Assembly (NCBI GenBank): GCA_963666365.2
Contig: CAXXNF010000001.1
Span: 1,216,001-1,280,000 of the forward strand
Direction: 5' to 3'
DNA from: Syntrophales bacterium
GTDB lineage: Bacteria; Desulfobacterota; Syntrophia; Syntrophales; UBA2210
DNA length: 64,000 nt
Part shown: positions 1 through 64,000 of the stretch, one piece after another
How positions within the stretch are numbered: the first letter of the stretch is position 1
How the letters are laid out: the number at the start of each line of letters is the position of its first letter
Translations under genes and position numbers: made by a program
Notes under the pieces: model-generated
Database searches by the model: none
Told to the model about the DNA's origin: nothing
The model's input: the letters and a program-made list of their open reading frames with translations, nothing else

Positions 1-850
1 GATCCCGCCGCAGTATGCCCCCGATAATTGCGCGGGAAAGGGTGGCCGGCCAGCGGGGATCGAGATGTTCGTTTACGATATGGGCCGTCATCACCATATC
101 GGCCTTCCCCGATCCTATGAGGGCCGCAAAGGGCTCCAGTTCGCGGGCCGACCAGGTGCGGGTCACATCAACGAATCCCCTGTGAGAATCAGCGGTGGAA
201 CTTCCATGCCCGGGAAAATGCTTGATCGCCGAGAGCACCCCTCCGGCGTGGAAGGCGTCGATCATTGCCTCGGCATGGCGGATCACACAGGCGGGATCGG
301 AAGAGAAACTCCGCTCGATCTTTCCGATTATCGGGTTTTCCGGATTGACATTGAGATCGACAACGGGCGCGAAATTCAGATTTATTCCCAGGTGTCGGAG
401 CGTTTGAGCCGTAATTTCGGCAGCCTTTCCTGTCTCCTCGACGTTGTCGCGCCTTCCCAGGCACCCCTCAGAAATAGAGGGCGGAAAGCCGAACCGGTCC
501 TTCAGGCGGCAGACCTTTCCCCCTTCCTGGTCGACAGCCACGAAGAGGGGGGCTGTTGAGGCTTCCTTCAGCGTACGCACCAGTTTTTCCACCTGCGCAG
601 GAGAGGAGATGTTTCTCACGGGGCTTTTTGACGGCACGTCATAATCGAAAAGTACGACGCCGCCCACTCTCCCCGCACGAATATCCTGTACAATGGGACT
701 TTCTTCATCGACTTCACACCCTCGAAATCCCACCATGAGCATCTGGCCGATTTTCCCATCGATGTCCACCCTTTCGGCGAGAACCGGCGATGGGGGAAAA
801 AGGCAGGGCACAAAAATGCCGAGCAGCAAATAAATATATCGTATCGTCAT
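1..850 (-). CDS. Secreted glycoside hydrolase family 3, beta-N-acetylhexosaminidase (NagZ-like); 3' end runs off the window
   Basis: Absent from the ORF track because it has no stop codon inside the window. Manual minus-strand translation from ATG 850 gives MTIRYIYLLLGIFVPCLFPPSPVLA (signal peptide), then ...KIGQMLMVGF...GGVVLF...LFVAVDQEGGKV...KHFPGHGS. These are GH3/NagZ motifs. Confidence 0.9.
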   Translation of the reverse strand, partial: MTIRYIYLLLGIFVPCLFPPSPVLAERVDIDGKIGQMLMVGFRGCEVDEESPIVQDIRAGRVGGVVLFDYDVPSKSPVRNISSPAQVEKLVRTLKEASTAPLFVAVDQEGGKVCRLKDRFGFPPSISEGCLGRRDNVEETGKAAEITAQTLRHLGINLNFAPVVDLNVNPENPIIGKIERSFSSDPACVIRHAEAMIDAFHAGGVLSAIKHFPGHGSSTADSHRGFVDVTRTWSARELEPFAALIGSGKADMVMTAHIVNEHLDPRWPATLSRAIIGGILRRD

Positions 851-930
851 GCACGTGTTCCTGTTCGGTAGATCATGGAAAAGGCATCACATTGTGCGTC
901 ATTTATCGCGCCTGAAGGGAAAAGGATAGG

Positions 931-3234
931 CTATTTTTCCTTCATGACCCAGATGCCATTCCACTCGGCGCCGGTATCACGCTGCTTCAGTGTTTCGCAG
1001 CGCTTGATGTACATTTCCACCAATCCATCACGGCAATTCAGGCAGAGCGCCTCATTGAAGGCATCAATCGCCTTGTTCCAGGTCCCCTTCCGATAATACT
1101 CGAGACCGCTCTTGAACTGGCTCACCGCCTCCATGAGATTGGGAAAGCTTTCGTCGGTATGGTAATCGAGCACTTCATATATCGCCACCGGCTCGCTCTT
1201 CCCCTTGACGACAACCCGGTCGACCTCGCGGACACGATAGGTGCCGCGCAGTTTCTTGTAGGTGTTTTCACTGATGAGTATCTGCGCATGGTACTGCTTG
1301 CAGGCGCTTTCCAGTCGTGACGCCAGGTTTACGCCGTCGCCGATAAGGGTATAATCCATCCGCTTCGGCGATCCGATGTTTCCTGACACTACTGCATCCG
1401 TATTGAGGCCGACGCCTATGCGAACCTCCTTCTTTCCCTGGGAAAGCCGTTCGCGATTCCAGGCATCGAGATGGTTGATCATGGAAATGGCGGCCCGCAC
1501 GGCGCGGTCCTCATCGTCCCCGTGAGAAACAGGAATGCCGAAGGCAGCCATGATGGCATCACCGATAAATTTATCCAGCATACCGCCTTCCTGTTGAATG
1601 CACTCCACCATAATCGTGAAATACTCATTAAGAAGCGACACTGTCCCCTGGGCGCCCAGTTCCTCCGTCAGGTTGGTAAAACTCCGAATATCAGAAAAGA
1701 GAATGGTGGCCGTCTTGCTTGTGCCTCCCAGAATATCCTCGCCCCCCGCCAACAGCTGATCGGCAAGATCGGGATCCATGTAGCGTGACATGGTCGATTT
1801 CATCCGCTTTTCGCTGGTGATATCGTCAAATACGATCATGGAGCCGAGTTTCTTTTTTTCCGCACTCACAAGCGGCAGTACCGTCAGATTTACGGAAATG
1901 TTCTCACCGCCGAAGGCAAGCAGGGCATCCATGGTGACATCGGAGGTTTTACTCTCCTCGACACGGGTCACTTTTTCCAGAATCCAGGCATTGTTGCCGG
2001 CAAAAAACTCATCGGCCTTACGCCCGATAATATCAACCTCATGGACCTTCATGATCTTCATGCCCGCCGCATTGCAGGTGACGATTGCACCCTCTTCATT
2101 GAGGGTTACCACGCCGTTGGTCATGCTTTCGAGGATGCTTTCGCTGTAATTCTTCATATTCTGCACATCGTCGAAGAGCTTCGCGTTTTCGAGAGCGATC
2201 GAAATCTGTGCGGTAAACGCCTTGAGCCGGGCCTCATCTTCCTCAGTAAAGGGGCCGCCGATTTTGTTCAACACCTGGGTCACGCCGATTGTTTTTCCGC
2301 TTTTGTTGACTACCGGCACGCATAGAATTGAACGGGTAAAAAACCCCGTCTGTCTGTCGAATGACGGGTTGAATCGAAGATCGGCATAGGCATGGGGGAT
2401 ATTAACTGTTTTTCCCGAGGTAAAAACAGTCCCCGCAATACCCAGGTGATTGGGAAACCGAATCTCCGTGGCGCCCAACCCTTCACCCACCTTTGAAAAG
2501 AGTTCCTTTTTCTTTTCGTCATTGAGAAAGAGTGTGGACCGGTCCGCCTTGAGCATGCGCGTCGCCTCCGACATAACTTTCTGCAGAATCGCACTGAGAT
2601 CGATTTCCGAAATCACGTCGGCGACAATATCGAAAAACTCCATTTCCTGCAGGCGTGCACGCTGCATCTGCTCCACGAACTGCGTGCTCTGGAGGGTCAC
2701 CGCCGCCTGCGTCGTCATTGCCTCGAGCAATGCAAGATCGTGCGCGGTAAAACGACCCGTTTTTTTATTTAGAGCCTGTGCAACACCGATAATCTCTCCC
2801 TTGGCCGTCTTGATGGGAGCGCAAAGAATCGATCGTGTCACAAAACCGGTTTGTTCGTCGACAGTGCTGTTGAACCGGGGATCGGCATAGGCATTGTGGA
2901 CGATCGTTCCTACGCCGGAGACAAAGACATCACCGGCGACTCCGGAGTTATTGAGAATTCGGATTTCCCGTTTGAATGATCCCTGGGCCACACGAGAGTA
3001 CAGTTCGTCCGTTTCTTTATCATTTAAAAAAATGGTGCCGCGCTCTGCGTCAAGTTCCCGCGTAGTTATCTCAACCAGCGTTTTGAGCATTTCATCGAGG
3101 GTTTCAAAGGCGGAGATCGTTTTCGACACAGTGAGCAGCATCTCCGCCTGATGCAGCTTTATGCCCATCCCCTCCGGCGCCGCGTCGTCCTGGGGACCGG
3201 AAACCGCCACGTTATGCCTGTCAGCCTCTTTCAT
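931..3234 (-). CDS. Class III adenylate cyclase with GAF-GAF-PAS-catalytic architecture (CyaB-like)
   Basis: Two GAF repeats ending LNKK..F...D and LNK..PFTEEDE, a PAS-like segment, and catalytic motifs FSDIRSFT, LDKFIGDA and YTLIGDGVNLASRLE. Confidence 0.92.
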   Translation of the reverse strand: MKEADRHNVAVSGPQDDAAPEGMGIKLHQAEMLLTVSKTISAFETLDEMLKTLVEITTRELDAERGTIFLNDKETDELYSRVAQGSFKREIRILNNSGVAGDVFVSGVGTIVHNAYADPRFNSTVDEQTGFVTRSILCAPIKTAKGEIIGVAQALNKKTGRFTAHDLALLEAMTTQAAVTLQSTQFVEQMQRARLQEMEFFDIVADVISEIDLSAILQKVMSEATRMLKADRSTLFLNDEKKKELFSKVGEGLGATEIRFPNHLGIAGTVFTSGKTVNIPHAYADLRFNPSFDRQTGFFTRSILCVPVVNKSGKTIGVTQVLNKIGGPFTEEDEARLKAFTAQISIALENAKLFDDVQNMKNYSESILESMTNGVVTLNEEGAIVTCNAAGMKIMKVHEVDIIGRKADEFFAGNNAWILEKVTRVEESKTSDVTMDALLAFGGENISVNLTVLPLVSAEKKKLGSMIVFDDITSEKRMKSTMSRYMDPDLADQLLAGGEDILGGTSKTATILFSDIRSFTNLTEELGAQGTVSLLNEYFTIMVECIQQEGGMLDKFIGDAIMAAFGIPVSHGDDEDRAVRAAISMINHLDAWNRERLSQGKKEVRIGVGLNTDAVVSGNIGSPKRMDYTLIGDGVNLASRLESACKQYHAQILISENTYKKLRGTYRVREVDRVVVKGKSEPVAIYEVLDYHTDESFPNLMEAVSQFKSGLEYYRKGTWNKAIDAFNEALCLNCRDGLVEMYIKRCETLKQRDTGAEWNGIWVMKEK

Positions 3235-3664
3235 GAATTTCCTCTAATTTCATTCGCATCTGCTGAATAGTTTCCTTCAGATGTTCACATTCGCTCCGTG
3301 CATCCCGCCTGAAGGCCTGAACGCGCTCATCGCAGTCGGCTCTGGTACGTTCAAGTTCGGCTCGAAGCGCCATAATTGTGTCTTTCAGTTGCTCGATTTC
3401 GGCATTTGCCGCCACCACTGCTTTTTGCACACTCTCGGCCTTTTCAATAGAGGCCTTTTCCAGCTCTTCGCGCAATGACACGATGGCCGCTTTCAGTTGG
3501 GAAATTTCACTATTCGCACCTGCAAGGGCGCGCTGAACCGCCTCTTCGCGGGCAATCTGCATCTTTTCCAGTTCGCTGCGCAGGGCCTGAATCGTCTGTT
3601 GCAGGTCTCGTTTTTCGGTATGCAGCTCATAGAGCTCTGCTTCCCGTTCTTCCGAAGATTTCAT
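3221..3664 (-). CDS. Coiled-coil protein built from about 3.5 copies of a 36-aa repeat
   Basis: The E/K/Q/L-rich helical repeat is visible in the translation. The gene overlaps the cyclase start by 14 nt. Confidence 0.75.
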   Translation of the reverse strand: MKSSEEREAELYELHTEKRDLQQTIQALRSELEKMQIAREEAVQRALAGANSEISQLKAAIVSLREELEKASIEKAESVQKAVVAANAEIEQLKDTIMALRAELERTRADCDERVQAFRRDARSECEHLKETIQQMRMKLEEIHERG

Positions 3665-3822
3665 GCTATCCGCACCCTCGCGCGTACATCCAAAGCCCCC
3701 ATGTCATGATGCCGCGCCTCATTAATAGGGGCAGTCTAAAACAGTTTTGATCTCCTGTCAAAGCGATACCCATGGACGTATATATTCCGGAGATGTGCAC
3801 TCTTCAGGAGACGCTCCGCTTT

Positions 3823-4908
3823 TCACCCTCGGTATCGCCGCACCTTCATCTCGCCGTTCAGAACCCCGAGGGCGCTCATCGCCAGCGCACGCATCTCGTC
3901 TTCGCCGGCAAAGACAAAAAGGGGAGCGATAAAGCGTGTGTCGCCAGTGATCCATCGCAGAAGCATCCTTGAGCGGGCCAACCCTCCCGTCAGCACAATG
4001 CCGTCCACCTTCCCCCTGAGCACCACGCTCATAGCGCCGATATATTTGCCTATCTGATAGGCCATGGCACGATAGACCAGGCGGGCCTTTCGATCGCCCG
4101 CCTGTATCATTGCTTCCACCGTCTCTGCCGACGCCGTTCCGCAATAGGACACCAGGCCGCCGGCGCCGACAACCATCCTTTTCAGCGCCTCTTTATCGAA
4201 TCGATCCGATGAAAGCAGTTCTATTACCTCAAGCACAGGAAGCCCACCGGCACGCTCCGGAGTAAAGGGGCCTTCGCTGAGACCGTGGGTGCTGTCGATC
4301 ACACGCCCCTTTCGATGAGCGCCCACGGTAATGCCGCCGCCCAGGTGAGCGACCACAAGATTGACTTCTTCATATTTTCGGCCCAGCCGCACCGCCGCTT
4401 TTCGTGCCGCCGCTTTCTGGTTCAACGCATGAAGGGCGCTCTTTCGTTCGATATCCCTCAATCCCGATATGCGCGCCACCGGTTGAAATTCATCGGTGCT
4501 TGGGGGGTCGGCGACAATCGCACCTACCCCCCGGCTTCGGGCAAAGGCCAGGGCTATGGGCGGCCCCAGGGCCGACTGATGAACTCCATAACGCCCCTCG
4601 CGCAAATCATTACACATTCTTTCATTAATCTCATACACCCCTGCCGGCCCGGGACGCATCAGCCCTCCCCTGCTGATCACAATATCGATCCTGTGGCCGT
4701 CGCGCTCCTGCCTATGGGCAAAGCGCAGGAAATCCTTCCTTCGTCTTTCAAACTCCTCCTGCGGCCCGCACTGGCAGTTCCTCTCGGTAGACCTGTAGTA
4801 AAGTGATTCCTCTGCGATCCGCTTCATACCCTTGAAAAATGAAAGCTTCGTCGACGTCGATCCTATATTGAGGACAAGAATCCCTGCGTCAGTTTTTCGT
4901 GGTTTCAT
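3823..4908 (-). CDS. buk: Butyrate kinase
   Basis: Motifs N.GSTSTK, RGG, HALNQKA, HLGGGITVGAH, GPFTPERAG, LTGGLA and GEDEM. Adjacent to a ptb-like gene. Confidence 0.93.
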   Translation of the reverse strand: MKPRKTDAGILVLNIGSTSTKLSFFKGMKRIAEESLYYRSTERNCQCGPQEEFERRRKDFLRFAHRQERDGHRIDIVISRGGLMRPGPAGVYEINERMCNDLREGRYGVHQSALGPPIALAFARSRGVGAIVADPPSTDEFQPVARISGLRDIERKSALHALNQKAAARKAAVRLGRKYEEVNLVVAHLGGGITVGAHRKGRVIDSTHGLSEGPFTPERAGGLPVLEVIELLSSDRFDKEALKRMVVGAGGLVSYCGTASAETVEAMIQAGDRKARLVYRAMAYQIGKYIGAMSVVLRGKVDGIVLTGGLARSRMLLRWITGDTRFIAPLFVFAGEDEMRALAMSALGVLNGEMKVRRYRG

Positions 4909-5806
4909 GAGCACTCTCGCACATCAGGGAGGCCAGGGCCAGATCGGCCATGCCCGTTCCTCCGGGAATAAAAGGAACGTTGAGGATCGCCGGACAGCGA
5001 ACCCCGGCGACAATTCCCGCAACCTGAAACCTGCCGATAAAGGTTAACAGTTGCGCAAGGGCATAGCCCGATTCGATGTCGGGGGTCATGTATATATGAC
5101 AGTCTCCCGCCACCGGACTGCGCACCCCCTTTCTTCGTGCCGCATTGCCGTCGAGGGCGCAATCGATATCGATAGGCCCTTCGACGACGGCTCTGCCGAA
5201 TCGCCCCCGTTCCGACATTTTGGACAATGCCGCCGCATCCAGGGTTGAGGGTATCTGAGGATTCACCTGCTCGATCGAGGTCAGAGCCGCGACATGGGGG
5301 CGCTCCATGCCAAGCATGGCGGCCACGGCAAGGGCATTTTCCACGATCATGACCTTTTCCACAAGGGAAGGGGAATCGTTAAGATAGGCATCGGTGACCA
5401 TGGCCAATCGGTTTCTTGCCGCCAGTTCAAAAAGCGCCACATAGCTGGGAAGGCAATTTTTCTTGCCCAGTCCCTTCGGATCAAGCACAGTCCTCACGAA
5501 TGCCGCCTGCGCGACGGCGCCCTGCATAATCATGTCGGCGTTCCCGGATTTCACGATTTCCACGGCTCGGCAGAGGGCCTCTTCTTCACTTTGCGTTGTT
5601 ACTGTTTCCGCCTGCATTTCCGAAAGGATTTCGCGGCACCCCTCCAGATCCTGCTCTCTCCCTACAAACAGAGGGCTGATGAATCCCGCTGCAGAGGCTT
5701 TAAGAATCTCATTGACCACATAACCGGAGGGACGACAGACTACCACGAGCCTTCGGCATGGTCCCTTTTTCGCTTTTTTGATGATATCGGCAAATGATGT
5801 CAGCAT
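4889..5806 (-). CDS. Phosphate acyltransferase (Ptb-like), divergent
   Basis: PTA/PTB-type features: P.L.EK..I..NA, E.VNP..PST.DAA.LSKM..RG, EGP...D.A and PDIESG. Overlaps buk. The C-terminal SR motif is absent (see findings). Confidence 0.8.
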   Translation of the reverse strand: MLTSFADIIKKAKKGPCRRLVVVCRPSGYVVNEILKASAAGFISPLFVGREQDLEGCREILSEMQAETVTTQSEEEALCRAVEIVKSGNADMIMQGAVAQAAFVRTVLDPKGLGKKNCLPSYVALFELAARNRLAMVTDAYLNDSPSLVEKVMIVENALAVAAMLGMERPHVAALTSIEQVNPQIPSTLDAAALSKMSERGRFGRAVVEGPIDIDCALDGNAARRKGVRSPVAGDCHIYMTPDIESGYALAQLLTFIGRFQVAGIVAGVRCPAILNVPFIPGGTGMADLALASLMCESAHETTKN

Positions 5807-5836
5807 GTTCCCTGAACCACTCCTCCTTCAATATGA

Positions 5837-6433
5837 TCAGGAGAGTGTTGCCCGTCTTAAATCATCCCGTGTATTGAGGTTCCGAAACATTTTGCCCTCT
5901 TCGTCGAAGGATGTAATTACCGACTCCGGAATTTCCTTCGTTTTGCACTGTTTATAGAACCCCCGGATCTTCAGCAGATCCTGATCAATAAGCCTGCGGA
6001 TGAAGGGAAGACATTTTTTTGAATAGATCGCATGAAGGGGCTGAAGCCCCGAGGCAAGGGATGGAACCAGAATATCGTAGGTACGTGGCTGCACCTTCAT
6101 GTAAGAAATAAATTCTTTATTAAGGAAGGGCATGTCGCAGGGTGTCGCGAAGGTGTGTTCGAAGGCGGCGTAAAAAAGCCCCGTATAGAGCCCGCCGAGA
6201 GGACCCTTGCCGGGGAAGATGTCAGTGACGATTTTAACGTCAAACTCCACATAGGCAAGGGGATCGTTGGTCACCACAATCGTTTCCTCGAATGACTCGC
6301 GGAAGATTCCGATAGTCCGCTCAATTATACGCGTACCCTCCACTTCGAGAAAGGCCTTGTTTTCACCCATGCGCCGGTTCTTTCCCCCGGATAGAATGAT
6401 CCCCGTCATGGCCTCACTGTGCTTCTCGGACAC
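5837..6433 (-). CDS. mobA: Molybdenum cofactor guanylyltransferase
   Basis: Motifs ILSGGKNRRMGENKA, GPLGG, CDMPF, QPLHAIY and F.N.NT..D. Confidence 0.92.
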   Translation of the reverse strand: MSEKHSEAMTGIILSGGKNRRMGENKAFLEVEGTRIIERTIGIFRESFEETIVVTNDPLAYVEFDVKIVTDIFPGKGPLGGLYTGLFYAAFEHTFATPCDMPFLNKEFISYMKVQPRTYDILVPSLASGLQPLHAIYSKKCLPFIRRLIDQDLLKIRGFYKQCKTKEIPESVITSFDEEGKMFRNLNTRDDLRRATLS

Positions 6434-6637
6434 CGTCGCTCACTCTCTTTTCTATCAATATCCGTGGCTATACACAAGCTCGCTCAGCCTGTCAACATTT
6501 CTTCTTTTCTTACCGATATTCCCATTTTTCGTGAGAGAACGCCTTACCACATCTGAAACGGGTTTCTTTTTCATCTAATCTGTGCTTATATGTGGCCGTC
6601 TTGTTCCGACAAGGCATCCTCTTCGAGAGGAATGGCC

Positions 6638-8173
6638 ATGAAACAGAATACTATTACTAAAAAAGCATCTGTCCATATCAGCTCATCGCTTCAAGGAAAA
6701 CCCGACGGCGACGCTCCGCACCTCGACGGTCCCTTTGATGAGGATTTCTACAAAATTCTGGCCAATAATTCCCAGGTCGGCGTGTATATCATGCAGGAAG
6801 GGAAATTTCTCTTTGTCAACACACGCATTCTCGATTACTCCGGCTATGTGGAAGAAGAGCTGCTTGCACTGAACTCGACCGACATCATTCACCCCCAGGA
6901 CAGAGCGATGGTAGCCAAGCAGGCAAGCCGCATGCTGAAGGGCCAGAGGTTTTCCCCTTATGAATTCAGAGTCATCACCCGGGACGGGCGCGTAAAGTGG
7001 ATTATGGAGACAATCACATCCATAAGCTTCAGGGGATCGCAGGCCATCCTGGGCAATTCCATGGATATTACCGAGCAAAAGGAAGCGCGCAAACGCCTTG
7101 AAGAACTGGAAGCCCTGGAATCCTCTATTCTTGACGCCATCCCTCAGGCGGTGGTGGGGCTGCACAACCGACGCATCAATTTTGCGAATCACGCCGTCAG
7201 AAACATATTCGGCTGGAGCAGGGAGGAACTCATCGGTAAATACGTAACCATATTCTACCGCAATGACGATGACGCCGATACGATTGCCCGTCTTTTCTAC
7301 ACAACACTGGAAACACAGAGAACCTTTATTACCGAATTCCCCTGCAGGCGAAAAGACGGCCGTGAAATTCTCTGCAGGATGAAAGCGTCCCGTATCGGTG
7401 AGAAACTTCGGGAACGGCGCATTGTCATAACCTACGAAGACATCACCGAGCAGAAAAAGGCGGAGGAAGAACTCGAGCGCTCCCATGAAGAACTGAGAAG
7501 TCTTTCCACGCACCTGCAACTGGTACGCGAAAAGGAAAGCACCCGCATCGCCCGCAGGATTCATGACGAGCTGGGGCAATCACTGACGGCTCTCCAGATG
7601 GACCTTTCCTGGCTGGATAACCGGCTGCCGAAGCGATCAACTGTCCTCCGGGAAAAGGCAGGAAAAATGGCCCGTCTGGTCGACTCCACCATTGACAGTG
7701 TGCACAGGATCTCCACGGAGCTGCGACCGATCCTGCTCGACGATCTGGGACTTCTTGCGGCGATTGAATGGCAGGCCAATGACTTTCAGAACCGGTCGGG
7801 CATTGCCTGCGAGGTGACCTTTGACTGCAGGGAACGGTCGATCAACAAAGATGCGGCCACCGCCCTGTTTCGCATTTTTCAGGAGACCCTTACCAATGTC
7901 GCCCGCCATGCCAGTGCCACCGCTGTCGCTTTGACATTGAAGGAAACGGGAAACGAACTTATCATGGAGGTTGCCGACAACGGGCGCGGCATTACGGACG
8001 AACAGATTGAAGATTCCAGTTCCTTCGGAATAATGGGCATGCGGGAACGGGCCAACTTTTTGGGCGGCGCCGTTCATCTTAAGGGACAACACTTCAGGGG
8101 AACGACGGTCAGTGTCACCATTCCACTGCACCAGGAAGGAGCATCCGATGATACGCATTCTCGTGGCCGATGA
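6638..8173 (+). CDS. Cytoplasmic PAS-PAS sensor histidine kinase (HisKA_3, NarX/UhpB type)
   Basis: Two PAS/PAC blocks, H-box RIARRIHDELGQ, N-box FQETLTNVARHA, DNGRG and G..GMRER. The start could also be 6632. Confidence 0.92.
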   Translation: MKQNTITKKASVHISSSLQGKPDGDAPHLDGPFDEDFYKILANNSQVGVYIMQEGKFLFVNTRILDYSGYVEEELLALNSTDIIHPQDRAMVAKQASRMLKGQRFSPYEFRVITRDGRVKWIMETITSISFRGSQAILGNSMDITEQKEARKRLEELEALESSILDAIPQAVVGLHNRRINFANHAVRNIFGWSREELIGKYVTIFYRNDDDADTIARLFYTTLETQRTFITEFPCRRKDGREILCRMKASRIGEKLRERRIVITYEDITEQKKAEEELERSHEELRSLSTHLQLVREKESTRIARRIHDELGQSLTALQMDLSWLDNRLPKRSTVLREKAGKMARLVDSTIDSVHRISTELRPILLDDLGLLAAIEWQANDFQNRSGIACEVTFDCRERSINKDAATALFRIFQETLTNVARHASATAVALTLKETGNELIMEVADNGRGITDEQIEDSSSFGIMGMRERANFLGGAVHLKGQHFRGTTVSVTIPLHQEGASDDTHSRGR

Positions 8174-8777
8174 TCACGCCGTTGTGCGCGAAGGGGTAAA
8201 ACAGATAATTGCCGATGTCCGCGACATGGAGGTAAAAGACGAAGCGACCAACGGCCAGGAAACACTGCATAAAATATCGAAGCACTCCTATGACGTGATC
8301 CTTCTGGATATTTCAATGCCGGGCAGAAGCGGCCTCGAAGTCCTGGAAGAGATCAAGAATCAGTACCCCCGGCTTCCCGTACTGATACTCAGTATGCATC
8401 CCGAAGAACAGTACGCCGTAAGAGCGTTACGCGCCGGTGCATCGGGCTATCTTACAAAGGCAAGCGCGCCCCAGGAACTGATCGGCGCCATACGCAAGGC
8501 ATCTATGGGAGGCAAGTATGTCACCCAGTCTCTGGCGGAAAAACTGGCGCTGGAGCTCGATCTGGGAACCGAGAAGCCTCGTCACGAACTGCTCTCAAAC
8601 CGCGAATATCAGGTGATGCTCATGATTGCTTCCGGCAAATCGGTCACGGAAATAGCAGCCGACCTGTGCCTGAGCGTGAAAACCATCAGCACCTATCGGG
8701 GACGCATCATGGAAAAGATGGCCATGAAAAAAAATGCCGAACTCACCCTTTATGCCGTAGAGAACAAGCTGCTCTGA
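8148..8777 (+). CDS. NarL/UvrY-family response regulator (REC plus LuxR HTH)
   Basis: IRILVADDH, LDISMPG and LSNREYQV...SVKTISTYR. Overlaps the kinase gene. Confidence 0.95.
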   Translation: MIRILVADDHAVVREGVKQIIADVRDMEVKDEATNGQETLHKISKHSYDVILLDISMPGRSGLEVLEEIKNQYPRLPVLILSMHPEEQYAVRALRAGASGYLTKASAPQELIGAIRKASMGGKYVTQSLAEKLALELDLGTEKPRHELLSNREYQVMLMIASGKSVTEIAADLCLSVKTISTYRGRIMEKMAMKKNAELTLYAVENKLL

Positions 8778-9006
8778 ACCGCTCATCGTGTAAGATAAAT
8801 CCCGCCGATATCTCAGGCGCCACTACACTAAAAGTCAGACAAATACCGTCATACTGTGTATCGACCTTCCGACAGAAGAAAGAGACACCGCCCGATAGAT
8901 TCTCTATGACAGTCGTGCTAGACACTCTATACTCCTTGATTTCATGGAACCTACGGTCTTAGGGGGGGCGGAAGACCTTAGAGCAAATTGATGCAGAGGT
9001 AGAGTC

Positions 9007-11688
9007 ATGGCACACAGGATGAGTAAATTTTCTGACAACATGGAAAATGCACCACACTTCGAAAACGTGTCTCCCGGAACAGAGCAGACGCTTCTGGGCG
9101 CAGAGGAAAAGGCAATCCTCCGCCGGGCGGTGCGGGAAAATCGAAGTTACCTGATGGAACACGAATGCAAAGAAATCCTCGAAGGAATGGGCATTATCAC
9201 CACGGGATTTCTTGTAGCCGCCACGGAGGACGATGCCGTGGAAATGAGCAGGCGTGTGGGATATCCTGTGGTCCTGAAGATCGTCTCGCCCGACGTGGTT
9301 CATAAAACCGACGCCGGAGGCGTCACACTTAATCTGACAGACGATGAGGCCGTAAGGGCAGCCTATCGGGATCTCATGGAGACATTCAAATATCAGCATA
9401 TCGTGGGCCTCTCCGTTCAGAGGATGGCGGCGCCGGGAATCGAAGCCATCATTGGCGTGACGCGCGATCCATCCTTCGGACCCGTCCTTATGTTCGGCCT
9501 GGGGGGCGTTTTCGTGGAGGTGCTGAAAGATGTGTCCTTCAGGGTGCTCCCCATCACCGAGCGGGATGCCGACGAGATGATCGAAGAAATCAAGGGAGCT
9601 GCGCTTCTCAAAGGCTATCGGGGCCATTCCGTTGATATCCCCTCTCTGAAATATCTGCTTCTCCGGATTTCACAGCTTGGCGTCGAGCACCCCGAAATCA
9701 GAGACCTCGACCTGAATCCCGTATTTCTCTATCCCGACGGGTACCTGACCGTCGACGCACGGATTTTTGTCGAAGAAGTCCCTGAGAAAATCCATGAACA
9801 GAAACGTGGCTCGGGAGATCTGCGCGACTTCTTCTACCCGCGAAGCATCGCCGTCCTCGGCGCCACCGATACACAACACAAGCTCGGCTATAATGTCTTT
9901 CATAATCTCATTTCTCATGATTTTAAGGGAGCGCTCTATCCGATCAATCCCCGGAAAGAATCCGTGCTCGGCATCAAGGCCTACGCCTCAATTCTCGATG
10001 TGGAAGATCCCGTCGATGTGGCCATTGTTATTGTGCCTGCTGATGCGGCTACTCGGGCAATAGAGGAATGCTGCGAAAAGGGGGTGCGCTACATTGTTGT
10101 TGAAACGGCGGGTTTTGCCGAAACGGGCGACGACGGTAAACGGGCCCAGTCACACCTCGAAGAGATCGTGAGGAGCAAGGAGTGCCGCATTCTCGGCCCC
10201 AACTGCTCCGGCGTGATCAATACCCATCACCATATGGTGCAATCCCTTGGCATACTTGACGATCTCGGCAAGGGAAACGTCGGGCTGATCGCCCAGGCGG
10301 GCGTCTATGCCGCCGGCATTCTCACGGGACTTCGCCACATTATCGATTTCGGCATCGTGGCAACCATCGGCAACAAAATGGATATCAACGAAACGGACAT
10401 CCTTGAATATATGGGTGACGATGAACACATCGATGTTATCGCCATGTATATGGAAGACGTGAAAAGCGGCAAACGCTTTGTCGATGTCGCCGAACGGGTG
10501 TCAGCCAAAAAGCCTGTGGTGGTCCTTAAGGCGGGAAGAACGGAAGCGGGTAAAAAAGCCGTTTCGTCCCATACGGCATCGATGGCCGGCAATGACAAAA
10601 TAAACAGCGCCGCCTTCAGACAGAGCGGCATTATCAGGGCCCGGGACAATGAACATCTGTTCGCCCTGATGCGGGCGTTCTCAAAACAGCCCATCCCCTG
10701 GGGCAGCAGCGTGATGGTAATTACCTACACCGGTTCGCTGGGAGTGGCCGCCACGGACATGCTGTACCTCAGCAATCTGAGGCTCGGCGCCCTGGAGCCT
10801 TATCTGCAGAACAGACTGCGAAACGTGCTGCCCTCTTATCTGAATATTCAGAACCCCGTCGACTGTTCTTTCAGCATGGACCCGGCCCAGGTGAAAAGCC
10901 TGATCGAAATCGGCGTTGAAAGCAGCGACGTGGACAGCTTTATCGTCATTATACAGGGCGAGATGATGGCCTCTTTCGTGGACACCCTGAAACATATCGA
11001 TTACCGGGGAAAGCCGATTGTCTGCTGCGTGGCCTGTAAGGAATTCATGATGGACAACGTAATAAAAATGGAACAGGCCGGCATCCCCGTCTACTCCACC
11101 TCTGAAATGGCGGCGGAGGTGCTGGGTGAGATGTATCGGTACGGCGTCAGACAGCGCACGACGATCTCCGATTCCATTGCCCGGCATCTGAAACAGGATA
11201 GGCTGGTGATTGACAATGTCCCTCTGCGCCTCCGCCTGATCAACCAAAGCGACATCGACTCATGGATGAACTTCGTCAACGGCTGCTCTCCTCGTTCCCT
11301 GTGGATGCGCTTTTTGTCTCCCTTCGTGCCGACCCCCCAGAGGGCACGGCGTTTCTGTGATCTCGATCCAGCGCGCGAAGTTGCGGTGGTGGCGGAGATG
11401 ACCGAGGACGATCACAGCAAATTGGTAGGGATTGCCCGTCTTCTCAAGGATCCCGGATGCAAGGAGGCTGATTACGCCCTCATAGTAGCGGACCCCTGGC
11501 AAAGAAAAATGCTCGGGTGCCTCATGTCGGAACAGTGCCTGGAGCTTGCCCGGCACTGGGGCGTCAACAAGGTCAAGGCGGAAACGATTCAGCAGAACTT
11601 TCCCATGCTTCGGGTGTTGAAGCACTGTAACTTCTCTCTTGAGTTCAAGGACGGCAACATGGTCTTCATGTCGCGCGATCTGGAATAG
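9007..11688 (+). CDS. ADP-forming acyl-CoA synthetase (beta-alpha order) fused to a C-terminal GNAT domain
   Basis: N-terminal ATP-grasp (GYPVVLK..SPD..HKTD.GGV, DLNP), then CoA-binding and ligase domains (PRSIAV.GA, GPNC.G, SSHTASMAG), then a GNAT domain (LR....D, RF, D..RE.A, E.A..V.D.WQ, N..M). Confidence 0.88.
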   Translation: MAHRMSKFSDNMENAPHFENVSPGTEQTLLGAEEKAILRRAVRENRSYLMEHECKEILEGMGIITTGFLVAATEDDAVEMSRRVGYPVVLKIVSPDVVHKTDAGGVTLNLTDDEAVRAAYRDLMETFKYQHIVGLSVQRMAAPGIEAIIGVTRDPSFGPVLMFGLGGVFVEVLKDVSFRVLPITERDADEMIEEIKGAALLKGYRGHSVDIPSLKYLLLRISQLGVEHPEIRDLDLNPVFLYPDGYLTVDARIFVEEVPEKIHEQKRGSGDLRDFFYPRSIAVLGATDTQHKLGYNVFHNLISHDFKGALYPINPRKESVLGIKAYASILDVEDPVDVAIVIVPADAATRAIEECCEKGVRYIVVETAGFAETGDDGKRAQSHLEEIVRSKECRILGPNCSGVINTHHHMVQSLGILDDLGKGNVGLIAQAGVYAAGILTGLRHIIDFGIVATIGNKMDINETDILEYMGDDEHIDVIAMYMEDVKSGKRFVDVAERVSAKKPVVVLKAGRTEAGKKAVSSHTASMAGNDKINSAAFRQSGIIRARDNEHLFALMRAFSKQPIPWGSSVMVITYTGSLGVAATDMLYLSNLRLGALEPYLQNRLRNVLPSYLNIQNPVDCSFSMDPAQVKSLIEIGVESSDVDSFIVIIQGEMMASFVDTLKHIDYRGKPIVCCVACKEFMMDNVIKMEQAGIPVYSTSEMAAEVLGEMYRYGVRQRTTISDSIARHLKQDRLVIDNVPLRLRLINQSDIDSWMNFVNGCSPRSLWMRFLSPFVPTPQRARRFCDLDPAREVAVVAEMTEDDHSKLVGIARLLKDPGCKEADYALIVADPWQRKMLGCLMSEQCLELARHWGVNKVKAETIQQNFPMLRVLKHCNFSLEFKDGNMVFMSRDLE

Positions 11689-11947
11689 ATTTTACTGTCC
11701 GCTACGGGAGATTCGCCCCTCGATCATATTGATCGACTTCTCCCCGAAAGGGAAGCTGCTTCCTCGGAGGTTGCAGCTTTCCTTTCTTTTTTTGCAGTCA
11801 AACCTTATTGGCCATCAGGTCGTTACGAAAAAAACTTGCGAAAACGCACGCCTGGTATTAGCATCATCCCTGTTCCATCATTATTGCAACATTGAACCGT
11901 TCGATCCGGGAAACCCTATCATGCAAAGGGCAGAAAAGGAGGTACCC

Positions 11948-12769
11948 ATGAATTACACCACTATTTTTGTTACGATTGACGAAGGAATCGCCATCATTAC
12001 CTTGAATCGCCCTGAGGCCATGAATGCCTGGAACGCAGCCATGGCGATCGAAATTACCGATGCACTGACTACTCTCGACCGGGATGATACGATTCGCGCC
12101 ATTGTCGTTACCGGGGCCGGATCTGTTTTTTGCGCCGGCGCCGACCTCTCGGGCAACGATGCATTCCCTACCGATGAACAGGACTATGCCGGCCTGCGAA
12201 GGGCCCTCGGCTTTCCCTCCATCATGCCCCGGCAGCTCAGGAAGCCCGTACTCGCTGCCATTAACGGCCATGCCATCGGCGTGGGCATTACCTTTCCCAT
12301 GTCCTGCGATATCCGTTTCGTGGCCGAAGATGCCAAGATCCAGTTCGCCTTCGTACGCCGCGGCATTCTGCCGGAGCTTTCGTCCCACATAACCGTGGCG
12401 CGAGTGGCGGGCTTTTCCACGGCGGCCGACCTGATGCTGACGGGAAGAGTGATCAGGGGAAAGGAATTTGCGGCAATGGGGCTTGCCTCCGAGGCGCTTC
12501 CGGCAGCCGACGTGCTTCCGGCGACGATTGAACGGGCACGGGAGTTTCATAAAGCGGCCCCCGTTTCGGTCGCCATATCGAAACGCTTCCTCTGGGAGGG
12601 ACTCACCTCATCGGCCGCTGAAATCGACGCAAGGGAATTTCCCCTCTTCGTATGGATATGCGCACAACCCGATGCAGCCGAAGGAGTCATGTCCTTTCTG
12701 GAAAAACGGAATCCCCGATGGACCATGAAGGTAACGAGCGACCTTCCCGATCTGCTTGATAAAAAATAA
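11948..12769 (+). CDS. Enoyl-CoA hydratase/isomerase (crotonase) family
   Basis: ITLNRPE.MNA, FCAGADL and KPVLAAINGHAIGVG. AAGGAGG RBS before ATG 11948. Confidence 0.92.
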   Translation: MNYTTIFVTIDEGIAIITLNRPEAMNAWNAAMAIEITDALTTLDRDDTIRAIVVTGAGSVFCAGADLSGNDAFPTDEQDYAGLRRALGFPSIMPRQLRKPVLAAINGHAIGVGITFPMSCDIRFVAEDAKIQFAFVRRGILPELSSHITVARVAGFSTAADLMLTGRVIRGKEFAAMGLASEALPAADVLPATIERAREFHKAAPVSVAISKRFLWEGLTSSAAEIDAREFPLFVWICAQPDAAEGVMSFLEKRNPRWTMKVTSDLPDLLDKK

Positions 12770-13167
12770 TGTCTTCTACGAATACACCTACTGTTCATTT
12801 TACCGATACAACGGGTGGAGCGGTTGCGGCGCGGCAATGGAATTTCGGGGACGGCGTCACGAGCACCGATCAGAACCTGATCCATACCTACAGTCAGTAC
12901 GGAAAATACTCCTCATGCCTCACGGTGACCGCACCCTGCGGATCCCGCAGTACAACGAAACATCACTACATCTTTGTCTTCCATCAGGGAGTTGACGTCA
13001 ACGGTGACTCCACAATAGATCTGGCCGATGCGATCACGGCTCTGCAAATCACCGCCTATCATAAGGATGGGGTCATTCGAACGAATCAGGCACCCGACGT
13101 CAACAGCGACGGGAAAACGGGAATCGAAGAGGCGATATATTTACTGCGATGGTTATCGGAGGATTAA
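12769..13167 (+). CDS. PKD domain plus dockerin-like C-terminal domain; probably a 5'-truncated fragment of a secreted protein
   Basis: PKD motif FTD...WNFGDG.TS..QN..HTY...G.Y...LTV, and paired loops DVNGDSTIDLAD and DVNSDGKTGIEE. No signal peptide. Confidence 0.7.
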   Translation: MSSTNTPTVHFTDTTGGAVAARQWNFGDGVTSTDQNLIHTYSQYGKYSSCLTVTAPCGSRSTTKHHYIFVFHQGVDVNGDSTIDLADAITALQITAYHKDGVIRTNQAPDVNSDGKTGIEEAIYLLRWLSED

Positions 13168-13471
13168 TTTTTTATTTACATTTTCCGCAGAATCTGTTAC
13201 TGACCATCCAGCACTATGGTCACAGTAATGCGGGCGGTCACCCACCTCCTTCTCCACGCCCGCATTACACCTCCTATCTCTTCGATACAATTGCATATCA
13301 TTCAACATTCTTCCGAGTACAGCTTCTTTGAATGCGTTCCTACATCAAGGTCATACAGTGACCCGATTTACATATTTTTTTAAATTTACAAATATTTCGG
13401 GATACAGGAACTGCCGTTTTCGAACGAATATTATCGGCAAAACCGGAATAAAGGAATGGAAAAGAAAAGAT

Positions 13472-13499
13472 AGGGCCTGCAGCTCACGCCGCAAGCCCT
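13472..13499 (-). terminator. Hairpin terminator downstream of tRNA-Val
   Basis: Minus strand AGGGCTTGCGGC-GTGA-GCTGCAGGCCCT followed by ATCTTTTCTTTT. Confidence 0.6.
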
Positions 13500-13507
13500 T
13501 GAAATCA

Positions 13508-13582
13508 TGGTAGGCGGTACTGGATTTGAACCAGTGACTTCTACCGTGTGAAGGTAGCACTCTCCCGCTGAGTTAACCGCCC
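13508..13582 (-). tRNA. tRNA-Val (anticodon CAC)
   Basis: Reverse complement is GGGCGGTTAACTCAGCGGGAGAGTGCTACCTT-CAC-ACGGTAGAAGTCACTGGTTCAAATCCAGTACCGCCTACCA. It folds as a cloverleaf with a T-loop GGTTCAAATCC and an encoded CCA. Confidence 0.97.
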
Positions 13583-13689
13583 GGATGAGGCCTGTGACAT
13601 TATCCTAAAGTGTCGTTGATTGCAAGCCAAAAATCCATGGGAGGCATGATTTTAAAGGAAGATTGTGCGGTTCAATACCCGTTCTCAAA

Positions 13690-13718
13690 TTGACTTAATT
13701 CCTATTTTTTTCTATTAT
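13690..13718 (+). promoter_or_regulatory. Sigma70-type promoter
   Basis: TTGACT-N17-TATTAT upstream of the ORF at 13767. Confidence 0.65.
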
Positions 13719-13766
13719 ATAGGTGCGGACAAAAAAAGGCCGACAGCGGCCGGAGGGAGGTTACAG

Positions 13767-14060
13767 ATGAAAGCGAGTATCATTTTTACCGGTACGGGCC
13801 CTATTCTTATTCTCACCTCATACGCATCCTTAACTGATCCGGATTTCGTCGATAAGCTTGCGGCAAAGGGAATCAAAAAGTTCATCGCCTCGGAGCTTCC
13901 GCTTGAGGAAGTCAAAAAGAAGTACGGAGAGCACTTTACTATAATTCTGAATGACCTGCACCAGACCGACGACCTTCGGGTCCTCGACTACAACGGCTAC
14001 AACATATTCAATTCTTTCTCCTTTGCAGAAATGGGCAAACCGATTTACTACGAACCGTAA
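13767..14060 (+). CDS. Small hypothetical cytosolic protein (97 aa)
   Basis: GGAGG RBS, an upstream promoter and a protein-like composition (MKASIIFTGTGPILILTS...LRVLDYNG). Confidence 0.75.
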   Translation: MKASIIFTGTGPILILTSYASLTDPDFVDKLAAKGIKKFIASELPLEEVKKKYGEHFTIILNDLHQTDDLRVLDYNGYNIFNSFSFAEMGKPIYYEP

Positions 14061-14160
14061 GATCTTCTATTGACCGGGCAGCGTGCCGAAAGGAAAAGAC
14101 AGCATCAACAACGTGCGGGGAGCATTATCGCCAAATCTCCCCGAATGAGGGGGTGTGTCT

Positions 14161-14937
14161 TTAAAAGCGCCCTTTTCTGCCCTCCCCTTTTTTGAAACGT
14201 CGGGCGCCGGCCTGTGATTCGCCGCTTCGAATCACGCCCATGCCGAGCTGGAATTCAAGGGCAAGGGCCTCGTCAAAGGGGAGATCGAAGCCGCGATAGA
14301 CCGCCTCGCGATCGCTGCGAAGGCAGCGCTGGGGAAACGCGGCTATTTCGGCGGCAAGCGTTTCCGCCACCTGCCGTGCCTGCCCCTGCGGGACCACACG
14401 GTTCGCCAATCCCATGGCGAGGGCCTCCTCGGCGTTGACCGGGCGGCCCGTCAGGATCATGTCGAGTGCCCTGCTCATTCCGATCAGCCGGGGAAGACGC
14501 AGGGTTCCCCCATCGATAAGCGGCACACCGAAACGACGGCAGAAGACACCAAAAACGGCATCTCTCTCTACCACTCGCAAGTCGCAGAGACAGGCCAGTT
14601 CAAGTCCGCCCGCCACGGCATAGCCTGACACGGCGGCGATAACGGGCTTGCTCAGTCTCATGCGGGTGGGTCCCATAGGACCATCGGCATACATATTTTC
14701 CTGAAGACGACTGCCTTCATCTTCGCGCGCCTCGGCGAGCGCCTTCAGGTCGGCGCCGGCGCAGAAGGTTCCGCCGGCGCCCCAGAGAACTGCCGCTGAA
14801 AGGCCCCTATCGCTCTCAAAGGCACGAAAGGCATCGGCCAGCAGCCGGGCTGTTTTGGCATCGACGGCATTGCGCGCCTCCGGACGATCGATAATAATGG
14901 TACAGACAGCATCTTTCCGTTCAATCCGGACTTTCAC
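14161..14937 (-). CDS. Enoyl-CoA hydratase (crotonase) family
   Basis: DRPEARNAVD, FCAGADLK, KPVIAAVSGYAVAGGLELA and GVPLIDGGT. GTG start is inferred. Confidence 0.92.
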   Translation of the reverse strand: MKVRIERKDAVCTIIIDRPEARNAVDAKTARLLADAFRAFESDRGLSAAVLWGAGGTFCAGADLKALAEAREDEGSRLQENMYADGPMGPTRMRLSKPVIAAVSGYAVAGGLELACLCDLRVVERDAVFGVFCRRFGVPLIDGGTLRLPRLIGMSRALDMILTGRPVNAEEALAMGLANRVVPQGQARQVAETLAAEIAAFPQRCLRSDREAVYRGFDLPFDEALALEFQLGMGVIRSGESQAGARRFKKGEGRKGRF

Positions 14938-15017
14938 GGCATCGGCCTCTTCGTGAGAAATTAAAAGAGAAGCCGGCGCCCCCACTGTAGAAGGGAATCC
15001 GGCCGTACATATCCTGC

Positions 15018-15821
15018 TCAGGCGCCTTTGAAGTTGGGCTTGCGCTTTTCGGCGAATGCAACCATTGCCTCTCTGCAATCGTCGGAATTGAGCAGCAGCA
15101 TGTTCTTGTGAACGGCCAGCGCGATGCCGTCGCGAATCGAGGCGAACCGGCTGTAATTAAGCACTTCTTTTGTGTTCTGGACAGCCAGTGGCGCACTTTC
15201 CTTGATTTCTTCGGCGAGCTTTTGCGCTGCGGCCATGAGGGTGTCCTGATCGGGACAGACTTCAATCACCAGCCCCATCCGCTCCACCTCCGCGGCGGAG
15301 AAGAAACGGCCCGTGTAGGCCATCTGTCGCGTAGAGGCCTGACCGATGATAAAGGGCAGTCTCTGAAGCACGCCCATATCGGCCACGATGCCTATGCGCG
15401 CTTCGCGCAGTGAAAAACTGGCATCTTCCGTACAGAGACGCAGATCGCAGGAAGTGATGATGTCGAGCCCGGCGCCGACGCACATGCCATGAACGGCGGC
15501 GATAACCGGTTTTTTGCACTCTTCTATGGCATGGCAACATTCGAAGATATCCTTATCGTGCAGGGGGATGTCAAGCATGTTGCGTGGATTGCCGATCAGA
15601 CCGCGCGACATGGCGTCCTTCAGATCGAGTCCCGCCGAGAATATGCGGGCATTGCTTTTCAAAATGACGACCCACACATCATCCATTCCTTCAAGCTCAT
15701 GAAATACCTCAGTAATCTCCGTGGCAAGCTCCATGCTCAGTGCGTTTAAACTTTCCTTTCTATTCAAGGCAACGGTTGCGACATGATCTTCCGTGGTGAC
15801 CTCGATCCATTTATATTCCAT
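15018..15821 (-). CDS. Crotonase family, dienoyl-CoA isomerase-like
   Basis: FSAGLDL, KPVIAAVHGMCVGAGLD and E..IGIVADMG.LQRLP. GGAGG RBS. Confidence 0.9.
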   Translation of the reverse strand: MEYKWIEVTTEDHVATVALNRKESLNALSMELATEITEVFHELEGMDDVWVVILKSNARIFSAGLDLKDAMSRGLIGNPRNMLDIPLHDKDIFECCHAIEECKKPVIAAVHGMCVGAGLDIITSCDLRLCTEDASFSLREARIGIVADMGVLQRLPFIIGQASTRQMAYTGRFFSAAEVERMGLVIEVCPDQDTLMAAAQKLAEEIKESAPLAVQNTKEVLNYSRFASIRDGIALAVHKNMLLLNSDDCREAMVAFAEKRKPNFKGA

Positions 15822-15960
15822 AAGGACCTCCTTTGCGGGGTGTGGTAGTATTGAAGAGTCTCTACCACCAAAATAAAAAAAATACAATCCAAGATCCCAG
15901 GGACGCGATTCTGGCGATACCGTTTCGGCTGTGCTATGGTAATTTTTTGGAGGAATTGTT

Positions 15961-16773
15961 ATGAAAAATACTGTTGCAGAAGATTATGCAAAGTTGGACA
16001 GGCCCGAAATTCTGTCCGTCCTTTTCTATCCCCGAAAGGAAGACGACTCTTTCGACCGCAGGAAGGGTGGTTTCGAAATGCTGATTCCCGTGGCTGAGCA
16101 CGTGTCGGTGGGCGCCTGCCTCTACCGCGCATCGAAGAACGCTCCCACCATCCTCTTCTTTCACGGAAACGGAGAAATTGTGGCGGATTACGAAGACATC
16201 GGTCCTCTCTACGCACGGTGCGGGATTAATTTTCTGGCAGTCGATTACCGGGGATACGGCCGCTCGAAGGGATACCCGACGGTGACGGCGATGATGGCGG
16301 ACTGTCACGCCATCCTCGCCTGCCTGACCGAATGGTTCCGCAGAGAGCATTACACTGGGCCTCTCATCGTCATGGGACGATCGCTGGGAAGCGCCTCCGC
16401 TCTGGAACTGGCATATCGCCACAGCGATACCCTGGCGGGGCTTGTGATCGAAAGCGGGTTCGCCTATATGATGCCCCTGCTGCGACTGATGGGAATTCCC
16501 TTCGCCTCACTGGGCATCTCTGAAGAGGACGGGTGTCGCAATATCGAAAAAATCAAAGCCGTGACGATACCCACGCTGATTATTCATTCCCAGTACGATC
16601 AGATTATTCCCTTTTCCGACGGAAAGACGCTCTATAACGCATCGGGAACCGACGACAAGCGTCTCCTCATGATCCCCGGCGCTGATCACAATACCATATT
16701 TGCCCAGGGATTACGGGAATATATGGCGGCGATCGAGGATTTCACGAAATCGCTGACTCCGGCACAGTCATGA
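15961..16773 (+). CDS. Alpha/beta hydrolase
   Basis: FFHGNGE, DYRGYG.S, nucleophile motif GRSLG, D.II and catalytic H in ADHN. Confidence 0.9.
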   Translation: MKNTVAEDYAKLDRPEILSVLFYPRKEDDSFDRRKGGFEMLIPVAEHVSVGACLYRASKNAPTILFFHGNGEIVADYEDIGPLYARCGINFLAVDYRGYGRSKGYPTVTAMMADCHAILACLTEWFRREHYTGPLIVMGRSLGSASALELAYRHSDTLAGLVIESGFAYMMPLLRLMGIPFASLGISEEDGCRNIEKIKAVTIPTLIIHSQYDQIIPFSDGKTLYNASGTDDKRLLMIPGADHNTIFAQGLREYMAAIEDFTKSLTPAQS

Positions 16774-16834
16774 CGAAGGAGCTGCTTCTCTGAGGTTCTG
16801 CAAAGGCCTCTCCCCATACCGCCGCCTTTGCATA

Positions 16835-17365
16835 CTATTTTTGCCCGCGTTTCTCCGCTATCTTCTTCTGCTCGTCGAGGATAATGCGGGTTGCCATACG
16901 CGCCGTTTCACCTACAAGCGTGGAGCATTTTTCGGGCATTCCCGCTTTGAAGGCCTCTTCCATTTCTTTGGGGTCGTACAGATTGTAAAATCTTCCCACC
17001 AGCTTCTTCTGAATATCACAACACCGACAGGTACCGTATTTTTCCAAAAATTCATCATGCAGTTTTTTTGACAGCATGCAGGCCTTCAATTGTTTCATTA
17101 TATTGCCGAAATCTTCAAGTGAGCGCCCGAAAAAGTACCCGATGGCCAATGTGCCGCCCGACAGGGCGCCGCAGTGACCGTTGCCGGTAAGCCCAACCCC
17201 GTCGGCAAGTCCCGTGGCGGCCCTGAATACCGCCCCGTCCTGAACTCCCAGGGCTTCGAACACACCCGCAAGGGTGCATTGCGGACAGCCGCCGCTTGCG
17301 AGTTCATAGGCTTTCGCGCGATCGAAGGCACGCTGCAGAATATCTTCTTCTCGATCTCCCATCAT
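16835..17365 (-). CDS. C-GCAxxG-C-C family redox-active protein
   Basis: Cysteine pattern GCPQC...CGALSGG...GTCRC.DI...KC. Confidence 0.8.
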   Translation of the reverse strand: MMGDREEDILQRAFDRAKAYELASGGCPQCTLAGVFEALGVQDGAVFRAATGLADGVGLTGNGHCGALSGGTLAIGYFFGRSLEDFGNIMKQLKACMLSKKLHDEFLEKYGTCRCCDIQKKLVGRFYNLYDPKEMEEAFKAGMPEKCSTLVGETARMATRIILDEQKKIAEKRGQK

Positions 17366-17452
17366 AGTGTTTCCTCCTCTTTCATAAGTATAATTTCTGG
17401 TTTTCATGCCCCGCGACCGGCGTCGCCGCCGGGACTCATATCGCGGTGGCGT

Positions 17453-20365
17453 TTACAGCACTTTGAATATTTCCAGGGCAAGATTCCCTTTTTGCATCGC
17501 CGCCTCTATGGCATCTGCCGAACCGAGCACCTTTATCGACCCTCGATGGCACACTTCGGCGAGTACCTCGGCAAATTCGGTGAAGTGTGCCGCGGTGGTG
17601 GCGCGCACCTCGTCCCGGATCTTCTGACGGTCTTCGTCGGTGCTCCCTGCCAGCGTCCGAACCATCGATGCGTATCCCTTGGCATCGGGCAGCATGTAGG
17701 CATCCATATCGCCGATAGCGCCTATTATGGCCTTTGTCAACTCATCCTGACTTAGGCTCAATTCCTTTAAAAACCGGGATGTCTCATCAAATATTTGCAG
17801 CGTTTTGAGAAGATTCGGGTCCCGATAGGAAAGGAAGGTCAGCACGCCGGAAAGCCGGTCGAAAGAACAGAACGCCCCGTAGGCGCCCCCCTGCACCCGC
17901 ACACGTTCCCATAACCAGGTGGTGCGCAGATAGCGGGCAATGACCCCGACGGATCCGTGATATCGATAGCCCTGCCGGTATAAATCGGCCCCTTTGCCCA
18001 CATAGTTTACCTGTGAAGGGGCCACCATCGCCTCGTGAGGAAGGATCTCCTCCCGATTCCAGGGAGCTCTGGAAAAGGCGCGCTCAGGCATGCAGTCCAT
18101 AAAGTGATGAATCCGGGGCTCTATTGCCTGCCATCCCTCTTCGTCAATGGTGACATTGACGAGCATTGCCTTCCGGTTTATGATAAGCGCTGACAGTTCA
18201 TTCAGGATGCGGAGGACCGATTCCCAATCCTCTTCAATCATCGTTACCAGCCTGCGCAAAAAGAAGAGATAGCTTATTCCGCCCATCTGCTCAGCCGCCC
18301 AGTCCGCCTCGTTAAACTGGGCGCGCAGGCGAAGATTGACCACCTGATGGCCGCCCGGTATCAGCCGCTGTTCCATCCGCGCCTTTTCTTCCAGGGCCAT
18401 CTGTTTGAATCGCCCTTTATCGTCAAAGCGGGGTGTAAGGAGCAGATCACTCATAATATCAAGCAGATCATCTACCTGATGACGCATCCCCTTTCCCCTC
18501 AGGAAAAGTTTTGCCGTTGTCTGATCGCTTCCGTGGACAAGGGACAGGATGGAAGAAGTGTGAATGCCCCCCGTTTTTCTGCCGATCCGCTGGAATACTT
18601 TGACATAATCCTCCTTTTCGGTACCCATCTCCAGCAGGGCCCTGCTGAAAAGGGGAAGGTAGGGGATATAGCCTTGGGGCACGGTATGGATGTCGAATCC
18701 CGCATCGATATAGGCAATCCCGCTGGTAAAGAGATCGTGATACAGGATGGGCGCCCCGGCATGGTTCAAGGTGACGGAGGGGATGATTTTGTTGTATCGA
18801 TCAAGATCGGAAAGCGCAAGCGACGGTATCGTCCGGAGCGCCTCCGGCGGATCGGGCGCTTCCTGCATCGCTTTTAAGACCTTGGCTTCCTGCACGATTT
18901 CATCGAGGCGGCGACCATCCATTTCAGCCTTTATCCTGGCCAGTGATTCTTTTTCCTCCTCTTCTCTTTTCTTTCTCAATGCGGGATCGGGGATGAGATT
19001 GACCCGCGTCCGGTGTGGATTCTCCAGAAAATAGCGGCGGATAAGAGTCTCAAAAAAGGCCCTGTCCGATCGTATCTGCTCTTTGAGCGCCTCAAGCGGC
19101 TTTTCGTAGGCAACCAGCGCAAGCGGATCGGCGTCATAAAGCCAGCCGGTCAGCGCCCGCAGCATCAGAATCAGCCCCCGGGGATAACTGCCCGTGTTGT
19201 TCTCCCGCAACCCGAATTCCAGGGTATTGACGGCTGCTTCTACGGCATCGGCCTCTATGCCCGATTCGGCAAGTTCAGCCAGGGTCTTCATGATCAGATC
19301 TTCAACGGCCTGTATCCGTTCCTCGGGAACCCCCTTCATTCCTACGGAAAAGAACATCTGGCGCAGTTCATCCTCCAGGCCGCCGCCGACAATATCCTCA
19401 CCGAGCCCCGATTCAATAAGGGCCTTTCTGAGGGGTGAGCCGGGCGTACCGAGAAGTATGTAGCTCAACACATTGAGGGCCATGTTGGAATCTACATCCA
19501 CTGTTTCGTCAAAGAGCCAGTTGAGAACGATCATCCCCTTCTCATCCCCTTCTTCACCCGCGTCAAAGTGACGGGTAAGACTTCGGGGCCCCTCGAATTT
19601 CGGTTGCAGGGGTATCGATGAATCGATGGAAAGGGCATCGTATTCCTTAAGATATTCATTGACGAGCCGCAGCCGCTCTTCAGGATCGTCGTCGCCCCAG
19701 AAAAATATACGGGCATTCGACGGATGATAGTACCGCCGATGAAACTCACTGAACCGCTCATAGGTAAGATCGGGAATCTTCTCGGGGTCGCCTCCGGAAT
19801 CGAACCCGTAGGTCGTATCGGGGAAAAGCGATTGCTGCGAGTATTCGGCCAGAAGACTTTCCGGCGAGGAATAGGCCCCCTTCATCTCGTTGTAGACGAC
19901 ACCCAGATACTGAAGGGGATCTTCGGGATGTTCGAGATCAAAGTGCCATCCTTCCTGTTTGAAAATCTCCGGCGTAATGCGGGGATAGAAGACAGCATCC
20001 AGATAGACGTCGATCAGATTATAGAAATCCTGTACATTCTGACTTGCCACGGGATAGCAGGTCCGATCGGGGTAGGTAAAGGCGTTGAGAAAGGTCTGGA
20101 GGGAACCCTTCAGAATTTCCACAAAAGGTTCCTTCACGGGATACTTTCTCGACCCGCACAGCACCGAGTGCTCCAATATATGGGCCACACCGGTCGAATC
20201 CCCGGGAGGCGTGCGAAAGGTAATGCCGAACACCTTGTTTTCATCGTCATTTATCATCGAAAGCAGTTCAGCGCCCGTTTTTACATGCCGGTACACGCGC
20301 GCCTTCGTTCTGAATTCGTTAATGTCCTTTTCATAGACAAGCTGAAATCCGTGCAGACTTTTCAT
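17453..20365 (-). CDS. M16C insulinase-family metallopeptidase (PreP-like)
   Basis: Inverted zinc motif HILEH.VLCGS, NAFTYPD, GVVYNEMKG, RVQGGAYG and SYRDP. Confidence 0.95.
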   Translation of the reverse strand: MKSLHGFQLVYEKDINEFRTKARVYRHVKTGAELLSMINDDENKVFGITFRTPPGDSTGVAHILEHSVLCGSRKYPVKEPFVEILKGSLQTFLNAFTYPDRTCYPVASQNVQDFYNLIDVYLDAVFYPRITPEIFKQEGWHFDLEHPEDPLQYLGVVYNEMKGAYSSPESLLAEYSQQSLFPDTTYGFDSGGDPEKIPDLTYERFSEFHRRYYHPSNARIFFWGDDDPEERLRLVNEYLKEYDALSIDSSIPLQPKFEGPRSLTRHFDAGEEGDEKGMIVLNWLFDETVDVDSNMALNVLSYILLGTPGSPLRKALIESGLGEDIVGGGLEDELRQMFFSVGMKGVPEERIQAVEDLIMKTLAELAESGIEADAVEAAVNTLEFGLRENNTGSYPRGLILMLRALTGWLYDADPLALVAYEKPLEALKEQIRSDRAFFETLIRRYFLENPHRTRVNLIPDPALRKKREEEEKESLARIKAEMDGRRLDEIVQEAKVLKAMQEAPDPPEALRTIPSLALSDLDRYNKIIPSVTLNHAGAPILYHDLFTSGIAYIDAGFDIHTVPQGYIPYLPLFSRALLEMGTEKEDYVKVFQRIGRKTGGIHTSSILSLVHGSDQTTAKLFLRGKGMRHQVDDLLDIMSDLLLTPRFDDKGRFKQMALEEKARMEQRLIPGGHQVVNLRLRAQFNEADWAAEQMGGISYLFFLRRLVTMIEEDWESVLRILNELSALIINRKAMLVNVTIDEEGWQAIEPRIHHFMDCMPERAFSRAPWNREEILPHEAMVAPSQVNYVGKGADLYRQGYRYHGSVGVIARYLRTTWLWERVRVQGGAYGAFCSFDRLSGVLTFLSYRDPNLLKTLQIFDETSRFLKELSLSQDELTKAIIGAIGDMDAYMLPDAKGYASMVRTLAGSTDEDRQKIRDEVRATTAAHFTEFAEVLAEVCHRGSIKVLGSADAIEAAMQKGNLALEIFKVL

Positions 20366-20532
20366 TATGTGTGAGACCCCTTTTCTTCGATCCCCTTTCA
20401 TACTTGATTTTTTTCACTGCTTCAACACTCTTCTGAACATTCTTTCCGCGGGATGCGCGAAATGAGAAAAGATTGACTTGCTGCCATACAGCCGGTATCA
20501 TTCCGGTCAGATTCCAATTACAGGGGCTGCCC

Positions 20533-21282
20533 ATGACTGCCGATGAATATCAAGAAGCCCGCGGGGTCGCGCAGGAAATTGCCGATTCTCTAGATCCTCC
20601 CCTTTTTTACCGTGACAAAAAGGAAGAATGCGCACTCTCGCGGCGCCTAATGGGGGAAACCCCTCTGGTTGAAGCCTGCGTCTCTATATTAAAGGAAAAA
20701 AAGGCCTCCTACGGTCATGGGCTGTCCCATGCCTGTAAGGTTGCCGTCGATGCCGGGGCAATAATTATCGTGGAAGGGTTTGACGGCGCACCCGGCCTGC
20801 GGAGACTTGTCTTTCTTGCCCACATTGCCGGAGTGCTTCATGATATCGCCCGTTCGAATCCAGATCACGCCCACCTTGGGGCGCAGGAAGCGGGAATCAT
20901 TCTGGCCGGATTCAGTCTTCCCGGCCCAGACATTAAGGCAATCACGGGGGCAATTGAAAATCACGAGGCCTTTCAGCCCTCCAAACCACTGGATACCAAA
21001 TCCGCCCAGCTTCTTTCCGATGCACTCTACGATGCCGACAAGTTCCGCTGGGGTCCCGATAATTTCACGGAAATGATCTGGGACATTCTGGCCCCCCGCA
21101 GGGTTCCCGTGGCAAAACTGATGGAGCGATTCCTTCCCGGCCTGAAGGGAATTGAAAAGATTCGGGATACCTTTCGCACCGAAACCGGCAAAAGATACGG
21201 TCCCGATTTCATCGACAGGGGCGTCATGATAGGCCTGGAACTCTACCGGCGTCTCGGCGGAACCGATACCTACAGACAATAA
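20533..21282 (+). CDS. HD-domain phosphohydrolase
   Basis: HG..H...LHDI...H...HE...DADK. Confidence 0.8.
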   Translation: MTADEYQEARGVAQEIADSLDPPLFYRDKKEECALSRRLMGETPLVEACVSILKEKKASYGHGLSHACKVAVDAGAIIIVEGFDGAPGLRRLVFLAHIAGVLHDIARSNPDHAHLGAQEAGIILAGFSLPGPDIKAITGAIENHEAFQPSKPLDTKSAQLLSDALYDADKFRWGPDNFTEMIWDILAPRRVPVAKLMERFLPGLKGIEKIRDTFRTETGKRYGPDFIDRGVMIGLELYRRLGGTDTYRQ

Positions 21283-21477
21283 GTCAACTGACAATTCTTT
21301 TCCGGACAATCTCTCTTGCCTGATACTGTTAAGGGGAGGGACACCGTTCATAGCATTGGACTTTCACGAGCATTCGCGATAGTATTGGATAAAAATGTTG
21401 TGCACTGAAGTAAGAGCCCCTTGGGGAGAAGCACCGCCCCCCGATAACGCTACCAATGAGTGAGGAGGGATAGTATC

Positions 21478-21927
21478 ATGTTGACCGCTCGCGATATCAT
21501 GACCAGCAACATCGTGACTGTAGCACCGGACACGGAAATTGTAGAAGCGGCGAAACGCCTGCTTGAACAGCACCTCAACGGTCTGCCCGTAGTGAATGAG
21601 GCGGGCAGGCTTGTCGGCATCATATGCCAGGAAGATCTCGTCATGCAGCAGAAGAAAATTCCCCTTCCCTCATTTTTTATGCTGCTGGACAGCCTTATAC
21701 CCCTCAAATCCTCCAAATCCATTGAACGGGAGATTGAAAAAATCGCCGCCGCCACCGTGGAAAAGGCCATGACAAAGAACCCCGTCACTATCGGCCCCGA
21801 AACCAGTATTGAAGATATCGCCACTCTTATGGTTACCAAAAAAATTCATACGCTTCCCGTGGTGGAAGGGGAAACGCTCATCGGCATAGTGGGAAAGGAG
21901 GATGTGCTTCGAACCCTCATGCCCTGA
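21478..21927 (+). CDS. CBS-domain pair protein
   Basis: ARDIMT..V.V, GLPVV...LVGII, MT..PVT and LPVV...LIGIV. Confidence 0.92.
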   Translation: MLTARDIMTSNIVTVAPDTEIVEAAKRLLEQHLNGLPVVNEAGRLVGIICQEDLVMQQKKIPLPSFFMLLDSLIPLKSSKSIEREIEKIAAATVEKAMTKNPVTIGPETSIEDIATLMVTKKIHTLPVVEGETLIGIVGKEDVLRTLMP

Positions 21928-21947
21928 CCCTTCATTGCAAGGCCTCG

Positions 21948-22490
21948 TCACGGCTCCTGCGGCGGGCAGGACGCAAGCCATCGATCGAGGGCGGCTGCGG
22001 CAAGGCAGGCTCTCAGCTGATCACAGACGCGCAGGTCCGTGGGAAAGGCCATCGCTTCGGGAAGCGCATCAAGGGGAAAAAACTGAACCTCGCCTGCATC
22101 CGATCCTGCATGCGGGATGCCGCCCTTTCGCGTCCCCCAGAACCAGATTCCCACTGTCTGACGTTGGCGGTCATGAAAATTTGAGTGCACGGCAAAGACA
22201 GGACCGAGATGTACATCCAGCCCCGTTTCCTCCTTGAATTCCCGTGCCGCCGCACCGCGTACATCCTCGTCCCATTCCAGATGCCCGCAGGGAATGCACC
22301 ACATTCCTTCATAGGAGCCGAGACGTTTCACCAGGAGAATCTGGCCGTTCTCGACAAGAATAACCGCCACCCCCACCGTTGGATTGCGATAGTACACAAC
22401 ATCACAGGAGGGGCAGTACTTTCTTTTTTTATCGCCTGATGTCTTGACTGCCAACTGAGTCCCGCAGGCGGGACAGTAACAAAATTCCAT
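21948..22490 (-). CDS. Nudix hydrolase with N-terminal zinc ribbon
   Basis: YCPACG...CPSC..Y.NP and Nudix box G.LE..E.....A.REFKEETG. Confidence 0.9.
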
Positions 22491-22690
22491 AGCGGCGCCT
22501 CGCTCCGCCAACGGGAAGAACCTTTTCCCGATCGCGTATTTATATACCCCCGGACGGTACGCGCCAATCATAGGAAAAAGAACCCTGTCCTGTCAAAGGA
22601 AAGATTCTCCACCCACCCGGGGACTGCTATCTCTTGACAAAAGCGGGCCGCTCTCATATATGCAGGGGAATAACAAGGAGACGATTCACC

Positions 22691-23731
22691 ATGCGCATTG
22701 ATGAACGCACCATCGAGGCAGTAGGTAAAAAATTTTCACGAGAGCTTGTCGATCCGGTAGAGGTTGTCCTTTTTACCACTGAGCTGCCCACGGGCAGTTG
22801 CGACAACCGGGGATACAATGAATTCGCAGAGGACCTTCTTGAGGCATTTGAAGAAATAAGCGACAAGCTCTCGATTACACGACTGGATCTCTATGGTGCG
22901 AGGGGAAAGGACCTCGGACTTATCATATCCCCCACCCTTCTTATCGGCGTCGAAGGCCGTTATCCCGTCCAGTACTGGGGGGCGCCCACCGGTGAGGAAG
23001 GGGGAATTTTCATCGAAACGATCGTGACGGCTTCCCGCCGGGAGACAGGTCTCAGCGCCCGATCGCGGGAGAAAATAGACGCCATTGACCGCAGGACCCT
23101 CATCGAATGCTTCGTGGCGCCCGAGTGCCCCCACTGTCCCCGCGCCGTTTTCCTCGCACACAGGATTGCGCTTACCTCGGGCGGCATAGTCACTTCACGG
23201 TGCATCGACGTAGTCGAATGCATGAACAGGGCGCTTGAATTCAATGTGACATCGGTGCCGCACATGGTCATCAATGAAGATCCCTCGTCGATGCTGAGCG
23301 GCGTGCAGGATGAACGGACCATGGTCAACAGGGTGCTCGCCTACGGATCGAGCCGGGCGGATGAAATTCTCAGGGAAGAGGAACGACGTCGGGCCGCCTT
23401 TCCCGCCCACCCGGGACATCCCGTCGATCTGACCGACGCCACCATCGATCATGCACTCGACGCCTACCCCTTCCTGGTGGTTGACTGCTGGGCTTCCTGG
23501 TGTGCCCCCTGCACCACCCTCCGTCCCGTTATAGATTCACTGGCCCGGACATTGAAAGCACAGGTCGTATTCGGCAGGCTCGACGTGGACACCAACGGCG
23601 AAAGCGCCACACGCTTCGGCGTCCAATCCCTGCCGACGCTGCTCATTTTCAAAGAGGGCATCCACGCAGGCACGCTCTTCGGCATCATGACGGAAGAAAG
23701 CCTGGCGGAAAAAATAATAGCCTACCGGTAA
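22691..23731 (+). CDS. Protein disulfide oxidoreductase (AhpF-NTD/PDO-like) fused to a thioredoxin domain
   Basis: G.P.G.E...F and CPHCP..V in the PDO unit; VDCWASWCAPC...SLPT in the C-terminal thioredoxin. Confidence 0.82.
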   Translation: MRIDERTIEAVGKKFSRELVDPVEVVLFTTELPTGSCDNRGYNEFAEDLLEAFEEISDKLSITRLDLYGARGKDLGLIISPTLLIGVEGRYPVQYWGAPTGEEGGIFIETIVTASRRETGLSARSREKIDAIDRRTLIECFVAPECPHCPRAVFLAHRIALTSGGIVTSRCIDVVECMNRALEFNVTSVPHMVINEDPSSMLSGVQDERTMVNRVLAYGSSRADEILREEERRRAAFPAHPGHPVDLTDATIDHALDAYPFLVVDCWASWCAPCTTLRPVIDSLARTLKAQVVFGRLDVDTNGESATRFGVQSLPTLLIFKEGIHAGTLFGIMTEESLAEKIIAYR

Positions 23732-23735
23732 GACA

Positions 23736-24002
23736 AACCGCAAATTGACACGAATGAACATAAATAGACACAGAGAAGTCATAATCATTCGCGTCCATTA
23801 ACGTTCATTCGCGGTGCCAGTCCCAAATATTTAACCGCGAATTGACACGAATAAACATAAATAGACACTGAGAAGTCATAATCATTCGCGTCCATTAACG
23901 TTCATTCGCGGTGCCAGTCCCACGTATTTAACCGCGAATTGACACGAATGAACACTGATATAAAAACAATGAATTCGAGTCCATTAACGTTCATTCGCGG
24001 TT
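23736..24002. repeat. Tandem array of about 2.8 x 97-bp palindromic REP-like units
   Basis: Units start at 23736, 23833 and 23930. Each reads AACCGC(G/A)AATTGACACGAAT...ATTCG(C/A)GTCCATTAACGTTCATTCGCGGT. Confidence 0.9.
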
Positions 24003-24028
24003 GCTTTCAGGTGTCGGCTGACGATGTG

Positions 24029-24505
24029 TCAGGGGCGTGGTGGCAGTACTTCAAAGGGGGAATCGTGAAGCCATCCTACCTCCATCACCCCCCAGAGGCC
24101 GGCGAGGATGGCCTCGGCGGCATCGTGGCGCAGTGAGGTGGGGTTGGGGGCGCCGGACCACTGGATAACGCGGCGGGCGATTTCGTCGGCATGCTCTTTC
24201 GCCTTTTCTCCGCTTCTGCGGTTCCGGGGGATCAGAAAGCGGGTGCGCCAGGTTTCCGCTGAAATCTGAAGCACCGCAATGTCGTGCTTTCGCGCCTCTG
24301 CGATCCATAGATCAGCCGGGTTACCCCCTCCTTCAAGTACAATCCATTGCAGATCCGTGAGGGCCTTCAGGACCCCGGGAATCCCCCTTTTCAGGCGAGA
24401 GGCGGCGCCGAAATTCTGGGATCGATACCACTTCAGACGGCCGTCGTCGCCGAAAATGGCGAATCCCGTTTTCACGCCGCAGTCAACGGCAAGCAGCGAG
24501 GCCAT
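24029..24505 (-). CDS. RNase H-fold, RuvC-like putative nuclease
   Basis: LLAVD.G..TG, IVLEG, SAETWR, K.E and HDAAEAIL resemble the spacing of the RuvC catalytic motifs. Confidence 0.6.
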   Translation of the reverse strand: MASLLAVDCGVKTGFAIFGDDGRLKWYRSQNFGAASRLKRGIPGVLKALTDLQWIVLEGGGNPADLWIAEARKHDIAVLQISAETWRTRFLIPRNRRSGEKAKEHADEIARRVIQWSGAPNPTSLRHDAAEAILAGLWGVMEVGWLHDSPFEVLPPRP

Positions 24506-24514
24506 GAAAAATCC

Positions 24515-24817
24515 TTATTCTGCTTCTTCTTTCGCGGGCAGGTCGGCATCTTTCAGCTTCGTGAGAAATGCCTCCACATCTGTCTTTTCGTCATCGAAGG
24601 TCACTTCGGCGACTTTTTCATTATGATCGGTGGTCACTTTCACCACACCCTCAATACCCTTCAACAACACCCGCACCTTGGTCGCCAGACCGGCGCTGTC
24701 CGCTGCGGGAACCTTCAATGTGACCGTCCGTCTGGCCGCCCAGACCGTCTCCCCTGCGGCGGCAAAGACGATAAGGCACAGACCGGCTAAAAGCATGGCG
24801 CCTCGTTTCCTGTTCAT
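24515..24817 (-). CDS. Secreted heavy-metal-associated (MerP-like) domain protein lacking the CxxC motif
   Basis: Signal peptide ending VWA, then TVTLKV...L..IEGV.......AEVTFDDEKTDVE. Confidence 0.7.
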   Translation of the reverse strand: MNRKRGAMLLAGLCLIVFAAAGETVWAARRTVTLKVPAADSAGLATKVRVLLKGIEGVVKVTTDHNEKVAEVTFDDEKTDVEAFLTKLKDADLPAKEEAE

Positions 24818-24899
24818 TCCGGATTCCTCCCCTTCCATTTCTGGACACATGGGCAATTCTCAATCCTTTACAGGCAGATACAATGGCACCTGCCCCTTA

Positions 24900-26189
24900 T
24901 CATCTGCATCGGCGGCAGAGGCGGTTTCGGCGATAGATCAAGGCATGCCAAAGCTCCGAAGATTCCTCGGCACTTTCAAGCGCCTGATCCACCAGCACCA
25001 TTGCCTTTTCAAAATCACCGGCGCGGTGCTCACACCACTTGGCCATCTCCTGCAGGGCAAAGATATCGGCCGGATCATCGCCGATCATACGCTCCCAGAT
25101 TTCTACCGCCTCTTCCCACCGGCCCCGGCGTTTGTGGAAAAGGGAAAGGGCCTTGTGCGCCTCTTTCCTCAGCAATCCTTTATCGGCCAGTATTTCAAGA
25201 AGTTGCACACCTTCCGCGTGCGCTCCCCGTTCTATAAGGAGTCGGGAGGCCGCAAAAAGATCGTCATGAACGGCGCCGCCGTCGCACCCTGCCGGATCGA
25301 TCAGTTCCGCAAGATGCACCGCGAGCACCGCCATGGAAATCACATCGAAACGATTGTGGAGAAACACATCCTCCAACACCCCGGCGTCCCGCCTTCGAAG
25401 CCAGTCGAAATAGCGCTGAGGTATTTCGTATCCCGGAACGTCTCCCCGGCGGCGAAATCCGAGAATTTCCGCTTCCAGTGTCGCAAGCCGGCTGTTTTCC
25501 AGGCGGTGACCGACCAGACGCCGTGACGGAAATAGGAGATCCAGGTGGGGCATATCGGCAAAGGGATCGCTCCGGCGGTTCAGTATGAAACGGGTCCTGA
25601 GAAGACCGATATCGAAGGCCTTCCCGTTGAAGGTAATGACAAATTTCCGGGTCTTTACGATGTCGTTCAGGAGCGCCAGCGCCGCAGCTTCATCGGAAAA
25701 GTCCCGAAGAAATATCTGCTGCGTGACAAAAGACCCTGCATCCCACCACCCGAGACCGATCAGAAAGGCCGTTGTTCCCGTTCCCCCGGAGAGACCCGTC
25801 GTTTCCGTGTCCAGAAAAAGCCCCTCGACTGCGCTGCACCGGGCAATCCGCTCGTCCCCGGCAAGAAGGGCGGCACGACCCATATCGAGGGCGGCGCCAT
25901 CGCCGACGGGGCGATGACCATGGAAGATCGAAGCCGCTGTTACCGCCGTGGACACAAAGCAGGCACCACAGTCATTCCGCCTTTCCTCACCGTCGATCAC
26001 CCTTTCCAGCGGACGCGAGTCAGGACGGGTTTTCGCCGGTGCAGGCATCTGCTGCGGCCGGCGCGCCATGATCGCGTCTATTCGCCTGCGGAGCGCGCGC
26101 ATCTCTTCTCGCGGACCTACAGCTTCTCTTTCTTTGTGTCTGTGGGCATTTTCGCCGGTAAGACGATTCAGCCTGTCTCGCACGTCCAT
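24900..26189 (-). CDS. mrfB: YprB/MrfB-like DEDDh exonuclease with C-terminal TPR repeats
   Basis: FLDTETTG, TFNGKAFD, HLDL and HN..DV, followed by a helical TPR-like tail. Lies immediately downstream of the DUF1998 helicase. Confidence 0.85.
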   Translation of the reverse strand: MDVRDRLNRLTGENAHRHKEREAVGPREEMRALRRRIDAIMARRPQQMPAPAKTRPDSRPLERVIDGEERRNDCGACFVSTAVTAASIFHGHRPVGDGAALDMGRAALLAGDERIARCSAVEGLFLDTETTGLSGGTGTTAFLIGLGWWDAGSFVTQQIFLRDFSDEAAALALLNDIVKTRKFVITFNGKAFDIGLLRTRFILNRRSDPFADMPHLDLLFPSRRLVGHRLENSRLATLEAEILGFRRRGDVPGYEIPQRYFDWLRRRDAGVLEDVFLHNRFDVISMAVLAVHLAELIDPAGCDGGAVHDDLFAASRLLIERGAHAEGVQLLEILADKGLLRKEAHKALSLFHKRRGRWEEAVEIWERMIGDDPADIFALQEMAKWCEHRAGDFEKAMVLVDQALESAEESSELWHALIYRRNRLCRRCR

Positions 26190-26191
26190 GA

Positions 26192-28558
26192 TCAACTCGC
26201 GACTATCTCCAGGATAGCCAGGGCAACCTCCTTGGCCATCGGTCCCACTTCCAGGGTCGGGCCGACACAGGTGGGACACCCGTGGGTGCAGGGGCAGCTC
26301 TTGATGAGACCTCGCGCCGATTCGACAAGTCGGTCGTGGGACTCGAAAAGCAGCTCCGAAAAACCTATCCCGCCGGGATAGGCATCAAAAATAAACACGG
26401 TGGGATCGAAATCGTCAACCCCCACGGAACCCTCTCCGGGTCGTGGCGCAACACCCGCCGCGAGAGACCGTCGCCCTCCCCCCCTCTGGACAAACCATTC
26501 ACCCGATTTATCGCCGATACATCGGTCGAGATCACGAATGTCGGCCATAAGCAGCATGGCGGCCAAATGGTGGAGTCCGTAGGCGAGACCGTTCATGCCG
26601 TCGATGATATCGGCCTGCGTAAAGGGGAGCCGCGCCAGATCATCACGGGGAACGGTAAACCAGTAGCTGGTGGTGTGCATGTCCTTTTCGGGCAGTGTCA
26701 CCTCACCGTAGCCGACATTTTCGGCGGTATAGAACTTTATCTTTTTGTAGCCCACCACCTTGCGCACCACTTGGACCTCGCCGTGTTCGACGATGACCCG
26801 CCTACGGCGTTCCGCCTGGAAGGCATCGATCACCCGGACATTGGTGTAGGTCATGGCGTCGGTGAAATAATCCACCTCCACCTTTCGCACGTAGGCCTTC
26901 TTCCGTTCCAGATCCAGCATATCCACATGGTACTGCTGCGATTCCACCATATAGATCGCCTCATCGTGCACCGTGGTGTAGGCGCTGTCCCAGTCCACCT
27001 CGGCAATCACCCGGTGGTTGCCCCGATCCGTCGTATCGACTACCACCACATTTTCCGGGTTTATGCTGCGCAGGCTCACTTCGTCGGCGGGATAGCTTTC
27101 GGCGGCCCAGTGCCATCGGTCATCCACCCGATGGAGCACCCCCTTTTCCTCCAGATAGTCCAGCAGTTCCTCGATCGGTTCGGCGCCGAACCTTTCCCCT
27201 CTCTGGAAAGGAAGTTCAAAGGCAGCGCTTTTCAGATGGTGGAGCAGGATGAGCAGATTATCGGGATTGACGCGGCAATGTTCCGGTGATTGCGAAAAGA
27301 AGTAGTCCGGATTTTCCGCCAGGTACTGATCCATGGGATTGCTCCGGGCAATCAGCACGGCGAGACTGTGCCCCATCCGGCGGCCTGCTCTTCCCGCCTG
27401 CTGCCAGGTGCTTGCCACGGACCCCGGATATCCCGCCATGATGCAGGCCTCCAGATCGCCGATGTCGATGCCCAGTTCCAGCGCATTGGTGCTGACCACT
27501 CCCATTACCTCCCGTTCTCTCAGGCCGCGCTCGATCCGGCGCCGCAGATTCGGCAGATAGCCGCCGCGGTAACCCGTCACGAACTGACCGTCTACGGGCC
27601 CTTTCTTGCGAAAAAGATCCTTAAGATACTTGGTGAGAATCTCCACATTGAGACGGCTCGTGGTAAACACAATTGTCTGGATGCCGTTTCCGATAAGTTC
27701 CGAGGCCATTTTCCGCGCCGGCGTGAGTGCAGACTGACGGATGCCCAGTTCCCGGTTCACAATAGGGGGGTTATAGAGTATGAAGGTTCGTCTCCCCCGG
27801 GGCGCACCGCTTTTGTCAATGCACTCCACCGGTCGTTCAAGGAGTCGTTCGGCGTGTTCCCGGGGATTGGCCACGGTAGCGGAACAGCAGATGAAGAGCG
27901 GATCTGCGCCATAGAACCGGCAGATGCGCACAAGTCTCCTCATTACATTAGTGAAATGGCTGCCGAAGACGCCACGGTACACATGGAGCTCGTCGATCAC
28001 GACATAGCGAAGATTTGCAAACAGTTTCTGCCATTTGGTGTGGTGGGGCAAAATACCGGCGTGGAGCATATCGGGATTCGTCACCACTACATGCCCCTGC
28101 TTGCGTATCGCCTGACGGGCATCGTCGGGGGTATCGCCGTCGTAGGTGTAGGTTCTGATATCAACGCCCAGTGCGCCGATCAATCCGTGTATCTCATACA
28201 TCTGGTCCTGGGCCAGCGCCTTGGTCGGAAAGAGGTAGAGGGCCCTCACGGCCGGTTCCTCGAGAATTTTCTGTACTACGGGGATGGTATAGCACAGGGT
28301 TTTTCCGCTTGCCGTAGGGGTCACCAGAACGAGATCGTTCCCTTGACGCACGCACTCAATTGCCTCGCCCTGATGACTGTAAAGCTGATGGACACCTCTC
28401 GCCTCCAGGGCGGACCGGAGACGGGGGTCAACCCACTCAGGATAGGGAACGAAACTCCCTTCGTCGGCGGGAATGTATTTCAAGGCCCTGATGTTTTCCG
28501 AAAAGCGCCGCTCGCCCTCTTTTCGGGCCAGCCACTCATCCATGGTCAGCTTCGCCAT
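26192..28558 (-). CDS. mrfA: SF2 DEAD/DEAH helicase with DUF1998 zinc domain (MrfA/YprA/Hrq1-like)
   Basis: LYSHQ, PTASGKT, DELH, SAT, ALELGIDIG, QQAGRAGR, D..PGGIG and CPC..GCP.C. Confidence 0.92.
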   Translation of the reverse strand: MAKLTMDEWLARKEGERRFSENIRALKYIPADEGSFVPYPEWVDPRLRSALEARGVHQLYSHQGEAIECVRQGNDLVLVTPTASGKTLCYTIPVVQKILEEPAVRALYLFPTKALAQDQMYEIHGLIGALGVDIRTYTYDGDTPDDARQAIRKQGHVVVTNPDMLHAGILPHHTKWQKLFANLRYVVIDELHVYRGVFGSHFTNVMRRLVRICRFYGADPLFICCSATVANPREHAERLLERPVECIDKSGAPRGRRTFILYNPPIVNRELGIRQSALTPARKMASELIGNGIQTIVFTTSRLNVEILTKYLKDLFRKKGPVDGQFVTGYRGGYLPNLRRRIERGLREREVMGVVSTNALELGIDIGDLEACIMAGYPGSVASTWQQAGRAGRRMGHSLAVLIARSNPMDQYLAENPDYFFSQSPEHCRVNPDNLLILLHHLKSAAFELPFQRGERFGAEPIEELLDYLEEKGVLHRVDDRWHWAAESYPADEVSLRSINPENVVVVDTTDRGNHRVIAEVDWDSAYTTVHDEAIYMVESQQYHVDMLDLERKKAYVRKVEVDYFTDAMTYTNVRVIDAFQAERRRRVIVEHGEVQVVRKVVGYKKIKFYTAENVGYGEVTLPEKDMHTTSYWFTVPRDDLARLPFTQADIIDGMNGLAYGLHHLAAMLLMADIRDLDRCIGDKSGEWFVQRGGGRRSLAAGVAPRPGEGSVGVDDFDPTVFIFDAYPGGIGFSELLFESHDRLVESARGLIKSCPCTHGCPTCVGPTLEVGPMAKEVALAILEIVAS

Positions 28559-28626
28559 TTTCTCCTCGCCCGCACAGGGAATGAATTGAAGGGGTACGCC
28601 CGGGTGTTCCTTGTTCTTCAGGGCTG

Positions 28627-28655
28627 AGTATATGAGGGTGGCAGGGGCCTGTCAA
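28627..28655 (-). promoter_or_regulatory. Sigma70-type promoter of the mrfAB-like operon
   Basis: Minus strand TTGACA-N17-TATACT about 70 nt upstream of the helicase start. Confidence 0.7.
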
Positions 28656-28694
28656 GCTCTGTTCGCAGCCCCGGGAAGACAGGCGCATACCGAA

Positions 28695-28746
28695 GGAAAA
28701 AACAACCCTGCGCAGGGTTGTTATCATTCCACACCCTGCGCAGGGT
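28695..28746 (-). terminator. Two ACCCTGCGCAGGGT palindromes; probable terminator of the substrate-binding protein gene
   Basis: A perfect 22-bp palindrome at 28701-28722 is followed by a T-run on the minus strand. A second 14-bp copy lies at 28733-28746. Confidence 0.55.
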
Positions 28747-28853
28747 TTCTCGCACAGATACTATTTTTTCGCATACAGGAGACATACCGGACGGGGATAA
28801 TTTCTTCCTGCCCCGGTGTATGCGTATACCCGGAGTCCTTTCTTGTGACTCCT

Positions 28854-30215
28854 CTACTTCGTGACCCTGCCTTTCAGACCCGGATCGAGGGGCGCCTGGC
28901 AGAACTCGGGTGGAATGACGGTAACGGCGCCGCAATAGGCGGCATCTTCCTGGAACTTATTGGGAAACTCGTATACCGTGGCAAAGAGTTCCTGAATGAT
29001 CTGATGATCGTCGGCGCGCATCTTCATTATTCCGCCCGTAATTACCCTGAATTGGTCACCTTCCCAGGTTTCGATAACCTTATCCGCATCGGTGGTGCCA
29101 GCCCGTTCTATGACACTGTAGAGCCAGTAGTTCGAATTGATTGTCTGCCCGTACACTGTGCCGGGCCATTTGTACTGCACTGTATTGTAGGGATGGGTCC
29201 ACCCTTTCCAGGATTCGTGAAAGAGCTTCACAAAGGCGTTGTTGCTGGGCCTGTCGAGACTTATGGTATAGTCGAACACATTGACGCAGCCCACGCCCGC
29301 CGGACCGCCGATTGCTTTATAGGCGGTTGCGTCAGTCACATAAATGTTTGCAACGGGGAGATTCACCCCAAGCTGGCGAGTTGTCTTCAGCAGGTTTTCC
29401 GCATCTGGTTTCCAGTCGCCCGTAAAGATCACTTCGGCATCGGAGGCGGTGATTTTGGTCACATAGGGAGCGAAATCCTTCAGGAAGAGGGGATGAAACG
29501 ATTCGCCGACAATCGTCGCATCGGGAACATATTTCTTTAATCCGTCCTTGAATTGTTCGGCAAGGTCGTGACCAAAGCTGTAATCCTGGTTCAGGATATA
29601 AAATTTTCGCTCCGGACGCGTTTTAAAATAATATGCCATCGCATGGGCAAACTGTGTCGAAGTAAGGCAGGGGCGGAAGGTATAGCGGTTGAAATTATCC
29701 GCATTCATCGTACTCTCGGACTGGCTGTGGGGATTCACATAGACGGTCTTATACTTTTTGGCCACATTCTGCGTAATAAGGCAGAGATGGCTTCCCGAGT
29801 TTCCCCAGAGGAGATCGACTTTGTCTTCCAGGCAGAGCTTTTCGCTTACTTTTTTGGTCTGGGCTGCCTTGCCCTGATTGTCTCCCTTGACGATTTCGAT
29901 CATCTTCCGCTTGCCGTCGACCATGACCCCGCCACGTGCGTTAAGATCGTAGGCGACAAAAGCATTTGTCATCCAGTAGATCTGGCCGTTCCCCGCCGCA
30001 GGCCCCGAAAATGCATCGATAAGACCGACCTTAATGGTGTCCACGCCACTTGGATTTTCATAGGTGGCAGGATTAAACTTTGTCATATCGGAAATCTTAC
30101 TGACATCCACTCCCGGCACATCCGCATTGGCAGCCATAATGCCGCAACAGAACACTAGCGCAACAGTCAGGCACCATGCCGCCATAACTCTGGAAAAGCG
30201 AACCTCACGCATCAT
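28854..30215 (-). CDS. ABC transporter substrate-binding protein (LivJ/K-like), orphan
   Basis: Signal peptide, IKVGL..FSGPAA..G, NRYTFR, QDYSFGH, HPLF.KDFAPY and MRA.DHQ. Confidence 0.9.
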   Translation of the reverse strand: MMREVRFSRVMAAWCLTVALVFCCGIMAANADVPGVDVSKISDMTKFNPATYENPSGVDTIKVGLIDAFSGPAAGNGQIYWMTNAFVAYDLNARGGVMVDGKRKMIEIVKGDNQGKAAQTKKVSEKLCLEDKVDLLWGNSGSHLCLITQNVAKKYKTVYVNPHSQSESTMNADNFNRYTFRPCLTSTQFAHAMAYYFKTRPERKFYILNQDYSFGHDLAEQFKDGLKKYVPDATIVGESFHPLFLKDFAPYVTKITASDAEVIFTGDWKPDAENLLKTTRQLGVNLPVANIYVTDATAYKAIGGPAGVGCVNVFDYTISLDRPSNNAFVKLFHESWKGWTHPYNTVQYKWPGTVYGQTINSNYWLYSVIERAGTTDADKVIETWEGDQFRVITGGIMKMRADDHQIIQELFATVYEFPNKFQEDAAYCGAVTVIPPEFCQAPLDPGLKGRVTK

Positions 30216-30359
30216 CCTATCCTCCTTTGTCTTTTGTTAGTGTAATGAATTATTAATGATGAAGAATCCCTCATGTACTCCAATAGCGCACTAGAGCATA
30301 AGAACATGGATTAAGGAATATGAGATAATTACCTGCACAATGGGAGCTCAATGCTACCA

Positions 30360-31226
30360 TTACGCCAGTGACAGGAGATAGGATCGCAGATTCACGCCCC
30401 GATTTTGCAGTCCCAGCTTCCGTCGGATATGTTTTCGATGAAATGCAACGGCGTGAGGGCTTACTCCCAGAATAGAAGAAATTTCCTCTGTCGGTTTTCC
30501 CTCCCTCACAAGACCGGCGATCAACAACTGCTTGGGGGTAAGCGCCGCATTGAGATTTTTCATTCTTCGCACAAGGGGGAGTGCAATATTCTTAAGATTC
30601 TGCTCAATGACGTCTAACTGCAAGAGAATGTGTTCATCCCTAAGATTGGCTTTCAGAAACTCGATTGAGGGAACGATTAATTCCCATATATTTGAGATGA
30701 ACTGCTCCTCGGCCTCATTCTTGTCTGCTTCGATTTGCTGCAGGAACGCCTTCAGCGCGGTGTTGGTATCTTCAAGCGTTTCGGTGCGTTTTTGTAACTC
30801 CTGTTCCACCAGTTTCTGCTGCGTGATATCCCGAATGGACTCTACCGCACCCACCACGTTTCCGCGAGTGTCGTAAAATACATTCGCTTTTGCCCAGAGA
30901 TAAAGCTTCTTCTTGGTAAAAAATCTGTCAATTTCGGCAACCAGTACATCCCGGGATTTTTCTATGAAGCGATAATGACAATTTTCCGTCGTCGGAAGGT
31001 TCCGGGACAGCACATAATCGATGAGCATGGGCCTTTTTTTCTCGTAAAAGGGAATCGCGTATTCATAGTCGCCCTTGCCCAGCATATCCTCTGCGCTCAC
31101 ATCGACAAGCGACTCCATGGCTCTGTTCCAGACAATCACGGTTCCCTCGCGGTCTACGGCAAAGACGGGATCATGCATTCCATTGATGATGTTCCTCATG
31201 AGAGGTTCAGCGTCTTTGATGATCAT
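30360..31226 (-). CDS. PAS plus LuxR-HTH transcriptional regulator
   Basis: PAS (D..G....WN.AME, MLGKGDYEY, GAVESIRDIT), a coiled linker and HTH LTP....IA.L...GK.T.EI....HR..IR.KLG. The start is uncertain. Confidence 0.88.
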   Translation of the reverse strand: MIIKDAEPLMRNIINGMHDPVFAVDREGTVIVWNRAMESLVDVSAEDMLGKGDYEYAIPFYEKKRPMLIDYVLSRNLPTTENCHYRFIEKSRDVLVAEIDRFFTKKKLYLWAKANVFYDTRGNVVGAVESIRDITQQKLVEQELQKRTETLEDTNTALKAFLQQIEADKNEAEEQFISNIWELIVPSIEFLKANLRDEHILLQLDVIEQNLKNIALPLVRRMKNLNAALTPKQLLIAGLVREGKPTEEISSILGVSPHAVAFHRKHIRRKLGLQNRGVNLRSYLLSLA

Positions 31227-31699
31227 TGATGCCCTTTCAATATTTCCCTGGTGATGCGGAACAAAAAAGGCCCTGGTGCACCGGTACTGCCGACCTCTTA
31301 CTAGTGTTCCGCTGTTGCCCGACAATAGATCATCTTTGATTCACGAGGTATGACTTGGATAGTATGGGATCTGAAATCACTACCTGTCAAGAAATTTTTA
31401 CGGGCCGTCACATCCCCGGGAGTACAATATTCACAAAACTCCTATATGCCCTCAGCTTTTTCCCTGAAAGTCTTTCAGGTTTTTTCACCTATGAATTCAA
31501 ATATCTCCCGATAGTTCTCTTTCGAAGAGAAGTGTACAAGGGCATTGACAGAATGATTACAGGGTAATTGACGCTCCGAGACATTTGCATAATTTCCTTT
31601 TCTGTTATTCCGGCACTGCCCGGGATCCCGGGAGTATCTGAAAAACCGGATACCTCCAGGGAAGGAATCGAAGCGATTTAAAAAGAGGGAGACGCTGCA

Positions 31700-33349
31700 A
31701 TGGAAGAAAAGATTTACCAGCCGGGGGAATGTTATGATTATCAGTTAACGCTGGACAAGCTGCTCATTACGCCGATTATCTACTCGCCGGATCAGGAAAT
31801 CCTGTATCGCGACAAAAGCAGATACACCTATCGAACATTCTATGAGCGGATTCACCGGGAGGCGAGCGGTCTTGAAAAGCTGGGGGTAAAAAAGGGCGAT
31901 ACGGTCTGTGTGTTCGACTATGACAGCCCCCGTTTTCTGGAAACCTATTTTGCCGTCCCCATGATGGGGGCCGTTATGCACATGATGAACTGGCGCTCGT
32001 CGCCTGAACAGATTCTGTACATGATGAATCATGCCCAAGACACCGTCGTATTGATCCACGAAGATTTTCTGCCCATCCTTGAGGAAATATGGGATGAGCT
32101 CGCCACGGTAAAGAAGGTGGTGCTCTTTTCGGACAGCGGCGCTGCACCGGATACGACGATTCCCATCGATATTGAATATGAGGCCCTGGTCGCAAGGGGT
32201 TCGGCAGATTACACATTTCCTGAACTGAACGAAAACACCCCGGCCACTCTCTTCTACACCACAGGGACCACGGGACTTCCCAAGGGCGTTCATTTCGCCC
32301 ACAGGCAAATAGTGCTCCATGTAATGAGCGAAGCAATCATGACGGGAAGTTATCACTCCGACGGACGATTCCACTCCAACGACGTGTACATGCCCATCAC
32401 TCCCATGTTCCATGTGCACGCCTGGTGCTTTCCCTATGTCGCCACACTGCTGGGGGTAAAGCAGGTCTATCCCGGCAAATACGAACCGGAAATGCTGCTG
32501 AAACTGATTCGCGACGAGAAGGTCACCTTCTCGCACGGCGTCCCCACGGTGCTCCTCATGATTTTGTCTCATCCCCTGGCAAAGGAAGTGGACCTCAGCA
32601 ACTGGAAGGCCATTATCGGCGGTTCGCTCTTCCCAAAGGCCCTTGCAAAAATGGCCCTTGACATGGGCGCCCAGGTCTACGACGGATACGGCATGTCCGA
32701 GACCTGTCCCATTCTCTGCCTGGGAAACCTGAAGTCTCACATGATGGACTGGGATAATGACAGAAAGGCGGAAATAGTTACCAAAACCGGTCTCCCCATT
32801 CCGCTTACCGATCTCCGCATTATTGATGCCGAGGGGAAGTTCCTCCCCCATGACGGCAAGGCAGCCGGCGAACTGGTCGCACGCACGCCCTGGACTACGA
32901 AGTCCTACTGGAACGAGCCGGAAATGACGAAGGAACTGTGGAAGGATGGCTGGCTCCACACCAAGGATATCGCCGTTATTGATGAAGAAGGGTACGTCAA
33001 GGTGACGGACCGCCTGAAAGACGTAATCAAGACGGGCGGCGAATGGATCTCCTCTTTGGATCTGGAGAATTGCGCAAGCCAGCACGAGGCGGTACATGAG
33101 GCGGCGGCCGTGGGAATTCCCGACGAGAAGTGGGGAGAACGACCCGTCATCATGGCAACGCTGAAGGAAGAATACAGGGGAAAGGTCAGCCCCGACGAAT
33201 TAAAATTATTCATGAAGAAATTCGTTGAAGAGGGCGTGATTCCCAAATACGGCATGCCCGACAGGTTTGAACTGGTCGATGCCATCCCCAAAACCAGCGT
33301 AGGAAAATTCAATAAAATTGAAATCAGGAAAATCATGGCTGCTGCCTGA
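31700..33349 (+). CDS. Medium/long-chain fatty acid-CoA ligase (AMP-forming)
   Basis: YTTGTTGLPKG, PMFHVHAW, GYGMSET, DR.KDVIKTGGEWISS and KTSVGK. Confidence 0.93.
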   Translation: MEEKIYQPGECYDYQLTLDKLLITPIIYSPDQEILYRDKSRYTYRTFYERIHREASGLEKLGVKKGDTVCVFDYDSPRFLETYFAVPMMGAVMHMMNWRSSPEQILYMMNHAQDTVVLIHEDFLPILEEIWDELATVKKVVLFSDSGAAPDTTIPIDIEYEALVARGSADYTFPELNENTPATLFYTTGTTGLPKGVHFAHRQIVLHVMSEAIMTGSYHSDGRFHSNDVYMPITPMFHVHAWCFPYVATLLGVKQVYPGKYEPEMLLKLIRDEKVTFSHGVPTVLLMILSHPLAKEVDLSNWKAIIGGSLFPKALAKMALDMGAQVYDGYGMSETCPILCLGNLKSHMMDWDNDRKAEIVTKTGLPIPLTDLRIIDAEGKFLPHDGKAAGELVARTPWTTKSYWNEPEMTKELWKDGWLHTKDIAVIDEEGYVKVTDRLKDVIKTGGEWISSLDLENCASQHEAVHEAAAVGIPDEKWGERPVIMATLKEEYRGKVSPDELKLFMKKFVEEGVIPKYGMPDRFELVDAIPKTSVGKFNKIEIRKIMAAA

Positions 33350-33556
33350 GACCCTGTAAGGACGGGAATGACATTTGGGTGCAAGATTTTGTTATTCCCG
33401 TCTTTTTGTATCTTGAAGTCCTTATTCCCCCGTCCCTATTTGTCTTGTGATCAAAGCACATATTGCGTATAATGGCGACGCATTGAAAGAGCGGTGTGTT
33501 GTATGACCGGCTTTCGCGTTTCGACTGATTCGCAAAAAAACTGAAGGAATTGAAAA

Positions 33557-34447
33557 ATGAAAAGAGTGTTGCTGTTTCTGCTGACAAATATCGCCGTGCT
33601 CATTATTCTGAGTATTGTCTTGCGATTGTTGGGTGTTGACCGCATCCTGGACCAAAGCGGCACAGGTTTGAATTATTGGAATCTGCTGGTTTTTGCGGCC
33701 GTGTTCGGCTTCGGAGGATCTTTTATCTCATTGGCCATGTCCAAATGGATGGCAAAAAGGATCACAGGCGCCCAGGTTATCACCCAGCCGCGTTCCGCCC
33801 ATGAAATGTGGCTGGTGGACACGGTGAAAAAACAGGCGCAGATGGCGGGAATCGGGATGCCGGAGGTCGCTGTTTTTGACTCTCCCGCGCCCAACGCCTT
33901 TGCCACTGGAATGAACAGGAACAAAGCGCTGGTGGCTGTGAGCACCGGGCTCTTGCGCACCATGAATCGCGGGGAAGTCGAGGCGGTGCTCGCTCACGAA
34001 GTAAGCCACGCAGCAAACGGCGACATGATTACGCTGACGCTGATTCAGGGCGTTGTCAATACATTTGTCATCTTCATTTCGCGCGTTGTTGGTCATTTTG
34101 TTGATCGCGTGATTCTGAAAAATGAGGAAGGCCATGGCCTTGGCTTTTTCATCACCACCATCATCGCCCAAATCGTTTTCGGTATTCTGGCCAGCATCGT
34201 TGTTCTTTGGTTCAGCCGCGCACGTGAGTTTAGAGCGGATGCCGGCGGCGCAAAGCTGGCGGGCACATCCAATATGATCGCTGCACTGGAAAAACTCAAA
34301 AAAGGTGTCCAGGAGCCCCTGCCGGAACAGATGTCCGCATTCGGCATATCCGGAAAGCCCGCGAAGCACGGCCTGATGCTTCTCTTTATGAGCCACCCCC
34401 CCCTTGACGATCGCATCGAAGCGCTGAAACGCTTCGGCGGCATATAA
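33557..34447 (+). CDS. htpX: Membrane zinc protease HtpX
   Basis: [36 protein letters not shown] and SHPPL..RI. Confidence 0.96.
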
Positions 34448-34471
34448 AAACAGTCGGTCTGGAGCAAAACC

Positions 34472-35872
34472 ATGCACACATTAAGAGCCCGCACCTTGCG
34501 GGAACTCAAGAGCACAACAGCCCGCCTTCCCGGCGTCAGGGAAGAGATGCGGATCAATCTTATGAAAAGGCTCGCCAGCGGCGAACATCTGTTTCCGGGG
34601 CTTATCGGATACGATGACACGGTGATTCCCGGTCTCATCAACGCCCTCTTGTGCGGCCATAACATCATAATCCTGGGAGAGCGTGGACAGGGGAAAAGCC
34701 GGATCATACGGCAGATGATGGATTTTCTTGACGAAGAAATTCCCGTCATAGAAGGATGCCCCATCAATGACAATCCCTTTGCCCCGATTTGCAGGGACTG
34801 CCGAAGGAAGGCCGCCGAGATGGGCGATGATCTTCCCATCGACTACATCCCCCGTGAACAACGGCTGGTTGAAAAGCTGGCCACTTCCGATGTCAGCACC
34901 GCCGATCTGATCGGCGAGGTGGACCCGATTAAAATCGCCGAGGGAAGAACCCTCGATGATGAAACCTCGATCCACTTCGGCCTTGTCCCTCGGGCGAATC
35001 GGGGCATTTTCGCCGTCAACGAACTGCCCGATCTGGCGGAAAAACTGCAAGTGGCTTTTTTCAACGTCATGGAGGAAGGAGATTTTCAGATCAAGGGATT
35101 TCCTGTCAGGCTTCCCCTGGACATTCTGGTGATCGCCACAGCAAATCCCGAGGATTACACCAGCCGCGGCCGCATTATCACTCCTCTCAAAGACCGCTTC
35201 GATGTGCAGCTTCGCACCCACTACCCGAAAAAACGGGACGAAGAAATCGCCATTATGGAGCAGGAGGGGCGCATTCCTGCCCTTGATGGAATTTCCATGC
35301 ACATGCCCTCCTTTATAAAGGAAATTATTGCAGAAATAACGCTGATGGCGCGTCACAGTCCCGAGATAAGTCAGCATTCGGGCGTGAGCTGCCGTGTGTC
35401 CATTCGGGCCTTCGAGTCCATTATCGGAAGCGCCGTCGCACGCTGTCTGGAAACGGGAGAAACCCGTGCCGTGCCCCGTATCACCGACCTTGAGTCCACA
35501 TACCCCGCCATGAGAGGAAAGCTGGAACTGGAATATGAGGTGGACGAGGAGAAAATAGAACAGATACTGGAAAATTTGAAATCAAGGGCGCTCAAAACCG
35601 TCTTTGACGAGCGATTCTCCATTGAAGACCTCTCTTCAGTGGTCAACACCTTTTCAAACGGGATGTCCGCCGAAGTCTCCCGGTCGCTTCCGTCAAAGGA
35701 CTACCTCGATGGCTTTTCCGTGATACCCGGTTTGAAACAGGCGGTGGGAAGGGTTGCCGATCCTGACAGTCACCCCGAAGCGGCCTCTGCCATTGAATTC
35801 ATTCTTGAAGGACTGCACCTGTCAAACAAGCTCAACCGCGAAATCAAAGAGGGAAGGGCCGTATACCGATGA
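34472..35872 (+). CDS. ChlI/MoxR-related AAA+ ATPase
   Basis: Walker A GERGQGKS, GCPIND.P, Walker B variant FAVNELPDL, TANPEDYT.RG and PLKDRF. Confidence 0.85.
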   Translation: MHTLRARTLRELKSTTARLPGVREEMRINLMKRLASGEHLFPGLIGYDDTVIPGLINALLCGHNIIILGERGQGKSRIIRQMMDFLDEEIPVIEGCPINDNPFAPICRDCRRKAAEMGDDLPIDYIPREQRLVEKLATSDVSTADLIGEVDPIKIAEGRTLDDETSIHFGLVPRANRGIFAVNELPDLAEKLQVAFFNVMEEGDFQIKGFPVRLPLDILVIATANPEDYTSRGRIITPLKDRFDVQLRTHYPKKRDEEIAIMEQEGRIPALDGISMHMPSFIKEIIAEITLMARHSPEISQHSGVSCRVSIRAFESIIGSAVARCLETGETRAVPRITDLESTYPAMRGKLELEYEVDEEKIEQILENLKSRALKTVFDERFSIEDLSSVVNTFSNGMSAEVSRSLPSKDYLDGFSVIPGLKQAVGRVADPDSHPEAASAIEFILEGLHLSNKLNREIKEGRAVYR

Positions 35873-37461
35873 AAAAGTCCTTCGTCTATAAAAAATGGGA
35901 CGGCATGCAACATCCCTTTGACAGCAGGGAAAAAGAAATCGTCGATGCCTTCATGGAGAATATCCTGAAGGGGCTGTCGCCGGAAACATCGATGGCCGGC
36001 ATGTTCTGGGACGGATTTACTCTCGCCGGCATGGATTTCAGGGTGATGGGGCTCGAAGAGATGCTGGGCGAGCTGCAGGAGGCACAGGCGCAACTCTTCA
36101 ACCGGTACAGCCTGGATAAAATATTCGACCGCCCCCTGGAAGATATCAGGACGCTGCTGGAAAGAGAGAACAGCCTTCGGGAGGAAGAGGAAATGGAAGC
36201 GCTCCCTTCATACGGGGAGCTTCCCCGCGGTCTTCTTGAAAAGATTCGCTCTCTTGCCCAGGTATCCTTTATTGACGAGGAAAGTGAAGCGCTCTTTGAA
36301 TCATGGCGGTCGCGACAGCAGGAGATCGTCGACCTTTATGAATTTTACGGCGCCTGGGCGTCGAAATTCACCGGCGATGAATCGCTGGATTTCGATCAGG
36401 CAGTGGAACTGATGCGCCGGATGGAAGAACTCACCAGGCTTCAGCGAAAGTTGCAGATGGGAAGAATCGGTGAAATCGACCAGAAAGATATCCTCAACCT
36501 TTTAGGCGAGCATGCCGGCCGGTCCTTCAATATTCTTCTGCAACTTCCCCGCATCGTCAACGACGCGGGCATCGCCACCCTCGATCACAAGGGACTCCGC
36601 GTGACCCCCCGGGGAATGCGCCGCCTGGGGGAAATGGCCTTTGGCGGGCTGTACCGCCACATCAAGAGGGATGGGGCGGGCGACCATCGAGGAAATGCGC
36701 CGCTCGGAGGCGAAATCGAACCGGACACGTCACGACCTTATCAATACGGGGATCGGTTCGACCTTGACATTACAAAGACTGTCATAGAGGCGGTGACGCA
36801 CCGGAGAGGCGGTCGGGACGGCGTCACACTTGCCCCTCAGGATTTCTACGTGAGAGAGCGGGAAACCCAGGTGGTGTGCACCACCGTGGTGCTTCTGGAT
36901 CTTTCCTGGTCCATGGCCTGGGGAGGGCGGTTCGAAGCGGCGAAAAAGGTCGCCCTGGCGCTGGACCACTACATAAGAACCAGATTCCCCAATGATCGCC
37001 TTCACATTATCGGGTTCTCCACCCTGGCGCGTGAGTTGAGAGGCCGGGACCTTGCCCTGGCTGTCTGGGACAGTGAACGTCCCTTCACAAATCTGCAGGA
37101 CGGGCTTCGCCTTGCCATGAAAGTGATAAAAAAAAGCGGGGCGCGAAACAACAGGGTCATTGTCATTACCGATGGACAGCCGACCGCCTATTTCCGGGGG
37201 CCTCATCTCCATGTGGAACTGCCCAACGACAGCCTGGGCATAAGCCCCAGCGCCTGTAAAGCGACTCTGACGGAGATACGAAAGGTCACCGCCCAGGGGA
37301 TGCACATCGATACCTTCATGCTCGACACCAACCCGGCCTTAGTTGAATTTACGAGGGAACTTTCACGATTGAACGGCGGAAAGGCCGTCATATGCAGACC
37401 CGATACATTGGGAGAACTGATCCTGGTGGAGGAGATTCGACGACGGCGGGGCAGAATATAA
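35869..37461 (+). CDS. VWA-domain protein, partner of the upstream AAA+ ATPase
   Basis: MIDAS motif DLSWSM, TNLQ and ITDGQPTA. ATGA overlap with the AAA+ gene. Confidence 0.88.
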   Translation: MKKSFVYKKWDGMQHPFDSREKEIVDAFMENILKGLSPETSMAGMFWDGFTLAGMDFRVMGLEEMLGELQEAQAQLFNRYSLDKIFDRPLEDIRTLLERENSLREEEEMEALPSYGELPRGLLEKIRSLAQVSFIDEESEALFESWRSRQQEIVDLYEFYGAWASKFTGDESLDFDQAVELMRRMEELTRLQRKLQMGRIGEIDQKDILNLLGEHAGRSFNILLQLPRIVNDAGIATLDHKGLRVTPRGMRRLGEMAFGGLYRHIKRDGAGDHRGNAPLGGEIEPDTSRPYQYGDRFDLDITKTVIEAVTHRRGGRDGVTLAPQDFYVRERETQVVCTTVVLLDLSWSMAWGGRFEAAKKVALALDHYIRTRFPNDRLHIIGFSTLARELRGRDLALAVWDSERPFTNLQDGLRLAMKVIKKSGARNNRVIVITDGQPTAYFRGPHLHVELPNDSLGISPSACKATLTEIRKVTAQGMHIDTFMLDTNPALVEFTRELSRLNGGKAVICRPDTLGELILVEEIRRRRGRI

Positions 37462-37474
37462 CAAGGAGACGCAT

Positions 37475-38053
37475 ATGAACATTCTGGGAATTGTCTGCAG
37501 TCCCCGAAAGGGGGGCAATACGGAGATACTGGTCCGGGAGGCCCTGGAGGCAGCCCGTGGATCGGGAAGTGAAACGGAGCTCTTTCTGGTGGCCGGCACA
37601 CACATTACCCCCTGCGACGGATGCGACGCCTGTATGAAAACCGGCCTTTGCGTCATCGATGACGACATGACGCCGCTCTATCGCCTCCTCGAAGCGGCCG
37701 ACGGCATTATATTCGGCACACCCGCCTATTTTATTAACGTGAGCGCTCAGGCGAAGGCCATTATCGACCGCACCTACTGCATGCTCCGGTCCGGGGCACT
37801 TAGAGGCAAATCAGCCGCCGCCCTCGTGGCCACGCGCAGAATCGGCGGCGGTCAAATCCTGAGTCTTTTGTACAGCTATTTTGCCGTGCAGGGCATGTTC
37901 ATCGCCGGCGGGGGAATCGGCTATGGTCGGGAAAAGGGAGAAGTACGCACCGGCCCCGGAGGAGCGCCCGTCTTTACCGCTCTCGAAGAGGCTCAGGCGG
38001 TGGGAAGAAGGATGGTGAAAACCATTCGGAAGCTCTCCGGTTCACCCCAGTAG
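37475..38053 (+). CDS. Iron-sulfur flavoprotein (flavodoxin-like, Isf family)
   Basis: SPRKGGNT, CDGCDAC....C.I.DDM, GTP.Y and KA.IDR. Confidence 0.9.
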   Translation: MNILGIVCSPRKGGNTEILVREALEAARGSGSETELFLVAGTHITPCDGCDACMKTGLCVIDDDMTPLYRLLEAADGIIFGTPAYFINVSAQAKAIIDRTYCMLRSGALRGKSAAALVATRRIGGGQILSLLYSYFAVQGMFIAGGGIGYGREKGEVRTGPGGAPVFTALEEAQAVGRRMVKTIRKLSGSPQ

Positions 38054-38073
38054 CGAGGAAAGGAGCATTGCTC

Positions 38074-39075
38074 ATGGCCGTATCGTATAAAACGCTGGGA
38101 TTCGTCAATACCCGCCCCATGTTCAAAAGAGCGCTGAAGGGCGGTTTCGCCATTCCGGCGTACAACTTCAACACCATGGAACAGCTTCAGGCAATCGTCA
38201 TCGCCTGCCTCGAAACCCAGTCACCGGTAATTTTACAGGTATCGAAGGGCGCGCGGGAGTATGCCGACGCGACACTTCTTCGCTATCTGGGACAGGGCGC
38301 CGTGGCGATGATGCGGCAGCGGGCGGCCGACAGCGCTGCCGGCGAGATCCCCATGGCGTTGCACCTCGATCACGGCGATTCTTATGAACTCTGCGTTTCC
38401 TGCATAGAACAGGGGTTTTCATCGGTCATGATCGACGGCTCTTTCCTCCCCTATGAAAAAAATATTGCCCTCACCAGAAAAGTCGTCGACTATGCCCGTC
38501 AATTCGATGTCACCGTTGAAGGCGAACTGGGGGTTCTCAAGGGCATTGAAGATGATGTGCAGGCGGAGGAACACGCCTACACCCGCCCCGAAGAGGTGCA
38601 GGATTTTGTCGAACGAACCGGCGTCGATTCCCTGGCGATTTCGATCGGCACATCCCACGGCGCCTATAAATTCACCAAGAAGCAGAATCCATTGCTCCGA
38701 TTGGATATCCTTGAAGAAGTCCAGCGCAAGATCCCCGACTTTCCCATTGTACTTCATGGATCATCATCGATTCCGCAGGACGCCGTCGACACTATCAACC
38801 GCTACGGAGGCTCGCTGAAAGACGCCATCGGGATTCCGGAGGAGCAGCTGCGCGAGGCAGCCCGCTCCTCCGTGTGCAAGATTAACATTGATTCAGACGG
38901 CCGCCTTGTCATGACGGCGGCGATTCGCAAAGTGCTGTCCGCCGCTCCGGAGGAATTCGATCCGCGCAAATATCTCGGACCGGCGCGTGAGGCATTGAAG
39001 AAACTCTACGCCCGGAAGAATATCGCTGTTCTGGGAAGCGCATCGAAGGCTCCCGAGATCATGGCGCTCATCTAA
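38074..39075 (+). CDS. fba: Fructose-1,6-bisphosphate aldolase, class II
   Basis: LHLDHG, GFSSVMIDGS, VEGELG, IGTSHGAYK, VLHGSS, KINIDSD and DPRKY. Confidence 0.96.
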   Translation: MAVSYKTLGFVNTRPMFKRALKGGFAIPAYNFNTMEQLQAIVIACLETQSPVILQVSKGAREYADATLLRYLGQGAVAMMRQRAADSAAGEIPMALHLDHGDSYELCVSCIEQGFSSVMIDGSFLPYEKNIALTRKVVDYARQFDVTVEGELGVLKGIEDDVQAEEHAYTRPEEVQDFVERTGVDSLAISIGTSHGAYKFTKKQNPLLRLDILEEVQRKIPDFPIVLHGSSSIPQDAVDTINRYGGSLKDAIGIPEEQLREAARSSVCKINIDSDGRLVMTAAIRKVLSAAPEEFDPRKYLGPAREALKKLYARKNIAVLGSASKAPEIMALI

Positions 39076-39090
39076 CCGGGGCAGTCGGGG

Positions 39091-39924
39091 CTATTCCCCC
39101 CGCAGGTAGGCGGGAAGGTCTTTTTCTTCCATGCCCTGGAAACTGCAGAGAAGGGGACAGGTCTTGCAGGGCTCCTTCACCGCCCTCAGTGGCGGCTCCC
39201 CTTTTATGCCTTCGATAAAATCGACGCATTCGTTCACGTCCCCGTCGTTGCCGTCGATTATAATGGTCACGGACCCTTCAGCGCCCCCGTATCCCCCCGA
39301 TGCAAAGTGAACGGCGTCCACGTCGAAGAGATCCTCCAGTGCGTCAAGTTCGGTATAGACAATCCCGTCGGCAACGCATACCATGCCCACCCTGGCGCCG
39401 ATGCTCCGTTCGATGGCAAAAATACCGCCCATCCGCGAGGCCTCTTCCACCGATGGTATCATTTTTTCTAGTCCCACGGGGTAGACGATCATGCCCCCCC
39501 GCGCCTGCATTGCCAGATAAAACTCACCCATGGTGCCCCCGACGGGACTTGCCATAAAGACGCCGACCTTCCCCGTGTGATCCATTGCATTGACCCCTTT
39601 GAGAAGAATATCCCCTGGTCCCAGTTTGTCCAGCACCGACGAGGGCTCCACCTCGAGAATTTTACCCTTGTGGAAGGTAACCGGCTGGAGCCGCACCCCC
39701 TGGACCAGCGCGCAGAGGACCCCCCTGATTACCTGGCCGGCGACATATTTTTCCTTTTCAATCGTCTTTTCCAAAAGCTCTTCAGCGATGTAGGCATTGG
39801 TGGACCCGCGCCCCACAATCAGATACCCCTCGTTCATCGCTTCCTGAACTTCGGGCATCGCAGCCACCGCCTTGGCAATAAGTCGTTTTGATTCCGAAGA
39901 CGTCAATGTAAACAGGGCCTGCAT
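39091..39924 (-). CDS. Hypothetical protein (277 aa) with C-terminal CxxCxxxC
   Basis: Long ORF with an AGGAGG RBS and globular composition (LT.SESKRLIAK, GSTNAY, KG.NA, PVGLEK, GGAEGS). No family recognised. Confidence 0.7.
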   Translation of the reverse strand: MQALFTLTSSESKRLIAKAVAAMPEVQEAMNEGYLIVGRGSTNAYIAEELLEKTIEKEKYVAGQVIRGVLCALVQGVRLQPVTFHKGKILEVEPSSVLDKLGPGDILLKGVNAMDHTGKVGVFMASPVGGTMGEFYLAMQARGGMIVYPVGLEKMIPSVEEASRMGGIFAIERSIGARVGMVCVADGIVYTELDALEDLFDVDAVHFASGGYGGAEGSVTIIIDGNDGDVNECVDFIEGIKGEPPLRAVKEPCKTCPLLCSFQGMEEKDLPAYLRGE

Positions 39925-40034
39925 AGCATAACCTCCTTTTCACTGTTGTTGGCGGGACGGACAGTCCCGTCACCCCCGATATTTTCACTGCAGCCGTGTG
40001 GAAAACTCCTGTAGGTCCGGCAGGACAGTAATTA

Positions 40035-40176
40035 TGACGCCACCGTAAAAAGACCCATTCCCCTCCCCCGGGGGGAGGGGATGAAGGGAGGGAAATCTTA
40101 AGCGCTCGTAATAACCTCACCCCAGCACTCTCCTCTCAAGGGAGAAGGTGATATCCGGCTTTTTACAGGATCGTCA
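40035..40176. mobile_element. MITE/REP-like element of about 142 bp with terminal inverted repeats and an ATTA flanking duplication
   Basis: Left end TGACGccaccGTAAAAAG; reverse complement of the right end TGACGatcctGTAAAAAG. ATTA at 40031-34 and 40177-80. Two internal C/G-rich hairpins. Confidence 0.65.
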
Positions 40177-40308
40177 ATTATAACGGATGTCACTATACCA
40201 CCTTTTATTCCCTTTACGCAAAAGACTATCGAAGCACTTGCAATGAAATTCTGAAGAGGGTACAAGGTGGGCAAGCACAGTTCGGTGAAAGGCAGGAGGA
40301 ACGGTTTA

Positions 40309-40929
40309 TTGAGATTGACACTGGTGCGGCACGGACAAACACCATGGAATCGAGAACAGAGGGTGCAGGGAATCAGCGATATATCCCTGAGCAACCGGGG
40401 ACTGGCACAGGCGAACAATCTTGCGCTGGCCTTAAAAAATGAGCGGATTGCAACCATCCTTTCAAGTCCCTTGCGGCGCGCGCTGCAAACCGCCGAGGCA
40501 ATCAACCGTTTTCACGGTCTCGCCATAGAAAGGGATCAGAACCTGATGGAGCTCGACCAGGGGGATTTCGAGGGACAGACCTTCCCGGAAATTATGAAAA
40601 CCCATAAAGCGTTCCTCCAACGCTGGGCTGCCGACCCTGCATCGGTGATCATGCCGAACGGCGAATCACTGGAGCAGCTTCAAAGGAGGGCATGGACTGC
40701 GGTGGAACGCATTCTCGCAACAGAAACACACCACGCGGTCCTCGTCTCGCACAATTTCACCATTATGACCATCCTCTGCAAAATTCAGGACCTGAGCCTT
40801 CGCCATGTCAGGAAGGTCCATGTGGATGTGGCGTCGCGAACGACCGTGCAATTCAAGGAGGGGAGGGGGGAAATCATCCTCTTTAACGATGTGTCACACC
40901 TGAAAGGATCTGAACAGGTTAAGGATTAG
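40309..40929 (+). CDS. Histidine phosphatase family (PhoE/CobC-like)
   Basis: LVRHGQT.WN...QG, SSPL.RA.QTA, E...G.FEG, PNGES and VSH. TTG start after AGGAGG. Confidence 0.9.
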   Translation: MRLTLVRHGQTPWNREQRVQGISDISLSNRGLAQANNLALALKNERIATILSSPLRRALQTAEAINRFHGLAIERDQNLMELDQGDFEGQTFPEIMKTHKAFLQRWAADPASVIMPNGESLEQLQRRAWTAVERILATETHHAVLVSHNFTIMTILCKIQDLSLRHVRKVHVDVASRTTVQFKEGRGEIILFNDVSHLKGSEQVKD

Positions 40930-40944
40930 CCGGTTTGATCAACC

Positions 40945-42165
40945 TCAGAGCATTACCTCCAGCACGGAATCGATGCGTCGAAGGGCGGCGGCAACAGCCG
41001 CCGCCTCTCCCTGAGAAAGACCTTCGACAGTCTCCTCTGATACAAGTTCAACAATTCCATCAAAGGCCTTTCGGACGTTCAAGTCGTTATCCATGGCCTC
41101 GGTGAATACTTCCGTCATCTCGTCGGCAAGGGGAGACAGCTGCGCCTTTTGTAGGGCGGCGCCCTTTTTCGCAAGCTTCCCCATCACCGACCGGAACCGG
41201 CGAAGCAGGCATGCCTTTTCCTTCATGATTGTTTTCGAATAATTGAGGTTCTCCCGATAGTGTCCGTAAATCAGGAAAAAACGAATTTCTTCCGCGCTGA
41301 AACCCTCATCAAGAAGGGTATCAGTGTAATATACATTCCCCAGGCTTTTGGACATTTTTTTCCCCTCCACAAAGAGATGACGGCAATGCATCCAATAGCG
41401 GGCCATGGGATAGGGCCGTATCGATTCAAGAACAGCCATCGTATAGTCATGATGGCGGATAAGATTGTCAACGCCGCCGCAATAAATCGACAGAGGCTCT
41501 TCGATATAATGCCTGAGCACGCTGGCATCCTGAATGTTCCATGAGGGCCTCCCCGGACCGAGAGAACTGTCCCAGCAGACCTCGCCAAGGTCTGCACATC
41601 CGTGCCAGAGTATGAAATCACCCCGGTTCCAACGCATGCCGGGATAGGTGTCTTTGTGGAAACGACGTCTCTTCTTCGGCCATGTGCGCATATCGAGGCC
41701 GTAGAGTGTTCCAAAAAATGGATATTTCAGGGGGTCGAAATAAATATTTTCACGGTGCCGATAGGCAATTCCCCGGGCAAGCAGCTCTTCGATGATCGCA
41801 ACTGCGTCGTCCACCGCTTCGGAAGCCCGTCCCAGATAATCGGGAATTGTCATTTTGAGCAGGTGCATTTCTTTTAAGAAGGTTTCAATATTCATCTCCG
41901 TCAGAAACTTCACATCGGTTCCTCTTTTTTCGGCTTCGGCGATCGCCTTGTCTTCCACGTCGGTAAAGATGATCCCGCGCCGCACCCGGTACCCAAGAAA
42001 ACGAAGGTACCGCACAAGAATATCCTCAAAAAGAAAGGTGCGATGATTCCCTATATGAGCCCGCTGGTACACGGAGGGTCCGCAGGTGAAGATATTGACA
42101 ACATTCGAATTCATCGGGGTGAACTTTTCCATCTTCCGTCCGAAGGTATTGAAGAGTTGAAACAT
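40945..42165 (-). CDS. Cysteinyl-tRNA synthetase paralog (non-canonical, C-terminally short)
   Basis: CGPSVY..AHIGN, TDVEDK, DF.LW, GRPSW, KMSKSLGN and MDNDLN. Key residues are altered (see findings). Confidence 0.85.
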   Translation of the reverse strand: MFQLFNTFGRKMEKFTPMNSNVVNIFTCGPSVYQRAHIGNHRTFLFEDILVRYLRFLGYRVRRGIIFTDVEDKAIAEAEKRGTDVKFLTEMNIETFLKEMHLLKMTIPDYLGRASEAVDDAVAIIEELLARGIAYRHRENIYFDPLKYPFFGTLYGLDMRTWPKKRRRFHKDTYPGMRWNRGDFILWHGCADLGEVCWDSSLGPGRPSWNIQDASVLRHYIEEPLSIYCGGVDNLIRHHDYTMAVLESIRPYPMARYWMHCRHLFVEGKKMSKSLGNVYYTDTLLDEGFSAEEIRFFLIYGHYRENLNYSKTIMKEKACLLRRFRSVMGKLAKKGAALQKAQLSPLADEMTEVFTEAMDNDLNVRKAFDGIVELVSEETVEGLSQGEAAAVAAALRRIDSVLEVML

Positions 42166-42262
42166 TGCACAATCTCCCATCAATTGGTTTCTCTGTTGTA
42201 TCATTACCACTGCAGTTACATAACATCAAGGTCATGAACTCAGCAGGAATCGCACCACGCTC

Positions 42263-42291
42263 TTGACATGACCAAAGGAAAGATGCATTAT
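42263..42291 (+). promoter_or_regulatory. Sigma70-type promoter
   Basis: TTGACA-N17-CATTAT upstream of the DapA-like gene. Confidence 0.55.
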
Positions 42292-42380
42292 TCGTGAGGC
42301 TTACAGGCAGTCGTCACAATGCCGTTCCGACGCCGGGTCCGTGAGCCCGGGCCTATGCTCATAGCTGAAAGGAAAGAACC

Positions 42381-43427
42381 GTGAAAGAAACCGAATCACA
42401 GCGCGGGACCTTGGCGGGTGCGCTTTTCCCCGAAGGCATCCCCCGACTCTGGTGCCCCCTTCTCACGCACTACCGGGAAGACGGAACCATCGATATCGAT
42501 CGCATGATTGCCCACATGCACCAAATTTCCCCCGATGTGGAAGGGTTTCTCATCCCGGGGTCCACCGGTGACGGATGGAGGCTCGATGACGAACAGTCCC
42601 TCATACTGGTCGATTGTGCCGTATCGATGGCCCGCCGCACGGGAAGTCACCTTCTTTTAGGCGTGCTGAGGCCGGATGCCCGAAGCATGACGGCTCTGAT
42701 CGATTCAATGCTGCGTTTCCTCAAGAAAAAAACGGGAATCGAAGCTGACATGGACTGCCTTATCGCTGCTCATGTCAGCGGATTTACCGTCTGCCCCCCC
42801 TCAGGCCGGGGCGACGATCAGGAGGCAATCTATGACGAACTTGCCGCGGTGGCCGATACGGCGCTGCCCCTGGCGCTTTATAACATTCCCTTTATTACGA
42901 AAAGCGAACTGGCGCCGGCCGCATTTCAAAGACTGGTGGCACGCTACTACAATATTTTCCTTTTCAAAGATTCCAGCGGGAAGGACCTGATCGCACATGC
43001 ATCTGTCGATCATGGCGGCGTCTTCCTTTTCAGGGGCGCCGAGGGAAATTACGCCGACGCACTGAAAGATAACGGCGGCGCCTACGACGGACTCCTCCTC
43101 AGCACGGCAAACTGCTTCGCCGGAGAACTTGCCGCGATTATCGACTACGTGGAGCGCGGCGCATTTCCCGCCGCCGCACATCTTTCAGATGCCATTACCC
43201 ATGTCCTGACCGAGGTCAACCGGCTTACGGCGCCCCTTCACAGCGGCAATCTTTTTGCGGCCACCATGAAGGCGATAGACCATTTTTACGCCTTCGGTCC
43301 CGGCGCCGTTCGTAAAAAGGGCCCGCTCCTCTATGGCGGCCTGCGCATACCGGAAGGGGTAATCAGAACTACGGGTGAACTGCTGCGTCAATTCGATCTT
43401 ATGCCGGCGCGGGGATACACCGCCTAA
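42381..43427 (+). CDS. Dihydrodipicolinate synthase / class I aldolase family protein
   Basis: P.LT....G.ID, GSTGDG, LYNIP..T and Schiff-base KDSSG. Confidence 0.82.
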   Translation: MKETESQRGTLAGALFPEGIPRLWCPLLTHYREDGTIDIDRMIAHMHQISPDVEGFLIPGSTGDGWRLDDEQSLILVDCAVSMARRTGSHLLLGVLRPDARSMTALIDSMLRFLKKKTGIEADMDCLIAAHVSGFTVCPPSGRGDDQEAIYDELAAVADTALPLALYNIPFITKSELAPAAFQRLVARYYNIFLFKDSSGKDLIAHASVDHGGVFLFRGAEGNYADALKDNGGAYDGLLLSTANCFAGELAAIIDYVERGAFPAAAHLSDAITHVLTEVNRLTAPLHSGNLFAATMKAIDHFYAFGPGAVRKKGPLLYGGLRIPEGVIRTTGELLRQFDLMPARGYTA

Positions 43428-44707
43428 ATACCGCGGTAGGAACTGCTGGAAAGGCCGAAGAGAAGTACCACCAGCGCAAGGAGAATGCCGCCGCATCCTA
43501 CCGTTGCCGGTGCGCCGAAGGCGTCGGCAAAGAGGCTCATCACCATGTTCCCCAGGGGCAATGCCGAAAAGGTAAGCATATAGACGCTCATGACGCGGCC
43601 ATGATAGCGCCGGTCGGAACGGTCCATAAGGAGGGCGGCGTTCAGCGCCAGATAGGATGAAGACACGATGCCCACGATCACCAGTAGTGCCAGGGCAACA
43701 TAGAAGGAATCACTGAAGGCGAAGAGAGCCACCGTCGCCCCGAAGAGCACCCCAAGAACAAGCTGCACGATCCCGGGACGCTCCAACCTGCGAATCGAAG
43801 CGATCGCGAGAGATCCGATAAGGGCGCCGATGCCGTTTGCCATCATAAGCATGCCCAGTCCGCCGGGACCGACTGAAAATACCTTTTTCGCAAAGACGGG
43901 CATCAATGCTTGAAAGGGCATGCCGAGTATAATGGGGGCAATGCTCAAAACCAGCAGGACCAGCAGAACCGGGTGCCTCCAAATATAGAGTATGCCTTCG
44001 CCCATTGCGCTCCACCCTTTTGTGTCCTCTGCATTCGAAGGAGACCCGCGGTCGGGAATGTACAGAAGCGTCGCTATTACCAGCGCATACATACCAGCCA
44101 TAAGGAGATAGACGCCCCCCACATTCATCCAGGGGCCGCCGATCAGCCACCCCGCAAGAGGGGGACCGATCACCCGGCAGGCATTGAGCCCGGCCCCGTT
44201 TAATGCAACGGCGTTCATCAGCCGCTCACGACTGATTATCTCGGCCACGAAGGATTGACGGGCCGGCATGTGAAAGGTGAAGGCGCTTCCCATGAAAAAG
44301 GAAAGAACCACCATGTGCCATATTCTGATCGCGCCGCATATCACCAGCACAGCCATAATCAACGCGCCGGCGGCAGTGATCCACTGAGAAATCAGGAGAA
44401 TACGCCGCCTTGAATTCCGGTCGGCAACGACTCCCCCAAAAAGAGAAAAGACGAGCATGGGAACCCCGAAGCCCAGTGAGATGAAACCGATCGACGAAGC
44501 TGCCCCCGTCAGTTCAAAGGCAAGGTAGCCGTTGGTGAAGAAATTCATCTGCATGGCCAGAACGCCCGGCAGCATCCCGATCCAGAGTACGCGAAAATCC
44601 CGCTCCTGAAGCGCCGGAAAGGCCCGTAACCAGGACGCCGGAGGCTTTTCTTTCCCACCACTCTCCGCTTCAGCGGCCCGAGACCCCTTCTCGGCTTGAT
44701 TGCCCAT
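43424..44707 (-). CDS. MFS transporter (EntS/DHA3-like)
   Basis: About 12 hydrophobic segments, GGVVADR..RR, PARQ, R..GP..AG and GRVMS. Confidence 0.92.
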   Translation of the reverse strand: MGNQAEKGSRAAEAESGGKEKPPASWLRAFPALQERDFRVLWIGMLPGVLAMQMNFFTNGYLAFELTGAASSIGFISLGFGVPMLVFSLFGGVVADRNSRRRILLISQWITAAGALIMAVLVICGAIRIWHMVVLSFFMGSAFTFHMPARQSFVAEIISRERLMNAVALNGAGLNACRVIGPPLAGWLIGGPWMNVGGVYLLMAGMYALVIATLLYIPDRGSPSNAEDTKGWSAMGEGILYIWRHPVLLVLLVLSIAPIILGMPFQALMPVFAKKVFSVGPGGLGMLMMANGIGALIGSLAIASIRRLERPGIVQLVLGVLFGATVALFAFSDSFYVALALLVIVGIVSSSYLALNAALLMDRSDRRYHGRVMSVYMLTFSALPLGNMVMSLFADAFGAPATVGCGGILLALVVLLFGLSSSSYRGI

Positions 44708-44746
44708 TTCGCTCGTCGTTTCGTCCCCTCAGTTTCTTGTCTGCAC

Positions 44747-45817
44747 TCAGACACTGAACCGTATATTCAATATGTCGCCGTCACCGACAATGTATTCTTT
44801 CCCCTCGAGGCGAAAACGGCCCTGATCCTTGACGGCTTTTTCTGACCCGCACTCGATGAGATCCTGATAGGAAAAACACTCGGCACGGATAAATCCACGG
44901 GCCAGGTCGGAATGGATCGATCCGGCCGCAGCAAGCGCGGTATCTCCGCGGCGGATGGTCCAGGCCCGCACCTCGTCCGTACCCACCGTGAGAAAGCTGA
45001 TATAGCCGAGGGTCTCATAGGCAAAACGGGTCAGCCGGTCGCGGGCGGAATCGGTGATCCCCATGTCGTCCATAAACAGCCTGGCCTCTTCCTCATCGGT
45101 CAGTCGGGAGAGTTCCATCTCGAAAGCGCCGGCAAACTCGATTACCCGGCATCTTTTTTCAATTTCTTGAAGCAGATCGCCGTTGTTGCCGAATGTGGCC
45201 TCACCGGAATTGAGCACGATGAGCACGGGTTTTTTCGAAACAAACTGAAAACCGGCAATGATCTTTTCTTCGCCGTCACTGAAGGCCATTTCTCTGATCG
45301 AACGATTATCGTTCAATTGTTCCTGAATTTTCCCGAGTATACGCTCCTCGGCCTCCAGTTCGGCCGTCTTTTTGCCTCGCTTATAGCTCCACTCGATGCG
45401 TTCGAGACGGGTTTCGATAACGATAAGATCGGCCAGAATAAGCTCCGCTTCAATTGTTTCGATATCCTGCAGGGGGTTCGGTTCTCCCGAAAGGTCGTCA
45501 TGAAAGTTCCGCAGCACCAGCGCCAGCGCATCAAGGGTTTTTATCAACGCCATCTGACCGGCGGAGAACCCGCCGCCCCGGACCGAACCTCCCGAAAATC
45601 CGACGAAGTCAACCACCTCGACGGTTGCATAGGTTACCTTTTTCGGTGAATACATTCCGGCAAGGCGCTCAACCCGCTCATCGGCTACGGTGACTACGGC
45701 GATGTTCGGTTCCGCCTTGGCCGATGCATAAGCGGCGACCTCCGCGTTCGATTTAGTCAGGGCGTTGAATATCGTTGTCTTACCGGAGTTGGGAAGACCC
45801 AGTAACCCGATTTTCAT
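44747..45817 (-). CDS. ychF: YchF/Ola1-family ATPase (divergent)
   Basis: GLPNSGKTT.FNALT, V.DER...L, FLTVG..EVRAW, AG.IHSD..RGFIRAE and EGKEY.V.DGD. Confidence 0.9.
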   Translation of the reverse strand: MKIGLLGLPNSGKTTIFNALTKSNAEVAAYASAKAEPNIAVVTVADERVERLAGMYSPKKVTYATVEVVDFVGFSGGSVRGGGFSAGQMALIKTLDALALVLRNFHDDLSGEPNPLQDIETIEAELILADLIVIETRLERIEWSYKRGKKTAELEAEERILGKIQEQLNDNRSIREMAFSDGEEKIIAGFQFVSKKPVLIVLNSGEATFGNNGDLLQEIEKRCRVIEFAGAFEMELSRLTDEEEARLFMDDMGITDSARDRLTRFAYETLGYISFLTVGTDEVRAWTIRRGDTALAAAGSIHSDLARGFIRAECFSYQDLIECGSEKAVKDQGRFRLEGKEYIVGDGDILNIRFSV

Positions 45818-46061
45818 TCTCTCTTTACTCCTCCATGTATCCGGTCAATTGCTGTCATATCAAAAGGATGGAACGTAGGTCCAACGGGGCGGTTTGTCAA
45901 GGATTATTTACCGGCAACCGGCGGGCCGGCATGGACATTCCCGCGGATGGCTTGTGTTTCGGACATGCATGACTATATTATAGGGACAACGGCTTCAAGG
46001 AGGATGTGTGCGCATAATCATGTCGCCCCTCTGATCCCTTGAATCCTCAAGAGGAGGCATT

Positions 46062-46211
46062 ATGCAGGAAATAGTAATTCTCATCCTTATTGTGGGCGGC
46101 TGGTTTGCGCTGCAGAAGTGGATCCTTCCGAAGATGGGGGTGGACACCTGAATGAGCAGGGCCTGTCAGGTGACAGACAAAAAACCGAAAGAAGAAACAG
46201 GAAAAGACTGA
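46062..46211 (+). CDS. Putative 49-aa single-TM selenoprotein MQEIVILILIVGGWFALQKWILPKMGVDT-U-MSRACQVTDKKPKEETGKD
   Basis: AGGAGG RBS before ATG 46062, an in-frame TGA at 46149-46151, a SECIS-like hairpin 11 nt downstream, a downstream Cys, and a second TGA at 46209-46211. Missed by the ORF track. Confidence 0.7.
46163..46176 (+). promoter_or_regulatory. Putative bacterial SECIS hairpin
   Basis: CTGTC-AGGT-GACAG starts exactly 11 nt after the TGA, with GGT in the apical loop. Confidence 0.65.
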
Positions 46212-46243
46212 GGCGTCTCGCGGCGCGACATCCCTCAGATCCC

Positions 46244-46939
46244 TCAGGGCAATTTTCTTTCTCCCTCCGCAAGGGCCTCAAGGCCTTTGCGGTTTTCAAT
46301 TTTAATGCGGGCACCATGGCCTTCGATCAGGCCCGCCTCTTCCATTCTCGCGAGAATTCGGGAAAGCGTCTCGGGAGTGGTCCCCAAAAAGCTCGCCAGA
46401 TTGCCCTTTGACATGTCAAGGACAACCATGTCCCTGTCCGGCTGCTGCGCTTCCAGAAAGAGGAGATATGCGGCAAGCCGCCCCGGCGCCTCGCGCAGAG
46501 AAAGCCCCTCGATCACCCGCACAAAACGTCGCAGGCGAAGAGAAAGCACCCCGAGCATGGCCATTGCAAACGAGGGGTCGTCGCCGATAAGACCGATCAA
46601 CGATTCGCGGCCGACAAAGAGAAGGCGACCGGCCTCGAAGGCCTCGGCATAGGCGGGAAAGGCCGTCCCCGAAAAGAGGGCGCCCTCGCCGACGGTTTCT
46701 CCCGGGCCGGCGAGATGGAGGATCTGTTCCTTCCCCTCGGGGGAAAGCTTATAAATTTTGACCCGCCCCTCCAGCACCATATAAAGACCGCCTGCCCTCT
46801 CCCCCTCCGAAAACACCGCCTGGCCCCCGGCATAGGAACGGACCAGGGCGATCTTCGCCAGCCGCTCCCGCTGGGCGGAAGAAAACCCCGAAAAGAGGGG
46901 AACGGAAGATATATGCTGAAGAATATTATTCCGGTTCAT
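46244..46939 (-). CDS. Crp/Fnr-family transcriptional regulator (HcpR/Dnr-like)
   Basis: G.VKIYK.S.EGKEQIL, GE..LF and recognition helix GTTPETLSR. Confidence 0.92.
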   Translation of the reverse strand: MNRNNILQHISSVPLFSGFSSAQRERLAKIALVRSYAGGQAVFSEGERAGGLYMVLEGRVKIYKLSPEGKEQILHLAGPGETVGEGALFSGTAFPAYAEAFEAGRLLFVGRESLIGLIGDDPSFAMAMLGVLSLRLRRFVRVIEGLSLREAPGRLAAYLLFLEAQQPDRDMVVLDMSKGNLASFLGTTPETLSRILARMEEAGLIEGHGARIKIENRKGLEALAEGERKLP

Positions 46940-47131
46940 TCGACTGAGAGTTTTTTGCGCTGCCCGGACAGTCTGTCGTTAATGAGTTTCAAGACATGGA
47001 AATGATCACCCACTGGTTGCCTTCGTAAGATGACAAGATACAGCACTGATATATGCGGAAGACATATACATGGTGATGGATGCAACCCATGAAAATCTGA
47101 AAATCCGGGGTACATGCCGGATCAATTTATC

Positions 47132-47416
47132 TTAGCCCGATCTCGAGTAATGGACAGCTACCTGGTCCCCGTAAATATACACTCGTGTCACCGAATAACC
47201 GTTATTCCTATAGCACTCGGGAATATTATAGGTGATCGTAAATTCGGGATCGGGAATATTGCCCGTCATACCCTGGGCATCAAGATCCTGACGGATGCAG
47301 GAATACTGATCCGCAACGGCCTGTGGCGTGCTGAAAAGCCACATCATCAGCATCGATGCAGCCAGCGCCCCGGCCAGAAAATACGATATCCCCCGAAATC
47401 GTTTTATTGTTTTCAT
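47132..47416 (-). CDS. Small secreted hypothetical protein (two Cys)
   Basis: AAGGAGG RBS and a signal peptide ending QAVA. Confidence 0.6.
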   Translation of the reverse strand: MKTIKRFRGISYFLAGALAASMLMMWLFSTPQAVADQYSCIRQDLDAQGMTGNIPDPEFTITYNIPECYRNNGYSVTRVYIYGDQVAVHYSRSG

Positions 47417-47523
47417 GGCTGCCCTCCTTTGAGCGGTTTTCACTGTACAGGTAAAATTATTGCACGGGATTTCCGGTTTTTTCAACTATAAAAGCAACAT
47501 GTCAGCCTGATGAACGATATTTT

Positions 47524-47537
47524 TTGACATACATCAA
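47524..47537. promoter_or_regulatory. FNR/HcpR-type operator
   Basis: TTGA-CATACA-TCAA palindrome about 85 nt upstream of the Fe-S gene, near a Crp/Fnr gene. Confidence 0.65.
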
Positions 47538-47620
47538 AGCACTTCGCCTCAGGAATGATTATTGTACGAACAACAGTGCAGGGACCGACAGGGAACAGTA
47601 CATCGAAAGGGGAAGACGCC

Positions 47621-48370
47621 ATGAAGATACGAAGAAAAATCATTACCATAGATGAAGAAAAATGCGACGGCTGCGGGCTCTGCACCGAGGCGTGCAGTGA
47701 AGGCGCCATCAGGATCGAAGGCGGCAAGGCCAGGCTGATCGCCGAAAAATATTGCGACGGCCTCGGCGCCTGTCTGGGAGAATGCCCGCAGGGTGCAATC
47801 ACCATCACCGAGCGGGATGCGGAGGCCTTTGACGAGATCGCCGTGGAGGCCCACCTGCAACAGCACGTGGCGCCTGTCGCCGACGCGTTACCCATGGCCT
47901 GCGGTTGTCCCTCCTCCCATATCGAGACCTTTTCACGCCCCTCTGCAGGCGACGCACCACCACTATGTGCCGCAGCACCTCGAGGCGGCTCATCGGAACT
48001 CACCCACTGGCCCGTCCAGATCAGGCTCGTGCCCCCCACGGCGCCGTTCCTTGAAAACGCCGATCTTCTTGTAGCGGCCGACTGCACGCCGGTGGCCTGC
48101 GGGCGGTTTCAGGAGGACTTCGTGAAGGGACGGACAGTGATGCTGGGATGTCCCAAATTCGACGATGTCGAGGACTACGTGGAAAAATTCGCCCGGATAT
48201 TTCAGCAGGCGCACATTCGAAGCATCGTCGTCCTTGTCATGGAGGTTCCCTGCTGTCAGGGACTGCCGATCATTCTTCAAAGGGCCATGGCGCTCTCGGG
48301 AAAGCGGATTCCCGTGGAAAGGGTGGTTGTGTCAACCCGGGGCGAAATTGTGGAAAAACAGACACTATGA
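47621..48370 (+). CDS. 4Fe-4S dicluster protein with Cys-rich C-terminal domain
   Basis: CDGCGLC...C.EGAI, CDGLGACLGECP, CGCPS, WPVQ..L, ADC, GCPK.D and MEVPCC. Confidence 0.88.
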   Translation: MKIRRKIITIDEEKCDGCGLCTEACSEGAIRIEGGKARLIAEKYCDGLGACLGECPQGAITITERDAEAFDEIAVEAHLQQHVAPVADALPMACGCPSSHIETFSRPSAGDAPPLCAAAPRGGSSELTHWPVQIRLVPPTAPFLENADLLVAADCTPVACGRFQEDFVKGRTVMLGCPKFDDVEDYVEKFARIFQQAHIRSIVVLVMEVPCCQGLPIILQRAMALSGKRIPVERVVVSTRGEIVEKQTL

Positions 48371-48517
48371 CAGGAGCTTTGCACCATTCCCTCGGGCGTC
48401 ACTCTCGTCATGGGGGCAAACGGTCTTACCTGCACGGACACGTGCATCGTTCTGCATCATCATGCAGCTCCTGTGACGTATTTCATCAGAAAGGCCGCAG
48501 AAATGGCCCTGTTGACG

Positions 48518-48997
48518 TCACGGCTCGAGTTGCGCCTTTTTGATTTCCTTCAGTGCCTTTGGAATCGTGTCCTTGGGACTGACTTTATACCAGGCGTTTC
48601 TCACCCTTCCGTTCTCGCCTATCAGAAAGGAAGAGCGGATTATGCCCATGAATTTTTTCCCGTACATATTTTTTTCGCCCCACACATCGTAGGACCGGGC
48701 AACGTGGCGATCTTCATCGGCAAGCAGAGGAAATCCCAGTGCCTCCTTGTCGTCGAACTTCTTCTGGGCCGACGGGGCATCGGGACTGATGCCGATTACC
48801 GAGACCCCCAGAGACTCAAGCTCATCTTTGGCATCCCGCACCGCCCGGGCCTGGGTGGTACATCCCGACGTGCCCGCCTTCGGATAAAAGTAGATCAGCA
48901 GCTTGCGCCCCTTGTAGTCGGATAGTCTGACCATGTGTTCGTTCTGATCGTTAAGCGCGAAATCGGGCGCCCTGTCTCCCCGCTTGAGCTGAGCCAT
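48518..48997 (-). CDS. bcp: BCP/PrxQ peroxiredoxin (1-Cys form)
   Basis: APDF.L.DQ, YFYPKA.T.GCT.QA, GISPD and RS.FLI. GGAGG RBS. Confidence 0.92.
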   Translation of the reverse strand: MAQLKRGDRAPDFALNDQNEHMVRLSDYKGRKLLIYFYPKAGTSGCTTQARAVRDAKDELESLGVSVIGISPDAPSAQKKFDDKEALGFPLLADEDRHVARSYDVWGEKNMYGKKFMGIIRSSFLIGENGRVRNAWYKVSPKDTIPKALKEIKKAQLEP

Positions 48998-49001
48998 CGC
49001 T

Positions 49002-49628
49002 TCACCTCCCTTGAATAGAGTTGTCAGCGGCCAGGTACTCGTCAAGATAGCGGATGATATCCTGTTCTCGGCCGAAATAAAAGTGGTCGGCGCCATCGAC
49101 CACTGAAAGCAGGCCCCCCGCGCGGGGGGCCTCGTTGCGCAACACATCGAGGGGGCAGAATTGATCCCGGTCGCCGCATATGATAAGCCCGCATTTTCCT
49201 GAAAGGGTCGCAAGATCGAAGGGAACATACTCGATGGGCGGCGACACCATAATACAATCGGCAAAGACCGCCCCTCCGGAGAGAACCCGCGAGTTCACCC
49301 AGGCGCCGAAGGAATACCCCGACAGGATAATGTCGCCGATCCCCTTCTCTTCCAGAAAGGACCGCGCGCCCCTGACATCCTCCTGCTCTCCGATGCCGTT
49401 ATCGAAGCGCCCCTCGCTTCTGCCGACCCCTCTGAAATTGAAGCGGAGCGTCGCATATCCCCGTCCCTGAAAAGCGGCAACCATGGCTTCCACCACGTTG
49501 TTGTGCATGCTGCCCCCCATCTGGGAATGGGGATGGGTAATCAGTGCCCCGCCGGTGCCGGCGCCGGATTGGTAGAACCCTTCAAGAGATAGTGATCCGC
49601 TTTTAAACCACACCTTCTCTTCGTTCAT
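49002..49628 (-). CDS. Alpha/beta hydrolase
   Basis: HPH..MGGSM.N.VV, RFNFRGVG.SEG, GYSFG, D.F and ADHF. Confidence 0.88.
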   Translation of the reverse strand: MNEEKVWFKSGSLSLEGFYQSGAGTGGALITHPHSQMGGSMHNNVVEAMVAAFQGRGYATLRFNFRGVGRSEGRFDNGIGEQEDVRGARSFLEEKGIGDIILSGYSFGAWVNSRVLSGGAVFADCIMVSPPIEYVPFDLATLSGKCGLIICGDRDQFCPLDVLRNEAPRAGGLLSVVDGADHFYFGREQDIIRYLDEYLAADNSIQGR

Positions 49629-49640
49629 GATCATCATCCT

Positions 49641-50948
49641 TTATACGAGATAGAGATCCTCCGCCTGGCGCAGCAGTTCTTCCCTGAAATCGGGGTGCGC
49701 GATGCCGATGATGGCAAGGGCCCGCTCTCTGGTTGACTTCCCCTTAAGGTTGACGGCGCCGTATTCGGTCACCAGATAATGTACATCCATCCGGGGCGTG
49801 GTCACCACCGTTCCCGGCGCGAACCGGGGAACGACACGCGAAACCGCGCCCTTCTCCGCCGTGGAATAGAAGGCGAGCATGGATTTTCCATCTTTGGAAT
49901 TGAAGGCGCCTCTCACAAAATCGAGCTGCCCCCCCGTACCGCTGTACTGCGCTCCGGCCAGAAATTCCGCGTTTGCCTGCCCCAGAAGATCCACTTCCAA
50001 TATGGAGTTGATGGAAATCATGCGGTCGTTTCGTGCAATTACGGACGGGTCATTGGTATAGGAGACGGCATAACTCTCCATACTGGGATTGTTGTCCATA
50101 AATTCATACATGCGGGTGTCCCCCTGGGCTACAGTAAACACGTTTTTCAACGGATGAAGGGTTTTTCTCCGCCCCGTCACCACCCCCTTCTCAATAAGGT
50201 CCACCATGCCGGGAACGAAGAGTTCCGTGTGAATACCCAGATCCTTGTGGTCGGTAAGATAGGCCGTAATCGCATTGGGAATCGCCCCGAAACCAAGCTG
50301 AAGCGTTGCACCATCGGGAACCATCTCGGCGATGATGCCACCTATCGTTTCGGCCTCCGGTTTCGCATCGCCGAGACCCATCTCCAGCAACGGCCGGGTA
50401 TTTTCAATCACGGCATCCACTTCCGAGATGTGAAGAAGGGAGTCGCCGAATACACGGGGCATCCGTTCATTGACCTCAACAATAAGCCGCTCGCAATGAC
50501 GGGCCGCGGTGGAGGTGAAATCATTCGCCGTGCCGAAGCTGAAAAAGCCTGCCTTGTCCATAGGGGATACCGTCGTGACCATGCAGTCAATTTCCATGAA
50601 CTCTCGACAGAGACGGGGAACCTGGTGAAAGTAGTTGGGAATAAAATTATCGAGACCCACCCTCACCATGCCTCTGTCCTGGACGCTGACAAACCAGGTA
50701 TAGGCTTCTATGCAGTCGCTCAGTTCCGGCGCCAGCACCGTCGATGCGGCATGTGCGAGGGGAAGCAAAGAATAGACCTTTATTCCCCTGAGATCGCCGG
50801 CCCGCGCCCGTTCAGCAACTGCCGCAAGCAGAGCGGGCGGTTCGGCGATGCTCAGCCCGTGGACGAGCGTATCTCCGTTTTGTATCGCCGCAACGGCCTT
50901 CTCGGCCGTGGTGAGCTTGCTGCGGTATTCCGCGTAATAGTCTCCCAT
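49641..50948 (-). CDS. Acetyl-CoA hydrolase/CoA-transferase (4-hydroxybutyrate CoA-transferase-like)
   Basis: EVN..MPR, LQLG.G.IPNA, catalytic GIHTE, SG.GGQ.DF, TEYG and IAHPDFR. Confidence 0.93.
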   Translation of the reverse strand: MGDYYAEYRSKLTTAEKAVAAIQNGDTLVHGLSIAEPPALLAAVAERARAGDLRGIKVYSLLPLAHAASTVLAPELSDCIEAYTWFVSVQDRGMVRVGLDNFIPNYFHQVPRLCREFMEIDCMVTTVSPMDKAGFFSFGTANDFTSTAARHCERLIVEVNERMPRVFGDSLLHISEVDAVIENTRPLLEMGLGDAKPEAETIGGIIAEMVPDGATLQLGFGAIPNAITAYLTDHKDLGIHTELFVPGMVDLIEKGVVTGRRKTLHPLKNVFTVAQGDTRMYEFMDNNPSMESYAVSYTNDPSVIARNDRMISINSILEVDLLGQANAEFLAGAQYSGTGGQLDFVRGAFNSKDGKSMLAFYSTAEKGAVSRVVPRFAPGTVVTTPRMDVHYLVTEYGAVNLKGKSTRERALAIIGIAHPDFREELLRQAEDLYLV

Positions 50949-51371
50949 GGGTCGCCTCCTTGTTTACCGCATTATAGTTAATGATTGATTGTCAGGTGTC
51001 AACAAAATAATCTGCGGGAGCTAAGCGCGGCCTACTAGGGCTCTTTTATAAAAAACTTTACAAACAAAATGTGCCAATCCTTTTCAAAGTAGGATGCTTC
51101 AAAGTACAGAAGGCGACACATGGTAAACACGGGGCGAAGCCCAGAAGGAATTGCATTGAGCAAAAAGGGCCTGAACAGTGTGACTCCCATATTCACTCCC
51201 GTTCTATCTCAAAGAGGCTGAGTAATCGCTTCAGTATAATTCCTCTGCCACAGTCATGCGAGGAAGAGACTATATGTTGGAACAAAGTTCTTGACATATC
51301 TGTTTGTTGTTAAGAATATCCCCGATTATTTTACCAGCATTTTATTTGTCGTAAGAAACAAAGGACTTGCA

Positions 51372-52283
51372 ATGATGACAGCTAGAATGAATGAGGACCT
51401 GATTAGAGAGAACAAACAGTTGCAAAGACAGATTAATGAATTAAAATCATTGATTAAATGTCCATTTGACAATGACGAACATAATATTCAGAAACTTCCT
51501 ATAGAATTAATCGCAGAAACAGCTCAAGAGACTATTGTGGTGATACAAGATGAAAGATACATGTATGCCAATAAAAGAGCTGCAGAAATAACTGGTTATT
51601 CGGTTGAAGAAATGTATAGCAAACATCTCAGAGATATAGTGTATCATGAAGATTATGATAAGGTAATATCCAGTAATATTAAAAGGATAAATGGATATAA
51701 AATAAAATACCGGCACAGGATTATTGATAAAAAAGGACAGATGAAGCATCTGGAGAGCTTCGGAATAGGCATCTTATGGGAAGGACAACCAGCAACCTTG
51801 TGTTTTCTAAACGACATAACCGCTCAAATTAATGCAGAAAATGCATTACGCAAAAATTCACAGATACTGGAACAGACAAACACCGCCTTAAACGTATTGT
51901 TGAAACATCGGGAAGAGGATCTAAACGATGTCGAAGAAAAGGTGATAAATAATATCAATAAACTCATTCTTCCATACCTAGAAAAAGTGAAGGCGTTTCC
52001 CTTGAACTCTGATGTTGCCTCTTATATAGATATTATCGAAAGACATGTACATGAAATTACATCTCCTTTTTTGCAAAAGCTGTCCCGACAATTTTTAAAT
52101 CTTACGCCTCGAGAAATTCAAATAGCTTCTTTGATTAGAAGTGGCAAGCCAACCAAAGAAATCAGCACAATAATGAACATTGCAATCAGCACAGTAGATA
52201 ATCACAGAAAAAGCATTCGGAAAAAACTGGGATTAAAATCTAAAAAAGACAATCTTCAATCCTTTCTCATGTCACTTAAGTAA
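51372..52283 (+). CDS. PAS plus LuxR-HTH transcriptional regulator
   Basis: PAS (YAN..A..ITGYS.EE, DIT), NTALNVLL and HTH LTPREIQIA.LI..GK.TKEI.....HR..IRKKLG. Confidence 0.9.
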   Translation: MMTARMNEDLIRENKQLQRQINELKSLIKCPFDNDEHNIQKLPIELIAETAQETIVVIQDERYMYANKRAAEITGYSVEEMYSKHLRDIVYHEDYDKVISSNIKRINGYKIKYRHRIIDKKGQMKHLESFGIGILWEGQPATLCFLNDITAQINAENALRKNSQILEQTNTALNVLLKHREEDLNDVEEKVINNINKLILPYLEKVKAFPLNSDVASYIDIIERHVHEITSPFLQKLSRQFLNLTPREIQIASLIRSGKPTKEISTIMNIAISTVDNHRKSIRKKLGLKSKKDNLQSFLMSLK

Positions 52284-52381
52284 CAGCTATATCATATAGC
52301 TAATATTATACCAATATTGGCTTATTGCCTTTTCTATTCCCATATGCTCATACTCACCGAAACATTACTAGAGGTGAGATT

Positions 52382-54049
52382 ATGGAGTATAGGTCATGGC
52401 ATAAGCATTATGATTTTAACGTCCCTCCATCAATTCGATACCCCCGCATACTCGTGCAAGATCTAATTCAAATCCCGGCAAATACATATCCAGACAAACC
52501 GGCACTTATTTTTGAAGGCCGAGAAATTAATTACTGGGAGCTGAGGCAACAGACACTTCGATTTGCGAATGCATTATCTCGATTGGGAATCAGCAAGGGA
52601 GAGAGGGTCGGGATTCATTTACCTACCTGCCCTCAATATATTATAGCCTATTATGCTGTCCTGTCACTGGGAGCGATCGTTGTTAATTTGAACCCTCTCT
52701 ATACCGTAGAAGAGTTGCAAGGCACAGCACATGCGACGGGAATGTCGTCTCTTATTACTTCGGATATGTCACTTGCCACATCTCGCATTCTTGCCAAATC
52801 GGCTGACATCAGAAAGGTTGTTGTGACCAGGGTTTCCGATTATGCAGGGAATCGAGTACATTCATCAGAATCATCCCTGGAACTCGAACCCGGATGGCAT
52901 TTGTTTGATAAAATCCTTGAAAGCTGCAGCGATACACGAAAGCCTCGCGTGAATGTGAATTCGGGAGATATCGCCGTGATTCAATTTACTGGGGGAACCA
53001 CAGGCATTCCAAAGGGCGCCATGTTAAGTCATGAAAACATTATTGCCGCAACAGTGCAGTACTCTTTCTGGCTATCTTCGCTTTTACAGCTTATCCCACC
53101 GGAACGTCGTTCAGTTCTGGTTATTCTGCCTCTTTATCACGTATATGGGAATCTGGTGATGAATTGGTCTATTTTCAATTGTGCCATGCAGATTCTGGTG
53201 CCCCGATTTCAGATTGACGAACTGATAGATCTGATGGCGGGTTTTAAAGAAATATCCTTTTTCCCAACAGTGGCAACCGTGGTGAGCGCGCTCCTTAACC
53301 ATCCCAAAATCGACCCTTTGAATCTGGGAAAAAAATTAACCTACATCAATTCAGGAGGTGGTCCCACTGCACTGAGTCTGATAGAAAAAATAGAGGATAT
53401 GGGCCTGTATTGCAGCCAAGGGTGGGGCATGAGTGAAACAGCGGCACTTGGCACAAATAACCCTATTTTTGGTCCCAAAAAGGTCAACAGCATTGGAATA
53501 CCTTATCCTGATACAGATATAAGGGTTGTAGACCTGGAAAATGGCGCCGATGATGTCCCCAGGGGCAAACCGGGTGAAATTATAATAAAGGGGGCTACTG
53601 TAATGAAGGGATATTGGAATAACCCTGAAGGTACTGCGGAACAGATGAAAGACGGGTGGCTCTACACGGGAGACATTGCCATTCAGGACGACGACGACTT
53701 CTTATATATAGTGGATCGCAAAAAGGATATGATCATCTCTGGCGGATTCAACATATATCCGAGAGAAGTGGATGAAGCACTATTCCAGCATCCTAAGATC
53801 GAATTTGCTGTTGCCGTGGGGATTCCCGATGATTACCGGGGCGAGACCGTAAAAGCCTTCATTGTCTTAAAAAAGGGAGAAAAGGCCACCGAAAAGGAAA
53901 TTATCACCTTTTGTAAGGAAAAACTTGCTCCCTATAAGGTGCCCAGATTTGTTGAATTTCGAGAATCGCTGCCGCAATCTTCGGTAGGAAAGGTGCTTCG
54001 CAAAGAGCTGAGAGCTGAAGAGGAGGCAAGGTTAAAACGAACAAGATAA
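52382..54049 (+). CDS. Long-chain fatty acid-CoA ligase (FadD-like)
   Basis: FTGGTTGIPKG, GWGMSE, GWLYTGD, DRKKDMI..GG.N.YPRE and VGK.LR. Confidence 0.93.
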   Translation: MEYRSWHKHYDFNVPPSIRYPRILVQDLIQIPANTYPDKPALIFEGREINYWELRQQTLRFANALSRLGISKGERVGIHLPTCPQYIIAYYAVLSLGAIVVNLNPLYTVEELQGTAHATGMSSLITSDMSLATSRILAKSADIRKVVVTRVSDYAGNRVHSSESSLELEPGWHLFDKILESCSDTRKPRVNVNSGDIAVIQFTGGTTGIPKGAMLSHENIIAATVQYSFWLSSLLQLIPPERRSVLVILPLYHVYGNLVMNWSIFNCAMQILVPRFQIDELIDLMAGFKEISFFPTVATVVSALLNHPKIDPLNLGKKLTYINSGGGPTALSLIEKIEDMGLYCSQGWGMSETAALGTNNPIFGPKKVNSIGIPYPDTDIRVVDLENGADDVPRGKPGEIIIKGATVMKGYWNNPEGTAEQMKDGWLYTGDIAIQDDDDFLYIVDRKKDMIISGGFNIYPREVDEALFQHPKIEFAVAVGIPDDYRGETVKAFIVLKKGEKATEKEIITFCKEKLAPYKVPRFVEFRESLPQSSVGKVLRKELRAEEEARLKRTR

Positions 54050-54115
54050 TATTTTCATTATGGTATGAGCATTAAAGCAACAAAGGATGGTTAGCACTAA
54101 CAAAAGGAGGAACAA

Positions 54116-55471
54116 ATGGTAAAAAAAAGATTTGAGTGTTCAAAGAATGTTTTTTGGTCTGTGATGTGTATCTTTCTTCTGATGGGGTTTTTAATTACCG
54201 ATTCGGTGTGGGCTATGCCAAGCTTTGACCCTAGTAAAATGTCTGACATGTCAGATTTTGATCCCAACAATCCAGTTGAGTACTCTGGAGACACTGTCAA
54301 AATAGGACTCATGGACACGTTCTCCGGTCCGGCTGCGGGCACTGGGTATCTCTATTGGTTGACATCGCACTGGGTTGCCCATGATCTCAACAAGAGAGGG
54401 GGCATCATGATTGATGGGAAACTGAAAAAAATACAGATCATCAAAGGCGATACCCAGGCAAAGCCGGCAGTAACAAAGAAAATTGCAGAAAAACTCTGCC
54501 TCATCGACAAGGTTGATGTGTTATGGGGACCGTCAGGGAGTCATCTCGCACTGGTTATGCAGACTGTTGCAAAAAAATACAAAATTATCTATCAGAACCC
54601 CCATAATCAGGCGGATGGCACTATGGATGGGGTAAATTTCAATAGATATACGTTTCGCACCTGTCTGAATTCAAGCATGTTCGGTCTTGCTATGGCCTAC
54701 TATTATTCCAAGCAGCCTGTAACAAAATTTTACATTTTGTGTCAGGATTATTCCTTTGGTCATGAAATGGCAGATCGCTTTAAGAACGGATTGAAAAAGT
54801 ATAAACCGGATGCCGTCATTGTTGGAGAGGAATATCACCCACTCTTTATGAAAGACTTTGCGCCTTACATGACAAAAATCAAAGGAACTGATGCACAGGT
54901 GATTTACACGGGAGACTGGATGCCTGACGGTCCTAATCTGATCCGTCAATCTGTGGAAATGGGTGTCAATTTACCTGTGGCAAATCTTTACTGCGATGTG
55001 CCAGAAGCCTATCAGACCATTGGCGGAGAAGCAGGTCGAGGGCACATAAATGGTAACGATTATATGATCACTGTGGACACACCAGAAAACAAGTTTTTTG
55101 TGAAGCTATGGCATGAGCAGTGGAAGAAATGGGGAAGTCCTTATAATTCTGATCAGTATAAGCACCCTGGTGGCGTACTGGGATCAACATCAAACCAATA
55201 TTACTGGCTCTATAGTGTTATCGAAAGGGCCGGCACAACTGACCCTGAAAAGATCATTCAGGTATGGGAAGATGACGAATACAAAGGATTTACCGGTGTG
55301 ATGAAGATGCGGGCCTGTGATCATCAGGTGGTAAAGGATATGTTTGTCACTGAATTCGAATATCCCAATCCATGGTTTGAGAATGCTGCCTTTTACGGCA
55401 AAACTATGGTGATTCCCTCTGAGTATTGTACCCCTCCAGTTCCGCAGGATCTTGACCGGTGCAATAAGTAA
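54116..55471 (+). CDS. ABC transporter substrate-binding protein (LivJ/K-like), orphan; paralog of 28854-30215
   Basis: Shares DT.K.GL.D.FSGPAAG.G, KLCL.DKVD, FNRYTFR, QDYSFGH and HPLF.KDFAPY with the first copy. Confidence 0.9.
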   Translation: MVKKRFECSKNVFWSVMCIFLLMGFLITDSVWAMPSFDPSKMSDMSDFDPNNPVEYSGDTVKIGLMDTFSGPAAGTGYLYWLTSHWVAHDLNKRGGIMIDGKLKKIQIIKGDTQAKPAVTKKIAEKLCLIDKVDVLWGPSGSHLALVMQTVAKKYKIIYQNPHNQADGTMDGVNFNRYTFRTCLNSSMFGLAMAYYYSKQPVTKFYILCQDYSFGHEMADRFKNGLKKYKPDAVIVGEEYHPLFMKDFAPYMTKIKGTDAQVIYTGDWMPDGPNLIRQSVEMGVNLPVANLYCDVPEAYQTIGGEAGRGHINGNDYMITVDTPENKFFVKLWHEQWKKWGSPYNSDQYKHPGGVLGSTSNQYYWLYSVIERAGTTDPEKIIQVWEDDEYKGFTGVMKMRACDHQVVKDMFVTEFEYPNPWFENAAFYGKTMVIPSEYCTPPVPQDLDRCNK

Positions 55472-55573
55472 TCACTGGAGGAAAAAGTTTCCTTGCTACT
55501 TGTCCTGTTCGGATGTCTTCATTCTGACAGAACCGAACAGGACAGCCTTCTTCTCTGTCATTGCTCATTCCCA

Positions 55574-55948
55574 CTACGCCGCCTTCGGCAGATGCGGTTC
55601 TCGCCACGAATCGGGAGTCAGCGGCGCCATTCCCCAGGCGGCGCGGGCCTTGTCACAGCGAGGATTGTGCAGGCCGTTCTCCCAGGATGGGGAAAAGGAA
55701 CGGCAGATTGATGACCTGGAAGGATAGATGCTGCAGTAGACCGCAGACCCGATGGTCCCTTGAAGGGCGACACAACGGGGATTCGCACCCCGTGTCCCCC
55801 TCATAAGAACGCGAAACTCATCCATTTTCTCCGTAAGAGCCACGGGAACGCCGCCGGCGGTCCCCTCTTCGGTTTCAGCCCAGTAGAAGGATGCCCGGTA
55901 AAAGGCGCAGCAGGCGCCGCAGGTAAGGCAGGGGTTGACAATCTCCAT
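55574..55948 (-). CDS. YkgJ-family cysteine-cluster protein
   Basis: CLTCGACC...RC.AL....CSIY..R...CR.F...RC..AR. Confidence 0.88.
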   Translation of the reverse strand: MEIVNPCLTCGACCAFYRASFYWAETEEGTAGGVPVALTEKMDEFRVLMRGTRGANPRCVALQGTIGSAVYCSIYPSRSSICRSFSPSWENGLHNPRCDKARAAWGMAPLTPDSWREPHLPKAA

Positions 55949-56212
55949 ATAAAAGCCGCTCCTTCAGGACCGATGGTGAAAATCGCGCAGACTATACTCT
56001 TCTTTTTACAATTCACAAGCATTATTTTTATGATGCCGCCTTCGGGAACCCCCATGGTAACTCACTTCTTAACTGTAAAAATATAGTTGTGGTTTTCTCC
56101 TTCGGTTTCTGCTACAAAGCACCGCTTATATCTTGAAGGCATCTCAAGATAAAATGAAACACAGACATTGAATGCAGGTGCCGCAGAAGGCACTACTTTA
56201 TAAAGGTACACT

Positions 56213-58021
56213 ATGAGAAAAGAAACCATCAGAAATATCGCAATTATCGCACACGTCGATCACGGAAAGACTACGCTGGTCGACGGAATGCTGAAACAGA
56301 GCGGCATCTTCCGGGACAACCAGCAGGTGGCCGAACGGGTCATGGATTCCATGGATCTGGAACGGGAGCGCGGCATCACCATCATGGCAAAAAACACGGC
56401 CGTCTGGTACGGCGACACAAAGATCAACATTGTCGATACGCCGGGGCACGCCGACTTCGGCGGCGAAGTTGAACGAAGCCTCAATATGGTAGACGGCGCG
56501 CTCCTTCTGGTGGATGCCAGCGAAGGACCGCTTCCGCAGACCCGCTTCGTCGTAAAAAAGGCCCTCGCCAAGGCACTGCCCATTATCGTGGTGATCAACA
56601 AAATCGACCGCAGTGACGCCCGCATCGACGAGGTGGTCAACGAAATCTACGATCTCTTCATCGATCTTGACGCAACGGAATCGCAGATAGAGTTTCCCAT
56701 TTTTTACACAAACGCAAAAACGGGCGTGGCCCATACCGTGCCGGGGGATGACTCCGATTCTCTGCGCCCTCTTTTTGAAGCAATTCTTTCCTATATTCCC
56801 GGTCCCGAAACCGACGACGACGCCGTTCCCCAATTTCTGATAACCAATCTCGAGTACGACGCCTACGTGGGACAGATAGCCGTGGGGAGATTGTCAATGG
56901 GAATGCTGGAAATGCAAAAATTCTACGCCCTTTGCGGCGCCGAAGAAACGACAAAGAACATAAAATTTTCCGCCCTCTATACCTTCGACGGCCTGGGCAG
57001 GGTAGCCATCGACCTCGCAGAGGCGGGCGACATCATTGCGCTGGCAGGCGTCCCCCAGGTGGCTATCGGCGACACGATTTCCGCGGCGGAGAATCCTCTG
57101 CCGCTTCCGCGCATTAATGTGGACGAACCGACGGTCGCAATGATTTTTTATGTCAACACCAGCCCCACGGCGGGCAAGGAAGGAAAATTCCTCACCTCGC
57201 GCCACCTCGGCGATCGTCTTCAGAAGGAAACGCTTCACAACGTCGCATTAAAGGTCAAATTGCTCGAGCGAAAAGACATGTTCGAAGTTTGCGGTCGCGG
57301 CGAATTGCAAATGGCCGTGCTTATCGAAACCCTTCGTCGCGAAGGATACGAGTTCATGGTTTCCAAACCGCGGGTCATCACAAAGGAAGAAAAGGGCGCA
57401 ATCCTCGAACCGGTGGAGCGGCTCCTGATCGACATTCCCGAAGAGTATATCGGAACGGTAACGGAAAAACTGGCCGTCAGAAAAGGGCGCATGACCAACC
57501 TGGTCAACAAGGGAAGCGGCCGGAGCACCATGGAGTTTCTGATCCCCTCGAGAGGGTTGATCGGATTCCGCAGCCATTTTATGACCGATACCAAGGGCGC
57601 CGGCATCATGAATACGCTTTTCGAAGGGTATCATCCCTGGTTCGGCCCCATTCCTCAGCGGGCAAACGGCGCCATGGTCGCCGACAGGGCAGGGCGGGTC
57701 ACCGGCTATGCCTGCTACGCCATGACCGATCGGGGTGAACTGTTTGTAGAGGTGGGCTCCGATGTCTACGGCGGCATGATCGTAGGGGAACGGAACAAGC
57801 CGGGCGACCTTCCGATCAACATCACCAAGGAAAAACATCTCACCAACATGCGAAGCGCCACCTCCGACGCCACCATCACGCTTCGCCCTCCGCGGCGGCT
57901 CTCGCTGGATCAGTCCATTGAGTTCATCGCTGAAGACGAACTCATTGAGGTGACCCCCCTGAGCGTGCGCCTGCGGAAAATGGAACTGGACAAGGCGAAG
58001 CGGCCTTTGAAAAGCGCATAA
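56213..58021 (+). CDS. typA: Translational GTPase TypA/BipA
   Basis: [42 protein letters not shown] and EFI..DEL.EVTP..RLRK. Confidence 0.97.
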
Positions 58022-58022
58022 G

Positions 58023-58116
58023 ACAATTCCGGGGACAGTATACATAATTAACTGCAAATCCCTCCGGTGAAGGGAAACGAGACAGATTGAATTATGTATA
58101 CTGTCCCCGGAATTGT
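58023..58116. repeat. Perfect 27-bp inverted repeat (REP-like) between convergent genes
   Basis: ACAATTCCGGGGACAGTATACATAATT at 58023-58049 and its exact reverse complement at 58090-58116. Confidence 0.9.
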
Positions 58117-58120
58117 ACCG

Positions 58121-60304
58121 TTACGGCTCGCACTCTAAACGTTCATTAGTGTCATAATCGTACCTGTAGTTACAGGTGTCATCATCGTTGTAATATGTCC
58201 ATATGCCGCTTCGTACCCAGTTCGTGAACTGTCCCTCGGTCTTGCGAGCTCCGTTGTCGTACCATTGTTTGTATGGTCCATGCGGCTCGCCGTTGACCCA
58301 GTAGGCCTCCTCTTGTATGTTTCCGTTTTTGTACCAGACCGTCCAGAGCCCATCCCTTGCTTGTTCTTCTCCGGTTCCCCACGTTCCCTCCTCACGCTTT
58401 TGCCCGTTATCCCACCAGGTAGTTTCAAGACCCTCCACTTTACCCATATTATAATAATACTCTTGATTTTTTACGCCGTTCTCATGCCATGTTGTACGGC
58501 GTCCATGAGAGGTGTTTTCATAATAACACTCCGCAACAAGGAGCTGGCTTCGAGAACTGTCCCACCACAAATAATAGGGCCCGTGTTTTACATACACATA
58601 ACCATACCCATCGACCCATGTTCTCTCTTTGTAGTAAAATAATTCACTGTTATAATCATAAACCAATAACCCGGCAAAGTCCACATCCCACCCGCAGTTA
58701 TGTTCGTAAGGGGGCGGCTCAATGTCTTTGACATCGCCGCTTTCCTGTAACAGGAGATCGTCACCGGAAAGATTCGGCAGCAGGGTTCCTGCAGTGGACG
58801 CGGTCACCGTAAAGGATGTTTCCGTTTCATTTTCATCCTTGGCCGTATAGTCGCCGTTGGGCAGCATATTGTCCGGTGAGAGGCGTTTGTAGACCAGATC
58901 TTTTCTGATCGATTCGCCTGCGGGATTTTCAGGGCGCTGAACGGCCTGTGTGAGATTTCCCCCCGGGGTCTGCAGAATACTGATAATGTGACCCGTGGTA
59001 TCGACGGTGGTTTTGGTGAAATCGGTCAGATTCGAAATAACCAGTTTCGCCTGGCCGGTGAAGGCGTCCTTCACCGAAAGCAGGCAGTACCCGTCGTAGG
59101 TCAGCCCCTTGGCAATGCTCAACCCGCTCCAGATGGTTTTCGCCGTTTGCAGATTTGCCTGCCCGTCGGGACCGAAGGCGCCCTCCAGGGCGGGATTTGT
59201 GAGAACGCCCATAATGCCGTCACCGAAGCTGAACCCGCCGTTTATCGCCCCCTGAATAATATTTTTCCCCTGGGTTCTCAGTATGTAGTCCGCGGTCCTG
59301 TACCCCAAGGCGCCCGCCTGGTACATTTTTGTCGTCGTGCGGATTGTCTGGGCGGCCTTAAACACGCCCAGGGCGGCCTGCCCGCCGGCAACGAACGAAA
59401 GGGCCGTGTTGGCCGTATCGGCGGCTATTTTTATTTCCGTGGCCGTCTTTTCCGCCGCTTCATACTGAATTGCCTTGGCGTTTTCCTGCTCCGCCACGAC
59501 ACTGTAATGTGTCTTCAACACGGAATAGGCCTTCCGGACACTTATTTTATTGCGCTCGGCAATGGTCTTGACATCGATCTTGTGCCCGCCGGGGGTGGTT
59601 TTCCCATAGTTATCGATATACCATTGCAGTTTGGGGTCCACATTCAATTCCAGCGCTGCGCGGGGCAGTTGCTGCGCTGTCCGTATGTCGGCGGCTTCAA
59701 TGCCTTCGTGGATGCGAATGATTTCATCATACTTCCCTTCGGCAATTTCGAAGCTTTTCATCATGGCCCGGTAACGGTTCAACAGCGTCGCCGCAGGGGT
59801 GCTTTCGGCCACCATGTAAAAGGAATTATAAAGAATCACACTCTGCAAGTCGGCCTCATTGGCCGCCACTATCGCCCGGGCCAACGCGTCTTCATCTGCC
59901 GGGGAAATGCCCGAGACGGCGCTGTCGCGGGGTGTCAGGGTTTCTTCTTCCAGTGTTTCGGCAACGGCCAGTTCCGTCGCCGGATCAGCCCAGATCTGTC
60001 TGACCACATACTGCATGGAATAGAGCGCGTCGCTCATGTCGATCTTTCCGTCGTTCGTGACGTCCCGTGCCTGTGGAACCGTCCTTCCGGACACCACCTG
60101 GAGCGACATGATCACATCGGCCAATTCCGGCAGGACCAGATCCGCGGCCCGTGCCGTCGAAGGAAAAAAAAAGAGCGCAAGGGATATGAGGCTGACAAGA
60201 ATCAGCGCATGTCGAGAAAGTCCCGAAGAACCTCCGGCACGGCGGCGCCCCCTTGCATGGAACTGAGTGGATGGTCTGTGGTATGGTGGCTGGTCGGAGG
60301 GCAT
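58121..60304 (-). CDS. Large exported protein: dockerin-like N-terminal loop, unknown core, C-terminal MORN-variant (YwqK-like) repeats
   Basis: Hydrophobic signal ending TARA, DVTNDGKIDMSDALY, and repeats HG..TTWHENG, EG..TTWWDNG, DG.W..WYKNG, HG.Y.QWYDNG. The start is inferred from a GGGAGG RBS. Confidence 0.75.
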   Translation of the reverse strand: MPSDQPPYHRPSTQFHARGRRRAGGSSGLSRHALILVSLISLALFFFPSTARAADLVLPELADVIMSLQVVSGRTVPQARDVTNDGKIDMSDALYSMQYVVRQIWADPATELAVAETLEEETLTPRDSAVSGISPADEDALARAIVAANEADLQSVILYNSFYMVAESTPAATLLNRYRAMMKSFEIAEGKYDEIIRIHEGIEAADIRTAQQLPRAALELNVDPKLQWYIDNYGKTTPGGHKIDVKTIAERNKISVRKAYSVLKTHYSVVAEQENAKAIQYEAAEKTATEIKIAADTANTALSFVAGGQAALGVFKAAQTIRTTTKMYQAGALGYRTADYILRTQGKNIIQGAINGGFSFGDGIMGVLTNPALEGAFGPDGQANLQTAKTIWSGLSIAKGLTYDGYCLLSVKDAFTGQAKLVISNLTDFTKTTVDTTGHIISILQTPGGNLTQAVQRPENPAGESIRKDLVYKRLSPDNMLPNGDYTAKDENETETSFTVTASTAGTLLPNLSGDDLLLQESGDVKDIEPPPYEHNCGWDVDFAGLLVYDYNSELFYYKERTWVDGYGYVYVKHGPYYLWWDSSRSQLLVAECYYENTSHGRRTTWHENGVKNQEYYYNMGKVEGLETTWWDNGQKREEGTWGTGEEQARDGLWTVWYKNGNIQEEAYWVNGEPHGPYKQWYDNGARKTEGQFTNWVRSGIWTYYNDDDTCNYRYDYDTNERLECEP

Positions 60305-60528
60305 GCCCTCCCCATCGAATCCGTCATTTGCGTAACCCGACATGGCTGGCGTTCCTCCTGAAGCGTAGGATACTTTTTCCCGCACTATAAATGAAATATC
60401 CCTTACAGGTCAATGCCTATTTAAGAAACATAGAGGATATATTGCCCCCAAAACCGTTATTCTGTATACTGATGTGAAACCGGCTTATAACAAAGGATCG
60501 TTCGACCATTCGGAAAGGACGCATTGCC

Positions 60529-61323
60529 ATGGCACACGTTCAGTATTGTTTCTGGAGTGGCGGCGGTATTCACAGGGGTGCCTTCACATCATCACTATCG
60601 GCGCTGCGCGGTCTGTGCCTCGCGATCGCAGGTTGTTGTATGCTCCTGTGGGCACTCGATTGTCGGGCCGATGCCGATCCTCCAGATACCTATACCCCGG
60701 CGAGAGAACGCATGGTAGTCGAGCAAATCGAAGCCCGGGGAATTCACAACCCGCAAGTCCTCACTGCCCTGAGAACCGTGAAACGGCATCTCTTTGTTCC
60801 CGAGGAACGCCGCGACGAGGCATACGAAGACTATCCCCTCCCAATCGGCGAAGGACAAACGATTTCTCAGCCCTACATCGTCGCGTTGATGACGGAAGTG
60901 GTCGATCCGAAACCGCATATGAAGGTACTTGAAATCGGGACCGGCTCAGGCTACCAGGCGTCGGTACTGGCCGAGGTGTGCGGAAGTGTGTACACGATCG
61001 AGATAGTCGAAACACTGGGCAGGCGGGTGGAAAAGATGCTCTCGGAGCTTTATAAAAACGTGCATGTCAGAATCGGCGATGGCTATCAGGGATGGCCGGA
61101 AGCGGCGCCTTTCGACGCGATTCTCGTCACCTGCGCACCGACAAAGGTTCCTCAACCGCTTGTGGACCAGCTGAAGGAGGGCGGCAGGATGGTCATTCCC
61201 GTGGGAGGCGCCTGGATGCAGAAGTTGGTGGTGCTTACGAAAAAGGAAGGTCGCATTCGGGAGCACGCGATCATTCCGGTCCGTTTCGTGCCCATGGTGG
61301 ATCGCAAAGGAAAAACATATTGA
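60529..61323 (+). CDS. pcm: Protein-L-isoaspartate O-methyltransferase
   Basis: RHLFVP, AYED.PLPIG.GQTISQPYIV, VLEIGTGSGYQA, GDG..GW...APFD and VRFVPM. Confidence 0.95.
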   Translation: MAHVQYCFWSGGGIHRGAFTSSLSALRGLCLAIAGCCMLLWALDCRADADPPDTYTPARERMVVEQIEARGIHNPQVLTALRTVKRHLFVPEERRDEAYEDYPLPIGEGQTISQPYIVALMTEVVDPKPHMKVLEIGTGSGYQASVLAEVCGSVYTIEIVETLGRRVEKMLSELYKNVHVRIGDGYQGWPEAAPFDAILVTCAPTKVPQPLVDQLKEGGRMVIPVGGAWMQKLVVLTKKEGRIREHAIIPVRFVPMVDRKGKTY

Positions 61324-61401
61324 AATAGTGGCGGGAAAAGCAAGGACAAGTCACAGGATATTACGGATACTGTTCCCGCACTATTCGTTCCGGGTGAAAA
61401 G

Positions 61402-61812
61402 TTAAATTACTGCCGTTGCTTCAATTTCGAGCAACATACCGTCGAACATAAGCCTCTTGATCTCCACCAGGGTACTTGCCGGATAATAGTCTCCGAAGTA
61501 TTTGTTATAAATCCGGCTGAGCTCTCTTCCTTGTGACAAAAACGCGTCCCGGTCGGTGCAGTATACCGTCATTCTGACTATATCGGTCATCTTTGCACCC
61601 CCGGCCGCCATTACCTCCTGAATATTTGACAGTATCTGTTCATACTGGCGGCACATGTCCCCTTCGCCCACGAGATTCCCATTGACGTCGGAAGCCCCCT
61701 GACCTGCGGCAAACAGAATCGCGCCACCTGCAGTCTTAACCAGATTCGAATATCCGCGGGGACTTTTCCAGGCCGCTGGATTCAAGACTTCCTTGACAAT
61801 GCTACTGCTCAT
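61402..61812 (-). CDS. RidA/YjgF/UK114-family protein
   Basis: GYS, LF.AGQ, N...V....G....DIV, YP.STLVE...L and LLEIEA.A. Confidence 0.88.
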   Translation of the reverse strand: MSSSIVKEVLNPAAWKSPRGYSNLVKTAGGAILFAAGQGASDVNGNLVGEGDMCRQYEQILSNIQEVMAAGGAKMTDIVRMTVYCTDRDAFLSQGRELSRIYNKYFGDYYPASTLVEIKRLMFDGMLLEIEATAVI

Positions 61813-61883
61813 ACTTTTTTATCCTCCTTATTAGTATGCAATTTAATAGCAGTGAAAGGAGGATAAAGTCCAGAAAATAGAAG

Positions 61884-62135
61884 TTATCGCAATTTCCGGA
61901 ATAGTGCCACAGCCATGCCCGCAATGACCAGCGCCGTAAGTCCGTAGAGAAACAGGTCGCCCCAACGCGCATAGTCCTCCAGAATTCTCTTGCGCTTCTT
62001 GCGAACGATTCCTCCCTCTTTAATCAAACGGGTCGTCTTCTTTCTCGACAACCCCAGCGCATCCGCCGTCTGGCGAATGCTCAAGCCCTCCACTTCCCGA
62101 AGATGACGCACCTGATTCACTAAATGATCCTCCAT
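61884..62135 (-). pseudogene. Chimeric remnant: IS21-like transposase N-terminal HTH joined to an Lnt-like C-terminal TM tail
   Basis: VRHL..VEGLSIRQ.A..LGLSRK resembles the IstA HTH. It is followed by YARWGDLF plus a hydrophobic helix. No integrase core is present. Confidence 0.55.
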
Positions 62136-62229
62136 TTCCCGAACTCCTTTCCTGTGGATTCTCTCCCCAATAGGGGCGTCACGGTTCGGTGTAAATCACG
62201 CCGCCTCCTTTCGTCCATCTCGTCTTGTA

Positions 62230-62574
62230 TCACCAGCCATGGGTCACAAAAGTAATGCCGTCAAGCTTTCGCAGAATGATCTCGTCTTGTATCACCCCCG
62301 TCTTCTCTTCCGGGATCAGTAAAGCATACTGCCTTACTGGCTTTGCGCGGGGTCTCTCGTCTTGTATCATCTCTTGACATTTTTTCCTCCGCCGCCATTC
62401 TTTCACGTACGCATACCGATTCTTGAAGTAGCCTTCGTTCTGTGCCACCCATCGCTTCTGGGCCTCCTGCTTCCGCTTCCGTCGACAGTCCGAACGGCTG
62501 CATGCCTTCTGCCGCTCGCCCACTCGTCGATCAGGCGTAAAATACCGCCCGCAATACACACATCGCTTTCTCAA
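62230..62574 (-). CDS. Basic Zn-finger-like accessory protein of a decayed IS21-like element
   Basis: C.YC...F.PD.R...RQKAC...C with IQDE repeats. Lies directly upstream of the IstA-like fragment. Confidence 0.55.
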   Translation of the reverse strand: MRKRCVYCGRYFTPDRRVGERQKACSRSDCRRKRKQEAQKRWVAQNEGYFKNRYAYVKEWRRRKKCQEMIQDERPRAKPVRQYALLIPEEKTGVIQDEIILRKLDGITFVTHGW

Positions 62575-62923
62575 CGGCCGCCTCCCTTTGCGTTGCTCCC
62601 CCCGGGGCAGCCTTCGTTCTACCTGCTGAATATTATTTTTATAAATATGGATTTTAAAAAGATTGTACCTGAATGCGAATGCTTTGGTTGGGTAACGGGT
62701 GTCTCTATGCTCTCTAAATCCTCATCGTAATCCCCCGCATATCTTCTCTCCCCCGAACCCCTGGAACCGCTCCTGCCGTTTTTGGCCTACTTTTCTCTAC
62801 CGCTAACACACACGAAGGGATTGCGACTTTATGCCAGTCGCTAAAGCCTTCCCATGTTCTAGGGTATAGTTCTATCGGAAACGACCTGACATACGAAGGG
62901 ATCTTATTATTGAAAGTACCTGA

Positions 62924-63058
62924 TGTCATTGCAAGTGACCGAAGGAAGCGCGGCAATCTCATCCGTGCACTGCACTCATGTTATGAGATTGCTTCGCCGC
63001 TTCGCGTCTCGCAAAGACAAGAGGGGAGGGTCTTTCGTCGCTGCGCTTCTCCAATGAC
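62924..63058. repeat. REP-like palindromic cluster (GTCATTGC...GCAATCTC / GAGATTGC...GCAAAGAC type)
   Basis: Arm 62924-62960, inverted arm 62985-63019 and a degenerate third arm at about 63032-63058. Confidence 0.7.
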
Positions 63059-63445
63059 CCATATGTGTTATGCCCATAAAGATTCTCAGGATAGAGGACC
63101 GATGTGCGCTTTGTGAGTAAGCCCTTCATTTTCTCCTGAAGAGACGCCATTGAGGCAGAGAAAAATATTTTTTTCTCTTTTCCTCAGCGCCTCTGCGTAA
63201 AGAAATATGATGGTATGATGTGTGCTGTAAATTTATAAGGAGCATGATGACCGCCGTCTACAGGCGCGTATCATGCTGTTATAAAAGAGATTAATAGAAC
63301 GCTGAACGGCGAGGATGGAAAGAAATGTCGAATATTTTCTGTCTACTGTTCCGATATCTTCATTATTTCAATGATGTACCGCGTATTCGCAATTTGAGAC
63401 AGTCGACAAATTCGTCGAATAGAGGACGGAATTCAGGCTCGTGAG

Positions 63446-63850
63446 ATGCACAGTCAGCACATACTGATCGTTGAGGATTGGGAATCACAGCTTTTTTTAC
63501 TCAAGGGATTTCTTATTCGAGAGGGATTCCTGGTTGGCGAGGCGGAAAACGGTCTACAGGCCATCCAATGCGTGAGTAAAACGCATTTTGATACCATACT
63601 TCTCGATTACAAGATGCCGGGCATGGACGGCCTGGCAGTGCTGAGAGCGATCAGAAAAATCGACCCCTCACTCGACGTTGTGATTATTTCCGCATATGGA
63701 ACGATCGAGCGCGCCGTTGAGGCGATGGAAACAGGCGCCTATTCCTACATGACAAAGCCCGTTGATCTGGACACACTGCTCACGCTTCTGGACCAGCTGT
63801 CGAAACGTCGCGTGCGGCGTACACAGGCGCGTAACCCGAAGGCGCCGTAA
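63446..63850 (+). CDS. Stand-alone response regulator receiver domain (resembles the NtrC/AtoC N-terminus)
   Basis: ILIVED, phosphoacceptor LLDYKMPGMDG, ISAYGTIE.AV.AM..GA and KP. No output domain. Confidence 0.85.
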   Translation: MHSQHILIVEDWESQLFLLKGFLIREGFLVGEAENGLQAIQCVSKTHFDTILLDYKMPGMDGLAVLRAIRKIDPSLDVVIISAYGTIERAVEAMETGAYSYMTKPVDLDTLLTLLDQLSKRRVRRTQARNPKAP

Positions 63851-64000
63851 AATTTCGCGGAGATTGACGGTTCAATATCTGAAGGGTTTTGTGGTAACTA
63901 CTCTGTTTTTCAACTCCTTGACATTGAGGCATTTATTGTCGTAAGTTCGAATCTCAAGGGCACTGCTTGTATCACATCAACGGCCCTGTGGTCTGATCGG

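Follow-up and report, generated by a model that had tools for sequence, protein, structure and literature searches.

At the locus, the minus strand of the window (the 64,000-nucleotide stretch of DNA analysed here) carries a gene for a relative of cysteinyl-tRNA synthetase (CysRS), preceded by a likely ribosome-binding site:

40945..42165, minus strand: CysRS-like paralog gene, 406 aa plus stop codon (translation, Pfam and TIGR00435)
42173..42178, minus strand: Shine-Dalgarno-like GGGAGA, 7 nt 5' of the ATG at 42165 (read from the sequence)

The open reading frame spans 40948..42165 on the minus strand, with its stop codon at 40945..40947, and yields a 406-aa product; a longer alternative begins at a GTG at 42210, and in the alignment the homologues start at the ATG at 42165 instead. 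The Pfam domain tRNA-synt_1e was matched over residues 15–316 (232.5 bits), and the AF2 model (pLDDT 85.5, pTM 0.88) retrieved CysRS structures as its top Foldseek matches (3tqo, 8qhp and 1u0b), with MshC (8hfn) at rank 10. The predicted architecture comprises a catalytic Rossmann fold with a CP insertion, a stem-contact fold and a helical bundle, and lacks an anticodon-binding domain. A previous sequence-only reading had described a CysRS paralog with intact ATP motifs, a remodelled amino-acid pocket and no anticodon-binding tail. The strings on which it was based were all found in the translation, namely TCGP (residues 27–30), HIGN (37–40), GRPSWNIQD (205–213), DNLIRHHDYT (233–242) and KMSKS (270–274), together with MDNDLN and the C-terminal IDSVLEVML. 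HIGN, KMSKS and the first Cys are thus intact as described, and the changes from GRPGWHIEC to GRPSWNIQD and from HHENE to HHDYT were borne out by the translation and by alignment with E. coli CysRS (1li5). The length was likewise correct, as approximately 90 C-terminal residues are missing compared to the genome's own CysRS, and the TIGR00435 model was matched only to position 401–407 of 466.

The gene does not encode the housekeeping CysRS. The paralog missed the TIGR00435 equivalog cut-off of 340 bits both in the protein search (297.8 bits) and in the genome search (299.3 bits), and the latter recovered a canonical cysS (566.5 bits) and a third copy (388.9 bits) elsewhere in the same genome, so the copy in the window is a paralog, as proposed, and not the sole cysS. 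A canonical cysS was also found at 555–578 bits in 5/5 other carrier genomes checked, and the two genes occurred together in 6/6 genomes checked. The paralog is accordingly an accessory enzyme rather than the translational CysRS.

The paralog belongs to a family of 194 sequences (190 distinct, 54–70% identity) with a modal length of 405 aa. CGPS, Tyr33, Thr68, W-x-x-Q-D and RHHDY are each found in 194/194 sequences, which settles whether the substitutions of the WNIQD/RHHDY type are conserved in homologues, and this invariance of substitutions and motifs rules out simple decay. A decaying or non-catalytic cysS relic would be in line with the score below the cysS cut-off and with a long-branch relative, P0198, in which the motifs have degenerated to TSGP, HLGQ and RMTAR; with an intact frame, a ribosome-binding site, and catalytic and family-specific motifs that do not vary across the 194 sequences, which span several phyla, such a relic is, however, extremely improbable. 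In the tree, the family forms a clade with 99% local support and a long stem, with which short CysRS-like proteins of DPANN archaea, carrying a canonical pocket, group weakly (support 68). Carriers are patchily distributed (7/301 genomes sampled in the phylum, 1/8 other genomes of the same order and 0/1 of the same family), and the family is present in anaerobic Thermodesulfobacteriota, Nitrospirota, one Chloroflexota genome and probably archaea, but not in Actinomycetota. A search for longer forms returned three proteins of 760–768 aa, all PALP–CysRS fusions with a canonical pocket. One family locus, L092, holds a DUF488 fusion, and no function for DUF488 was found in the accessible parts of the literature. 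Literature searches found no description of the paralog family, and a search of the ESM Atlas returned generic CysRS and MshC clusters only. A plasmid search for MshC yielded mostly Klebsiella cysS. The family is an undescribed offshoot derived from CysRS, in a comparison that covers CysRS* as described rather than at its pocket residues.

The features that set the family apart, and the catalytic motifs that it shares with other CysRS-like enzymes, map within the gene as follows:

42067..42084, minus strand: C28-G-P-S-V-Y33; metal ligand Cys28, alpha-amino contacts Gly29 and Ser31, and flipping Tyr33 by alignment with MshC
42046..42057, minus strand: HIGN, the HIGH-type ATP motif, residues 37–40 (H-x-G-N in 194/194, HIGN in 181)
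41614..41682, minus strand: basic loop W162-PKKRRRFHKDTYPGMRWNRGD-F184 in the CP insertion, the acceptor-stem reader in canonical CysRS
41527..41541, minus strand: W209-N-I-Q-D213 in place of canonical W-H-I-E-C; second zinc Cys replaced by Asp
41440..41457, minus strand: R237-H-H-D-Y-T242 where canonical CysRS has P-H-H-E-N-E; third metal ligand His238 by alignment
41344..41358, minus strand: KMSKS loop, residues 270–274 (KMSKS in 185/194, single changes in the others)

Aligned with E. coli CysRS (1li5), Cys28 of the paralog corresponds to Cys28, Cys209 is replaced by Asp and Glu238 by Thr, so that the zinc ligand set Cys28/Cys209/His234/Glu238 (E. coli numbering) reads Cys/Asp/His/Thr. The Asp213 position is Cys in 107/107 canonical CysRS, and the surrounding motif occurs in the family as WNIQD (146), WNVQD (41) or WSIQD (7). 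The residue after RHHDY is T in 124, S in 56, N in 12 and I or L in one each, meaning that the Glu238 equivalent is Thr, Ser or Asn in 192/194 sequences. The claim that two zinc ligands are changed therefore stands as regards the substitutions, which are both real, but carries less weight for the metal, since the Glu238 site is Ser in zinc-binding MshC. According to the accessible part of the structural report on MshC (PMC9736012), its zinc is held by three protein ligands (Cys43, Cys231 and His256) and the substrate thiol, and only the Cys-to-Asp change is hence unique to the family. The same part of the source describes MshC with zinc and cysteine bound, the alpha-amino group being held by Gly44 O, Thr46 and Thr83 and a Tyr flipping; the three contacts correspond to Gly29, Ser31 and Thr68 in the paralog. 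With these contacts kept and a Cys/Asp/His triad that, judged by alignment, could hold a metal, cysteine is the leading substrate candidate, and the different amino acid suggested earlier is a less likely alternative.

An enzyme that activates another amino acid (e.g. serine, threonine, 2,3-diaminopropionate, or a three-carbon amino acid in oxidised or phosphorylated form) and transfers it to a small-molecule acceptor, its metal site lost or repurposed, would explain why the Cys209 equivalent is Asp in 194/194 and why the family shows little or no variation at three further changes, His206 to Asn, Glu208 to Gln, and Pro to Arg237. An oxyanion or a polar side chain could be bound by the newly acquired Arg237, Asn210, Gln212 and Tyr. 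Trp209 is nevertheless kept, aligned with Trp205 of E. coli CysRS, which we take to pack against the substrate, and nothing in the gene context surveyed suggests another amino acid. Moreover, with Cys28 and His238 unchanged throughout the family and Asp frequently serving as a zinc ligand, three ligands are left, as in the available description of MshC, and a switch of amino acid is rather improbable.

Compared with 107 canonical CysRS, the paralog keeps 56 of 82 conserved positions, and its departures are concentrated in the pocket, CP loop and DIH motif. W162, P163, F169, T173, G176, W179 and G182 are family-invariant and rare or absent in the canonical set. The CP loop, which was modelled with low confidence (pLDDT < 50 at residues 165–173), is basic (KKRRRFHK) and resembles that of MshC in length and in its Pro-Gly. 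Outside the pocket, the canonical invariants Tyr26, Tyr151, Lys188, Asp226, His228 and Gln245 are altered, and positions 151, 228 and 245 are likewise non-canonical in the one MshC sequence compared.

These changes bear on whether the paralog could be a specialised CysRS that, like CysRS* or the short DPANN proteins, has no anticodon domain and charges tRNA nonetheless, possibly as a backup made tolerant of oxidation by the exchange of the oxidisable zinc Cys for Asp and induced along with stress genes for Cys-tRNA supply. In the accessible part of its description (Mukai et al. 2017, PMC5389517), the CysRS* gene of some Desulfobacterales follows selC* and selB*, and its product, which is paired with a special tRNA-Cys(UCA), has a changed CP1 motif and no anticodon domain; opal suppression was supported by an engineered mimic, not CysRS* itself. 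Hence tRNA charging by a CysRS without this domain has been reported or proposed. The short canonical-pocket DPANN proteins that group weakly with the clade, the stem-contact fold and helical bundle kept in the paralog, a basic loop that could bind RNA and a stress-operon setting are all compatible with such an enzyme. However, the acceptor-stem loop is wholly rebuilt, and half of the canonical invariants altered outside the pocket are also non-canonical in tRNA-independent MshC. No tRNA gene adjoins the paralog: ARAGORN placed the sole tRNA of the window, a tRNA-Val, at 13508, found some tRNA gene in 4/60 related loci, none of them Cys, Sec or unusual, and detected one tRNA-Cys and one tRNA-Sec only in the whole genome. 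Rfam gave no match at gathering score in eight loci and one chance-level match in positions 38000–46000 of the window, and a dedicated tRNA or leader RNA was discarded as a candidate on these searches. A selenocysteine link was also rejected: selA is present in 279/301 genomes of the phylum, so its presence is uninformative, and it is absent from the carrier G215 (100% complete). Among the neighbours surveyed, no SelB-like gene was found. Taken together, a tRNA-charging role appears unlikely.

A link of the paralog to the flanking DapA-like aldolase, histidine phosphatase and MFS transporter, which had been raised as a possibility, found no support, as the same neighbours were found only in the closest relative, L006 (2/74 loci including the window). 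Across the family loci, the neighbours include a MATE exporter, peroxiredoxin, SOD, rubrerythrin, thioredoxin and DinB. A MATE gene lies directly upstream on the same strand in 39/72 loci, with gaps of -25 to 242 bp. Thioredoxin, SOD, rubrerythrin and AhpC together accounted for 19/393 genes within three positions of the paralog versus 4/444 farther off in the same loci, counted with the same HMMs as a control. The families counted were picked after being noticed near the paralog gene, and the stress-gene neighbours trace back to a small number of independent synteny blocks (about four in the genome set). Among 65 metagenome loci with neighbours, Pfam assignments placed AhpC directly upstream in eight, SOD in two and an OsmC fusion in two, and DinB directly downstream in 13. 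Reductases of the Pyr_redox_2/dimerisation type adjoin the paralog at L092, L093 and L159. Neither MATE nor stress genes lie beside the copy in the window, and the best match to the partner MATE in its genome shows 29% identity only. No acceptor-making enzyme was consistently linked to the paralog at the loci surveyed.

Ap4A is a side product of many aminoacyl-tRNA synthetases. A dedicated maker of an Ap4A-type dinucleoside polyphosphate alarmone, in which the aminoacyl adenylate is attacked by a second nucleotide held on the basic loop, would make use of intact adenylation machinery stripped of its tRNA-reading parts, of a KKRRRFHK loop suited to polyphosphate and of a place among stress genes. 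This purely inferential scheme leaves the conserved change of the side-chain pocket unexplained, and with no Nudix or ApaH-type hydrolase among the neighbours surveyed it is very unlikely.

For strict anaerobes and many archaea, it is to our knowledge an open question which small thiols provide protection. The genome carrying the window (94% complete) gave no match to gshA, gshB or bshC, and its best MshD match reached 29.2 bits against a cut-off of 163.1; on this search, which covered MshD out of MshA, MshB and MshD, no companion mycothiol pathway was found for the paralog. A bacillithiol-like route was dropped as a lead, the best BshA match being 124.5 bits against a cut-off of 273.7. By ORF order and N-terminal sequence, a single PIG-L deacetylase sits in an apparent polysaccharide cluster.

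The explanation that we favour, with somewhat less than even confidence and from sequence comparison, is that the paralog serves stress defence as a ligase that, like MshC, works independently of tRNA and uses cysteine or a close analogue. The gene product would be an active class I adenylate-forming ligase of a CysRS-derived family. Given the conserved motifs, ATP would be bound via HIGN and KMSKS, and an L-alpha-amino acid, most likely cysteine or a close thiol analogue, would be held in the CysRS/MshC pose by Gly29, Ser31 and Thr68, with its side chain directed toward the Cys28/Asp213/His238 site, which is probably still metal-bound. After formation of the aminoacyl adenylate, the aminoacyl group would pass, as in MshC, to an acceptor that is not tRNA-Cys and that is held by the rebuilt CP loop, whose strongly basic character points to an anionic molecule. 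The product, e.g. a protective thiol or conjugate, would serve in defence against oxidative or electrophile stress and may in many lineages be handled by the co-transcribed MATE exporter. In a bolder version, which we consider unlikely, the family would provide the cysteine ligase for a low-molecular-weight thiol or thiol conjugate yet to be discovered in strict anaerobes and some archaea. This functional counterpart of MshC and BshC would bind an anionic acceptor on its basic loop and be expressed together with peroxiredoxin, SOD, rubrerythrin, disulfide reductases, DinB and the MATE exporter.

A 2022 review names MshC and CysRS* as the two CysRS relatives that function outside ordinary translation. 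If the favoured reading is true, the paralog would represent a third such family, conserved and cross-phylum, with both metal pocket and acceptor site rebuilt. The conserved substitutions also show to what extent the zinc-based cysteine filter of CysRS can be altered under selection. With neighbours that tie the family to oxidative and damage stress, and with a genome that lacks the thiol-pathway matches above, the paralog also offers a direct handle on the question of thiol protection.

Canonical CysRS of the HIGN type (TIGR00435; PDB 8qhp, 1li5/1u0b and 3sp1) is the best match of the paralog in both sequence and fold, with 215.6 bits to 8qhp by sequence and 30% identity in Foldseek. It differs in having WHIEC, PHHENE and DIH where the paralog has WNIQD, RHHDYT and SIY, in its acceptor-stem loop, which is rebuilt in the paralog, and in its C-terminal anticodon-binding domain. 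CysRS*, as far as its description is accessible, is likewise an extra cysS copy in related bacteria that lacks the anticodon domain and has a changed CP1 motif; in contrast to CysRS*, which adjoins selC* and selB*, the paralog has no adjacent tRNA gene and its genome no extra Cys or Sec tRNA. Zur-regulated CysRS paralogs keep the zinc-binding residues and cluster with zur, znuABC or COG0523 genes (Haas 2009, PMC2770081), whereas the window paralog has exchanged Cys for Asp; no COG0523 or znu neighbours were seen at the loci surveyed, CDF or ZIP transporters occurring in few only, and a zinc-starvation paralog was ruled out on the lost zinc Cys and these missing neighbours.

The sequence-only reading had cited MshC as a precedent, and the fit is stronger than it knew, because several of the changed positions match the one MshC sequence compared. 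MshC, the L-cysteine:GlcN-Ins ligase of mycothiol synthesis (TIGR03447; PDB 3c8z and 8hfm), is of similar size (about 410 aa) and also combines the CysRS core and helical domains, a HIGH-type motif and KMSKS without an anticodon-binding domain, with TM-scores of 0.80–0.82 against the paralog model in Foldseek. Both enzymes have Phe at position 151 (Tyr in 107/107 canonical CysRS), lack the DIH histidine (His228; Gln in MshC), and share a Pro-Gly insert in the CP loop (paralog residues 175–176; a gap in 103/107 canonical CysRS) and the alpha-amino contacts (Gly, Thr/Ser, Thr) with the flipping Tyr. The Tyr241 and Ser/Thr242 pair is also common to HHEYS of MshC and HHDYT of the paralog. On the other hand, the paralog missed the TIGR03447 cut-off (179.1 against 485.1 bits), and its overall scores place it closer to CysRS (297.8 bits) than to MshC. 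Two of the three zinc ligands are identical, with Asp213 at the place of Cys231, the second zinc Cys of MshC; the CP loop is acidic in MshC (AERGGDPDRPG) and basic in the paralog; and MshC belongs to Actinomycetota, whereas the paralog family lies outside this phylum.

The paralog lies in an intact frame on the minus strand, with the following features:

40945..42165, minus strand: CysRS-like paralog ORF, an intact frame of 406 codons
7 nt before the paralog ATG at 42165, minus strand: GGGAGA in the upstream sequence

The motifs named in the sequence-only reading were all located in the translation, i.e. TCGP (residues 27–30), HIGN (37–40), GRPSWNIQD (205–213), DNLIRHHDYT (233–242), KMSKS (270–274) and the C-terminal IDSVLEVML. 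The Pfam class I (C) catalytic domain covered residues 15–316 with 232.5 bits, while the protein reached 297.8 bits against the NCBIfam cysS model TIGR00435, below its cut-off of 340, and 179.1 bits against TIGR03447 for MshC, the cysteine ligase of mycothiol synthesis (cut-off 485.1). Alignment with E. coli CysRS (1li5) bore out the proposed remodelling of the pocket, with WHIEC replaced by WNIQD, HHENE by HHDYT and Cys28 retained, and the claimed absence of an anticodon-binding tail was also evident, the paralog ending approximately 90 residues before the CysRS of its own genome. An AlphaFold2 model with 20 relatives as input (pLDDT 85.5, pTM 0.88) was of low confidence only in the loop around residues 160–180, and Foldseek returned CysRS structures as its top matches, with MshC at rank 10.

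The genome holding the window (4.0 Mb, 94% complete) encodes three CysRS-like genes, scoring 566.5, 388.9 and 299.3 bits for the canonical copy, a second copy and the paralog, respectively. The existence of a canonical cysS elsewhere, raised earlier as a check, is settled by the 566.5-bit gene, and one accompanies the paralog in all five other carrier genomes (555–578 bits). The paralog is not the CysRS of the cell. ARAGORN called 48 tRNA genes, including one tRNA-Cys(GCA) and one tRNA-Sec; no tRNA gene was adjacent to the paralog in the window or in 60 related loci, and no Rfam family was found near it. A specialised or oxidation-tolerant tRNA-charging enzyme is regarded as unlikely. A tie to selenocysteine was excluded, and the paralog does not match the Zur-regulated CysRS paralogs, in which the zinc residues are retained. 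No gshA, gshB or bshC was found in this 94% complete genome, MshD gave only a match far below cut-off, and a BshA-like or PIG-L route was not supported.

The CysRS-like gene scoring 388.9 bits (locus L002, G000:C2:1972750-1977135) joins a cysteine-synthase-like (PALP) domain to a full-length CysRS with HIGT, WHLEC, PHCENV and KMSRS. Its PALP domain is divided over ORFs 587..1102 and 1099..2895 (Pfam positions 2–147 and 160–295), which points to a frameshift or sequencing error; the frames are intact in two other genomes (816 and 773 aa), and fusions of 760–768 aa also exist. Separately, in addition to the usual tRNA-His(GTG), ARAGORN called one with anticodon ATG, and it found no tRNA-Val(GAC) in the genome. 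The G+C content of window positions 50001..56000 is 0.43–0.47, against 0.52–0.59 in the rest of the window, and this segment could be foreign DNA. In a plasmid collection, the paralog matched 630 records, of which Klebsiella contributes 503; the matches listed were approximately 33% identical to it and nearly all annotated as cysS.

A word-indexed protein search with the paralog yielded 6556 proteins at E values up to 0.001 among 8000 candidates, the best 120 of which were all about 405 aa long and 58–98% identical; family members bear the NCBI name 'class I tRNA ligase family protein'. Scanning one genome per species gave 429 matching stretches; a relative is encoded in 414 of them, and the best 80 loci came from Syntrophales, other Thermodesulfobacteriota, Thermodesulfovibrionales, other Nitrospirota, Dissulfurispiraceae and one Chloroflexota genome. 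The query, 73 sequences from loci and 120 from the protein search were pooled into a set of 194 (190 distinct). The pocket substitutions, whose conservation had been proposed as a check, occur throughout this set (W-x-x-Q-D and RHHDY, 194/194 each), as do CGPS, Tyr33, H-x-G-N and Thr68, and KMSKS is found in 185 sequences. W-N-x-Q-D and RHHDY were likewise invariant in eight more distant metagenome members aligned with the query. In a FastTree phylogeny of 138 rows (representatives at 50% identity of at least 390 aa plus six family members, shorter rows being dropped), the WN(I/V)QD sequences formed one clade with 99% local support and a long stem. This clade also includes one probably frameshifted and one degenerate long-branch member, and four short CysRS-like proteins, three from DPANN archaea, join it weakly (support 68). 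Judged by its sequences, the family is conserved and not a product of decay, and that the paralog is a relic seems scarcely credible.

A separate CysRS clade with WHIED/HHEAE likewise carries Asp at the second zinc cysteine; P0189, P0193, P0229 and P0146 are full length, P0269 (from Bathyarchaeia) and P0194 are short, and some members keep the anticodon domain. If any of these proteins were the sole CysRS of its genome, Asp at this site would be compatible with cysteine charging.

Of the 301 genomes sampled in the phylum, 7 carry a family member, own genome included; eight further genomes of the order contribute one of these and the single further genome of the family none, a sparse occurrence that marks the paralog as a patchy accessory gene. 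The enzyme it encodes derives from CysRS, is intact, under selection and accessory, and retains both the ATP motifs and the alpha-amino contacts.

Neighbouring ORFs were delimited by taking the longest frame, a simple rule that makes some starts too long; the target was recognised in 74 loci of the genome set (80 loci and the window), and 7 of the 80 lacked a call. In 39 of the 72 loci with an upstream ORF, the gene directly preceding the target on its strand encodes a MatE-family transporter (gaps −25 to 242 bp). It scored 161–176 bits against PF01554 and 210–243 against TIGR00797, the next-best model being EmmdR/YeeO or SolL, and the pair was found in several phyla. In the closest relative, L006, a MATE gene stands between the DapA-like gene (opposite strand) and the target; in the window, the DapA-like gene adjoins the target directly and the paralog has no MATE beside it. 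The genome's best match to the L006 MATE is 29% identical. A 277-aa ORF two genes from the paralog (39091..39924, minus strand), without Pfam or NCBIfam match, has a counterpart (cluster 67) at the same place in L006.

The other neighbours in genome loci vary, though oxidative-stress genes recur. Using HMMs built from neighbour clusters, thioredoxin, Fe/Mn-SOD, rubrerythrin or AhpC genes numbered 19 among 393 genes within three positions of the target and 4 among the 444 genes lying farther out in these loci, an enrichment that is only suggestive because it stems from about four synteny blocks and from families picked after being seen. A metagenome scan matched 599 stretches, 525 encoding a relative, and 80 loci more distant from the query were taken; the target was called in 71 (9 without a call), 65 of them with neighbours. 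Among these 65, AhpC/TSA (8), SOD (2) or an OsmC fusion (2) lay directly upstream, AhpC/TSA on the same strand; thioredoxin (3), a TrxR-like reductase (3), ferritin-like (4) and nitroreductase (3) genes were nearby, a DinB-type polymerase followed directly downstream in 13 (gap −29 to 18 bp in 12), and none had a MATE. The stress-gene theme thus reappears independently. Some metagenome loci contain archaeal-type genes (tRNA-intron endonuclease, archease, DUF2153). An Ap4A-type alarmone synthase is considered improbable.

Six further members came from the phylum sample. L088:10807-12024 (G215) has the order baeRF (bacterial eRF1-like family 3/7, upstream, same strand), MATE, target; at L090 a UDP-glucose dehydrogenase gene overlaps the target, and at L093 an MFS gene and a convergent flavoprotein gene of the disulfide-reductase type lie beside it. 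At L092:7623-9236 (G237), an N-terminal DUF488 is fused to the family member (538 aa), behind a transketolase-like gene and two Pyr_redox_2 (pyridine-nucleotide-disulfide oxidoreductase) genes; the literature checked on DUF488 gave no function for the domain.

In MshC, zinc is bound by Cys43, Cys231, His256 and the ligand thiol, the alpha-amino group by Thr46, Thr83 and the Gly44 carbonyl, and Tyr48 flips in over the adenylate (PMC9736012). Alignment with MshC (8hfm) places Cys28, Asp213 and His238 of the paralog at the zinc-ligand positions, Ser31, Thr68 and Gly29 at the alpha-amino contacts and Tyr33 at the flipping tyrosine, and all seven positions are invariant in the family (n=194). The earlier claim that two zinc ligands are changed therefore stands for Cys to Asp, but the Glu238-type ligand is also missing in zinc- and cysteine-binding MshC, where it is Ser, leaving Cys to Asp as the only unique ligand-position change. 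Asp can bind zinc. Activation of another amino acid is rated as rather unlikely, slightly more so than the tRNA-charging role.

Compared with 107 canonical full-length CysRS, the 194 family sequences retain 56 of the 82 positions at least 85% conserved in the former. Changed residues (canonical to family) comprise His210 to Asn, Glu212 to Gln, Cys213 to Asp, Pro237 to Arg, Asn241 to Tyr and Glu242 to Thr/Ser in the pocket, Asp226 to Ser and His228 to Tyr in the DIH motif, and Tyr151 to Phe and Lys188 to His in the CP region. The CP loop, W-P-K-K-R-R-R-F-H-K-D-T-Y-P-G-M-R-W-N-R-G-D-F, is strongly basic and strongly conserved (W162, P163, F169, T173, G176, W179 and G182 invariant), and its low model confidence would suit a segment that becomes ordered upon binding a partner. 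The rebuilt basic loop, the missing anticodon domain and the loss of invariants that MshC has also lost suggest that the acceptor has changed in the family, probably to an anionic molecule. The paralog would activate an amino acid, most likely cysteine, as its adenylate, the aminoacyl group would pass to a non-tRNA, probably anionic acceptor, and the product would act in stress defence, with the MATE partner exporting it in many lineages. We hold this reading as a whole tentatively, at a little under even chances.

In the literature searched, the only CysRS paralogs found with roles outside ordinary translation were MshC and CysRS* (PMC9437257, Table 1), the latter an extra CysRS copy in some Desulfobacterales (PMC5389517). 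The search returned no description of the WNIQD/RHHDY family. As judged from one MshC sequence (8hfm), MshC and the family share Phe151, Tyr241 and Ser242, both lack His at 228 and Gln at 245, and both have a Pro-Gly insert at 175–176 that is a gap in 103 of the 107 canonical CysRS. MshC has Ser at the E. coli Glu238 position and Tyr at Asn237 (HHEYS), the family HHDY followed by T, S or N, whereas the basic CP loop of the family corresponds to an acidic stretch of equal length in MshC. The paralog combines a Cys/Asp/His triad, the lack of an anticodon domain and a rebuilt basic acceptor loop with several MshC-like states and stress-gene neighbours.

Follow-up and report, generated by a model that had tools for sequence, protein, structure and literature searches.

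The interval 46062-46211 of the window, by which is meant the whole stretch of 64,000 nucleotides analysed here, is very probably (about 0.87) a genuine selenoprotein gene belonging to a conserved family, in which the insertion of selenocysteine (Sec) is deduced from the comparison of sequences. An earlier note on this DNA had proposed that an in-frame UGA is read as Sec, giving a 49-residue protein with a single transmembrane (TM) helix and a U-x4-C pair, and this proposal is supported by the conservation of the gene, by Cys-codon homologues, by a hairpin downstream of the UGA, and by the Sec machinery of the genome. According to the proposed mechanism, the ribosome would arrive at the UGA of codon 30, and SelB with Sec-tRNA(Sec) would be recruited by a 14-nt hairpin lying 11 nt downstream, so that selenocysteine would be inserted. 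Translation would then go on for 19 codons past Sec and would yield a selenoprotein of 49 residues. Such a product would comprise an N-terminal TM helix (approximately residues 2-24), the junction LP[KR]MG[VI]xT-U-x4-C, and a disordered tail rich in Lys, Asp, and Glu.

Table. Features of the candidate micro-selenoprotein gene and of its surroundings, in positions of the window.
Feature	Position	Strand	Basis or remark
Candidate micro-selenoprotein gene (49 codons)	46062-46211	+	Read from sequence
Shine-Dalgarno sequence AGGAGG	46052..46057	+	4 nt spacing to the ATG at 46062; read from sequence
Codons 1-29: predicted TM helix and conserved LP[KR]MG[VI]xT motif	46062..46148	+	Listed ORF; alignment
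In-frame TGA, putative Sec, residue 30	46149..46151	+	Conservation in homologues
Codons 31-49: x4-Cys35, then Lys/Asp/Glu-rich tail	46152..46208	+	19 in-frame codons; Cys35 is TGT at 46164-46166
Putative SECIS-type hairpin CTGTC-AGGT-GACAG; 5-bp stem CUGUC/GACAG, AGGU loop	46163..46176	+	14 nt; begins 11 nt (46152-46162) past the UGA
Terminal stop TGA	46209..46211	+	Read from sequence
Terminator-like hairpin with T-run	46267..46292	+	56 nt 3′ of the stop; weak: consensus match, 1 site against 0.6 expected from shuffles
2x[4Fe-4S] ferredoxin-domain protein gene, Cys-rich C-terminal part	47555..48370	+	Pfam Fer4 matches; NCBIfam ferredoxin-domain matches below cut-offs

The ribosome binding site AGGAGG before the start, the TGA followed by a further frame up to a stop, and the hairpin exactly 11 nt after that TGA are all found where the earlier note had placed them. 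In the relatives' genes (n = 40), a purine-rich stretch of the GGAG type precedes the start in most cases, and the distance from the start to the TGA is 29 codons in 37 of the 40 and 28 codons in 3. A consensus scan for sigma-70-type promoters returned none at 45750-46350. The element TGTCAAGG, common to several upstream regions, would belong to the divergent ychF promoter as its -35 box and be no regulator site. As an impression only, a TG-nn-TATATT-like element is shared by some relatives. The terminator-like hairpin beyond the stop shares sequence with the 3′ end of the Crp/Fnr gene, which runs convergently.

The first line of evidence is the conservation of the gene on both sides of the TGA. 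It had been expected that homologues would keep TGA or Cys at codon 30 and would remain conserved in frame beyond it, and both are observed. Indeed, 41 matches at E <= 1.1e-4 were obtained in 39 of 61 relatives, each with one in-frame TGA and with an alignment that continues past it, and homologues with TGC or TGT at the site occur at the DNA level. In the alignment of 40 relatives, M1, P23, and G26 are invariant, W14, Q18, L22, and T29 are at least 90% conserved, the TGA at codon 30 is invariant (40/40), and Cys35 is kept in 39; the relative G053 has a diverged tail without Cys35. Over 111 homologues, the frame of the gene stays open after the TGA for at least 11 codons in every one (median 23), whereas the +1 and +2 frames fall short of 11 codons in 68 and 35 of the 111, respectively. 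The terminal stops of these homologues are TGA in 46, TAA in 41, and TAG in 24.

The family is also widely distributed. A sample of the same phylum gave a match in 182 of 401 genomes (45%), with TGA in all of 150 among the matches listed, and a sample of a second phylum gave a match in 21 of 201 genomes, with TGA in 20 of the 21 matches. Two further scans, of a genome collection and of a metagenome collection, used self-designed degenerate DNA patterns in which several residues were fixed by construction; among the matches listed, TGA was found in 77 of 77 analysable loci of the former, though the pattern permitted TGT and TGC, and the site codon over 79 loci of the latter was TGA in 62, TGC in 14, and TGT in 3. 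The record titles among the matches listed cover approximately ten bacterial groups, including Desulfobacterota, Planctomycetota, Acidobacteriota, KSB1, Aminicenantes, and Melainabacteria. One of these records is the type strain Desulfocicer vacuolatum DSM 3385, and the gene is found in Geobacter and Syntrophobacter relatives as well.

The second line of evidence comes from the homologues that carry Cys at the site. They present C-x4-C in place of U-x4-C, and those with TGC or TGT are read directly through into the same MSGxC motif. In protein collections the family appears in three guises: the best 150 of 1575 library matches are 29-residue stumps, Cys homologues, or proteins in which the TGA site holds a different residue, mostly W. 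Cys is found there in 70 of these 150, of which 69 also have Cys at +5; 42 terminate there and 29 have W, which is expected from gene callers reading TGA as Trp. The 29-residue form likewise accounts for 4/4 matches in a first protein-collection search. Standard pipelines would truncate the gene at codon 29, and stumps of this length stand in public collections. An alternative genetic code with TGA as Trp or Gly was considered and rejected: the gene's own terminator is TGA, selA and selB, which are long genes, have no in-frame TGA, and the combination of hairpin and Cys-homologue pattern is Sec-specific.

The hairpin constitutes the third line of evidence, and its weight comes from the homologues. 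The window sequence on its own is not beyond chance, because the fold of region 46140-46215 has z = -1.15 and is equalled or surpassed by 31 of 200 shuffles; the 5-bp hairpin itself has -6.2 kcal/mol. A minimum free energy (MFE) fold that pairs the UGA itself (7 bp) was rejected as not conserved, since it forms in 2/36 and 13/75 homologues. Once homologues are compared, the predicted hairpin greatly exceeds what chance would give. In 105 of 111 distinct homologues, a hairpin with 5 or more perfect base pairs starts 9-22 nt past the TGA, as compared to a control rate under the same rule of 4669/16788 (27.8%) for other TGA triplets of the same loci. It starts 9-15 nt after the UGA in 90 of the 111, with stems of 5-9 bp and loops of 3-8 nt, and 103 of the 105 hairpins have a G within the first two loop positions. 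The same register is found in most relatives.

It has also been observed that the hairpin tracks the putative Sec codon, as would be expected of a SECIS-like element. Among the metagenome loci listed, 59 of the 62 TGA forms have it, as compared to only 6 of the 17 Cys forms, a proportion near background. A compensatory pattern points in the same direction. The pair at offsets 15-22, with the other four pairs formed (n = 66), is C-G in 36 cases, U-A in 28, and C-C in 2. The TGC codon for Cys goes with Ala (GCN) in the 36 and TGT goes with Thr (ACN) in the 28, while TGC with Thr and TGT with Ala occur in 0 of 66; the other 2 combine TGC with Pro (C-C). The C-G/U-A switch, a synonymous Cys codon on one side against Ala/Thr on the other, shows compensatory change across the predicted stem, with the limit that few independent events may underlie the split, because two lineages account for most of it. 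The 40 close relatives by themselves show thin covariation: double-sided changes are seen at only 2 of the 5 pairs and amount to 3 cells, the covariation score is 0.171 as compared to 0.144 for shuffled alignments (6/500 shuffles as high), and 85% of cells still pair when the partner is slid by -3. Moreover, protein and RNA constraints are entangled here, because the hairpin overlaps the conserved codons C-Q-V-A/T-D.

The minimal SECIS element of E. coli fdhF lies 11 nt downstream of its UGA and has AGGU in the apical loop. The earlier note had called the present hairpin fdhF-like, a label that proves loosely right: the rules of loop, stem, and spacing of the published bacterial model are satisfied, but the energy cut is missed. 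As set out in the accessible part of PMC13188914, the consensus bacterial SECIS model comprises a loop of 3-9 nt, an upper stem of 4-16 bp, a G at loop position 1, 2, or both, a distance of 16-37 nt from the UGA to the apical loop, and an MFE of -7.5 kcal/mol or lower. By these figures of PMC13188914, the 4-nt loop, the 5-bp stem, and the AGGU loop sequence of the window hairpin all fall within the rules, and the distance of 16 nt from the UGA to the apical loop (11 of spacer and 5 of stem arm) equals the lower bound, whereas the energy of -6.2 kcal/mol misses the -7.5 cut. In many relatives, whose stem is CUGCC/GGCAG, the energy is -8 to -9 kcal/mol or better. One possible reason why SECIS-based searches may skip the window copy is that its energy lies above the cut. 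A search of the locus with Rfam gave no family match, the one hit being a spurious lncRNA match with E = 0.17.

Finally, the genome possesses the machinery which such a gene would need. The check proposed at the outset found selA, selB, selD, and tRNA-Sec: the tRNA-Sec scores 76.3 bits, over the Rfam cut-off, and is called SeC(tca) by ARAGORN, and selB (361.5 bits), selA (608 bits), and selD (382.8 bits) are all over the curated cut-offs. The selD gene of this genome carries an in-frame TGA of its own. In the relatives, selA is present in 56 of 61 genomes and in 36 of the 39 that carry the micro-gene; the three carriers in which it was not found are G018 (92% complete), G025 (84%), and G053 (100%).

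The single hydrophobic helix that had been read from the sequence is predicted at residues 2-24 by AlphaFold2 (alignment of 40 sequences), with pLDDT values of 87 and 83 in the first two ten-residue blocks, and the tail is modelled as coil with low confidence. Over the homologues, the tail contains 19.8% K, 10.9% D, and 9.9% E. By the positive-inside rule, the tail is probably cytoplasmic, and the Sec30/Cys35 pair would then sit at the membrane surface. A lipoprotein reading of the helix and Cys was rejected by inspection, as Cys35 lies 12 residues past the helix and there is no lipobox. The nearest cluster in the ESM Atlas is a 'hypothetical protein' with 123 members and a score of 0.88, which is noted as a lead only.

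As regards function, the neighbourhood offers the main clues. The note had placed the gene among redox-stress genes; the named neighbours (YchF, a Crp/Fnr regulator, a 2x[4Fe-4S] protein, and a Bcp-type peroxiredoxin) are indeed real in the window, but relatives retain only part of this company. In 8 of 19 loci in relatives, the closest gene on the same strand codes for a protein of comparable size that gives the same Pfam Fer4 matches, and the 2x[4Fe-4S] protein is a possible partner of the micro-selenoprotein. YgbA_NO neighbours occur in 5 of these 19 relatives' loci. On a broader scale, the nearest neighbours in 74 loci include thioredoxin-fold proteins in 8, Pyr_redox_2 in 5, and rhodanese in 1, and those in a second set of 75 loci include rhodanese in 10, thioredoxin-fold proteins in 5, Pyr_redox_2 in 5, DUF302 in 4, and ArsR-type HTH_20 in 4; many of these loci are close kin, so the evidence they give is not independent. 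The neighbourhoods are diverse, and no universal partner gene emerges.

The thioredoxin-fold, rhodanese, disulfide reductase, and Fe-S neighbours suggest a membrane-tethered selenol/thiol role in redox or sulfur handling. In this regard, we tentatively consider, at somewhat less than even odds, that the Sec/Cys pair alternates between the selenol/thiol and selenenylsulfide states, as a relay for redox equivalents or sulfane sulfur that is tethered to the membrane. Reductases of the thioredoxin, rhodanese, or Fe-S type, whose genes lie close by, would serve this relay. Regulation of the HcpR/FNR type in nitrosative stress, an idea prompted by the Crp/Fnr gene next to the micro-gene, by the frdX-like Fe-S gene, and by neighbours of the YgbA_NO family, is not supported. 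With the consensus motifs as given in the accessible part of PMC1274295, one near-match was found at 47524-47537, upstream of the Fe-S gene; over the whole window, the numbers of sites are those expected by chance (27 against 25.3, and 20 against 19.4). No site precedes the micro-gene, and among 10 relatives only 1 shows a site ahead of the Fe-S gene.

A different function for a real selenoprotein would be that U-x4-C forms a membrane ligand site for soft metals or metalloids (Cu, Hg, Cd, Zn, As, Se) as an accessory of an exporter, with no redox or sulfur relay, and this appears rather unlikely. Sec/Cys pairs are good ligands for soft metals, and the nearest neighbours in the 74 loci include heavy-metal P-type (P1B) ATPases with HMA domains (3), MerR (3), and ArsR (2). 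A SO_0444-family Cu/Zn efflux transporter with an HMA domain is located upstream in 2 of 19 relatives (348 bits, cut-off 300). ArsR-type HTH_20 regulators, found in 4/75 loci, could be counted on the same side, but such regulators, when next to rhodanese genes, are as compatible with a persulfide sensor as with a metal sensor. Transport selenoproteins of the MerT and SO_0444 types are listed in the accessible part of PMC13188914. Conversely, thiol-redox and sulfurtransferase neighbours are commoner over the two sets of loci (thioredoxin-fold 8 + 5, rhodanese 1 + 10, Pyr_redox_2 5 + 5), and no metal-transport gene stands beside the micro-gene in the window.

It is very unlikely that the UGA serves mainly as a selenium-dependent switch, by which a shortage of selenium or SelB would give the 29-residue helix and a sufficient supply the 49-residue form, with differing effects on a membrane partner. 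The strikingly constant distance from start to UGA (29 codons in 37/40), the high conservation of the helix alone, and the large excess of TGA over Cys forms in the lineages sampled, which would be unexpected were Sec merely a better Cys, are in line with a switch; Cys forms exist without any switch, however, and the conservation of Cys35 argues for the long form as the functional one. The least probable reading, an ordinary stop that ends a 29-residue membrane peptide before a non-coding RNA element (terminator, attenuator, or stability hairpin), can point to the 29-residue entries in protein collections, to the unremarkable local fold, to the inefficiency of bacterial Sec insertion, which makes a truncated product likely alongside the full one, and to G053 with its diverged tail and no selA found at 100% completeness, but it is at odds with the open frame in 111/111 homologues, unlike the two other frames, and with the conserved Cys35, with TGC/TGT homologues read through into MSGxC, with a hairpin largely absent from Cys forms (6/17 vs 59/62), the reverse of what a terminator would lead one to expect, with the lack of a T-run after 46163-46176, and with the presence of the Sec machinery.

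The preferred reading, a Sec-containing membrane micro-protein, can be set beside several known systems. In Pfam-A and in NCBIfam release 20.0, no match over a curated cut-off was obtained for the window protein, the relatives, or the library homologues, the best scores being 12-17 bits against cut-offs of at least 22. Genes with a SECIS element inside the ORF that is read by SelB, of which formate dehydrogenase is the paradigm, share with the present gene the in-frame UGA, the stem-loop within the coding sequence with an early G in the loop, the presence of selA/selB/selC/selD, and Cys homologues. The present gene differs in its 49 residues, its predicted membrane anchor, its bare 5-bp stem below the energy cut, and a hairpin written into conserved codons.

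A second likeness is with the YgaP-like TM domain PF11127 (formerly DUF2892), which has a similar motif at the end of a TM helix, namely, [LFM]-G-[IVM]-[ST]-T-C in the DUF2892 proteins of the relatives as compared to M-G-[VI]-x-T-U here. YgaP, like the present family, keeps company with rhodanese. An hhalign comparison aligns exactly those 11 motif columns with a probability of 34.8%, and DUF2892-type genes occur in the flanks of 8 of 221 loci, in the relative G050 immediately downstream. In contrast, the micro-selenoprotein has one helix instead of two and lacks both CP-x-Y and the N-terminal NxGxxDR; in an alignment of 15 DUF2892 proteins, N4, D9, R13, C53, P54, and Y56 are invariant. DUF2892 also ends straight after its Cys, whereas the micro-selenoprotein goes on with x4-C and a charged tail. 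PF11127 found no match in the window protein (E <= 10) or in 45 homologues (E <= 1), and the same model finds true members in 20 of 41 relatives.

In the eukaryotic SELENOK and SELENOS, a single TM helix precedes a charged and disordered tail in the cytosol, where Sec is located. The resemblance is an analogy of general architecture only: these are proteins of the ER with Sec near the C-terminus and a SECIS in the 3′-UTR, no sequence relation was detected, and in the micro-selenoprotein Sec would lie 6 residues past the helix and the hairpin is within the ORF. TsoA, the 'LULAXC motif selenoprotein' (NF045695; Table 1 of PMC13188914), invites comparison by its listed motif, not by its architecture: U-L-A-x-C there is close to U-[ML]-x3-C here but has the spacing U-x3-C instead of U-x4-C, and NF045695 matches neither the window protein nor 40 relatives nor 45 library homologues. 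KCU-star/DUF466 (NF033934), SaoC, and UXX-star are likewise tiny, truncated at the UGA in databases, and endowed with a conserved TGA and a G-containing loop. Unlike the present family, they have Sec at or beside the C-terminus, and no TM helix is noted for them in the accessible parts of PMC13188914 and 10.1101/2022.07.06.499078. Their NCBIfam models match none of the window protein, the 40 relatives, or the 45 library homologues.

None of the 119 families and subfamilies in Table 1 of the 2026 review PMC13188914, as far as that table describes them, fits the present protein. Together with the absence of Pfam and NCBIfam matches, this agrees with the earlier statement that no named selenoprotein family can be assigned. 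A one-helix U-x4-C family is likewise not described in the accessible parts of PMC13188914, 10.1101/2022.07.06.499078, PMC12013277, and PMC13326102.

Taken jointly, these elements would describe an uncatalogued family of membrane micro-proteins of approximately 50 residues, mainly using Sec, which work as a selenenylsulfide relay and depend on a near-minimal natural SelB-binding hairpin; as a whole this picture is possible, with the odds leaning clearly against all of it holding at once. If true, the family would rank with the most frequent selenoproteins of anaerobic Desulfobacterota, of whose sampled genomes 45% have a match, and would extend to Planctomycetota, Acidobacteriota, and other phyla. 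Through the relay, chemistry on the membrane side would exchange electrons or sulfane sulfur with thioredoxin, rhodanese, or Fe-S reductases in the cytoplasm. It would also be an unusually small selenoprotein with its Sec tethered at the membrane surface; in the accessible part of the PMC13188914 table, the obviously membrane-bound selenoproteins are only a few transport proteins. Confirmation of Sec insertion would add a widespread family to the bacterial selenoproteome, and the selenoprotein counts of many anaerobes would be one too low. Gene callers drop the gene or cut it to 29 residues. A compact natural SECIS element, with its 5-bp stem and AGGU loop within conserved codons, would be useful for the study of minimal SelB recognition outside E. 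coli. Finally, the recurring thioredoxin-fold, rhodanese, disulfide-reductase, and Fe-S neighbours may offer a testable entry to membrane-proximal thiol, persulfide, or selenium chemistry in anaerobes.

A short gene with an in-frame TGA at codon 30 lies isolated in the window, flanked on both sides by minus-strand genes. The earlier note had proposed that this UGA is read as selenocysteine (Sec), giving a 49-residue single-helix protein with a U-x4-C motif that annotation pipelines miss, and re-reading of the sequence returned every coordinate claimed for the gene and its hairpin. The observation is confirmed, and the Sec reading is supported by the conservation of the TGA, of the frame and of Cys35 (the Cys at +5 from the predicted Sec, residue 30), by the hairpin and by the Sec machinery of the genome; on this sequence evidence its probability is about 0.87, selenium incorporation itself being a prediction.

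Features of the micro-selenoprotein gene and its surroundings (window coordinates)
Feature	Position	Strand	Remarks
Shine-Dalgarno-type AGGAGG	46052-46057	+	4 nt 5' of ATG 46062
Codons 1-29	46062-46148	+	short polar start, then long hydrophobic stretch
Internal in-frame TGA	46149-46151	+	
19 post-TGA in-frame codons	46152-46208	+	include Cys codon 46164-46166
Stop codon TGA	46209-46211	+	ends the micro-gene
Hairpin CTGTC-AGGT-GACAG	46163-46176	+	starts 11 nt past internal TGA
ychF	44747-45817	-	TIGR00092 at 294 bits
Crp/Fnr-family regulator	46244-46939	-	flanks micro-gene on other side
117-codon ORF	47132-47485	-	between Crp/Fnr and Fe-S genes; hydrophobic N-terminal stretch; 0 Pfam/NCBIfam matches
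2x[4Fe-4S] protein gene	47555-48370	+	~250 residues; N-terminal ferredoxin domain

A search with the read-through peptide gave 41 matches (E <= 1.1e-4) in 39 of 61 related genomes, each with exactly one in-frame TGA and an alignment running beyond it. In the alignment built from 40 of these, M1, P23, G26 and the TGA, held at the same codon in 40/40, are invariant, W14, Q18, L22, T29 and C35 are conserved at 90% or more, and the start codon lies 29 codons 5' of the TGA in 37 relatives and 28 codons in three. Conservation continues past the TGA, which is what the earlier note had named as a check on homologues. Judged by its reading frames, the sequence beyond the TGA is coding: frame 0 runs on for 11 codons or more in 111/111 distinct homologues (median 23), against fewer than 11 codons in frame +1 in 68 and in frame +2 in 35 of them. 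The tail is rich in charged residues (K 19.8%, D 10.9%, E 9.9%).

The spread of the family is surprisingly wide. The profile of the 40-sequence alignment matches 182 of 401 sampled genomes of the window's phylum, with TGA in all of the 150 matches listed, and 21 of 201 in a second phylum, 20 with TGA, in a sample centred on a Planctomycetaceae-titled record. A one-genome-per-species collection was scanned with a degenerate DNA pattern permitting TGA, TGT or TGC at the site, and more than 117 stretches matched; 80 loci were fetched, and the 77 analysable ones all have TGA and a hydrophobic N-terminus. Because this pattern required K/R-M at residues 24-25 and Cys at +5, Cys forms, in which residue 25 is mostly F or L, are under-represented, and Cys35 conservation is circular within this set. 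Record titles include Desulfobacteraceae, Syntrophaceae, Geobacter, Desulfuromonadales and Desulfomonile, and also Planctomycetota, Acidobacteriota, KSB1, Aminicenantes, Melainabacteria, "Deferribacteres bacterium" and Candidatus Solincola, with one cultured strain, Desulfocicer vacuolatum DSM 3385.

The gene content indicates that the genome is able to decode UGA as Sec, since all the components looked for were found: tRNA-Sec (76.3 bits with Rfam RF01852; SeC, anticodon tca, with ARAGORN), selA (608 bits), selB (361.5 bits) and selD (382.8 bits; C1:483557-484486). The last has its own in-frame TGA, so SelD would itself be a selenoprotein here. Among the relatives, selA was detected in 56 of 61 and in 36 of the 39 carrying the micro-gene, and was not found in the carriers G018 (92% complete), G025 (84%) and G053 (100%). 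The copy in G053, a relative of the same order (L053:495-617, +), keeps the 29-codon helix and the TGA, its hairpin lies elsewhere, and it is the sole one among the relatives with a diverged post-TGA sequence lacking Cys35; as selA was not found in this complete genome, the copy may have degenerated once the Sec trait was lost, a single case.

Cys homologues occur both in the protein library and, as TGC and TGT, in DNA. When 1.84 billion representative proteins were searched with a profile, 1575 hits passed E <= 0.001; among the best 150, 70 have Cys at the site, usually in the motif T-C-M-S-G-A-C and with Cys at +5 in 69, 42 break off at precisely that point, and W stands there in 29 and R, G, S or L in a few. 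The W is the output expected from gene callers applying a code in which TGA is Trp. Metagenome contigs were scanned for the T-[U/C]-M-S-G-x-C subgroup with TGA, TGC and TGT all permitted, and the 79 analysable loci among the matches listed, about 4 of which look like chance or garbled matches, comprise 62 TGA, 14 TGC and 3 TGT. A hairpin, defined as a perfect stem of at least 5 bp beginning 9-22 nt downstream of the codon, follows 59/62 TGA codons versus 6/17 Cys codons, the latter rate being near the 27.8% background at the remaining TGA triplets of the first two locus sets (relatives and genome collection). The hairpin appears from this comparison to track TGA and not Cys, as a SECIS should. 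Neither a terminator nor a side effect of peptide conservation would be expected to give this contrast, with the hairpin present in TGA forms and mostly absent from Cys forms.

In most Desulfobacterota copies the candidate SECIS keeps a single register, counted in nt after the TGA, with offsets 12-16 paired to 21-25 and a loop of AGGU or AGUU. Its 5' arm runs from the third base of codon 34 through the Cys35 codon into the first base of codon 36, and its 3' arm takes in codon 38 with one adjoining base on either side, from codons 37 and 39. In 66 sequences chosen solely on the remaining four pairs being formed, the pair at offsets 15-22 is C-G in 36, U-A in 28 and C-C in 2; of the two synonymous Cys codons, TGC is accompanied by Ala (GCN) and TGT by Thr (ACN), with 0 mixed combinations. 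The window and a same-genus relative have U-A and other members of their family C-G, so this pair switched at least twice. Covariation in the 40 close relatives is modest (score 0.171 versus 0.144 shuffled, 6/500 shuffles as high): 90.3% of cells are paired and both sides change in 2 of 5 pairs, and a register slid by -3 still pairs 85% of cells. Distant lineages have longer stems, different registers and loops of 3-8 nt. Overall, 105/111 homologues have a hairpin, with G within the first two loop positions in 103 of the 105.

The window's SECIS is minimal. Its local fold has z = -1.15, weak support taken alone, and the minimum-energy fold is a rival hairpin that pairs the UGA; as the functional element this rival is rejected, being unconserved (2/36 and 13/75 homologues). 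According to the available part of the review describing the bacterial SECIS model (PMC13188914), the element agrees with the model in loop, stem, G and spacing, the last at the minimum of 16 nt, and its -6.2 kcal/mol falls short of the energy cut of -7.5 kcal/mol.

The family was not found described in the literature and databases searched, and would be a new one of an already known type of system. Searches of Pfam and NCBIfam (release 20.0) with the window's micro-protein, its 40 relatives and 45 homologues from the library, Cys forms among them, gave no match to any model (top scores 12-17 bits, cut-offs at least 22). None of the 119 families or subfamilies in Table 1 of a 2026 review (PMC13188914) is a one-helix U-x4-C micro-protein. 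TsoA "LULAXC" (NF045695) is closest by motif; its spacing differs and NF045695 gives no match. The available portions of the Haft preprint, deep-Sep and BSepDB name no such family, and literature searches turned up nothing closer. Methods like deep-Sep rely on Cys homologues, according to its discussion as available. Flanks this short would probably make searches for Sec/Cys pairs less sensitive as well.

DUF2892 (PF11127) proteins, present in 20 of 41 relatives, have C-termini [LF]-G-[IM]-[ST]-T-C resembling M-G-[VI]-x-T-U of the micro-protein. Membership is rejected, as the defining features of PF11127 are absent and the likeness is a short motif and an occasional neighbour: hhalign aligns 11 motif columns only (probability 34.8%), DUF2892-type ORFs occur in 8/221 fetched loci, and in G050 some 55 nt separate the micro-gene from a DUF2892 gene downstream. 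A distant relationship, judged by this motif, is possible. G050 has two TGA-containing micro-ORFs each followed by a DUF2892 gene within ~60 nt (C6:141776-142177 and C23:54410-54743), the second a weak match only (E = 0.03). In two Acidobacteriota-titled loci (L112:2725-2932, L133:2746-2932) a weak DUF2892-like ORF (E ~1e-5 to 1e-4) lies near the micro-gene, in L112 directly upstream on the same strand, and upstream of the micro-gene both loci encode a cysteine desulfurase (Aminotran_5).

The architecture of the protein is unusual. AlphaFold2 with the 40-sequence alignment gives one helix, residues 2-24 (pLDDT in the 80s), the remainder being low-confidence coil (mean pLDDT 67.5). The N-terminal flank is three residues of roughly neutral charge, and the C-terminal flank has K/R24 and a Lys-rich tail. 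The orientation of membrane proteins follows the positive-inside rule, and this charge difference would place the tail and the Sec30/Cys35 pair on the cytoplasmic side, at the membrane surface.

Within the window's family, the most regular neighbour is the 2x[4Fe-4S] protein, on the same strand in 8 of 19 loci (all neighbour counts here come from loci that are not mutually independent) and with the Pfam Fer4 families matched by the product of 47555-48370; Pfam/NCBIfam matches are confined to the ferredoxin domain. Its C-terminal part is Cys-rich with a conserved CC motif in the window and in L011, L013, L014, L016, L017, L020, L023 and L025. An FNR/HcpR-like box at 47524-47537 (+), upstream of the Fe-S gene and adjoining the Crp/Fnr gene, is one base off TTGAC-N4-GTCAA as given in the available part of PMC1274295; counts of such boxes window-wide equal chance, and the box is only suggestive. 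YgbA_NO lies directly downstream in 5/19 loci and ychF is divergent in 5/19. The YgbA_NO ("nitrous oxide-stimulated promoter") gene was seen 3' of the micro-gene on the same strand in L016, L017, L018, L022, L026 and L125, from closely related lineages. Directly upstream in 2/19 (L018:1694-2929, -; L026:208-1443, +) is an SO_0444-type Cu/Zn exporter fused to an HMA domain (NF033936, 348 bits), a transporter family with selenoprotein members listed in the review (PMC13188914).

Among the nearest ORFs of the genome collection (148 ORFs, 74 loci), thioredoxin-fold proteins occur at 8 loci, Pyr_redox_2 at 5 (one fused to rhodanese), PAS-sigma54 activators at 5, HMA-type P-type ATPases, MerR, CCG/Fer4 and Usp at 3 each, and ArsR and cysteine desulfurase at 2 each. 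The metagenome set (123 ORFs, 75 loci) has rhodanese domains at 10 loci, including two metallo-beta-lactamase-rhodanese fusions beside Cys forms and two Pyr_redox_2-rhodanese fusions, then thioredoxin-fold (5), Pyr_redox_2 (5), DUF302 (4) and ArsR-type HTH_20 (4); in L217, L242 and L247 a regulator, the micro-gene and a rhodanese-domain gene follow on one strand. The thread of these neighbours would be thiol, selenol and sulfane-sulfur chemistry, with metals a minority theme. That minority theme speaks for a soft-metal site at U-x4-C, which ranks second and is rather unlikely. Because of the main thread, the favoured function, held tentatively and at somewhat under even odds, is that the micro-protein, tethered to the membrane, may relay redox equivalents or sulfur through a selenenylsulfide.
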